Below are positions 1 through 64,000 of a DNA stretch of 64,000 nucleotides, piece after piece. Source of the stretch: Haliotis cracherodii. Its lineage: Eukaryota. Both the position numbers and the translations under genes were made by a program. The notes beneath the pieces were generated by a model that did no database searches, was not told where the DNA came from, and saw only the letters and a list, made by a program, of their open reading frames with translations. The stretch lies in NCBI RefSeq assembly GCF_022045235.1, contig NW_027266330.1, forward strand, positions 26,164,001 to 26,228,000, written 5' to 3'. The stretch's first letter is position 1. Every line of letters starts with the position of its first letter.

Positions 1-569
1 GATATTTAGATTGTAAAACCTATTGATTCCTTACTATGATTCTGATATTAAATTATAAAAATTAACTCTTTAGTTTCATAACTTATTTAGTTACAGTTCC
101 ATTAACCTGAAATGATTTACCTGACACTTAACAAAGATACTGACCTTCGAGTACCACATCGGTGTCGGTAGCATCGTAAAAACACCAAGTTGCTGGCCAC
201 CAGGCAGCAACTGGCTTCTTTTCCTTGATCCCTTCTCATGAAACAGGCACATCAGCAGGAGTTCACGTCTTCCTATGAAGTATCGTTCCTTTTTTGTCTT
301 CAAAAATCACCACAAGAAAGGGGGCTGAAAAATCAAGTTGCATTCATTAATAACCTAAAACTAAAAGGCGGGTATTGCTGGTCACAAAACAAAGTTGACA
401 CAGGCAACTTTGCCAAAATTTCAACAACCTGGTGCCAGTCCAAAACGTAATTCAGGATCTATACCGCGATGGCGATGGAGCATGTCGACGGGGAAAACGA
501 TAAGTCCACAACATTTACTGGGAACATATATCTATTTCAAACAAACGTTACAAAACATGAGTTTCCCTT

Positions 570-650
570 ACTTACGAGTTCTTAAAAAAATATCAACCAA
601 CATCCTCGTTATAAAACAGCAGGTTACAAAATGGCGGCGATTTCCGTACT
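570..650 (-). promoter_or_regulatory. YY1-motif start region with a minus-strand GTAAGT donor (possible short first exon of an antisense or TE transcript)
   Basis: CAAAATGGCGGC at 627-638, minus-strand GTAAGT at 575-570, CpG-rich surroundings. Confidence 0.3.
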
Positions 651-1572
651 AATTACCATACAACAATGGACATTTGTTTGTAAAAAAAACTAAGTTTTAA
701 TTTCAAATACAACTTAAGATAAATAGAGTTTAACATAATACAAATATATAATTTGTTATCTATTAATTCAATAATTTTATAAACTTATAACGACAGTCTG
801 CGATCATATTTCACATTTCAGTGACCAGACACATAATTTGTTTTGAAGAAATACTTTTTTATCTCAGTCCCACATCGGTGCTCTCCGTAAATTTTACGGA
901 GAACCACGATGTGATCGAAACATGAAATCTGAAAGGCCTGCGCAATATTACAAAATTACATCTGCGCCTATTATTTTTCATAAATAGTCCCAAATTAGAT
1001 CAGTTTGAGGTTCAAAATTAGAACATAAATTTACGATTAATAAATTGAGCTTGAAAAAAGATTTCTCTTTCAGCGAATGCTAAAACTAAGTTCAATATCT
1101 AAGTGAGAATTGGTTTGGATCGGGGGTCGTTTCGGTGGATTATTTAGCATAATTGTTATGGAGACAATATAGAGGGCTATATTTTAAAAATATATTTATG
1201 TAACACAAACAGATCTAAAGTGTACCTACCGTTTGTTCAGGAACATACGTTGTCATCCTTGCTGAACTCAGAGTCGGCGTAGATTCTATCTCGATGAAGG
1301 TTTGGTGACTTTCTTTTTCAGTTTTTGCTTCTCTTTCAAATTATTATTTTTTATCGATAGATTAAAATATTATTCACTAGATCTATTTCCCGCAATGTTA
1401 TTGAAAATAGAATTCTCCGACACACACTTTGACAATGGGTCCACATCGAACAAGTCAAAGAACAAAATGAAAACGTGTCAATCAAATCTTTAGATTATAT
1501 TTTACAAAGTAATAAATGAAATCACCAAAATTATGTATCTGTCTAAAAGTTGTCAAACTTAGATATAAGTTA

Positions 1573-2159
1573 TCATTTCCATCTTTTCGTGCGATCGCGT
1601 GTGATGCGAGTCAAATATGGCATCGCGGCTTTTAATAGTTTTATCGCCTCGATTTCTCCACAATGTTTAATGCCAAATATATGCAAGAAAAATCTTTGTC
1701 TCAGCTCGTAACCTGGCACGATACATCCACGAAGTTTCATATTTTTAATATAGATCGCGATTTCCTGCTTAAAACGTTCAGAACAACACGATTTAACAAA
1801 AACCTTTCGTCAAAGTTTGATATACACGAGTGCCGTTGCTGTAATTGGTTGTATAAGGTCACGTGCTCAATTTGACCAATCACGAATCTTATAGCAGATT
1901 TCGGCAAGAAAGCGTCACCAGAAACCAATAAAATAGCATGTTATAGTAATGTAAATACTCAAGGCGAGTTGACTATCGTGTAGATGACAAAATAAACTTT
2001 GAAGATAATGGTGTGTCACATGGTACGTGTTATTCATGCGAAGCTTCGAAAACGGAGATATTTCTTCATGCTACAGATCGGACAGCCACTGTCATCGGGA
2101 AAATGATGACAGATATTATTAATAATTCTTTCGAAAATAATTTTCCGATTAGAGTCTAG
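1573..2159. pseudogene. Decayed divergent ORF pair around a bidirectional-promoter-like spacer, probably a DNA transposon relic
   Basis: Minus ORF 1740-1573 (MKLRGCIVPGYELRQRFFLHIFGIKHCGEIEAIKLLKAAMPYLTRITRDRTKRWK). Plus frame open 1950-2159 (CKYSRRVDYRVDDKINF...CYSC...) after an ATG at 1938 broken by two stops. Spacer has GTCACGTG and two CCAAT boxes. Confidence 0.3.
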
Positions 2160-3252
2160 ATCTACGTATACAATAAATATGAAAAACAACAACAACAATA
2201 ATTAGGTAGATCCACGGACGTATATATACGTCTTTGGTAGATCTAAGTTCTGAAAATCGTCAAATTTTTGTTTCCTCTGTCCTTATTCTGGACGTTATGA
2301 ATGTGTTAGCTTGGATTATTTTTATTTACAACACACTTAACTTAGTTGTAAATGCATCATTTAAATAATGTGATAAACATAACTTTCATTGGTGGGGGGT
2401 GGGTGGTGAAGAGGGACCACACCCAATGGACACAGAACAGCTACAATTAAAATATACCAGTTGTGAACAGAAGCTCATAAATCCTGAGACTATTATAACT
2501 GGTATTGCAGTACTTACTAAGGTACAAAGACAATGAGTAACTTGAGTGATGTGTTTGAATTTTCTGATTGATCATTCATTCTAAGTATAATTTAACTTGA
2601 ATAAACACTTTGACAGTCACTTGACTTGTATTTGAATTATGATTATAACCATTAAAACAGCCAATCATGTATTTCCTGGCACCCCTAAAAATGTAATGGC
2701 ACACTTAATTTGGCATAATTGTGCCCATTGGCAAACTTGAAATAAATTTAATTTCGATCCCTGTTATGTATATCTTGAGCCACAAATCAGCCACTATGTC
2801 TACAAGTAATATTACTTTATGTTGCCTTTTCTTATATACCTTTTTCTGAGGAGACTGTTATATGGCACACGGACACTGTTACTTTCTGATTGGAATTTAT
2901 GAATATATTGTACATTTCTTTCTTTTTTTCTGATTATTGCATACTGATAATTCCTGCATTTGTTTTAACTGTATTTAATAGAAATATACCTCGAAGCATT
3001 AATTGTGTTGGGTATTTAATTATTAATGTCCTTGCTGACATATATAGGATTTCTAATTCATTGCATGTGAATGTTTTAGATAAAGAGCTTTAGTATTATC
3101 CTTAAAGAAAATTCAAAATAAATAATAATGATCATGTCATCTCTTCCAAGCAAGGGACCTAGTTTTCCGAGATCTTGACTAAAGCTCAATGTATTGATCT
3201 GTATCAATTGAAAGGAAGTCTTTGAAAGATATATACTTACAATATAGTTTTG

Positions 3253-3915
3253 GCTAGTGAGGATGCATTCACATCATCATTGCAAACCGGTTATCAAGTT
3301 GCCTTGTGAGGAAGTCTCTGAATAGTCTTTGCAAAGTTCTTTCGAAGATTTCCACAAGCAAAGAAGACTCCACAGTATCTTTTCAATTTTGTTTATTTGT
3401 AAAGAAGTCTCCGAAAAGTCCCCACAAATGTTTTTGTGGGGTCTTCGTTAGTGAGAATGCACTCAATACATCCTTGCAAACAGTCAGCTATTTTATTGCC
3501 TTATGAGGAAGTCTCCGAATAGTCCTCACAAAGTCTTTGTGGGGTCTTCGCTAGCGAGGATGCACTGATACATCTTTGCAAACCTTCAGCTACTTTATGG
3601 CCCTTCTGAGGAAGTCTCCGAATAGTCTTTGCAAAGTTGTTTTGAAGGTCTTCGCTAGCGAAGACGTATCGGAGACATCTTAAGAGATCTCCTAAGACAT
3701 CCCCTGCTAGTGGAGATGCACTAGAAACGTCATCAGTAGGTTAATGCCTTTGTGGGGAAGTACTTGATTATTCCCCAGAATAGTCTTCGATGGGTCTCCG
3801 CAAAGTCTCGGCTAGCCGAGACCATAAAAATTGGCTAAAATCCCACAAAAGATGCATCGGGACGGTCTCGGGGCGGTCTCGGGTACATCTTTTCTGGGTT
3901 TTTTTTTTGTAAGGG
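3253..3915. mobile_element. Right end of an EnSpm/CACTA-like DNA transposon with a ~100-bp subterminal tandem array
   Basis: GA(G/A)GAAGTCTC(C/T)GAA(T/A)AGTC-type unit near 3308, 3402, 3505 and 3608. Terminus TTTTTTTGTAAGGG (reverse complement CCCTTACAAAAAAA). Left end not found. Confidence 0.5.
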
Positions 3916-4159
3916 AAGGATCCTCTACCAAAAGCAGAGTCCCTTGTATGATTATGAATCGCTTTCAAATAGTGATGATGTCAGCTGCTTGCAAATGGTG
4001 AACGTATCCTTGGCACCCGTCACGAACACATCCAAAGGCACACTATGAAGATGGCAAGGAATATTCAAAGGACAAGGGCCATTTTTGGTCCATAGGATAT
4101 GAATACCAGTTATTTAAGAAATGAGGAAACTTTTTCAAATCATTATAAAAATCATCAGA

Positions 4160-4302
4160 TGCATATAACACACAAGTGCGTATTATACATGTATAAATAA
4201 GTGTTGTGTACATTGATGAATCGGAAGGGGTGCTAATTTAGATTGTTCACTAGCCAATATATTAGCAAATTACGCCATGGGCGCTTATTACGTCGAACAC
4301 GG
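4160..4302. mobile_element. Partial Tc1/mariner-pogo-type MITE (same family as 9868, 39600, 57908)
   Basis: Ends GGGCGCTTATTACGTCGAACACGG followed by TA. Internal match to the other copies. Confidence 0.8.
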
Positions 4303-5030
4303 TATATTGAATCTGATACTGTTGTGTTGGGGTGCCAGTCAGTCAGCTCGGCCAGACAAGTAAAAATTTAAAGATAATCCAGTCACATGGTAACACAAAC
4401 ATGCATCCGATGTCAGTGTGAAAAAAGGTACATGTACAGAAATGATAGATGCATGATGAAAAAAGTATTTGCAAGAAGTTTGGTAAACATGGAAAGACAA
4501 AGGTCTTTTTTGAAAAGAATAACAGGAGAAGCCATGCAGATGATAAAACAAGGCACCGATGATAAACTGATAAGGATAATAAGGATGTCAGGGACAAGGA
4601 TGATGACAGAGAATCCCAATAACCTCTGCCACTAAACAACAAGTCGGACAGATTAGTATCAGTGATGCATTGTTCTTTCCACACTTTCAAATTGTTGTGT
4701 CTGATGGCTTTGTGTTTTGTCTTTGATCTTGTGCTGGCATCCTGGGCTGCCTGGCCTGCCTGGCCTGGCCACACAATGTGGAAGTGTAGAGGGCTGTGAC
4801 AGCTTTCATCCGGTCTTGTTGCCATGTCATGGTCAATTATCAGGTCATTGAGGTGATCCCCCTCTACTAGAAGGATGCCACCTTTCATTTGGCTTCATGC
4901 ATACTTATGGCAGCTAGAACAGATAAGCCATGTGCCTATGCATGTACACATATTTGTCTCCTTTCGTTACAAAGAGTGCATTTTTGTTTTTGTTGGTGTT
5001 TGCATATGTTTCCGTCAAAAAAATAACCTG

Positions 5031-5137
5031 GGCCTCGTTCCTCAAAGCGATCTTAGCGCTACAGTGATCTTAAGCCTATGTTAAAGTATGGGACTTACGA
5101 TCACCTTAGCGCTACGATTGCTTTGAGGAACGGGGCC
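5031..5137. mobile_element. 107-bp palindromic MITE, PIF/Harbinger-like
   Basis: Long TIRs beginning GGCC, flanked by CTG/CAG. Same length and sequence family as 12173 and 32838. Confidence 0.85.
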
Positions 5138-6004
5138 CAGATAAGCAGGAATTTTTTTATTGTTAAAGGTATTCTAAATCTGGTTATATGTTGTGTATGT
5201 CTGGCTAAAATATTTGTCTGTATCAATAAGGTTTTGCGTTCCTTTCTGTTCGAGTTAGCTTCTTGTTGAATTAGAAGTTTCATCAATATCTTTTGTCTAT
5301 GCAAGTTAGTGTTTCTGTCATATTCTGTACTTCTTGCTAAAATATTACCTGGTGCGAGTAAGCATGTTTCGAGTTCAAACTTGAATTCTCAGAACACTAC
5401 ACTCTCTATTGGTCAGTTTATTGTTGAGCTTTTATTCCCTACAGAGTTTATGGGAGACTAATATGGGATTAGCTTGGAAGCACCAACAGAATCTGCAGAT
5501 GGCCTTGACATGTTGAAACTACTTCGTGATTTAGCTCAAATTATGAAACGGCTGGAATTCTTTGAACATCTTGTGCCAGACATCATTGCAAGATGATCTT
5601 TAGTAGACTTTAACACCTATTCGCTTCATAAAATACCTGCAACAGACCACATAAAGTTAAATGGTTCAGCCCATTGGTGCCATTAATTAAAGTTTCCCTT
5701 TAACGGCTGGTCAAGCGTCCACTGACATGTCCATCTGATCTGTCTGTGTCTATTTATCTGATTGGTCAAACTGGTGCTGACTGAAGATCAAGGTCATCTG
5801 GTGGATGGAATAATGTCTCAAGAACAGCTGTGACAACAGTGGCCATCCTTCTTGTGGTGCATTATGGGTGGTTGCACCTGTGTGTAATGTGGACCTGCAG
5901 GTTATAAACTGAAACATGCTGTCTTCATCCCACCAGTGTGCCTACACAAGAAATGTGCAGCAGGACATCATCAGGCTTCAGCCACTGTTGTTGTTGTCCT
6001 TCAG

Positions 6005-6355
6005 GACCGCTTCCGTGGTCTAGTGGTAGAGCGTCCGCCTGGAGAGGGGAAGGTCCGGGGTTCGATCCCCGGCCGCGTCATACCAAAAGACGTTAAAAGA
6101 TGGTTCTTGTTGTTACCCTGTCTGGCGCTCTGCATTAAAGGGCTAAAACAAGGACTGGTCAGCTCGGAGTCAGTGTACTGTGTCTGAGTGGGATATTCAT
6201 GTTATACTGCGGCATGGTATCTCAGTGAGCTAGCACTATAAATCGGCATAGTCCGGACTAGTACACGCAGCCACACAAACACATACACGTACATGCACGT
6301 CGCTATATAAGTGCAATAATCTTGGACGCGACGTTAAACCCAATTTCACATAACC
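6005..6355 (+). mobile_element. tRNA-derived SINE, family D
   Basis: A box TGGTCTAGTGG and B box GGTTCGATCCC. TSD tgttgt(c/a)cttcag at 5992-6004 and 6356-6368. Second copy at 59063. Confidence 0.9.
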
Positions 6356-6645
6356 TGTTGTACTTCAGGCTTCCTGGGAGTACTCATATGAGGATGTCAT
6401 GATGATGCATTGGTGTCAGGATATTGCAACTGACATCCTTGTTGATGTACCGTTAACAACAACCGGTGCCTATGAACAGATGAGAATATCTCAGCTACTT
6501 GCGGCTACAGATATGTAATATTCATCTGTCCAGATTGCTATTTCATGGTTGTTAGGTTTCTATAATGCACTTGGATAATGAATGCACTTGGTGCATTGCT
6601 TGTTGCTATGCAAGTGTTCAGGCGTTTGGGTGTATATATAGGTCT

Positions 6646-6798
6646 CATGGGCGGATACAGAGAGGGGGTGCGGGGGTGCCCACCCACCCCTTTTTATTTC
6701 GAAAAAAAATCTTTATTTTTGTATAAATTACCACCAAAGACAATAAATAGATCTTAATTGTGCACCCCTCCTTTTCTAAAAAGCTGTATCCGCCCATG
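6646..6798. mobile_element. MITE with 15-bp TIR CATGGGCGGATACAG and 5-bp TSD
   Basis: Perfect TIRs at 6646-6660 and 6784-6798. GGTCT duplicated on both flanks. Confidence 0.85.
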
Positions 6799-7249
6799 GG
6801 TCTGTAGTATGGAACATCACAACACTGTTACATTAGTAAACAGAAACATAGCAGTTATTAAAAACATACTGTCATATCAATTTATGGAAACTGTTTGTTT
6901 TTTAAATTTTAGTCTTCGGGGATATGCCTTGAGAGTGATTCCCTCAATCAGTCCCTGTTGTTGCCAACATGACCTGTATCCACCCACTCCTATTGTGTCT
7001 GTAGCCTGCTTGCACCCACTCTTTGATGAAGTGTGCCAGGAAGGACCTAACCAACCTGCCTGTAATTTGTTCCTGCCTGCCTCATGTTGACCAGCTGTAG
7101 CCAATACTGTTGCCACTCGCCCAGAACAAGCAGTTAGTCCTTCCTTTGGTGATAAGATTTCAGTGTAATGCTATCTTTAACTGGGTTTAAGCAGCTTAGA
7201 AGGTTCTAATTAGCTGTATAACTGATGAGGTGTCCTCTAGGAACTTGAA

Positions 7250-8075
7250 TTGGCATCAATGAAAGACCCTGGTCTGGGACCCTGAGTTATGTGTCTAGGA
7301 AGGGCTGTGATATCATCATATCTTTTCTAGGTTTTCTATAGATAACGTTTGCACATAATGGTTATTAAGTTTGAAATTCGGGATGAATGTGTTCCTTTGA
7401 GAATTCCTTCAAATCTGTGGAGTAATTTGTTTTGAAGCACCTGAAACCAAAGAAGCAATCTCTTTGGAATGATGTCTTCATGAAACAGTATCTGATAATA
7501 GCTGTCTTCAAGAAAAACATTTGGGCTTGTCAACAGAAATGTAATGTTACCACTTGTAATGAAGATGCATGGAAATGCCATTCGGGCCTGTTTAGAAGAG
7601 ATGTTTGATCCGTCCATAAGTAAGCTCAGATGTACTGAACCCTTAGACTGGATGAAGTAACGTAAAGGGATATGAATCTGAAAGAAATACATTTCCTTTG
7701 TCTCTAGTTTTCCCAACTCTTTTGGCTTAGACAGCTTCCCTCAAAAGACAGAAAGAGTATTATCTTTGTTAAGAAAAGCTTATTAAAAGTGCCAAGGAAG
7801 TTCTGCTGCTCAATCTGTTTGAAATGAATCGGAAAAGGTTGAAACAGAGTTCTGTCTGTGATTTTACATTTCTGGAATGATCCTTCCACTAAGAATGTTT
7901 TCCACGAAGAAATAAGATGAATGTTTGTAGGAAAATGTGCTGTAGTATGATATGTTCATGATCGAGATTTCAGGAATGTATTTCCAAATAATAATATTGA
8001 ATGAAGACTTGATCTTGAAGTTTCCATTTTTTATATTACTCCTTGTATGCACTTAAAATCGCCTGGTATCATCTA
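7250..8075 (-). mobile_element. Heavily decayed LINE fragment, possibly an I/Nimb-type RNase H region
   Basis: Chain of overlapping minus-strand ORFs (7864-8052, 7704-7889, 7336-7716) containing MDGS and EDIIP segments reminiscent of non-LTR RNase H. Weak similarity only. Confidence 0.3.
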
Positions 8076-8175
8076 CAGATATGTTGAATATGTAATTTAT
8101 ATGTAATAGAGATAACTTGCATGGATGAATAGGTAGATAAGTCAAAATGCCCTATATGTGTTTATGGTATATTAC

Positions 8176-8336
8176 GGGGCGGTCGGGTAGCCTAGTGGTT
8201 AAAGCGTTCGCTTGTCACGCCGAAGACCCGGGTTCGATTCCCGACATGGGTACAATGTGTGAAGCCCATTTCTGGTGTCCTCCGCCGTGATATGGCTGGA
8301 ATATTGCTAAAAGCGCGTAAAACTATACTCACTCAC
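8176..8336 (+). mobile_element. tRNA-Asp-derived SINE, family A
   Basis: A box TAGCCTAGTGG, GTC anticodon-like loop, B box GGTTCGATTCC, (CTCA)n tail. 14-bp TSD ttatggtatattac. Confidence 0.93.
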
Positions 8337-8371
8337 TTATGGTATATTACAGAGACATGTTCAAGCAGAAT

Positions 8372-8619
8372 TGGGGCACGGATGGCCCACTGGTTTAAGG
8401 TGTTTAAGGTTTTATCCCTTGGGCTCACCAGAAACCTATCATCATGGGTTTGAATCCTGGTTCCCCCAAATTATGTTTCTAGGTTTGTCAGCACCATACC
8501 TGTGCTTGTGGGTGTTAGCAGAGTGTTAAACGTCTGAGACCTGCATCGCTTCAGGCTTTCCTCCCACATTAAGCTGACATGCCGTGATATACTGTTCAAG
8601 AGACATTAATCCCATCTCA
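8372..8619 (+). mobile_element. tRNA-Leu-like SINE, family C (V-domain-like centre)
   Basis: Matches copies at 8865, 23308, 25810, 51173 and 61984. TSD ttcaa(g/a)cagaat. Confidence 0.85.
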
Positions 8620-8864
8620 TTCAAACAGAATGACTATAGATTCAAAATAAGCTGGTGTTTGAATACACAAGGGTCAACTGAAGGTGGCCAGCTGTTGTTA
8701 ATTACAGTATGCATGATATCAGATATTAGATATTATACACAAAACTGAAAATATATTGGTGTTCACTGTTCTTACATGGCAATAACATGCAACATATAAA
8801 CGGTATTTCAACAGATGTTCCTAAGGCGAATGAATGTGGTTATAATTTCATTGTTATTGAGTTG

Positions 8865-9140
8865 TCATTGTTATTAATGCCGCTTTTAACAGTATTCAAG
8901 TTATATCACGGCGTGTCAGCTTCATGTGGGAGGAAAGCCCGAATTGATGCAGGTCTCAGACGTTTACCACTTCAGGGAAACCCACGAACACGGGTATGGT
9001 GCTGACAAACCTAGAAACATAATCAGGGCAAACCAGGATTCGAACCCACAATCATATGCTTCTGGTGTGCCCAAGGGACGCAGCTGACGACTGCACAGCG
9101 AATTGCAGCGCCTTAGACAACTGGGTCACCTGTGCCCCCA
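8865..9140 (-). mobile_element. SINE family C, antisense, tail lost
   Basis: Reverse complement of family C. 11-bp TSD ttattgagttg. Confidence 0.9.
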
Positions 9141-9457
9141 TTATTGAGTTGGATTTATGTAGTAGTGTACCAATGGTACTGACATTGAATGATAAGGTTT
9201 TATTTTGTATTTTGAGTGTTTAAAGTTCATGATTTTTGTTATAAATGTTTCTATTTGGTTGTTATTGTTCCTACATTTAAGACATTTAGGATTAGATGTT
9301 ACAGAACCTGTGATGTTGCATGACTATCTAAATGCCTCTAAAGGTTATCCGTGTTTACATGAAGTCGTCATTTTCAAATATGTGATTTTGACATTTGAGG
9401 AATGAAGTGATAACTGATGGATTGATATGTGATTAATGTCTCTGTGTGCCGATACAG

Positions 9458-9484
9458 CCCTCAGATCTGGACAGATTGGCCCAG
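9458..9484 (+). CDS. Candidate 27-nt cassette microexon (PSDLDRLAQ)
   Basis: tgtctctgtgtgccgatacag acceptor and CAG|gtttgc donor. Nine codons, phase 0-0, compatible with the host intron phase. No expression evidence. Confidence 0.25.
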
Positions 9485-9867
9485 GTTTGCAATAAACATG
9501 GCTGTCAAGCTGAGTGGCTGGAGCCAGCGGTATCACAGTCCACACCCCACGCCTCGCGCCTGAATGTACCACAGTGTACATCCGTGTCTGTCAGCCCTGA
9601 AATTGGCATGTCATTGATTAGTGCTGATATGATGGAAGTGATCTCCAAGTCATGGGGAGAGCTGATTAACATGGACTGAGATAGGAGTTTGAGCAGTGTG
9701 AAGTTATTTACAGTGATATGGTTTATTAATTTTGTCTTCAAGACAAGTAAAGCCTACACCTAACTTTCTTAATTCAATTACCTGGTATACCCTAATTTTA
9801 AGATATCGAGAAACCTTACAAAATGATATAGTTTATAACTGTAATAATGTCATGTTGATTAGAAATA

Positions 9868-10162
9868 CCGTATTTGACGTAATAAGCGCTCTCAAAATTA
9901 GAAATATTATTTTGGTGAGAAAAAAAACAGAGTTGAAAGATAAATTTCATGTTCATGTACGACAGATATATTTTTCCAGAATTTAATTGCCCATGATTAA
10001 GGTTGCATATAAAACAAGAGTGCGTATCAAACGCGAATAAATAAGTCTTGTGAACATTGATCAATCCGAAGGGGTGCTAATTGGGATTGTTCACTAGCCA
10101 ATATATTTGCAAATATCACCATGGGCGCTTATTAGAGCGGGCGCTTCTTACGTCGAATACGG
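9868..10162. mobile_element. Tc1/mariner-pogo-type MITE
   Basis: TIR CCGTATT(T/C)GACGTAA(T/G)AAGCGC with TA on both flanks. Confidence 0.9.
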
Positions 10163-10487
10163 TACGCTGAAATTGCAAGGTGATAATGCCAGATTTCAAA
10201 GCTGTATACCATTCAGTTGTTGGTTCTAATATATATATTTGCATACTTTGTATGCAAAATTGGGTGAGTGGTGGTTGCCACCGGAAGGGCAGGACGTGAT
10301 TACCCTTTTCGTGAACACCTGGTGTCATGGTTTATTTTCAGTGATGATTATTTTATCTTTCCAATGTAGGACATCCAAAGATAGGCAGCTGTCAATACTT
10401 CATCAGGCATTATTTAATTATGATTTTCATGACATGCTTATGATGTCATTGCCAAATATTAGGGAAAGTTTGTATGGGCTGGTCATT

Positions 10488-10668
10488 CTAACAGGATCTG
10501 GTGGTCAGGCTCGCGGACTTGGTTGATGCATGTCATCGTATCCCAATAATTGAATCAATGCTCATGATGTCAATCACTGGATTGTCTGGTCCAGATTTGA
10601 TTATGTACAGGCCACCGTCGTATAGCTGAAATATTGCTGAGTGCGGCGTTAAACAACAACCAACCAAC
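10488..10668 (+). mobile_element. SINE family B, 5'-truncated
   Basis: Body ggtggtcaggctcgc...ggattgtctggtccagac, with (CAAC)n tail. Confidence 0.88.
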
Positions 10669-12172
10669 TACAGCGAGTAGACACACAACGATGGCATTCT
10701 TCCACGCATTAAGCCTGTTTGAGTGCTCACTGGGAATGTAGCTGGAATATTGCTCAGTGCGGAGTTAAACAACAAACATCATATCACATCATTACCTCTC
10801 CTTGGTTTCAAAATTACTTTCTCAGAATATCTCCTCTATTAAGTATGCCCTAGAAAAGAAATTATGTGAGGGATATTTTTATCAACATATTTGTGTGTGT
10901 GTCTAAAGTAACATATTCCTCTCAAATAAAGGATGTGTAAAGGACACAATGCTGCACAAGGAACAAGGTCATCCAGGACAGTGTGCCCAGAGATCAGACT
11001 ATGTTTATGAAACATCCATTAAGTATAAGCTAACAGTCTGTCAAAGGTTCATAAGCATTAGTATTCCCATCCTTTGAAAATAAAATTATATGATAAAAAG
11101 AGGATTTTAACATAATGAGTGAAAACTATCAGCAGCCTCCTTAAAACTTCCTCTTAAAAGACTGTTTCCTCTCCATCTGGCTCAAGTGTGCACTAATAAA
11201 CTGACTGATCTACAGCTACAGGCCCACACGGTTTCACTAATGGGCTACACTTCTGGCTACAGGGATCCAACAAGGTGTATGGTTTATAACACATCTCAAC
11301 ATCACACTCCCCCTGTTTATAACCAAACTCCCAAATTGGCCATGTTTGAACAACAGGGTGCAATAAAGCATCCTGGCTGATGCTGTATGTCTGCAAGGCT
11401 AATGAAACAGGTTTGGGTCAACGTTGTAATGGTCAGCGGATGGATTTCAGCTGTCCACAAATTTCTTTGATGTCAGTGTTGTGATAGTGACCACTAGCCA
11501 ACCAACCTTGTTGAAACTCTCAATTAGAGCCAAGTATATTTTTCTTGGGGTATCTTGAAGGATGTTGGATGAGTGAATACCCAAAACAAGAGGATATAGT
11601 GATTGAAATATACCATGCTTGTTTTTGTTTTGTGCGATGTTGATCATAAAGTGTTAATGTTTGGTATTGGGCCATCTGTTAGAGAAGGGTAGGAGTCAGG
11701 CTGTGAGAACGGGTCTTGTACATTGATGATGACAAGAGCTTGAGGAGCAATCAGATTAGTTATGTGGGAACATAAGCTTTTCAGAAGGAGAAGAACAGCT
11801 CTGATGAATCGCAACATGGAAATGAAGAAATATTACATATTTCAGTGCGTTTACTGTTCACCGAAATATTTCCAACAAAACTAATTCTAATAAAGATTAG
11901 TAAATTAATTGTCAATTTCTATCAACATTTCAGTCATAGAATTGAGACCTGTTATCCTGACAGTCTGTCATAAAGGGATCCCTTTTCTAACTTACATTGT
12001 ATTTTGATGATCTGGAAAAAACTTTTGTACTATTTTGATCCATTTTAAATTTAAAATCTTTTGCAAAGAAAGCTTGATGCCATTGTTTCTTGTAAGTATG
12101 TCGTGCTCTTCTCTTATACTGTGGCTATGACTTTGTGTCTATTAGTGCAGTAATGTATTGGAAAGAGTCCGG

Positions 12173-12279
12173 GGCCCTGTTCCACAAAGCGATCTTAGTG
12201 CTACGTTGATCGTAAGCCTATGGTAAAGTATGGGAGTTAAGACCGACTTAGCACTTAGGTCGCTTTGTGGAATAAGGCC
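12173..12279. mobile_element. 107-bp palindromic Harbinger-like MITE
   Basis: TIR GGCCCTGTTCCACAAAGCGA; near identical to the 32838 copy. Confidence 0.88.
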
Positions 12280-13568
12280 CTGGTTTTCAACTTACACGTT
12301 ACTGCAATAAATTCAACAGTTCTCTCAAAACTAGGGCTACTATTCCCTTTCCTAATGTTTTTTGACAAGTACACTATAAAACCCCGTCAGTTTATTATGG
12401 CAATGAACAATAAGCAAGGGAAGTCCAGTGTTGGTGAAACAGCAATTCTTCAATCAGTGGACAAATGGTTTGTGTTGTCACTTGAGACAGAGAGTAGTTC
12501 AGCATTGCAATGTGATGGCTCTAGGCAATTCTGTCCATCAGAATTTTAGAATATTTAATAATTGTTTGCCTTATGCCCTAACATTTGTGGCAATTATTTT
12601 AAGGGATTGTCACCAATCCATAACAAACATGTCATCTGATTTATCCCCAGTTTTTGTCCGCATCAGTTTCTGTACAGTTGTAAAACCCGGGCATTGTTCG
12701 AGGCCCCCTCAGCCAGCAGTTACATTAAGAAAGAAAATAAACACCACAAGAAACAATACAAGGAAAAAATTGTTCCCCTTTCATGAGCCCCCATGAGAAA
12801 AACGGGCAGGATTTTCAAAATTGGCATGCCACTCATCTCTGTACAAAACCGTAACACACAGGTCAGTTGAGAATGTTGATTTTACGTCTCTTTTTAAATA
12901 TATTCTTTGGTTGTCAGTGTTGGCGTGTAACCGTCTGTGTGTATATGGCGACTGGACATGTGTTTATTTGATCTTAGCGTGGGGGCAAAACGACAAAGCA
13001 GACCGGCTCTCCTCGTTACCTTGTTTGCCCCTGCGTTGATTAGATTAGTTAGATTCAATAGAATTTGGACTTGATTAAATATGGTAGGAACCTTTCGTCA
13101 AGTTCATGTTGGTGTTGTTCTTTGGGCATTTAGACCAAGATGTATTTAGACAAGTTCAAGGTGTTGAGGAATAGAAGGTTAATATTGGCCGATTAGCTGT
13201 AGGAAAGTAAGTGTGTGTGTAGGTCTGTTGATATTGTTTGATTTTGAGACAGAAACATGTTTGAAAGTAGGAAATTATGTTTAAGGTTATGTTATTGAGG
13301 CGTAAACAGGAATTTAATTGGGGTGGTTCTAAAGTATTGCATAGGAAAGTGTGAACTATATGTCTGATAAGGTTCAGAGTGAAACTTGACCTTTAGACCT
13401 TTAGACTCAATTGATTTCTTTCAGTCTGTTATATTTGGAATGAATAGTATTGTTGATGTGGTAAAAAATCTGCAAGAAGTAAACGCGGATGTTCTTCAAT
13501 TGTCAAAACTGTGCACAGGAAACATTCACTTTTCTGTTGATCAAAAGTGTTATTTTTTATCCCTTAAT

Positions 13569-13727
13569 CAACGGTAGAAACTAACAGTTTCAGTCCACTA
13601 GTCCTTATAATGATAACATATAGCAATACTCCTAAAAATGACAAATTTCTACTCGTCCTTCTGATACCTTTACTATTGGGCAGTTCGCAGGCAAGGACTA
13701 CATGACTAGTGCCAATTTCTAACACTG
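13569..13727. mobile_element. hAT-like MITE, inverted relative to the 52351 copy
   Basis: Ends CAACGGTAGAAA and TTTCTAACACTG; homologous to 52351-52510. Confidence 0.75.
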
Positions 13728-14661
13728 CTTTAATCATTATTCTGTGAAATATGTTGCATATTTGTCAAACCAATATATGTTGTGTATTCTGCATTGGTAC
13801 AATATGGGAATGTCCCCTTCTTGAAATATCAGGAATCCTGGTAATAACGATGTAATACCATACTGGCCTTCTTTTAAGGGTCCTTTAAGGTTATATGAGG
13901 GTCCTGTAAAGTAATTAAATGGTGTAGTGTACTGTAATTTAGATAATTACTTCCGAGTCTGTAATGAATCAATGATCATGTGGAACAGTGGTCATGTTTG
14001 ATGGGTGAAATGACAGACACCCATAACTGCACTTGCTGCGCTGTAGGTACAATGCATATTATTGTGTGTCCCTCGGGATGCAGTATATCCTTTTTCTGCG
14101 CCCATTGCCTACATTCGTGAGTACTGGACGCAGGTTTGTGCGTCGCGTAAAACCCTGCTGACTCCATTAGTCCAGACACAACACTGTTTGGTCTAGGATC
14201 GGTATAACATTACCCTTGTATGTAATTAGGGAGATGCATTACCTAACACACTGCTCACAGGGGAGTCTATAATTATCCATAGTTCACTGTTATTTTGTCT
14301 GCAACCGCCTCCCTCAAATGTTAATGATGTTCTGCAATGACTAAAGTATACGTTATGTAATGTAACACAAATGCATTTCCAGATCAACACTCTAGGTTGT
14401 TGATGAACCACATTTTGCCTGTTCTGATTGTGTGTGTACTCACTATGGTACAATGTCTGTTCATCAAAAGTATCCTGCAAAGCAAGAACACACACCGAGC
14501 CAATTGTGGTTTCTGAAATCCTAATTTGTCTAAATGACTGAATGAGTATGTGTAATGGAAGTAGTTATGTACATGTAAACTTTACTCTCTTAAGGGGTAT
14601 CTGTCCTGGTATCACTGTCACATGTGACAGTGACACACTCAACAATTAGACATATATATGA

Positions 14662-14908
14662 GACCCGTGAAGATCCGGGAGTAGAATAGGTCTTCAGCAA
14701 CCCATGCTTGCCGTAAAAGGCGACTAACGGGATCATGTGGTCAGGCTCGCTGATTTGGTTGATGCATGTCATCGATCCCAATTACGTGGATTGATGCTCA
14801 TGATGTCAATCACTGGATTGTCATGTCCAGACTCAATTATTACAGACCGTCGTCATATAGCTGGAATATTGCTGAGTGCGGTGTTAAATAACAAACCAAC
14901 CAACCAAC
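14662..14908 (+). mobile_element. SINE family B, full length
   Basis: Starts GACCCGTGAAGATCC, ends in a (CAAC)n tail. TSD atatatga. Confidence 0.92.
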
Positions 14909-14913
14909 ATATA

Positions 14914-15244
14914 TGAAGATCCGGGTTAGAATAGACCAGCAACCCGTGCTTGTCGTAAGAGGTGACTAACAGGATCGGGTGGTCTGGCTCGCAGAGTTGG
15001 TTGATGCATGTCATCTTATCCCAATTTTGTGGATCAATTCTCATCATATCAATCACAGGATTGTCTGGTCCAGACTCGATTATGTTTCTAGGTTTGTCAG
15101 CACCATACCCATGCTAGTGGGTTTCACCGAAGTGGTAAACGTCTGAGACCTGCATCGCTTCAGACTTTCCTCCCACATTAAGCTGACACCCTGTGATATA
15201 ACTGGAATACTGTTAAAAGCGGCGTTAACCCAGCTCACTCACTC
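14914..15244 (+). mobile_element. Chimeric SINE: family B 5' part fused to family C 3' part
   Basis: Family B sequence to ccagactcgattat (~15083), then family C gtttctaggtttgtcagcacc through its (CTCA)n tail. Confidence 0.85.
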
Positions 15245-17496
15245 GTTAACATTTAACTGATAATTCTCAAGTATTTTGTGGACAACACATTTTCAAAGTG
15301 TGGCAGATCTCTTAAACTAGTAGATGCATATTTTGACTGCTTGTAATCTGAACATTTTGAGCCCATCAAGATATTCGAATGTATCAAGTTCACAATAGCT
15401 CACATACTTCTTCTTGATATCGGTAAATAGCCAAAGTTGCGCAATGTTGTTGGGAGTTTCTGAATGAGGTTGTAACCAGTTCTGAAGGAAGATATGTGTG
15501 TAATACTCACAGGGCATTACTCAAGCAGCCTGAAATTGGCCCCCATAGTCTAGTCTTGTTGTGTCTGGCCCCCAAGCCATGTGCTAGTTTTAATGATCAC
15601 CACAGGAGCCATGTATGATAATGGCTCCCAGCAGAGGAACAGTTTGAAGTCATTAAGGCCCTTGTTCTACTGACTCTAATGTGCATAAATTTGAGACATT
15701 GTCTTGTAAGGTTTTGCAGGGTCGCCTTTGAGTTTGGCCCCTCTTTGATGGTTATGAAGGCTTATGGATTTGTGGCTTACGAAAGAGGCCTTGCAAGATT
15801 GTTTCGGTTTGATTTGGATGACTCCATTGTCCAATCAGTATAACTTCTCCCTTGAGAAACATGAAGCAATATCTGAAATAATGCCAATCGGAATTCTCAA
15901 TTCTATCCATTCTTTTAGACACAGTAAAGGATTGCTCAATGTATGAATTTGAGTGATGAACACCCTCAAGGTACTTGCCATTCAGGATGGGATGAATCTT
16001 TTAATTTGTGAAAGTAGAGGACTGCAGAATTTGCATTTTGTTAAAGAAATGAGATCAAATGAGTCGGAGAGGTTTCAGTGTTTGCTGGGATTTTCTGCCT
16101 GAGACCGGAAACTGGTTTTATTGCAAAGGATGGTGACAAATATTAAGTGTAACATGTTCTCCTGAGAGCAGAGGATGTCTCCTTCTTATCACATCAGCTG
16201 TCGGGTTTATGTGTCAACACTGGGCTGCTGTCGCAAGGAACGTTGGTCAACAGCAGTGGTGACATCAGTTTTAACACTTTAGCACATCTGAGAACACCGC
16301 TTGCCCGTTTTAAGAGAGAATTACTCCTACCATGAGGTTGTTGATTACATACATGTCGTCTACTGAATTACCAGCAGGATTTTAATGGGGTTCTTTATTT
16401 CTACAGAGCTGTGAGAGTCAAAGCAACCTGAGTATATTTCCCAGTAGAGTTTAACCATCAAATGGTAACCAGAACAGTTCCGATTCTTGACTGTGAAATT
16501 TAAGAAAACGGTCTGTTTTTTTATTGCAGCTGAAGGAATTGCAAACTTATCATTGTTGTTCACCCATTTTCATTTTTATTTCATCATAGCTATATTTTTA
16601 CACTTTTCATGCAAATGTCAGTTTGAATAACATTTTCTTAGGATATATGTGTAATAATGCTGTATTTGGATACATAATTTGAAGATCTCATCAGCATCAA
16701 TGTCCTGATGTAAATGTAAAAACATTCCATCACATCTGTTCCTTCATATATCATAGAATCCCAATGTAGTATTATCCCTGTGAGAAAAAAGGGCTAAAAA
16801 GTAAGTACTTAATGGTTGCTAACATATTTATGTCTCAGACATTGTGGCCTGACACTAAGGAGAGACAGTTGCTAATGATGGATCTTGAGTGACCAGCAGC
16901 CCCATACATCTTGTGAAGGCTGACTGGACTGAGGCCCAATACACTGACCATTGTGTGATGAATTGCCAGCCATGTGGCAGGGACATATTAGTCTCCATGC
17001 TAATTGTCTGCACTCTCATTAGTATTGTGATCTGATTAGCACTTGAATAACTGTAATACTTTGCCACATCTTGTCAGAGATCTTAATCACCCTGGTTATG
17101 TCTGAAGTAGCTATCGGGGTAAGGCTTCAAAGGCTACCAGTCTGAACAAAGAAAATGTAAAGATATGTTAACAAGAGTTGGATATGTCGATGAATAAATG
17201 CCACCCCATAGTATATCAGTTACTCTATGATCGATAATAAAACTTGTACCTCTTGTAACCATCTGTTCGTCTGTTGCTTTTATTTAAAAAGGCTATATTT
17301 TGGGTGATAGACATGGTTTTTACTGAAATTTATTTGTGAAAAAAATCAAAGGACAACCATTCCTGGTAAAATATGTTTTAGTTTTCAAGTTTGTGTATGT
17401 TTCAGTCCTATCAGAAAGTAAATTTAGTTATTTATTTAATCTATACACATGGTGATGCATACAGTCTTATGTTTTGTGATTGTCCTCTGGATGTCA

Positions 17497-17659
17497 GGCG
17501 GTCGGGTAGCCCAGTGGTTAAAGCGTTTGCTCATCACGCCGAAGACCCTGGTTCGATTCCCGGCATGGGTACAATGTGTGAAGCCCATTTCTGGTGTCCC
17601 CCGCCGTGATATAGCAGGAATATTGCTAAAAGTGGCGTAAAACCATACTCACTCCTTCT
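17497..17659 (+). mobile_element. SINE family A
   Basis: A/B boxes and tail; TSD tggatgtca. Confidence 0.92.
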
Positions 17660-17813
17660 TGGATGTCAAAGAGGTTAATGTCTTTCGTCCAACATAGAGA
17701 CTGCCTGTGGCAATAGTACTGAAATGCTGTGTTATGAGCAGTCTTATTCCCTTGCACTCTGCCAGCCAATAGCCAGCCAATCTCCTCACTGACCAGCTTG
17801 TGCTGTTGCATGA

Positions 17814-17979
17814 TGAAGTGGTCGGGTAGCCTAGTGGTTAAAGCGTTCGCTCGTCATGCCGAAGATCTGGGTTCGATTCCTGACATAGGTACAATGTGTG
17901 AAGCCCATTTCTGGTGTCCCAGGCCGTAATATTGCTGGAATATTGCTAAAAGCGGCGTAAAACCATACTCATTCACTCA
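17814..17979 (+). mobile_element. SINE family A
   Basis: A/B boxes and tail; TSD ctgttgcatga. Confidence 0.92.
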
Positions 17980-19567
17980 CTGTTGCATGAGAGGACAGAC
18001 AGACAGACAGGACAAATTTAGTTTATTAAGGTGTCACAAGTTAACCACAAATGGCTAAAACTTTAAATAGCAAAGTAATAGATGATTAATATATTGGCTT
18101 TCGAGACACTACCTGTTTATTACTTTATGTACGGTAAAATACTATTTACACTGATTTAATCATTATAAAATGATGTAGAACAATAAACAATGCAAGTATC
18201 ATGTGAATAATTGTTGACTAAAAACGTGTTTCTTTTGGTAGGAGCAATACATTTGATGCGCTAAAGATTATTTTCAGATAACAGTTCAATGAATAGATCT
18301 TTAGCCATGTAGATTTAAACCAAAGTTTTATATTCACTACCCAGTCATTAAAACATAAGTTCCAAGTTAGCATAATCTGTGTAAGATTTGACCTCTCTGA
18401 CTGTGTTTCCTGTAAATGGTACAGGCTAATTAAATATAACCCACGAGAGCCTGCTGTGTTAATCGCTGCTTAAGGATAGACCACAGTATGTAGTTACACC
18501 ATCTTGAAGACCACCAAGAGTGCTCAAGGAGGACTCATAGATAATCTGCAGGTTGATCAAGAAGATTGACCAAAGTGTAAGCAGTTTAGGCTGAATTTAT
18601 TATGATGCAGGTTTGAAATATTTGTAATTCCAATTTCTAATTTTACTTGTCAAAGTTGACTGAAGTACAGGTTGGTACTTGCAAACTGCCTTTTGATCTC
18701 ATGGGTAAGATTTTTATGCTTGGAAATTGAAAGCCTTGACAAGATGGAAAAAACTTTCCATGTATTAAAGATGAGCATGGCAATTTATGTAAGGAAGAAT
18801 TAAATTATGAACTTTGAATATTTTGAAAAAAAGTTTCTTTTTCATAGATACTTCACAAGTAATTTCTCAAAGTGAACTCTTGTGTTAAGCATCTTATGGG
18901 ACATTGATTCCTCTCCGATGAGAATGTGTGAATCTGCTGAGCTCTTAAAGCATCACTCACATGTGACAAAAGTGTGGAATCTCCTCATCCTCTACACATG
19001 ATGTGATCTTTGATCTGTTAGTAAGAAATGCACTCCTTGATAGGTTCTTTAAGCTCAAGTTCACTTATCTTGATCTTGTGAGAAAAGAAGTGGACAAGAA
19101 TCCCTTCATGTCACTTTTGTGTATGTGACAACTGATCGGCCAAAAATGACTTGATAGATCTCTTATAGCCGTTTTATTCAGCCTTTGATGTCAGGGATCA
19201 CCAGCAAAAGTGTCAGGAGACAAAATTGACAAGTTTTCCATCTCTTACATTGCATGTTGGCATATTGATTAGAAAATCATTTGATTGATAGGTTGAGCAT
19301 GGTGATTGCTTTGATGTTCAATGATGTAGAATTGAGGCTGTAATGATAGATTTCAACATGTCTATTTTGCCATTGATTTCTTTAGAGTGCTTATATGGAT
19401 TGGACATTGATCTTGTGAAATTAATTTCGGCCTACTAGATGACATTTCATGGTTTGTTGGTACTTTCAGGATATGGTATTAGTATTTCTATGAAACGATC
19501 AGTCCGCTAGTTTAGCCTTTCTTGATGGAAATCTATATTCAGGTAGGTAATGCCATGAACATGTGAT

Positions 19568-19827
19568 GGCTGGTTGGTTGGTTCGTTGTACTCGGCAATA
19601 TTCCAGCTATATGGCGACGGTCTGTAAATAATCAAGTCTTGACCTGACAATCCAGTGGTTAATATCATCAGCATCAATCAAAACAATTGGGATCGATGAC
19701 ATGCATCAACCAAGTCAGCGAGCCTGACCACCCGATCCTGTTAGTCGCCTCTTACGACAAGCATAGTCACCTTTTACGGCAAACATGGGTTGCTGAAGAC
19801 CTGTTCTACCCTGGATCTTCACGGGTC
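19568..19827 (-). mobile_element. SINE family B, full length, antisense
   Basis: Reverse complement starts GACCCGTGAAGATCC directly at TSD acatgtgat. Confidence 0.92.
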
Positions 19828-22474
19828 ACATGTGATAGTAATCCTTCTGTTCCATACTTTTGATGCTGCAGTTGTTTCATCATCTGGAATCTCTGTCTGT
19901 CTGTATTTCATTTCTGGAGCATAACTTGAAAACCATGAAAGATTTTTCACCCAAATGTGGTACATGGTTAAACCAGGGACTGAAGTGGTGCCTTTTGCTA
20001 TTGTTGGGGCTGAGCCAAGGATTTATCATCTTCTGATGACTCTTGTTTCTCATTCCAAGTTGTTCAAGGTTTTGTTATTATTATGGTACAATCATTTCAT
20101 AGTTTCAAACTTTTCTGTAGTTCCTTGTGGTGATGATGCATAATGCTGTATGAGTTATGAACAAATCACGTAGAGCTGGGCACCATGTCTGTAACCAGGA
20201 GCCCACTCTGATACGTGGATGGAAATGACAGGTCCCCCAGGTCATGGAAATACACATAAATTGGCAGAAAATGCTGGGTAGTAATGTTTACCAGTGAAGA
20301 AGTTGACGGAATGGAAGCGAGAGTGGACTCCCAACTTGCCCTGATCAATATTTGTAATATGACTCCAGGCAGTCCATCTTCCACATTGATTACCAACGCT
20401 TGTCCTCTTATTCTCGTCCCTCTTTTTAAGGGGATGAAGTTGTGGGATCCACCACCATGGGAATGCAGAGAAAACAGAGAAAATCAATGAGGCATAGGTT
20501 GATGTTAATGGCCAAATCCTCAAGTTTGGTTCGTTAAATCTCCCAGCGTTCCTCTTGTCTGGCACAGTGTTGGTTAAAGAGTTCAGGAAGGCGAGTTGTC
20601 CACTGAGACGCTTTTTGTAGCAATGTAGACTACGCGACAGATTTAAGCCTTTTTAAAGCCGTAACATCCTATTCTGCAGTCTCCATGGCATTTCGTGTGC
20701 TTCATCATCATTAATAATCCAGATCAGAGCTTGAAAAATGTCCAAAAGAACTATGCATCTGTTTTATTTCATTGTAAAACCTTCCTCGTCTGACAAGTTA
20801 TGTTTGGGTAAGCGGTGCATGTATTTGATCATTAAGCAAATTTGTTTGATATCCAAACAGTGTATTACATTTTTATGGCCAATACATCACGAGCGCTCCG
20901 CAGCCTTCAACAGCAATAACAGGTCTAAGTAGTGTGATAAGCCAGAATGAGACACAACTCTGCAGCTTTACTCTCCAGGATGTTGCAGAAATAAACGTCA
21001 AAATAAATGTCTCCAATCCAAATGACAAATTCAAACATGAATTAACTCAAAGCACGTTTTTGAGTGAGTTGTGACTATCTGTTTCCGTGATTCTACACAA
21101 TTCAGATTTTGATAAATCAGCAAAGTCCACATCAGAGCCGCAGCCCATTACCAGGATTACTGCTTTCCTTGCTGGTAGCTAAAACCTTCATAAATCTCCC
21201 CATTAATTGGGGCAAAAAGACAGAGGCAGTAGCTTATCTGGGTTGATTAGTAGTATGAAGGCTCCTTGACAATTTGGTATTGGTTTCTCGTGAGCATGTA
21301 CGATTAGGCCCAGAAATGGGTGATCATGATACAGTGCCTGTGGCTCTTGCTTGGATAAATCACTGGCTCTGTCGCATCATTCTGGCGCTTCACAGACCAC
21401 AGTTATATTGATTATGTTAGAACTTCATGCTTTGTAAATTAACTTTTTTATGGTTAAAATCACTGTACTTTCAACATTAATGACATGGGCTTTTTCAGGT
21501 CGTAGATTGATTTCACTGAAATGTTGCTTCCATACGAGCACTTTGTGAAAAACTTGTGCAAGATTTTTCTTGATAGATAGTGGTTCTAGGATCACGAGCA
21601 AAGTTGACTTTTAAGACAGATTAAATAAATTAAGATAGTGATTTGTCAAAACATTGTCATGTTAACAGGCAGTGAAATGGGTATTTGAAATAGATGCCCA
21701 ATAAATCACAGGAAGAAGCATTTTAGGAACGTAAACCATTCATTAAGCTTTGTGAAAAATGTACATTTCAATGTAACGATCAACATACCCATTATGGGGC
21801 ATTTTCTTATATTGAGTGTGTTGACACTTGAGTGAAATTTATTGCTGCAGAGAATGGTGACATGAGAGGAATGACTTCCGTTTGGGAGGACAACATCTGT
21901 AGAGTGAGACATCATCTTCAGGGCCTTCATTGATGGGGAAAAAACATGGAAATCTTTTACAAAACACAGATTGACATTGTCGGAACATGTTGGAGTAGTT
22001 GGTGTTTTGTCCTTGGAGGCAGGAGACATGTATTTCTGCTGTGATGTACAACATGTGTGTGGGACATGAATGTGTCCACCATGGCAGTGATGAAGAAACA
22101 ACATGGGAAACTTGTGCTCGGGCTGACATGGTCTTTGGTTGCCCTTGTAATGCTCCTGAGATGGGGATAGCCCTGGGAGATCGGAGACAGATGATTTCTT
22201 TATAGGATGACAGTGTTTCAGTAGTAGTTAGTGATGAAATGACATGTATTCCCCGGGTGAAGTGCACAATTGCAATTGAATGAATGTCACAGTTTGGTGG
22301 AGATGCAGAAAAGATACTCTGTTGTGTTACCATCTTGTATACATAAACCCTGAAATTACATAATAGAAACATGACTAACACTGTTTCTATCTATAGGCAT
22401 AAACCTGTGTTACAACTCGAAAGCTGAAATGCTGCAATACATTTTCAATCAAAATCACAATCTCTGGCCCATGG

Positions 22475-22639
22475 GGGGCGGTCGGGTAGCCTAGTGGTTA
22501 AAGCGTTCGCTCGTCAGGCCGAAGACCCGGGTTCGATTCCCAACATGGGTACAATGTGTGAAGCCCATTTCTGGTGTCCCTCGCCGCGATATTGCTGGAA
22601 TATTGCTAAAAGCGGCGTAAAACCATACTCACTCACTCA
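22475..22639 (+). mobile_element. SINE family A
   Basis: 13-bp TSD ctctggcccatgg; intact A/B boxes. Confidence 0.93.
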
Positions 22640-22762
22640 CTCTGGCCCATGGTTCTGTGCTACATTCTATTCCTACGTTCATGAATGAATATGCAATATT
22701 TACTGAACAAACACTGTTTTTGTGTTTCTGAAACCCATGTGTATATGTAATGAAGAAATCAT

Positions 22763-23037
22763 GACCTGTGAAGATTCCGGGGTAGAATAGGTCTTCAGCA
22801 ACCCATGCTTGCCGTTAAAGGTGATTATGCTTGTCGTAAAAGGCGACTAACGGGATCGGGTGGTCAGGCTCGCTGGCTTGGTTGATGCATGTCATCGATC
22901 CCAAATGCGTGGATTGATGCTCATGATATCAATCACTGGATTGTCTGGTCCAGACTCGGTTATTTACAGACCGCCGTCATATAGCTGGAATACTGCTGAG
23001 TGCGGCGTTAAACAACAAACCAACCAACCAACCAATC
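22763..23037 (+). mobile_element. SINE family B, full length
   Basis: Starts GACCTGTGAAGATTCC, ends in a (CAAC)n tail. TSD aaatca. Confidence 0.92.
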
Positions 23038-23307
23038 AAATCACTCGAATCTGTTGATTCTACTCATGGAATCAACAGATTTGAGGTGATTTCTCTGCCT
23101 TAAACTGTGTATGGTTGATGTGTGATTTCTGTAATTTTCATGATGACCGTCAGTTGTGTCAGTTTTACTCGTTTTAAGATACACATTCAGAATGGACAGT
23201 ATATTCCTGGCCAAGGATCTGCTGTAAGAACAATAGCTGAACATCATGATTATGGTTTTATTATGGTGGATGTTTGTAGAATGTTGGATAACATCAGAGG
23301 TGGATGG

Positions 23308-23524
23308 CGCCGTGATTCGCTGTGCAGAGTTGCGTCCCTTGGGCACACCAGAAACCTATGATTGTGGGTTCAATCAGCACCATACCCGTGCTCGTGGGTT
23401 TCACCGAAGTGGTAAAGGTCTAGGATCTGCATCACTTCGGGCTTTCTTCCCACATTAAGTTGACATGCTGTGATATGACTGGATTACTGTTAAAAGTGGC
23501 GTTAAACCCAACTCACTCACTCAC
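23308..23524 (+). mobile_element. SINE family C, 5'-truncated with internal deletion
   Basis: 14-bp TSD tcagaggtggatgg; (CTCA)n tail. Confidence 0.9.
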
Positions 23525-25691
23525 TCAGAGGTGGATGGAGATGACAGGGTAGTGTAGAGATAGACAGACCTGGCTCAGCACAGAGCATTCAGATACAACT
23601 GCAAGGATTAGTATAGCATCCTGGCAGTGAAAAGACCTGTGATTGAGTTCCCCTGGACTCAGTGATCAGGACATGCTCATGTGGTGGAGTAGTCCATGTG
23701 ATCATCTCTTTTACATGGGCATGTGGGGGTTTTAGGGGCCATGGTTTCTCTATGAGGGCATGCATGTCATGGTCATTGCCTGAAAGTGTTGATGTGTTCA
23801 AGGGAGAAGGTTGTAAGGGCTGATCAGTCACACTGGTTGAGCATTCTGGAGTATTGAGAGTGGTTTCAGTGTCTGTTATAGGGATTATCAACAGGATTCC
23901 GCCTTCAGGATGTGGCTTTAGATGGATGACCTGGAAGAGGACATGGTAGCATGAGGTTCTAGTGATTGGAACCATGTGTGACGACCTACGATATGAAAGA
24001 ATAATCATAAGGGGTGACGAAGATGGGGGGGGGGTCATATCATGTTTACACATGGTTTTGTACTCTGTAACAAAGAAACGGAATAATCAATAAGAGTTCA
24101 TTCATTAATGGAAGTCATGAAAAAAGGTTTATAGCTTTTTTTATGTCATTTTGTAATTGTAATTCATAAAGTAGGAGATATGATATTATTAGATATCCTC
24201 ATTCAGTTTGTTTTATATTGTAACACTGAGAGGAGAGACTGGTGAAAGAGACAATGATCTTGACGTTCATTCTCCTACACATTGGCTTTGTTTTCTTTCT
24301 AAGATTAATATCAATTCTACATCATCTCTATTTATTCAAGAAGAAAGAGCAAGAGTCCTGCACAATATTTATTGTACTTCAATACTCAATCCTTTCATTT
24401 TCGTCAGCCAAGTCTCAGACAGAGGCTAATATCCTGCTGGAGCCACTCAGCAGGGGGTGGTGTTTGCCTGCTGCTGTACAGCAGTAGGGGATGTGTTACA
24501 AATTACAGGAAGATGGAACACAGCTGATGTGGAACCACCCCCAGACTTCCTGGCCTGGGGGTAGGTGTCTGAGGTCTGCCCTCGCCTCCCCACCCCCACC
24601 CCAGCTTGCAAGTCAGTGATGATAGGGTCCTTCCTTATAACTAATGGTCACACTGAGAGTGTTGATGTGATTGGGGGAAAGAGCATGTGTTTTTTGGACA
24701 GGTGTTACATCATCTTGAAAGAGCCTGTTATGTATTAAACTTGATGGTGATTAGACAAGATTTAGAAAAAAAACAATTACTTGATCTGTTTTATGTGTTA
24801 ATGACATTGCACTTTTTAGGAGATGATTACTTCTGAAATAATTTAGTTTGTTTAAGAATTATGAATAATTACTACACCAAATTTTGGAGTAATAAGTTAT
24901 TCCGTTATTTCTAAGTCACAATTTAATTAAAGTGATTAATATCTCATATGAGGATATTGTAATGCAGTTATTTGACCTTTCACAGCAATTACGAATGTTG
25001 ATTAGTGTAATGTCCACATAATCGAGGATTGTGAAACTTGATATACCTTACATCTGTTGTGTTGTCGATGCTATTGTGGGTGTCTCTGTGTCACCTTCAA
25101 TCAATCCGGACAGGTGTTGCAGACACATGTTCATAAGGTCATGTTACACGACACAGTGGTTGAGGGGGCTGCTTTTGTTCCCTCATTCTACACAACATTA
25201 ATGATTAAGTGAGTTTCCACAGAAGCATCTTTTGTCATCGGTATGGCTCTGAACAGCAGCATCATCACTCACGGTTAGCTTTCCTTCCTACAAAAAAAAA
25301 ATCATGCTTCACTGAGAAGTGATTGGATTATGTATGAAGCATGGCACTTTTAGACCATCAGGTATCCATATGTTTATGACGATAAACTTCTACATTTCTG
25401 TATGCATGTATGAGAGAACAAGTTAAAGTTTAATGTTATAAAGATGTTCTGAAAGGACCAGCTGTTCCGTGTTGAAACACCTTGCCTAGGTAAGCAGCTT
25501 TATGAAGGTAAATGTTTACAAAAGAAACAAATTTGGATACTTGTGGCTGTCAGCAGGTGTATGTAGTTAAACATGATCCACTGGTGGTCAAAGTTTGAAC
25601 CCCAGGAATTTCACCCATGTTAACAATGTCATGAGGTGTCCAGGCTGTCCGCTGAAGCATCACAACACCCCGCAGTTTAACATCCATGTTG

Positions 25692-25807
25692 GTCAGGTGC
25701 TGTGATGTCCGGTCCAGCTTGTCAGGTGCTGTGATGTCTGGTCCAGCTTGTCAGGTGCTGTGATGTCTGGTCCAGCTTGTCAGGTGCTGTGATGTCGTGT
25801 CCAGCTG
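25692..25807 (+). repeat. 29-bp minisatellite, 4 copies (GTCAGGTGCTGTGATGTCTGGTCCAGCTT)
   Basis: Units start at 25692, 25721, 25750 and 25779 with no spacers. Confidence 0.95.
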
Positions 25808-25809
25808 GT

Positions 25810-26051
25810 TTCGCTGTGGAGAGTTGCATCCCTTGGGCACGCCAGAAACCTATGATTGTGGGTTTGAATCCCGGTTCGCCCCAATTATGTTTCTAGGTTT
25901 GTCAGCACCATAACCGTGCTCGTGGGTTTCACCGAAGTGGTAAACGTCTGAGACCTGCATCACTTCGGGCTTTTCCTCCCATATTAAGCTCACACGCCAT
26001 GATATAACTGTAAAACTGTTAAAAGCGGCGTTAAACCCAACTCACTCACTC
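25810..26051 (+). mobile_element. SINE family C, 5'-truncated
   Basis: Family C body, B box and (CTCA)n tail. Confidence 0.9.
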
Positions 26052-26397
26052 AGTACAATACATACTACAGCTGTACATCAAATGCTGTGGATGCTTTCAG
26101 TTGTTGTTCAACTGGGAAGGAGACTTGGCTTAAATGGTGATGGGTTGATGGATGATCCTTTTTTTGAGAAGATTGTTTGTAATAGGCATGTAAAGTAACC
26201 TTTTAGCGTGACATAATTAAGCCAAGAAAAAGGGAAAAAAATGTCCAGGTATTTCACAAGGAAAGATAAGCCACATTTGCTGTACCCTGATAACAGGAGG
26301 TATTGTCATGTATGTTCAGCACAAGGGATGTGCGTCTTATCATAGGGAGGGGAGGGGACGTGGGTGTGCCGTGTGAGATAGACAAGCATGTTACATA

Positions 26398-26662
26398 CCG
26401 CATTTCCTCTATTAGACGCCGGCCTCTAATAAAAGCTGGGTCAATTGTTCAGTGCAAAAATAGAAGCCGGGTCGATCAATTGAGATATATCTACGGATAT
26501 CTACGAACACAAAATAGTTCCATTTCGTGACGATTCGGGACTTTCGCGGTCATAGTGAAATGGGGGTATTAATAGAAGCCGGGACTCCAATAGACGCCGG
26601 GACTCCAATAGACGCTTGTCCGAAATAAACAGAAGCCCGGGTGTCTATTAGAGGAAATACGG
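26398..26662. mobile_element. Tc1/mariner-pogo-type MITE, second family
   Basis: TIRs CCGCATTTCCTCTATTAGACGCC and GGTGTCTATTAGAGGAAATACGG, TA flanks, internal AATAGA(A/C)GCCGGG repeats. Confidence 0.88.
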
Positions 26663-28239
26663 TACACGTGCGGCACAGGCAAGGGTGTTATGTCTTGAAA
26701 TGGGTAGGCATGTGCTGTGTGCAGTCATGTTTTCTACCCATATCACCTCTCCCTACCACCTGCCTAGAAACAATATGGCCAATACTGGTAGGGGGTTTGA
26801 GGAACCATGCTTGTATGGCCAGGAGACAGCTCTCAAAAATTCAAGTTGATTATTTGTGAGATACCTCATGTGGACATACTTTAGGATTTATGATACAAAG
26901 GAATTATTTTGACACTAATTTACCTCAAGGGGAAGCATACCCTATATATTTCTTGTTTATGTGTGATTTTGTAATTGTGCACACTTCAGAAGCTGGTGAC
27001 AGAAAAAGGCTTATGTTCTAGGTCTCATTATTCGTTGCGAATAATCAGTTGATTTTAACAATTAGAAAAAGTTGAAATAAAAGACAGAAGCCCTGAGGTT
27101 CCAGAAATCCTTTTACAAGGCTATTAACAAATCAGCTGCTGAATACAAGAACAACATTGGAGTCTGTGATTGCACATTTCCAATCTTCATGTCCGTGTTT
27201 GTTCAAATGACATTTCTACCTGAGTGATCGTCATGCCACGTTCCAAAATGAAGTCACTCTGATTGAGCCAGGACAATAGCAAGGCTTAATGTAAGAATAA
27301 CACAACCATATTAAATTGGAATTAAAGGTGAGATTAAACATGTCTGAACACCTCTGTACAACAAGCAACAGCCATAATTACCCTTGGTCATTTAACTGAC
27401 CGCTCATTGTTAATCACGGTTGTTGGTATAAGGCCTTGTAGACATAGGTAAGTAGGTCTCAATTGAAGTGCAACTGGCCTAATGACCATTTAGGGGATTA
27501 AAGGCATTAAAGGATTATCAGTCTGTGAGCTACTGTAGCTGTGTTGCGGTGTTGTTACACCAGTTAGGGGCAATTGTTATGTCTAGTACTTAGACTGGGG
27601 ATGCTTCAGTGAGCAGCTCTGTTATGTTTACACTGAGGTTGAGTGTTGATTACAAGGGAGTATGAGTGACACATGTACCTTGTTAGCAAGTAGAAACTGT
27701 CAACAAAGTTGGACACTGATTGTTACTACAATTTATTGTAAGCTGCTTGATAATAAATGATACATTTTATATCCTCTGGTAGTGAATATGGAGTTTAATC
27801 ATCTAACTCATGGCAGTGTATTCAATCGGACCAAAATGAAAGTTTTGGTAAGAGGCATTTATCAATAATATCTTTTTAAATATTCATCAAAGGTTGTGGT
27901 TTTAAAAAAATCATACAAATATCATGTAATCAGTTTTTAATATGTGCTTGGTCAAATTAATAGATTGAGAAAACATGACAAATTGCAAGATAATCGTATC
28001 CATCTGTTGCTAAATACTGCACTATTCAAGTCATCGTTACCAACACTGTAATTTGGACAGTCAAATTATCTTGTCAGTTCTGTTCATGACAGCTCATCAT
28101 TAAAGAAAGTGTTGCAAACACTAGCTCACAGTTAGTTCACCTAACACAGGATTCACTGCTGGAGGCTAGTGCTAACACCTTTGCAATAGATGCCAGGCAG
28201 AGAGAGTCCTGTCCATTGAGCTGTGTGTGTCCAGTAGCT

Positions 28240-28400
28240 GATCCCTCATTGGCTGGGAGCCACTGCCTCAGCCGGCTGCTTACACAGTGAGAGAGAGAGA
28301 GAGGACTACGCTTAGCTGTACAACAGCGGGTCTAACTAAGCCAGGTCAGTCTGGAGCTGTCAAACTTCACCGACTCCACATGTGCAAGTGAGAGAGAGAG
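28240..28400 (+). promoter_or_regulatory. Candidate internal promoter for the alternative first exon
   Basis: Reverse NF-Y box CTCATTGGCT (ATTGG at 28248-28252), (GA)n runs at 28289-28303 and 28390-28400, INR-like TCAGTC at 28346-28351, locally raised GC. Lies ~600-700 nt upstream of ATG 28973. Confidence 0.4.
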
Positions 28401-28972
28401 GAAGGACGGGAAGAACATTGTAGGAGTGTAAACACAACCCGGTGTATGTTCTCTCTATCATTTCGGAGTCTACTGCAGTTGCATCATTTCATTCATGATG
28501 TTTGTTACATGACAGTGGGGATTGTGTTGATGTACAGCCAGCAGTCATGTTGAATGGCTGATTATTGGTAGTTCTGTGTTTACATCAGCAACAGTCATAT
28601 CGATATCGATGTGGGGCTATTGATGATGGATGTGCATATTCATGGTGCTGTTGAATAATTCCGTTCTTCTCCCTGAATAAATAATTCCCATCAAGGACAA
28701 GGTTCCAGATCAGAGCAGCACCTGATCAGAGCGCACTCGGGAACAACAGTTCAGTAGACATCAGCACTTTTGTACGGGTGTCATACATGGAATAGCGGAT
28801 GCAATAGATTGTTGTGTGAGGTCACAGGACGGCAGTGATGAATCAGAAGGAAATATTGCTGCAAGTTTGTTTCCATTTCCCTGAGACCTAACATTTGTGA
28901 CATCCATTTCCTTTTGTGGAGGAAATTTTAAACTTTCTCATATTGACTTTTTGTGCCACTCCAACATCAACC

Positions 28973-29050
28973 ATGGTTCTGCTAGAAGAGGAAGATGACC
29001 TCTTTTACTATTACCGCATTGTGGATAATTACTATTATATGCTAGTCGAG
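28973..29050 (+). CDS. MAP4K4: Candidate alternative first coding exon of the msn/MAP4K4-like gene (MVLLEEEDDLFYYYRIVDNYYYMLVE)
   Basis: ATG in ACCATGG Kozak context with an in-frame stop upstream at 28898. Exactly 26 codons end at a consensus GAG|GTAAGT donor. Phase 0 matches the phase-0 start of exon 58858. No homology support. Confidence 0.6.
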
Positions 29051-32000
29051 GTAAGTGTCAATTTCATGTAATTAACATGCTATTAACATGTTAAGTATGT
29101 ATCCATGTCAATTGCTCATTGCTATCTTGATATATAGATCTATGTAAGTAGTATACAATGAGAGCATTATTTGCCAGGTCATAGAAGTTAATATGGAAAG
29201 TTAATATTGGTGATTATCGCTGAATTCATAATCGATGATTTTTGTTGTAACAATACCCTAGATGTAAATTTGTTGGTACAAAATGGCAAGGATCAACAGT
29301 CTGGTTCCTGGTACATGGACTGAATTAGGAAGCTGTGTAGCTCTCAGCTAATTGTACCAGGCTCTCAGAACCTGTCAAGATGTTCTCAACTATCTACACG
29401 CTTTTGGCTGGTATCAGATGGTTCTGGTTAGTGCTCTCTTCATGGCTGCCTATTTCACGTGTCAGAAAGCTTTTATATAGGTACATGTATACATACGACT
29501 ATGCGATACCTCTATGGTTCTGTCGACAACCAGTACACCTGGACACGCGTATATTTGTTTAGTGATAGATCCTTGATTGACCATTTACACTATGGTAGGC
29601 GGGGCCCAGGGCATGGCACTGATCGTCACTCATTTCACTCTGCTTATTTCATGAATGTTATTTATTTCCCCGACTCGGATGTCCGTTTCTCTTTTTTTGC
29701 TTTGATAAAGTGTCAGGCGTGACTGGGAGTCAATGTTTGATTCTAGGTATGGGTTGCTCATTTCATGTCATTTATTTCATGAATGCTCCACGTTTCCATG
29801 ACTCATATGTCAATTTCCCTCCCCACTTTGATAGATTGTCTATGTATGATGGACGTACATGCTTGATTCTCTGCATGGGCTGTTTACTCCAAGGTGTCAG
29901 TTTCTTTGATTTGGATGACATATCAGGGCAGGGCACATACCTCGTCAAGCTCATTTTATGTTTTCTTATCTCGGAGGCCATTTAGTATCCAATGAGTGTC
30001 ACATATCTGGAAATGTTGCTTTTTGAATCACCTCCTGTCACATATCACTTGCTGGTGTTCTGTTCCGTTCACGAATGTTATTTCTATTTGATACAGATAC
30101 TATTGTCAGAACAAATAGCTACACATGTTAATGACAGTTTTGTGGTTCTGCTACGGGGTGTAAAACAGACGTAGCATGATTTTAACTCTCCGAGTCTCAG
30201 AGGTTTTACATTAATGGGTTAAATAAAACAAACAGACCCCAGTGCCTCTTCACTTTTTTTTCTACATTTTTTAAGTAAAGTTTGTTTAGAAGATTGAGTT
30301 ACATTTGGATGTCAAACATTTTATTTTACATCAAAGGATAAATTTCATTTTACTCGTCTAGTGGGCTTGGAAGACAGATTGCCATCAGTGCACTTGGTCA
30401 AGACAAATTTGTGTCTGTTTCCTACCCTTACAGAACAATGTATGTGAATAATATTCCTGATAACCAGTAAGATTACAGAGCTACAGCAAGATTAGTCATT
30501 GCTCTACATCTTCATTACAATCTGTTTCAAGTCTTTTAAAAAAAGTGTCATATGCTGTAGCCTGTGTACTATTTAAAGCTCACAGTCCATGTGCTGTAGA
30601 TTTTCGCACAATCAGCTTCACCCCCTCGTATATTTCCCTGCTCTGTGGGGGAGTTAGGTCACTGACTGGTGCTAGACCTCAGCTGTGGCTTCAGTGTTTG
30701 ATCTCGAGTGTTTAACTATTTCACTGCCAACAAAAACTTGTCATTTACATGGAGGCCTCATAAATGGTTTTAATAGGCTATGGAGGAGACATACATTGGC
30801 GTTTTTCTCGCACGATCAGTTTTATTGTAAAAGAAATATGACCTGATGAATGTGCGTGACATGAATTTCATGAATCGTTTGTTTTTCTTAGAAACCTGTT
30901 TTATCATGCAGAGGTTTGTGAATAAAGGTTTTTAATAAAGCCTCCTAAATAGGAGTGTGAAGCATATTTGTTTGATACTTTTGAATCAAAGAATCTATCT
31001 TGTATAGTATTTCTATGTGAATATTTATGAACTATGTTTTGCATGTGACTGTTTCACATCTTTTTCAAAGACTTAAAATAGACACTATGCGATATTTGAT
31101 ATCATTCCTTCCCTACAACAACACTAGCATAAAATCTCCAATTACAACACAATTATTTCAACATACCTTTGAGCTCTTTCTCACAGTAAATAGCACAAGC
31201 ATGTTTACTTTACACGATATCTAAATAAAAGGCAAACAAGGTATCACTACCTATGCCCCCTGGCACGGCCAGTCATCCTCACTGACCAGTACTATGTCCC
31301 TCAGGCATGTCCAGCCGCCATGACTGACCAGGTCTGATATTACTATTGACAGTCAGGTGGGAAATTCCATGATCACTGGAGCCAGACTATGGATTCCTCA
31401 GTATATCACATGTGCATCCAGTGTCTTTGTCTCTCTGTCATTTGCGCATAACATCATTTGGCTGTCTATATTCTGCTATCTCCTATGAATACCCAATCTT
31501 CTAAGGACCAACCTTAATTTCACTCAAGCCCTTTCAAATGTGAAATTCTCGACTCAGTTTATGTTTGCATTGACAATGGTGTTGCTTTGAGGATTTTTGG
31601 AAATTTGTCTATAACATGAAATCCATTATATCTTTTGTAACATGTTTCTTTGAAGATGGTTGAGACTTCCCTAATTTATTATTTATTTCAAGCTAGATTC
31701 AGGATCCACTGTGACTATCCTTGATTGTGTTGTCTGCATGACAAGATGTTCCCTTTGATTATTCTTTACTGAAGTAGAAAAAGGAAATGTATTCATTGTG
31801 TAATCTTCACCAACACAATGCTTCAGTGCTGTACAATCTTCTGTGTGGAGTTGGTTTATGTCTTCAGAATCATGGCAGAATTGTCCCAGGCATCAAGATC
31901 AATTTTCCTGCGTCCACATTTGTATAGCAAACAAGTGCTGTTGCCAATCAATAGCAACATCACAGAGCTGTTTCTTGCTCCATAAAACATTGATTCGTTA

Positions 32001-32837
32001 TATTATGGTTATGATTTTCCATAATTGATGAAATCAGTATTTTCATCAAAATCACTGGGCGCATAATTTTATTACAATTCCACAATTTTCCCTCTCCCAG
32101 TCATTATCTATGTTGCTAAGAAACTAAAATGTTTATTGCTACAAACAATTTCCTGTCTAATATACAAAGGTGAAGCACGCGATGTGTGATGAACTTGGTA
32201 AATTATTGACCAGTTATGATAGCTCGTTTCTCTGAGCAGGTGCCCTACATTCATATTCCTTGACCAGTGAAACAAGATGTCGACCCAAACAAGACTGGCT
32301 ATTGAAAATTACAAGTGTTTTTTTCACAAGGCTATATTCCCATAAGCCGTCCCCAAAATCAATAATTATGATAATAGCTGGCGCTCCCTTCTCACCCAGT
32401 TGATGTGGGGGAATGCGGCAGCGCACAAAAGATTGTGCATTAATCCCAAGGATGGCTTCATTTCCATCAGCGAATTTTCTGATTAGTGTACATTGACTGT
32501 TAGTGGCGTTGTTTGGCGAGAAAGCTGAACTGATCACTGTCTTGTTGTACTCAATGAGGGCATCCCGATACCCCACGAATCTATTGTTACTAATCCATGG
32601 TCGGGGTTTGTTTATTTGTTGTGTTGACATTGACATTTTGAAAATACATGTGACCTCTAGGGTCATGCAGACTTGCAGCTAATAGCATTCAGGGTTGGTT
32701 CTATGCATGCATGTACTCTGGTACATGATTGGCAGAGGTATGTGGTGTTATTGACACTTAAGAATGTCGATTACATGTCATTTATCATTATCCTTGAGCT
32801 TAGGTGAAATGTAGAATGGGTTGTAAGGGAAGACCTG

Positions 32838-32944
32838 GGCCCTGTTCCACAAAGCGATCTTAGTGCTACGTTGATCGTAAGCCTATGGTAAAGTATGGTA
32901 GTTACGACCAACTTAGCACTAAGGTCGCTTTGTGGAACAGGGCC
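32838..32944. mobile_element. 107-bp palindromic Harbinger-like MITE
   Basis: TIR GGCCCTGTTCCACAAAGCGA with 3-bp TSD CTG/CTG. Confidence 0.9.
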
Positions 32945-34183
32945 CTGGCTGAATGAACTAACTATCCAGGCTGTGTTTGTTCGGCTTGTTTTTGCCACAG
33001 ACAGTGTTCATCTAAAGCCATGAACTTACATGTTGTGCTGCCAATGAAGAGAGTACGTAAACCTCATTTAGCTAACATGTGATTCCAGGGTATCCTCCTG
33101 TTACTGCCAAGAACAATTATTAGATTATGCAGTGGAGGGGTCAGATTGGGTGCTTTTATAGTAAACGGTTGTAAACGTGTCTTGAAATCCCCTTTACAAC
33201 TTGAAATTATAACAGGTAGTTTCCTTATTTTACACATAACAAGTTTCTTTCTGGGGGGAAAAAATGAATTAAATATCATTAACATATTGAGTTTCATGAA
33301 TGGTGTGGAAATATTTCTGTTTTTTTTTATCATTGTAGTGAATACGGCTTCTCAATATCAACAGTGCCTTAAAAGTAGTTCCACAAACTATGCTGTCCTT
33401 TTACCAGAGAATCCTCCTAGGAATTATGTAGTGTACATCAAAGTTTGAAGAACATCCATTTGGATAAAACATGCAGCTGACAAATGACATTTACATCCGT
33501 AATGGATAAATACGATGTGGTTATGACCCACCGGAAACAATGATATGGTAATAGGTCAAATGACACGCATCCCAATCTTTGGAGTCAAAGATGGAATCAA
33601 ACCATCAATTTTGCCGCGACACCAATGCCGTCATAGCTTGTTTGTGCACTTCAGTGCCTCAAAGTCTCGCCTCTTTCAAACTGGGAATAGGGCAGCAATG
33701 GTTAATACACAAGCACCACGTTCCTAAACTCCATGTGTCTTTTTGATCCCCCACCTGACAAGCCATAACTCCTAGCCAAAGCCACGTAATGTCTTACAGG
33801 ATTATCTCTTTGTGGCCTTGAATAATAGAGAAACACAAAACCTTGGTGTAACTTTCAGCAGATTTCAGCTTGCTTGATGAATACATCTGTACATTTGTGG
33901 TGGCTGATAATATTGTCCCTTTGTCAACTTTTTACAGCATAGCCCTTCCAGGGAGAAAAGAGTTGGTTGAGGCCCAGAATGTTGTTGAATTGAGATTTAA
34001 GCGAAGTCTTGCCTTAATGCGTAAATGGGTTCTGTGCTGGACTTGCTCAGAGGAGGCAGACACCTTGCTGGATGCTTGGGTGTGTGTAACAAGAAGAATA
34101 GTTTCCAATATATATTTAGGTCTTTCACACTTAATTGAACAAAATGCACCCCCAAATTGTGACATGTTTTTGGAAACTCAGAA

Positions 34184-34419
34184 TGAGGTATCCGGTGCCG
34201 GATCCTTGGACACCCAGATTGAGGTATCCGGTGAGGTATCCGGTGCCGGATACCCGGATTCCAGGTGACATACTTTCAGGTGAGGTGTACATGCCGGATA
34301 CCACGGATCTGGTATCCGGCATGGTATCTGCCACCGGATACCCGGACGCGTTTTGGGTAAGTGTCCGGAGGTATCCGGCAGGTATCCGGATATCGGAAAC
34401 TGCATTTTTTTTTACTGTG
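34184..34419. mobile_element. End of a CACTA/EnSpm-like element with many GGTATCCGG subterminal repeats
   Basis: About ten GTATCCGG/CCGGATAC motifs in both orientations. Terminus reverse complement reads CACAGTAAAAAAAAATGCAG. The other end was not found. Confidence 0.65.
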
Positions 34420-37400
34420 ATGTCTAGTCATGTAGGTGATATATCCCCATTGGGTGACTAATGTTTATTCTCTATGGACATTGCATTTACGCTGTGAAGG
34501 AAATACAAATTTGATCTTAGTGGAATATCGACACAAATAACATAAAGTTGTTGTCAGCCACCTTGTTTTGTGAGGTGTTTTGAAAAAGGAGTTAAGGATA
34601 TGAAACGGAATCTGTCTATTTTTCCAATTTTGAATTGATTACATGACAGCAGTAAAGTGAATATGAAGAGGAAAACCATCCAGTAAGGTATATTAACCAA
34701 TTGTGAATATCCAGACAGCTAGTATTACAATATTGAGCAAACAGAAATTGGCCATCAAACAATTTGATTGTCTTTGTTCGAGGTGCATTCTCACACAAGT
34801 AGGCTGATATTCTAAGACCTCTAGCCCAGTGTTTAAAGATAAAATCCTCTTGTGTTGTAAGTGGTCATTCTGAGTTTACAGTGTTCTAGCGGTCAGCCAA
34901 GATGAATCGTGTTTGGGCACGTGGCTTTGTCAAGTGACCGGTGGCCTTGGTACAGCCAGCTGTCCAGTAAGGCAGTGATGGGAGGAGCGGACGGATACCT
35001 GGGAAGGTTTTAAGTTTCACCAGGTGGAAGTTGAAAGTTGTTGACGTGAGGAATTAGCCTTGTGTGTCGTATCCTAATTAGGGTGATTACGATGACTCGG
35101 TTTCCTTAGCTTGGGGGACTTGCCTTTCAAATGCAGACATTCTCTTCACACCTTGATGTCAATTCAGTATTGAATTTTGTCAATTTCATGGGAAATGACA
35201 GGCCCTCATCTAACATTCAAATTTGCCTTCAATTCGTGTAAACATTTGAAATTGAGTAAATATTGCTGTTAAACAAGATCATCAGCATTCAACAATTGAT
35301 TTTGAAATCATAGTTACTGGTCCTATGAAGTCTATTCAGACTCATGTCCATTGTTTAGTGTCAGTGTCCTCTTGGCTAAAAATGTCATGTTTTTCACACA
35401 GCTATTTCCATACAATGTGGCTGCTATCAGAATACGGTCTTATATCAACCTGCCTGTTAAACACACATCACCAGCATTGAATGACAAAGGCCACTTGGAG
35501 CATGTGTAACACTTAAAATTCGTTTTTATACTTCTTGAACCGAAACACAAGGTTACATGGCGTTATTTACACCAGTGCACGTGTAATCTCCCACAGAGTA
35601 ATGTGCTTCAACAGCCAGCTTGTCTATCACACAGGGTTGGTTATAGGCTTCAGCTGGAACTTTCGCAGCTCTCTCTATCTGCGCTAATAACAAGACATTG
35701 ATGTATTTTCAGCCGTATGAAACTGGGAATATTTATTAAAGTGTGTGTACCTTAAAGATCAATGTGATAGAAGAAAGAAGAAGAAGAAGAATATTTATTG
35801 TACAAAAACACCCATAGGGGGCAGGGTACAAAACATGAACATGACTGATAAGATTCACAAATGATCCACTGCCTATAAGAGTGATCCTTGTGAAAGTGGA
35901 AGTCTTGTATACATCTAGGGACATTGGTGAATGTTGTTACAGGTAGGCTGGTGATTAGTACGGTTGTCCACGTTTGCTCACAGCTGTCATGAAATCCGGT
36001 GTGCTTCATTTCTCTTTTCTGTGTTTTTATTGTGGCTTTATTCTTTCTTTGATAAACATGGCCATCTGTTGTTTCACGAGTAAACATTGGCTTTGGCCTC
36101 ACTTGAGATATCACCTGCTGCCATGAAAGCAATAAGATTGTGCAGAAAATGTTCATAATTTGCTTTTGTTTCACAAGTAATATGTTGCATACAATCAATG
36201 ATCTCAAGTGGTAAAGGGATTTTCCTGAAACATGGCCAACATTTAGAATTTTTTTATTTTTATTTTGCATTTAAGTTATTTAGGGAACAGACATAATTTT
36301 TTTTGTAATGAGAACAATAATTCATATCCATGTCAAAGCATGTCCGAAGAGGCTAAGTTCTGCAGAAACAACACACAAGAAAACCCTTAGGTTATGACAG
36401 TTACTCTTGAAAAGGTTTAATAATGATGTGTATTTGTGTCAGTTCCCAGCATATTAGCATGATGATGTAAGACCTATATGATGTGGATTGCTGCCATTCA
36501 TGTGTCCATCATCAGTAGATTATCATTGAAATGGATCATTAAGAAGTCAATGCGGAGGTATTCAAGCCGTGATCCATAACTGCCTTCCCTTCTCAATCAG
36601 TTTGTATTTGACATGTGCAAAATAAGGATTTTAATGAGTTATAGATTTCTCAAAATGAAATGAAAATCCAAGGAAAATTGATTACTTGGTGTTTTCAATT
36701 TCATGTCAAAAGGGGATTTTCAGTTTTCAAATGAAATTGGATTGCTCGAGCTAATTTGGAAAGCGTTGATAACTTTTTATCTGCATCTTCTCAAGTTTAT
36801 TATTTTCTCAAATACAATCACAGCTGCATTAACGAGATTTCAACAACACTTGTCTGTTTCACACATGGATTTGTCTATTTTGAAATCGACAACCTCGCCC
36901 ATATCATAAGAGCTTTTGAGTTCATTCACATAAGTTAGGCTTTTGAAAGGACTCTGAGAAATTGATGCTTTTTGTGTGCATCTGTCTGGTGTGTCAGAAT
37001 GCATATTTAGACACCTATCAACTTGGAGTATCAAAGCCTATGAATTAGTTCAAAAAGGAAGCATAATAATCTGGTCAATATTCATGGACACGAAGAAGTC
37101 ATAACACATACTTTGGTGTTTTGGGTTTAATGATTTGTATTTTAATGCATATTCATTACTAAAACCTTCAAAAACTGACTTGTGAAAGTTAATTTGTTCT
37201 GTACGCATGTGAGGAGTCTACGCATGAACACTGAACAGACATCAGAAATGGACATCGTATCCACAAGTCCACTGTTGACATGAATCGGCTGTCATAACAC
37301 TAGCAGACAAGTCGGAAGCAGGAAAATCATCAACCCGCAGTCAGTGTCAATCATATAGTCCTTGCCCTTTACCAGTATTGAACTTTCATGACTTTCGCTT

Positions 37401-39599
37401 GATTTTCTCATATGACTTTTCAGGATTTTTTGGCATGAGGTTTACAGTGTTAGCAATCAGCTGTTTGTCGTTAGTGGTAATGTTCAAGGCGTGATGAATT
37501 TCCCACCAAGGAGAGTGTGATGCAGGAAATGAGTGATGTAACGACAGTAATAACCTATTCCCCCAGTTACAGGCAGCTTTGTGGCTTGTTGTCTTTAGCA
37601 ATGGGGGATATATGTGAAATTAACTGTAATAACGACAACATAATTACATTTGATAGACCGAGTTCATCAGAAGATTAAAGAACAATTAGTGGTATATCAT
37701 AATATAACATTTATACTGTTTTCCTATAATAATATATTATCATAGGAAAACTTAGTATAAATGTTATATCATGATAGGTATATTACATGTCAGACATGCT
37801 TGTTTAAAGAAACCTTTGTGTTTTGTTTAATATTTGGCATTATTATGCAGTGTATTATAAGTATAAGTTACATTTGTTGTTGTTTTCAGTTATTTCAACA
37901 TCTGAATTTCATCATAGTTTTGTGCGTTTTTGAGTCTATGTCACTCTCTTTGTTCAAGAATTTGCAGTTTTGTCCTTGCATATGTAGGCTGTGAATGTCA
38001 TCAACAGCTTCCTCAATTATATAGAAAACATCAATCATTTGGAAATAAGATAAATACATGATGTTAGCTGGGCCAAATATGGCTGCTTATTCAAAAGTGA
38101 ATTTTAGAACAATTTTTTTTTTTTTTTATGGAAATCAATTTAGTTCCTATGGCAATTATTCTGACCAAACGCAAATAGATAATGAATTTTGTTCAAACTC
38201 ATTTAAACATTTGACAGATTCCTGACAAAGGTGGGCTGTGATTTATGTCGTTTGTTAAATCCTTTTGCCTCCAGATGGCAGATGGGTGAAATTGGCCACA
38301 ACAGGTGAAAATAATGCCCATTTATCAAATCAGGGAGCGTAAAATTGGAACATCAGGACACGGTTAAAATAAATGTCAACTTCAGTTTCTGAGCTGGAAA
38401 GATTAAATCAGGGGAAAAGAAGAAAATAATTACAGCATCATTCTTAGACCTTTGTAGAAGTGTAACCCCTGTTTAAAACAGATAGCCACAAGGAAGATAT
38501 CATCTGTCAGTGTCTTTGTGAAAGCTTAGTATGAGATACGGACAATAGTGAGATGTCGCTGGAGAAGTGTAGATGTTATCCTTTTGAAAAACCTCGGAAG
38601 TTGTTTCCGTTCTCATGCTGGCTTGTGGTGTCCTTTTTACGAAATATGTGTCTGAATGTTAAAGGATGATCACATCTAATACCATAATACCGTGCTTCGC
38701 CCTGGTCGACCTGATCTTTGACCTGCAAGGATTATTGTATGTTTCTAGATGTTAAAGGGCATTAGGATTCATTTCATATCTAGGTTGATCATGTGGTTAC
38801 ATTTGTGCCTCGGTGGTTGAAGCTGTGGTTTTCCTTGCAATTGCAAATGTTCTTATGAAGCTTTTGTTCCAAATTTGAGGTTTTGCAATTTTGCCAGATA
38901 TGGCTTCAAAAAGGGATTGATATTGACATAACATCACAGCAGTCGTTATTGTTTTTTCAAGTTTGATATATGTTATACTGGCATAATCGTTTTTGCAACT
39001 TTGTAATACAATAATACAATATGTGTTTGATTCCTCACAGTTTATTACTGAGTCATTAAGTCTTACTTAAAGTTGCCAGTAAAATACATAAGAAACATTA
39101 TCACTAAAGTAAGCTTTAATGTGACAGGATTTTAATACCGTAAGTAGCTGTTTATACTTCAACAGCATATAATATTACTGTGTGTACTCTCTTAAACAGA
39201 AACGAAAGACAACACCTTTTGTAAGTCACATAACAGATTCATTTTGGTGATGAATAATGACTAGATGTTAACATGGGTCACAATCAAATTAAGTGCAGAA
39301 AATATTTTGATGATGTTAATGAACTCCATCCAATATCTTGCCGTTTGCCATCAATCCAAGTTTGTAACTGGAGCGGCTTTGTTAATTTTGTGTACAATCT
39401 TGCTCTGCAGTGTCCCTCAAGATATATGACCACCACATGAGGGTGATCAGCACTGCCCATGGGCTATCCCACTCTGACAAATGAGGCTTTCTTGTCAGAG
39501 TACTCGCATATTCGCCTGTCATCAGAGGCTGATATATGGACCCATGTGCATTGATTGTGTCACTGTTGCAAATGCCATTGCTTTTTTGAAATATGGATA

Positions 39600-39968
39600 C
39601 AGTATTCGACATAATAAGCGCCCAGAGCGCTCTCAAAATTAGAAAAAGGGGGCTCTTATTAGAATAAAATTTTGGTGAAAAAAATCAGAGTTGAAAGATC
39701 GTTAATTTCTAGGTATATGCTGACAGCCTGAAATGATACAAAAGAAAAGTCTGTGTGTATAATACACGACAGATATATTTTTCCAGAATATAATTTAATA
39801 ATAAAGGGTGCATATAACACACGAGTGCGTATTATACTCGAATAAATAAGTCTTGTGTACATTGATCAATCAGAAGGGGTGCTAAGTGGGATTGTTAACT
39901 AGCCAATATCTTAGCAAATATAGCCGTGGGCGCTTATTAGATTGGGGCGCTTATTATGTCGAATACGG
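39600..39968. mobile_element. Tc1/mariner-pogo-type MITE
   Basis: TIRs CAGTATTCGACATAATAAGCGCCC and GGGCGCTTATTATGTCGAATACGG. Confidence 0.9.
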
Positions 39969-41228
39969 TTTTGAGAATTTTAGGAAATTGCAGTAGTGCG
40001 TTTGAGTTGACTGGAGCGAAATGATAGTGTCTTGCAAATGTTTGACAAAAGACATCCTCATTGGTGAAATAGATGTTCTTTCAAAGTGAAATAGATCACT
40101 CGGCAATGGGTTTCGTTCTGTTCATATGGAACATGCTTGGACATCAACATGGTTTCCTTTGAACAAAGGACATTGAGGATGAATGTTGCCCTGTGTTGCC
40201 TCCTAAACATTGTTATCTTTGTACCACTTTTTTTATGGAAACAGCAGACAATTTCAGTGATGTTCTGCTGAAATCAATGAAATGGAGCAAGCGTTGGCAT
40301 GTTTTGACAGTTCAACATTTGCAGCTATTCCAATTCTTTACACTCTCAGTGGTTGTGTATGCAGGAAGAATAATTGCTTCTAAATCAGATTAATACAGAT
40401 TTGGCTGTGGATTGTCCATGTACACATTCTGCTTCATACTGTCTTTGATCAGAACAATGTGCTCATTCATGTAGAAACAACTATGAAAAATTTCAAATTA
40501 CTTTTTGCACACTTTCTAAAATTGGTATTTTATAATTCATGAGCATTATTTTTTCAATATACATTTTGTTCATGAAACAATTTTATTTCAATTTGGATTT
40601 GCTGTGATTTTATTATAAATTTCACATCTTGAAAGTGTTGACATTATTAAAATGGTTTAATCTAATATAAAGCTGCAATGTTGTAAGTTTCCTAAGAGCA
40701 TGTTCAACTTTACACTTTTCATTTTTAAGTGACATTCACATGGTGACAATGAAATTGACACCTCCGTGTGTTGACACATTCCTAAAGTACAGTGTTTACG
40801 GCCACCGAAGAAGGACTGAGGGCAAGATAATTCTTTTAAGAATATTACTGCGTTCCTCATAATGCATCGGTGAAGCTGCCACCTCTGCTGAAGACAATCC
40901 TGGTGTCTCTTAATGTAATTAGTGTGATTTAATCAATCTTCATTCCTTCGCTGCCCACCTGAGGCACCAGGAGAGAAAAAATGCTACTTTCCAACACACC
41001 TTTCATGTTAAGAATATCGGATGATTGATCTCAATAAATAAACGACTATTTCAAATTTCATATGTATTAATGCTCAAAATTGACACATAAAAAAATAACA
41101 CTAAGATTGTTTACTCGTAATGAATATTCAAATTATTGAGATATATTAATTTTATTATTTTCATTTGAGGATGATTTTTCATGTGTGTTTATCTTCTCAT
41201 TTAAATGTATTCTTTTATCTACCACAAA

Positions 41229-41413
41229 TGGGGGCGGTCGGGTAGCCTATTGGTTAAAGCGGGTAGCCTATTGGTTAAAGCGGGTAGCCTATTGGTTAGA
41301 CCCGGGTTCGATACCCGACATGGGTACAAAGTGTGAAGCCCATTTCTGGTGTCCCCCGCCGTGATATTGCTGGAATATTGCTAAAAGCGGCGTAAAACCA
41401 TACTCACTCACTG
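41229..41413 (+). mobile_element. SINE family A with triplicated A-box segment
   Basis: TSD taccacaaa; CGGGTAGCCTATTGGTTAAAG repeated three times. Confidence 0.9.
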
Positions 41414-42194
41414 TACCACAAAGTAGACCTTGATTACATGCAGTCAATAATTCAGAGGTTAAATAATTTTTAAAAAAGCTCCTATTGATGTTGTTGCTGC
41501 TTATCCAATACTAATTCTCTCAGGATGCAGGAGAGGTCATAGCCATGATCCATATTAAACCCATTGTGATTTGTTTGTTCAGGCTGTCAAAATACACCTG
41601 ATAAACAGGTGATATAGGGATGACATTAATGCATTTTAGGACTGGTTATTAATACAAAGAGTATGAATCAACATACAAACCCAAAACAATTGATTTATGA
41701 TTATAAATATTCATAGTGTTTCTGAATTGCTGTTTGCTGAGGGGAGCTAGAATTGCTTTTAGAGTCTGGTATTCTACTGGCATATACATTGATTATTTGG
41801 AATCTTCTCATGGGTTTTTATCAAACTACTTTGTCAGTGGTCTTCATAAAATAAACAAAATGGTCACCTGCAGTGTGAAGCTTAGCAAATCTTTATTTCG
41901 TTTCATATTCCCAGGGTATCGGGTTTCATCATCCCTGGTTATTATCATTGGTCAAACTGTTGTTTCTGTGGCTCTCTCTTTGCCAGATGACCAATCATCA
42001 AGATTATCATTTAATGTGGGAAATGTGTTCTGGGAAAGTTAGTTAAAAGGGCTACTGATATTGATATCATGTATACTTTTACAGTAGGTCTCTTTTTTTC
42101 TTTTGGTTGTGAATATTGTTAGCCCAAGTATTTTTGAAGAAACTGTTTTTAAATATAACCTTCATCTATGACTCACTTTTGAATATATCAACTT

Positions 42195-42257
42195 CGTCTC
42201 ATCACCATATAGCTGACATAATGCTGATGCAGCATTAAATTTTAACTCACTCACTCA
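42195..42257 (+). mobile_element. Isolated, diverged SINE 3' tail fragment
   Basis: catatagctgacataatgctgatgcagcattaaa followed by (CTCA)n. Confidence 0.55.
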
Positions 42258-45200
42258 TGTTTCGGTTGTGGCTTTGCTTCTCCTACAAACCATACTGAAG
42301 TTGCAATGAATGCATACTTAATTCATAATACTTTGAAATTGATGCCATGAATAATGAAATTGATACAACTCTTCCTTGTTTACATGTAGTTATATCGGAT
42401 GATAACATTTGCATCAGTCTACAGAAACCTATTCTTCTGCTTGTGCTGTGAGCAGATTAACTATTCATGTCTCCTCACTCCTGATAGAAACCTGCTGTCA
42501 AACCACTTTTAACTTCTATGAGATGGATGGTCTTTTTTTGTAAATGGATGCTATTTGTCCAACATGTCAAATGTACAAAAAATACTCATCTGGCTGGACA
42601 GATTTAGGACATTCCATTTAGGAGATTAATGATAAGTGAAGTGAATAGTTTTGTAAATAAATGATTGGCAGCTTTTTGTGTTCATGAACATACCATTACA
42701 TGAATTGTTTGATAAGATGTCAATTGTTTGAATTGTTTGTTTGTTGGTTTCATAGAATAATCTGTGGTGTTGGTGAAACGTTATGCTTCAAGATATTTTG
42801 GTTTTAAGTTTGTTTCTCTGATATGTCTTAAAAAAGTACAACGCTTTGAAAACCATGAAAAAAGTTAGGATGGTAGGTTAAGGTGGTTTGAATTCTGTTC
42901 TTTTAAACAGTAGACACATATGGGTTAATTGATGTTAAAGAGATGGGTTAGACGATGAGGTGTTTAATGCCAATGCAGGGTCATTGAGGAACAAGCAGAA
43001 TGGTGATAGATGGTAAAGAGGTTTGATTGATAGTGATGGGGCATGTTGGTACAAGTTAAAAATGAATTAGGTGGTTGAGGATCTTGAGTAGGAAAAGATT
43101 TCTTTCTTACTTTCTGAATAAAAGAGAAAATCAATGTTTGATTTATTGAAGAAAGGTCACAAGCCCAATGAAATTGTTCTTTTCATATTCTTATCTCTAT
43201 CATAAAAAAAGAAGAAGGAAACAACTCCTTATCACCCTAGGCTGAAGAAACTTGTAACATTGCAATGATGACAGCAGTTTTACATCTATATATTATTACC
43301 TTGGAAGATTAACTTGCCAGCATTAGGAACAGTAATGTGGATAAGAAGTAAAAATATATTTGTTTTACACAATGCTTTTGCATTTATTGGCTGTATCAAA
43401 ATAAACAAAGCAAGAGTTATTGTTCTGCAACATGATATTTGTATAGGAATTAGCTGGCTATGAGCTCTCTGGATTTAACAAGGTATCATTTGGAAGCGTT
43501 TTTGTGGTACTATGTAGAATCATCGTCTCCAGGCTAAAGGGTTGTTTTTTGTATATGTCCCTATTCATGCATATTTCAAGAACATATTACTTCTGATAAT
43601 AGCATGTCAAAAGATATTTTTAATCTTTACTCTTTCAACAACAATGTGTAGCTACAGCTTGCTTCAGGACCAGAAAGGATGGATATTTACAAAGAAAATA
43701 CATTAAGCATTCCATTATGTAGCTTCAGTGTTTCCTGGAGGTACTCCAAGCTACATGTCATTATTCAACCCTCAAAGAGTTCTCTCTTATGTATTAATGT
43801 CTGTCCCTCTGGCATAGATGTGTCAGAGACTTGGACATTTCTGGATATTCTTGGTTTTGACTGGGTGGAAGAAGCATAAAAATGTCTCTGGAATGAGACA
43901 CCTTGGATACAGATCTGTTTTGTGTCCATCAGATCAATAGGAGGAGCACCTCGATGACCCCTGCCAGTGTTTTCCATGCGGACAGCCATGCTTTCTCTAT
44001 TTAAGAATAACATTAGTTCCGCGAGGAGAAGACTTAGACCCCCTGTTTTGAGAGATATTGGTGTTTTCTTTGCAACAATAGGGTGTAATGTTTTTTATGA
44101 GCCTGATAAGGCAGAAAATTAGCTACCGGTTGATGGTGATTTGCATGCACAGAATATTTGCCTAAAAAACATAAGATTCCACATGAAAGAGAACTTTTTG
44201 CTGGCATCCTTGTTGTCTTTTGAATGGCCAGACCTCAACCGTTTCTTGAGTTTTTTGTTGCCAGCATGCCTAATTGTATTTTTAATTGAAATTTTCTCTC
44301 AGAATAACATGAACTGTATGAAACACTGCTGCTCTTTGATCCAGGGAATAGATTATCTTTGAAATTCTTTTTCATTATTGGATGAATGAGATCCAATTTC
44401 AGAGTTTAGTTTTTATCTCTGTCTGGCGTTTTTTGCCAAACAGTGGTTGTACGAGGCAGGTGGGGTCGACAGTTTACATGGATTATCTCTGACGCTGATT
44501 ACATAATCACGTTTTAAGGAAAGATTCCACCACACAAACAAAAACAGTGACTATAGCCTTACTAAAGACAAAGGATACTTAATGATAGTTATGAAATATT
44601 GATAAACAACTCGTTAGTTTCTCTGCAAATATTTAAGCAATTCTTACAGTGAGGTATCTTGAAAAGCGAGTGCCCCTTTCAGATAAATATTTACCCAATA
44701 TGAATTGTAAATTTGATAAGAATGTGTACATGTCAGATTTTGATTTAATTAGCCTGCAATGTATACTTGTTTATCAGTGAAGTATTTGTAACCTGGGTTT
44801 GTGTTCTTTGCCTCTTTCATACTCTCTGCCTGTTGAAATGCACTTGTTCAAGGCTCTGCTAAAGCCAACTTTAACCAAGATAAATCTCCATATGGATATT
44901 GATTTACCATGATGGTATTTCAGATTTGTCTTGGCTTCTATTTCAAATTTGTTCTGTGCAGACTTCATTAATAAAGTTGAGAATGTGTGTCAGATCAAAT
45001 CTGTCCTGTTCTGATTCCTTTAGATAAACAAGATTTGACATGGCATTGGTATCAACAAGGAGTGGTTAAAAACAAATAGAATATACGTGGCTTATAATAA
45101 TATATGAAGCATTATTCTCTGACGGGTGTTTAGTTTTTCAACTTTCCTGGCTGTGAATTGAGTAAAAGTTTGCTCTTAATTTGTTTAACATTCCGTATAT

Positions 45201-48200
45201 CACAGACATACATAAGCTAACAGGTAATTGGGTGTAAACAGATAGTGGGAGAATTTAAACTGCATCCTGTTTTAAAGGAAACGGCAATTATTGTGATGAT
45301 AGTCAACTTTTTGGCTTTTTTCATTTGCATGCCAAAGTGTGTTTTCGTGATGTAAGATGATAACTAGATTATGAAATGATCTTTTAGTTGTTTTATGTGT
45401 TTATCTGTTCTTGGCAGACCTGTTTTTCATAAAGTGGCTATTCATGGTCATTCATGATACAATCAGGGTCATTATTATGATGGATCTTCACTCCATTTGA
45501 TACGAACAGTCATGCATGATTCTCAATAGATGCAGATGTATTAAACTTGTCTTCCCCATGTCTTTCATAGGGTTGGTATGCTCAATGTGAAATAAATCAC
45601 CGTTGACCATGTGCTAATGACATGCCTGATCCACCGTGGACTAATGACCCATAATTGCTGACCAATTGACCATTGAGGGAGGGAGGGGTCACTCCTTGAC
45701 CACCCGGCAGGACATCTGGTGTTGGATATGTTGGTTGCTGCTCTAGATAGGGGAAGTCTGTCAGAGCTAGGATCTGATAGTTGTGTCATTCAAAATCATT
45801 TGCTTGAATTGGTATGAACAGTTTGCCAGGAAAGTTTTCATCTTCAAATTATACACTCAGCTTACTTTGCTTTTCAAGCATAATGATATTTACCAGATTT
45901 CCATTACAAGAATGGTAGAGCAACCATGGTCCAGTAAGTCATATCTGTGTTTGGTTTCTGGTCAGTCAAACTGTTTTAGGTTACACACAACCAAATGTTT
46001 TCCCATAGACTTCTATAGTAACATTATATTTTTTTTTTAAATAACTAAGCATTCAACAGCTATTACCTGTACGTGTGTGCACAGTTTGGCCTTAGAGCAG
46101 CAATAAAAAAATAAATAATGACTAGCTTAGCCAGCTCCTTTTCCAAGTACCAGAAGCTAAACACACCACCCCCAGTTTCGCACCAAATGTCACCTACTTG
46201 AAAATAGCTTTGGTCACATTCAGCATAAGTCATCATGTTGAAAAAGACAGTACAAAATATAGAAAAACATGGTCAGTTTTAATAACTGGATTGATGTACA
46301 TTTGAAAGACATAAAAATCTTACAGAATATCCTCCAATCACAGCCTGCAGATATCTCTCGATCTGCACTGAAGGCTCCCAACAAAAACCGCACTGGTTCT
46401 GATTTGGTGTAGTAGAACCTTTATCTCCATCTGTGGACTCCAGCCTCGTTGGACACTTGAGATGGAATTGATGCAGGACTTAAAGAAAGTCCAGTGGGAT
46501 TGGAGTGGACACTGATGACCTGACCTGGTCACTGGAGAGGGGATCATTCTAGTTGGCAGCTTCTGCTTGATCATATGAGATGAGCTTGGCTATGCTAACA
46601 AGGTTGATCCTGTGATTATTTATTTATTGGCTTTGGAGCACACACTGGGGTCTGATCCTTATTCATAAATCCTTATTCATTCTCTGTCATTACTTGTTGT
46701 GTTCCCTTTTATTACTTGATTACTTGTTAAGGCTTATTATTTTGTATGGTAAAGTTGCAGACAATAATGTTGCTATCTTTCGCAAAAATTGGAAGTCTAG
46801 AGCACCTTTGCGTTGCTTGTCATATAATCAAGACCATGGAATCAAGAATTTTTATCGTACAGAACATATGATTTCAAAGGAAAACATACTTCTAAAACGA
46901 TGCATTCCTGTGCAGTGTGACAGGTTTCTACATCGGTGGACACTGACACTATTAATTTAGGCTTGACTTCATCCAAACAGTACCTGAAAAACACCCATTT
47001 TGTAAAAACTGTGAAATGAACTGTCACAACAGGAACGCAGTCAATTTTGACATCACAAGCATGACTGCAGATGAATGTGGCTCAGCAGGAGGCTAAATGT
47101 TGTCAATTCAGTGGAGGCTGACCAGTTCATCCTTGACCTGTCCGATTAAGGCCAGTCACAAATGGCAAGGACAACCTCTGTATGGGCATTTCCAATATAT
47201 ATCATGCCCAACCAGCCCAAGTCCACCGAGTAGGGGTGTAATTACTTCCATTGTTCAGACTTGTCAGCCTTGGACATCTGACCATGGTCATTGTACACTC
47301 GTCCTCTTCCTGCTGACCTACAGTAATGTCCTGGTCATGTTGCCCTCTCCAGGAGCCATATTGTCATTAGATGGACTGGCCTTTGACCACAGAGGAGTGA
47401 CAGCCGCTGCCACTTGGCTGGCCATTAGTTAATGCTACTAGTGCAATAGTGGTATTAGGCCTTATCACGTTATTGCACACTTGTGTTGCTGGCATCATTT
47501 TGGTGATTCAGTTTATCAGAGAGATGGAATTGGATTTATTTCATTGCCACATTGATGAACATCACGCTTGATGTTTAATTAAACTGGAATTGTTCAATAT
47601 CCTAAAAGTTTCCAATTACAATTAAACTTCTGTTGAGGTTGAGTTAGCATCATGGGAGTTATTTCTTGACCGGCTCGTTTGGGAACCCCAGATGATGATT
47701 AAGCTGCACAGAACCTGCTGACCAGATGACAGATGTTTTTTGTCAGATGTTATCTAATGTCTATCTTACATTGATTCTGTTTGTAATTATTCAATGATAG
47801 TTTCGGTATTTTTCTATGCATTTCACTTGCATGCTTGGCAATTGTCTTTGCAAAGAAAGTGGTTCTTCTGTGATGAACTCTCTTGTGTCTTACATTAATG
47901 GCAAGGTGTACTTTTTCAAACCGATGTAGATATTATCCCATCTTCCACATGACTGGTGTCCGTCATCACTCATATCCTGTTTACTTTCAACTGATTACAT
48001 AACAGCTGAAAGATAATTTGTTCTCAGCATAACACCCACCATCTTGAAGGGAAGCAGGCTCCTTGACCACTGGTCATCTGGAAAGGTCAACAGCTTCGCA
48101 ATCTCCTTGCCCCAGGGAGAGGAGTCCTGGGGAGAAGAAGGGGAAGCGTGTGATGTGATAATGATAAGAACAGGTGGTGATGTAATGATGATGAAACTTG

Positions 48201-48527
48201 TGATAGGAGATTATCTGTTTTGAGGATACCGGTTACTGATTAGGGACAGACAGTTTGGATTAGATCACCATGGGTGTTTCCCAAGTAGCATATTGTAGCT
48301 GGCAAGTGAAGAACTGATGGATCTAGAGATTAGGGTTTACAGTCCACAAGGTGGATGGACTTCACATGTAGGTTAATGGCGGTGTAATTTATGTCATTGG
48401 GCCAGTAGATGTTAGGACTTACATGCCCCTTATGGGTGGGTGTAAATCTACCTAGACATTAATGTCTATGCAATTATGTCCCTCATGTACGTGGAAAACG
48501 TCTCCCCTCCCCCATCTGAAATTTGCG

Positions 48528-48599
48528 GCCCCGTGAAGATCCGGTGTAGAATAGGTCTTCAGCAACCCATGCCTGCCGTAAAAGGCGACTATGCTCGTC
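48528..48599 (+). mobile_element. SINE family B, 5' domain only
   Basis: GCCCCGTGAAGATCCGGTGTAGAATAGGTCTTCAGCAACCCATG... Confidence 0.85.
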
Positions 48600-49629
48600 A
48601 GACAGAAATCCCAAAAAAGTTCATTGTGTACAGTTTGAAATACCAGGCAGCTATTGCATCATGACAGAATATTGTTAATATTGATCATTATGATCTGCTG
48701 AAATCATGCATATTTAAATTCATCATGTGTCTTAGAGCAATATGTGTCACTGATCAAACAGTTACCCGTGTGGTGGAATTAATTACAGAGTCTCAAAGAA
48801 ACTGTGACTCAAATATCCTCATTCACAACAGCTCCTAATGTTCAAGTCATTATCAGAATCATTAACGAAGCATGTGTTAATTGTTTTACTCGAGGTAATT
48901 GTGCTAATGAGGAGTTGCTTCTTTGATCAGAGCTGACTGAACTCATTAGTTAGTGTCCTCACTGGACCTGACTGATCACAAGTACAGTGGTGTGGATAGC
49001 ACTGGTTACAGTGTCAATTGCAACCCAATCTGTTGGTGGGAACCAGCTCATGCATTTTGAAAGGATTTCTCACAAACAGGTTGTCAAAATGTACTTGAAA
49101 AATGATCAAAGGAATTTATTCCATACATTTTTAAAAAATATGAATAAAGCATCTCTACATGAATGAAACTGAATATTTCAAATATGACTAAGATGGTCCA
49201 CAATATCAATTATATTTCAGATCTAATATTTCTTCTATGTTTAAGACCAAGAAACAATACTCGTTTTTAACATACACAATCTTTGTTTCATTCATATTGA
49301 ATCATTGTTAGGGAGGCTGGTAAATGGCTCTGTAAAGATTGTATTTGTCAAGAGAAACGTGATATTCTTAATATCTGTTTGGATTGTTATGATCTGAACC
49401 ACGGGTCACGGTTTGACGATTGACAAATGTTGACTTAACAGGCTGAGCTACCTTAAATATAGGTTGTGTGGATCAATCATGCTGGGAAGCAATTTATGAA
49501 CACAGAAACCCTGTCATGGATTGAATTCACTTCAAATATAGAGGAACCAGCATTGTTATAAACAAACTGATAAAGGCTGATAATAATCATTCCCATGAAA
49601 ATTGTCATCTAAGCTTCAACTTATTTGAT

Positions 49630-49846
49630 TGGTATGGTTTGTTCTTTAATGCTGCACTCGGCAATATTCCAGCTATATGACAGCGGTCTGTTAATAATCG
49701 AGTTACTGGACCAGACAATCCAGTGATTGACATCATGAGCGTCGATCCACACAATTGGCATACGATGACATGCATCAACCAAGTCAGCGAGCCTGACCAT
49801 CCAATCCTGTTAGTCGCCTCTAACGACAAGCAACGTCACCTTTTAC
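49630..49846 (-). mobile_element. SINE family B, 5'-truncated, antisense
   Basis: 14-bp TSD tcaacttatttgat. Confidence 0.92.
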
Positions 49847-51172
49847 TCAACTTATTTGATGTCCATACCATACCGATATAAAAATATCACAATGATTAGA
49901 TAGTAAAGGAAGTTCCATTTAGATTACCACAAATGTGACCAACCATGAGACAACCCTGGGTGGAAAATCACATCTTGACTTCTCATTATATTTTAAACTA
50001 CAAAAATGCAATTCACAAGTGTCAATTAATATTTATTACAGAGATACATGACATCAAACTTTTGGACTCTTTTTCTGCAAAGTCGCATTTTCAGACTAAT
50101 ATCTGTTTGTCATAATTGCAGTTTTTAGATATAATGTCTGATTAATTGACAGTAGACTGAAATGTTTTGAAATAAATTTTACTTACATTACAAACTAACG
50201 AGAGAGAAATAAGATATTTTTGTTCAGTCCGCACACATGGCTTTTTTTTACGGGAGAAAGTTGACGTCACGCATCCCTCATTATGATGTCACAATGCCAT
50301 TGTTTCCAAGCACCCTTAAGGTCCCTTTCCCCTGGAGGTCACACATCTTATATTCACATCCACCAATAATGATTTTTCATGGAAGTCAATTGCATGTATT
50401 GTATTGACTTAATGATATGACCATTCATGCTCGGAATAGTTTTTTATGAATACTGCTAATCATCGTAAACATGTAAATCCTGTGTGCATTTGCTTAATGT
50501 CACTTTCACAAGTCGTAGTCACTCTCGCCTCGCAGAGATCTTTATTGAAATGTGAATCGAATTTGATGGTGATCTATTTCACATGTACATAGCTTTTGAG
50601 CTCTGATTGAAATAAACACTTCACATCAATCATGGTCAGCCTTGGATTAAATCTACATTGGGAATTCCAGCACAATGAGTAGTGGTAGCTTCTCTCTGAT
50701 TAAGACTCAAGGGACATGGAATAATGGTCGTGGGTTTTGTTAGGCATGATGGATGGCGGAATTATATGCTTCTCCAAGTTCGGCTAAGACATTAAAATCA
50801 GCAAGCAAATGAACAGGGTTCCAGGGCAGTTCTCTTTGTGTGGGTGGAGATGGATGTTATTCCACGTCTCATCAACAGACTGATGAACGCACACTGCAGG
50901 GCACCGATGACTTTTGTTATACTGTGAAGGAAAACTGAAACATTGAAATGCATTAGTGTCATAGAGACAGAGTCAACAATCCTATGTAATTTTATGAACA
51001 TGGTATAATGCTATTGAAATCATGTGATAATAATATCTCTATTTCATGAGAAAGAAAACCAATGTTGTTGATGTTATATAGAGGATATTATAGTGTTCAT
51101 GTCATACTATGTTTACGATGTTTTGTAAACATAGTGTGACATGAACACTCATATCATGTTTTATTAAAACTG

Positions 51173-51455
51173 GTTGCACTGGTGGCCCAGTCATCTAAGG
51201 CGCCGCGATTAGCTGTGCTGAGTTGCATCCCTTGAACACACCAGAAACCTATGATTTCGGGTTCGAATCCTGGTTCACCCCCGATAAGGTTTCTAGGTTT
51301 GTCAGCACCATACCTGTGCTCGTGGGTTTCACCGAAGTGGTAAACGTCAGAGACCTGCATCACTTCGGGCTTTTCTCCCACATTTAGCTGACACGCCGCG
51401 ATATAACTGTAATATTGTTAAAAGCGGCGTTAAACCCAACTCACTCACTAACTCA
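51173..51455 (+). mobile_element. SINE family C, full length
   Basis: tRNA-Leu-like head TGGCCCAGTCATCTAAGGCGC and B box GGTTCGAATCC. 13-bp TSD tttattaaaactg. Confidence 0.93.
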
Positions 51456-52350
51456 TTTATTAAAACTGAAGAAGATGTCCACATACAGAGATGAAGTTTA
51501 GTGTTTACCTATAAGGACAGCAAGTCGCAATAGCAGCTGAACCAGTTTGTTGAAGGATATCAACAATCTTCAGCTTTTATGTCAGTTCTAGTTTGACGTC
51601 ATTCCGACCTCACGTCACAATAAGATTTGAATGACATCAACAATGCCATCCAGATGATGAAAACAATACACTGTCTCGTGACATGATATGACCCTAGGGC
51701 ACTTATGATTTTTATGAGCCCCGATATGTTTGCCCATGAGATAATAAACAACTGTATATTCCACAGTACTATATATGATTCCATCCCGACCAAGGAGAGG
51801 TTTGCTTGATCGGTGAGTCATAAACCTGCCTCTGCCGGGATAGTCCCTGGTGAACTTGTTGCCAGAATGTATTGTCAAGATCATGTCCTGAGACCTTCTC
51901 TGACCACACGCCTTAATTTTGAATCATATTTGCCAACATAGTTATTTATTGTCAGAAACATTTTGGCACAATGTGATTCAGACAAGGTTCATTGAATGGT
52001 CCTGTCAGACCAGGGGGGCCCTAATCAGAATTATGTCTTTAACCAGATAAGACAATATTGAGTCACATGGGAAGACATGGTTAAGAGTCAATCATGTTTT
52101 GTGTGCTTTGGGTTCAGAATTTATTGTTGCGATCATGTTCAGTTATTGCTGTAGCATGGGATGACTAATGCTTTATAATGAGGTGGATCCACTCTAAATC
52201 AGAGTGACTGCCCACTGGCCAGACTTTAGACAATGTCATGATGATTTTGTCATGATGAAAACATGCAGAGTGTAGTTTGGAGAAGATTTGGGATACTTTG
52301 GATTAATGACATATTTTATAACTATGAACTTCATTAGATTAATATGAATA

Positions 52351-52510
52351 CAGCGTTAGAAATTGGCACTAGTCCTGTAGTCCTTGCAAATCTGCCCAAT
52401 AGTTAAGATATCATAAAAACTAGTAGAAATTTGCTATCTTTAAGGGTTTTGATATATGTTTTTTATCATTGTAAGGACTAGTAGACTAAAAATGTTAGTT
52501 TCTACCGCTG
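52351..52510. mobile_element. hAT-like MITE
   Basis: TIRs CAGCGTTAGAAA and TTTCTACCGCTG; GAATA duplicated on both flanks. Confidence 0.8.
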
Positions 52511-52686
52511 GAATACAGTTTGAATGGCATTGTTTGGCTTTTCAGTTGACAAGATTCAAATATCAAACAGATTATATTGAAAACTCTGCATAGTGATATT
52601 AAACCTAGTGTCTGTAAATCAAATACAACCAAGTGTGCCTTGTGGTGAAGTCAGATAGTGAAAGGGTAGACTATTCTCCATGTAGA

Positions 52687-52927
52687 TTGGTTGGTTGGTT
52701 GGTTGTTTTTCGCCGCACTCAGCAATATTCCAGCTATATGACAGCGGTCTGTAAATACTCGAGTTTGGACCAGACAATCCAGTGATTGATATCATGAGCA
52801 TAGATCCACGCAATTGGGATCGATGACATGCATCAACCAAGTCAGCGAGCCTGACCACCCGATCCCGTTAGTCGCCTTTTATGACAAGCATAATCACCTT
52901 TTATGGCAAGCATAGGTTGCTGAAGAC
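52687..52927 (-). mobile_element. SINE family B, 5'-truncated, antisense
   Basis: 16-bp TSD ctattctccatgtaga. Confidence 0.92.
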
Positions 52928-54496
52928 CTATTCTCCATGTAGAAGTGGTTTTGTCATTACTAAACCCTGTACATGTTTCTTGGATATTTCAAGACCTTCA
53001 AAGACCCGTATTAGAAACAACATTCCAATATGCATTTTACAAAGCATGGGAAATAACCTTTGTGTTGATTTTGAAAATTAGTTTCAGCTCAAGGAATCAC
53101 TGTTGGACAACTTCAACTTGAAGAATGGAAAGTTGCTAGTTTTGTCAATAAAATCTTAATTTAATTCCAAAATTATCGCAAACCCTCCCTGTCTTCACCA
53201 GGAGAATGAGAATCCCACACTTGAATTAATGTTTTATTAAGAACAAAATGATTATCCAAGCCATAAGGTCACAGGCTTGGAAATGAGAAATTAAACCAAC
53301 GTTATTGTCTTTGTTGATGGGCCCTTTAATGAAAGCGGAAGCTTCTTCTGCGACTCCACATGGCTGTGTAAAAAGAACAAAGAACATGTTGGTTGTGGTA
53401 ATGCCATCTTGACAATGAGGAATAGTTCCACAGAAGGGGTGTGGAGGAATCCAATATCAACATGATTGGCCTATTGATCAGTGGTCACCAGATCTTCGGC
53501 TGGTGTCCTTCATCATGCCATGGACACTGGGTTTGGGCCACTGAGGGCTTCTTTGTTGCTTCTGAGAATATTGGTTTGCCCTCGTTGCTCATCTCCAGGG
53601 CAGGCAGAAGATGATGAGGTCTTTGTAACATTCCGTTTGAAATTTCAACTTCATGCTCTCACAAAATGGGATTTGGCGATCTGATATGTATAAGAGTTAT
53701 GAAGATTAGTTTTTAGCCAAATATTTACATACTTCAAACAATGGGCTATTATTTGCCCAGCCACAGATTTGATAGTTTTGACTGATTTAATCATCTGGAA
53801 TAATGGTTTCTCTTCAGAGTGTGGTTTACACTTGGATTTATCTTGTGTTTTTAAAAGTATTATTTTTGTTATCACCAAATGTAGACCTGCCAATGGGTAC
53901 AGATGAAATTGAACCTGGAGGATTTCATTCTGTATTGTGATTGCAATTCATAACTCACTTTTTCTGAAAACTGAGCCAATCTTTCCATCTTTTGAGTGAA
54001 TTCATGCAAGGTTAAAATGAAACTTAATGCGAAATATGAGAGCAAATTGCATTTGTTTCAGTATTGTGTCAGACAGAAGCTTCAGTTGTTGCCGGGAACA
54101 GGTTGGAAGTAGGGACACCGACATAGCGTAGCCTCATTTTGGGAGCTTTGAGCCACATAATGCTTAGGTTATTACATGTAATGGATACTCATCTGGAAAT
54201 GAAAAGTGAGAATGTAAGCTTGGTGTTTTAGTCACAGGTGCTGATTGGAAACGAAAGTGATTTAACATTTGACCATTTAACATTGATGAAACAGTTTGTA
54301 AGGACTCTCAGTGAAGCCGGATATCAGTTGCCAGGCATCTGGAATCTGAAATTTAAACCAATGCTTGGTTTGGGATGATTGACACATGATGGTTCATTGT
54401 CCAACAAGAGTGTTTATTTTGATGACTGTATTCATACACAGTGGGTCTTTATGTATTAAGGATGAAGCAACTGATGATAACTCTTGTCATAGTTGG

Positions 54497-54670
54497 TGGT
54501 GGTTAGGCTCGCTGACTTGGTTGATGCATGTCATCGATCCCAATTGGGTGGATCGATGCTCAGGATATCGATCACTGGATTGTCTGGTCCAGCCTCGATT
54601 ATTTTCAGACCACCGTCATATAGCTGGAATATTGCTGAGTGCGGCGAAAAACAACGAACCAACCAACAAA
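54497..54670 (+). mobile_element. SINE family B, 5'-truncated
   Basis: Family B body and tail. Confidence 0.88.

Positions 54671-64000: not shown

What the first reader, a model, noticed from the sequence alone, without database searches (positions are those of the whole stretch)
28240..29056. Hidden internal promoter and first exon predicting a kinase-less, CNH-only Misshapen/MAP4K4 isoform
Seen: ~30 kb upstream of the next exon is an ACCATGG start (28973), an upstream in-frame stop (28898), exactly 26 codons and a perfect GAG|GTAAGT donor. Its phase 0 matches the acceptor at 58858. An NF-Y box, two GA runs and a TCAGTC initiator-like motif lie 600-700 nt upstream. The exon is too short for the ORF track. 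Established: GCK-IV kinases have an N-terminal kinase and a C-terminal CNH domain that binds Rap2 and other partners. Inference: this transcript would keep the linker end and CNH domain but no kinase, so it could act as a scaffold or dominant-negative decoy from the same locus. Alternative: CTAAC at 28888 plus a pyrimidine tract and a rare GAG acceptor at 28921 would make a 129-nt in-frame cassette exon (28922-29050).
Basis: partly seen in the sequence, partly recalled or inferred. Interest (0 to 1): 0.8.

Follow-up and report, generated by a model that had tools for sequence, protein, structure and literature searches.

The report
Ancient kinase-less Misshapen isoform in molluscs
Inside a very long intron of an abalone's Misshapen/MAP4K4 signalling-kinase gene sits a second start exon that makes a shorter protein without the kinase; its short front end is also found in octopus, squid and bivalves, so it is probably an old built-in regulator or scaffold for this kinase.

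Summary
The window lies in a 102.6-kb intron of an abalone misshapen/MAP4K4 gene; the kinase exons are 57-76 kb upstream. In 3 of 4 runs laid (3 organisms, 3 studies; RNA is the tool's guess), contigs run unbroken from 28157-28278 to 29050, then continue into the exon at 58858. None breaks at 28922, and three runs carry a stop in the cassette frame, so the cassette model fails. The 26 residues begin CNH-bearing proteins in octopus, another cephalopod and ark clam. A profile finds 21 unnamed ORFs with core FxxY(R/K)IVDNYYY; 19 of 21 run on into the donor. 0 of 177 kinase-bearing records carry it. An intron-free contig from a possibly non-mollusc animal encodes the same kinase-less form. Product: about 513 aa, with an aromatic, probably hairpin-forming N-terminus, the linker end and the CNH domain. 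Function is inferred: a CNH decoy or scaffold, like Citron-N or KS-WNK1. The CCAAT and TCAGTC motifs are at chance frequency; the start site is unmapped. Not found in nine literature searches, though octopus databases list the protein as a separate gene.

The parts
28157..28972 (+). 5' leader of the alternative first exon (about 700-800 nt, unspliced; 5' end not mapped, contigs begin at 28157, 28180 and 28278); 17 upstream ATGs
28289..28302 (+). (GA)7 run near the 5' end of the transcript; one of only two such runs in the intron; role inferred (promoter-proximal element)
28390..28399 (+). second GA run
28898..28900 (+). upstream in-frame stop, which makes 28973 the first in-frame ATG
28973..29050 (+). 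coding part of the alternative first exon: 26 aa, acidic stretch plus conserved aromatic core (residues 11-26, predicted beta-hairpin at low confidence)
29051..29056 (+). GTAAGT donor, phase 0; contigs of 3 runs stop here and go on into 58858
29051..58857 (+). 29.8-kb first intron of the short form (3' part of the 102.6-kb intron of the full-length gene)
58858..58987 (+). first shared exon (NKSE...), joined both by the full-length linker and by the new first exon
59638..59759 (+). shared exon, proline-rich linker end (PDLLPP, PxxP cluster)
61555..61795 (+). shared exon, linker end and start of the CNH region
62342..63453 (+). three further CNH exons (about 62342-62407, 62517-62662, 63390-63453); the remaining CNH exons lie up to 5.2 kb beyond the window

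Best explanation
An internal promoter about 72 kb into the 102.6-kb intron of the abalone misshapen gene starts a second mRNA. Its first exon (about 28160/28280-29050) splices to the exon at 58858 (shown from contigs). Translation from ATG 28973 gives about 513 aa (inferred, using the downstream exons of the abalone record P0126): a 26-aa N-terminus under coding selection, about 140 aa of proline-rich linker end, and the whole CNH propeller. It lacks the kinase and the first 603 residues, including the coiled-coil region. Most likely working (inferred, about 50%): a gene-encoded damper of full-length Misshapen. The free CNH domain would compete for Rap2-GTP, integrin tails and other CNH partners, or inhibit the kinase in trans, as CNH fragments do in Xenopus. 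The separate promoter would set where and when this happens. The conserved aromatic core, probably a beta-hairpin, would give the short form a partner or location that the full-length kinase lacks. Gene structure about 93%; translated protein about 85%; damping role about 50%.
For: Junction: X1, X9 and X10 contigs end at 29050 with loose ends of 29, 27 and 29 letters matching 58858 onward (0, 1 and 1 mismatch by my comparison); X4 covers both flanks without a splice. No 5' loose end in any run, no cover at 26800-28083 in those three runs. Protein records start at the aligned Met and join NKSE/NKTE: P0040, P0196/P0198/P0203/P0205 (Octopus bimaculoides), P0239 (O. vulgaris); P0014 (Tegillarca) has it 6 residues from its start. 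Profile search of 1.84 billion proteins: 21 hits, F, I, V and YYY invariant, 19 of 21 followed by Val = GT donor read through. In 6 loci, 32 of 61 codons with the same residue differ silently; phase-0 donors follow in 5 of 5 intron-bearing loci. L020 is intron-free, has an upstream in-frame stop and encodes a 577-aa kinase-less form with the motif. 0 of 177 kinase-bearing records hold the motif. CNH confirmed by Pfam and fold. PMC3439448 (sections 9, 14, 16, 17): kinase-deleted TNIK/MINK is dominant negative and isolated CNH is suppressive. CNH partners: Rap2 (PMC11725784), integrin tails (PMC13221706), Pyk2 (PMC3791834); passages only.
Against: Runs are 'RNA?' by guess and held as contigs: no start, strand or level can be read, and the loose ends are under the tool's 31-letter mark for bridging. 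Only 4 of 22 listed runs were laid. The 17 upstream ATGs could cut translation (the window's background would give 21). No protein-level evidence. One oyster model (P0188) places the peptide internally after linker sequence. The 177 records are mostly isoforms of a few dozen genes, so they are not independent. Hairpin pLDDT is under 50. The damping role rests on vertebrate overexpression. The Xenopus homodimers form through the central domain, most of which the short form lacks (PMC3439448 section 9). The role of CNH is called contradictory in PMC10132768 (passage).
Confidence: 0.8

Rival explanations
1. Same transcript, other role: a positive, kinase-independent scaffold. The N-terminal motif gathers the protein at a membrane, condensate or complex, and the CNH brings Rap2, integrins or full-length kinase there, as KS-WNK1 (condensates) and Citron-N (neuronal scaffold) do.
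For: A pure decoy needs no invariant N-terminus, yet 6 of 16 core positions are invariant in 21 of 21 hits. KS-WNK1's unique 30-aa exon holds a conserved hydrophobic motif needed for WNK bodies (PMC6014176, abstract and section 11). Citron-N is a scaffold (PMC13577275, passages). Three metagenome loci carry a basic amphipathic helix upstream of the same core.
Against: No partner or location is shown. Isolated CNH fragments suppress signalling in Xenopus (PMC3439448 section 16). It is not shown that L015-L018 belong to misshapen genes.
Confidence: 0.35
2. Cassette exon 28922-29050 spliced into the full-length kinase mRNA.
For: The frame is open from 28922 in this genome. The oyster model P0188 shows the peptide internally.
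Against: No loose end or contig break at 28922 in the 3 spliced runs. X4, X9 and X10 read A at 28929, which turns the third cassette codon into TAA. 0 of 177 kinase-bearing records contain the peptide. Homology starts at the Met. P0188 itself has no kinase.
Confidence: 0.03
3. The transcript is real, but the N-terminus is mainly a tyrosine-phosphorylation switch (six Tyr after an acidic stretch) that docks SH2 proteins, making the short form an adaptor for tyrosine-kinase signalling.
For: 6 Tyr in 26 residues; YYY invariant in 21 of 21; MAP4K4 CNH binds Pyk2 (PMC3791834, passages).
Against: The first Tyr cluster is freely replaced by Phe, Gln, Lys, Arg or His, and the acidic stretch is cut short in 4 of 21 hits. 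The strand-turn-strand pattern fits a fold better. The spacing does not fit an ITAM (consensus recalled).
Confidence: 0.1
4. Non-functional or non-coding transcript; the protein is not made.
For: Long leader with 17 upstream ATGs; no protein data.
Against: Residue conservation with silent codon changes, and conserved Met and donor phase.
Confidence: 0.03

Closest known systems
Citron-N (kinase-less isoform of the CIT gene; PMC13577275, passages read)
   Same: A CNH-family kinase gene that also makes an isoform without the kinase domain, keeping the interaction domains.
   Different: Different kinase family (recalled: AGC/ROCK-like, not Ste20). Citron-N keeps most of a large protein. The form here keeps only the linker end and CNH and gains a new conserved N-terminus. 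Neuronal restriction is untested here.
KS-WNK1 (PMC6014176, abstract and section 11 read)
   Same: Kinase-defective isoform with a unique, conserved first exon of about 30 residues that holds a hydrophobic motif; the closest design parallel.
   Different: Unrelated kinase and motif (Cys-rich versus Tyr-rich). KS-WNK1's exon arose in sarcopterygians; this one is shared by gastropods, bivalves and cephalopods. Function is shown for KS-WNK1, not here.
CNH fragments of Xenopus TNIK/MINK (PMC3439448, sections 9, 14, 16, 17 read)
   Same: Same GCK-IV family; a kinase-free CNH polypeptide that suppresses signalling.
   Different: Made by proteolysis, with no new N-terminus; here it is encoded by its own first exon.
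Full-length Misshapen/MAP4K4/TNIK/MINK1/MIG-15 (GCK-IV)
   Same: Same gene and shared 3' exons; the exon at 61555-61794 is 100% identical to Haliotis rufescens P0005.
   Different: The variants described in the papers read are splice variants within the linker (PMC8203206, PMC3791834, PMC11727420; passages). None of those passages names an internal first exon.
Octopus database entries XP_052826367/68/70/71 and CAI9728034
   Same: Automated records that begin with the homologous peptide and hold linker end + CNH.
   Different: Listed as their own 'mig-15-like' gene, with separate kinase-half records (P0193, P0194, P0197); not presented as an isoform of one gene.

Membership tests
GCK-IV kinase gene (Misshapen/MAP4K4/TNIK/MINK1/MIG-15) | N-terminal Ste20-type kinase domain in the gene | tested here: met
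   Residues 62-318 of P0126 map to C67:26,087,590-26,106,430, same strand; Pkinase E 6e-65
GCK-IV kinase gene (Misshapen/MAP4K4/TNIK/MINK1/MIG-15) | C-terminal CNH domain | tested here: met
   PF00780 E 3.5e-64 in P0126 and 6.8e-61 in the short form P0040; top fold matches are CNH structures 5o51, 7zty, 8eec
GCK-IV kinase protein | Kinase domain in the product of this exon | tested here: not met
   The short form skips the first 603 residues; no kinase family in P0040 or P0014. It is a product of a GCK-IV gene but not a kinase.
Kinase-less isoform from an internal first exon (Citron-N / KS-WNK1 type) | Own exon lying downstream of all kinase exons and spliced to shared 3' exons | tested here: met
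Kinase-less isoform from an internal first exon (Citron-N / KS-WNK1 type) | The exon is a first exon (capped 5' end, no upstream splice) | tested here: inconclusive
   Contigs of 3 studies begin within 121 nt of each other, with no 5' loose end, where X4 goes on; the tool rates this a weak hint. Upstream in-frame stops here and in L020. No CAGE or raw reads.
Kinase-less isoform from an internal first exon (Citron-N / KS-WNK1 type) | Unique N-terminal peptide conserved across species | tested here: met
Kinase-less isoform from an internal first exon (Citron-N / KS-WNK1 type) | Protein detected; tissue-restricted expression; effect on the parent kinase | not testable with these tools
   Only contigs of unlabelled runs were available
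In-frame cassette exon | Acceptor at 28921 used and frame open in relatives | tested here: not met
   No break at 28922; stop codon in 3 of 4 runs; absent from 177 kinase-bearing records
Known protein family or RNA family for the exon | Match to Pfam, PDB or Rfam | tested here: not met
   No Pfam match near a cut-off among 22 members; best PDB E 0.26; no credible Rfam match

The most novel reading that the evidence does not exclude
The exon encodes an undescribed interaction module, an aromatic beta-hairpin FxxY(R/K)IVDNYYY. It is older than the mollusc classes and perhaps shared with other lophotrochozoans (L020, L015-L018). It turns the kinase-less Misshapen into a dedicated, separately expressed organiser or brake of the Rap2-Msn-JNK/Hippo pathway: the gene-encoded counterpart of the proteolytic CNH fragments of vertebrate TNIK/MINK, and an invertebrate parallel of KS-WNK1.
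Probability: 0.4. Interest if true: 0.82.

Novelty: new variant of a known kind. Interest (0 to 1): 0.66.

Why it matters
GCK-IV kinases steer migration, polarity, JNK and Hippo signalling, and whether the CNH domain activates or restrains the kinase is unsettled (PMC10132768, passage). A natural CNH-only isoform kept since the mollusc classes split (Cambrian; date recalled) suggests that a free CNH protein has a normal job, and its own exon lets it be removed without touching the kinase. The 16-residue core matches nothing in Pfam or PDB, so its partner should be new. In practice, the long intron makes annotators split the gene, and 'mig-15-like kinase' records in several molluscs are in fact kinase-less; RNAi or expression assays aimed at the 3' end would mix the two forms.

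Tried and rejected
Word-index protein searches with the peptide found only the query or nothing; only cluster representatives are searched, so this is no evidence of absence. ESM Atlas: no usable hit twice. AlphaFold2 on cephalopod short forms: mean pLDDT 48 and 55; the hairpin (strands 10-17/20-27 and 13-17/20-24) appears in both models but under pLDDT 50, and no docking on the CNH can be claimed. Complex prediction of peptide with CNH and kinase: no verdict, score 0.30 against a mark of 0.34, alignments not used; counted neither way. No solved MAP4K4-type CNH by sequence. The leader has no unusual RNA structure (z -0.37) and no Rfam family. No repeat family or tandem array overlaps 28157-29050. 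No second copy of the peptide exon in the own genome (1 match). No run is on record as RNA. No other misshapen exons within the 3-kb flanks of L015-L019. AU tests did not reject placing L020 with bivalves, gastropods, cephalopods or chiton (p 0.052, 0.053, 0.13, 0.14), so 'non-mollusc' is only suggested. FFAT, LIR, ITAM and dileucine motifs were considered from recalled consensus and do not fit the conserved positions. Earlier scan notes: nothing in 4 look-ups. My first exon borders were off by one and were corrected.

Full report
SETTING. The window is G000:C67:26,164,001-26,228,000. The exon at 61555-61794 is 100% identical to Haliotis rufescens misshapen-like kinase P0005, so this is an abalone misshapen/MAP4K4 gene. 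Residues 1-603 have no exon in the window. In the neighbouring stretches, residues 62-318 of the abalone record P0126 map 57-76 kb upstream of the window, and the last constant linker exon ends at 26,120,280. The next constant exon is window 58858, so the intron is 102.6 kb. Two optional micro-exons sit at its start.

OBSERVATION. All listed features are present. The ATG-frame-donor unit is the only one of its kind found on the + strand of the intron. The two GA runs are the only (GA)5+ runs on that strand. CCAAT/ATTGG and TCAGT[CT] occur at 2.5 and 0.7 per kb and carry no weight.

TRANSCRIPT. 22 runs hold the stretch; none is on record as RNA and 18 are guessed RNA. I laid 4 of them on 26800-30000. 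In X1 (organism A), X9 (C) and X10 (D), from three studies, contigs cover 28278-29050, 28180-28340 plus 28326-29050, and 28157-29050. They stop exactly at 29050 with loose ends of 29, 27 and 29 letters that read as window 58858 onward (one search prints that stretch; 0, 1 and 1 silent differences by my comparison). X4 (B) covers both flanks without a splice and behaves like DNA. No run has a 5' loose end or a break at 28922. Limits: contigs show no start, strand or level, and the loose ends are just under the tool's 31-letter mark for bridging. That contigs end a few letters into the shared exon fits two upstream exons converging there, which would mean both forms are present in one sample (inference). 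X4, X9 and X10 read A at 28929; this turns the third codon of the proposed cassette into TAA. The leader holds 17 ATGs in 816 nt (21 expected from the window) and none of their frames reaches the main ATG. It has no unusual fold.

CONSERVATION. Among fetched proteins, the peptide begins CNH-bearing records of Octopus bimaculoides (4 records), O. vulgaris and an unnamed cephalopod-like contig (P0040, placed by the tree). It sits 6 residues from the start in Tegillarca and internally in one oyster model without a kinase; in all of these it is joined to NKSE/NKTE (11-14 of 16 core residues identical). All have F, I, V and YYY. 19 of 21 have Val right after the core, as expected from reading into a GT donor, and most start MV/MI 8-12 residues before the F. 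The acidic stretch varies. 0 of 177 kinase-bearing records fetched contain the motif (many are isoforms of one gene). A metagenome scan gave 6 loci from 145 pattern matches. Against the window, 32 of 61 codons with the same residue differ silently, and L015-L019 have phase-0 donors 0-2 codons from the abalone position. L020 has no introns, an in-frame stop at 186-188, and encodes 577 aa: 75 residues, the core, the linker end and the whole CNH, with no kinase. Trees put it outside the sampled mollusc groups, with P0067 and the arthropods (99/94). AU tests do not exclude a mollusc placement. L015-L018 are tied to misshapen only by motif and donor. The peptide has one copy in the own genome and no Pfam or PDB family.

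PRODUCT AND MECHANISM. Shown: exon, splice, conservation, loss of kinase exons. Inferred: a protein of about 513 aa that drops 603 residues and keeps 6 of 11 PxxP motifs and the CNH. It loses the region that, in rat MAP4K4, was suggested to bind striatins through coiled coils (PMC8203206, abstract). Two AlphaFold2 models show a strand-turn-strand at the core, under pLDDT 50; with aromatic or aliphatic residues on both faces, it probably needs a partner (inference). In Xenopus, kinase-deleted TNIK/MINK act as dominant negatives, isolated CNH domains suppress both Wnt branches, and the authors propose kinase-CNH autoinhibition in dimers (PMC3439448, sections 9, 14, 16, 17). CNH binds Rap2 (PMC11725784), integrin tails (PMC13221706) and Pyk2 (PMC3791834) (passages). 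So I favour a separately expressed damper (about 50%) over a positive scaffold (about 35%). The invariant N-terminus argues that it is more than a passive decoy in either case.

KNOWN OR NEW. Kinase-less isoforms with their own first exon are a known design: Citron-N (PMC13577275, passages), KS-WNK1 (PMC6014176, abstract and section 11) and FRNK (recalled). Nine searches of the open-access library showed no paper on such an isoform of Misshapen/MAP4K4/TNIK/MINK1/MIG-15. I saw listings for most hits and passages for PMC11727420, PMC5754208, PMC8203206, PMC8106954, PMC12504175, PMC10132768 and PMC3189609. Subscription journals, FlyBase, WormBase and supplements were not seen, so a fly or worm short isoform may be on record. 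The protein sequence is already in databases for octopus, as a separate gene. For abalone I saw 15 of 25 cluster members, all 1026-1090 aa; the 10 unseen could include the short form. Verdict: real, conserved, functionally undescribed as far as searched; a new variant of a known kind; interest 0.66.

Noticed in passing
L008:6991-7008 and L008:9208-9234 (41-43 kb upstream of the window): Two optional phase-0 micro-exons (18 and 27 nt) at the start of the same intron, used in abalone records. Scallop, mussel and oyster records have unrelated short inserts at the same junction.
   Followed up: partly
P0006, P0010, P0012, P0039, P0044, P0052, P0057, P0193-P0198: Many mollusc annotations give CNH-half records that break at or near this junction, several with differing, probably invented N-termini before NKSE; this suggests the intron is very long across molluscs.
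   Followed up: partly
L015, L016, L017, 31-41 residues upstream of the core: A conserved basic amphipathic helix (helical moment 0.61-0.69, net +6/+7; linker background median 0.14, maximum 0.47) precedes a W-E-x-x-D-x-L version of the motif; possible membrane anchor in longer forms.
   Followed up: partly
window 28190-28891: 17 upstream ATGs giving short frames of 2-35 codons in the leader; possible translational control.
   Followed up: partly
P0132: An abalone record that starts about 56 residues into the full-length protein, so it lacks the glycine-rich loop and catalytic lysine; may be another start or an annotation artefact.
   Followed up: no
P0260, P0261: The two most divergent profile hits are not followed by donor read-through; they may be spliced forms or come from more distant animals.
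   Followed up: no
window 1-64000: Several interspersed repeat families of 60-250 nt (up to 11 copies, both orientations, some ending in ACTC runs), SINE-like; none overlaps the exon.
   Followed up: no
window 3000-45000: Steady positive GC skew and negative AT skew, as expected for a long intron transcribed on the + strand.
   Followed up: no
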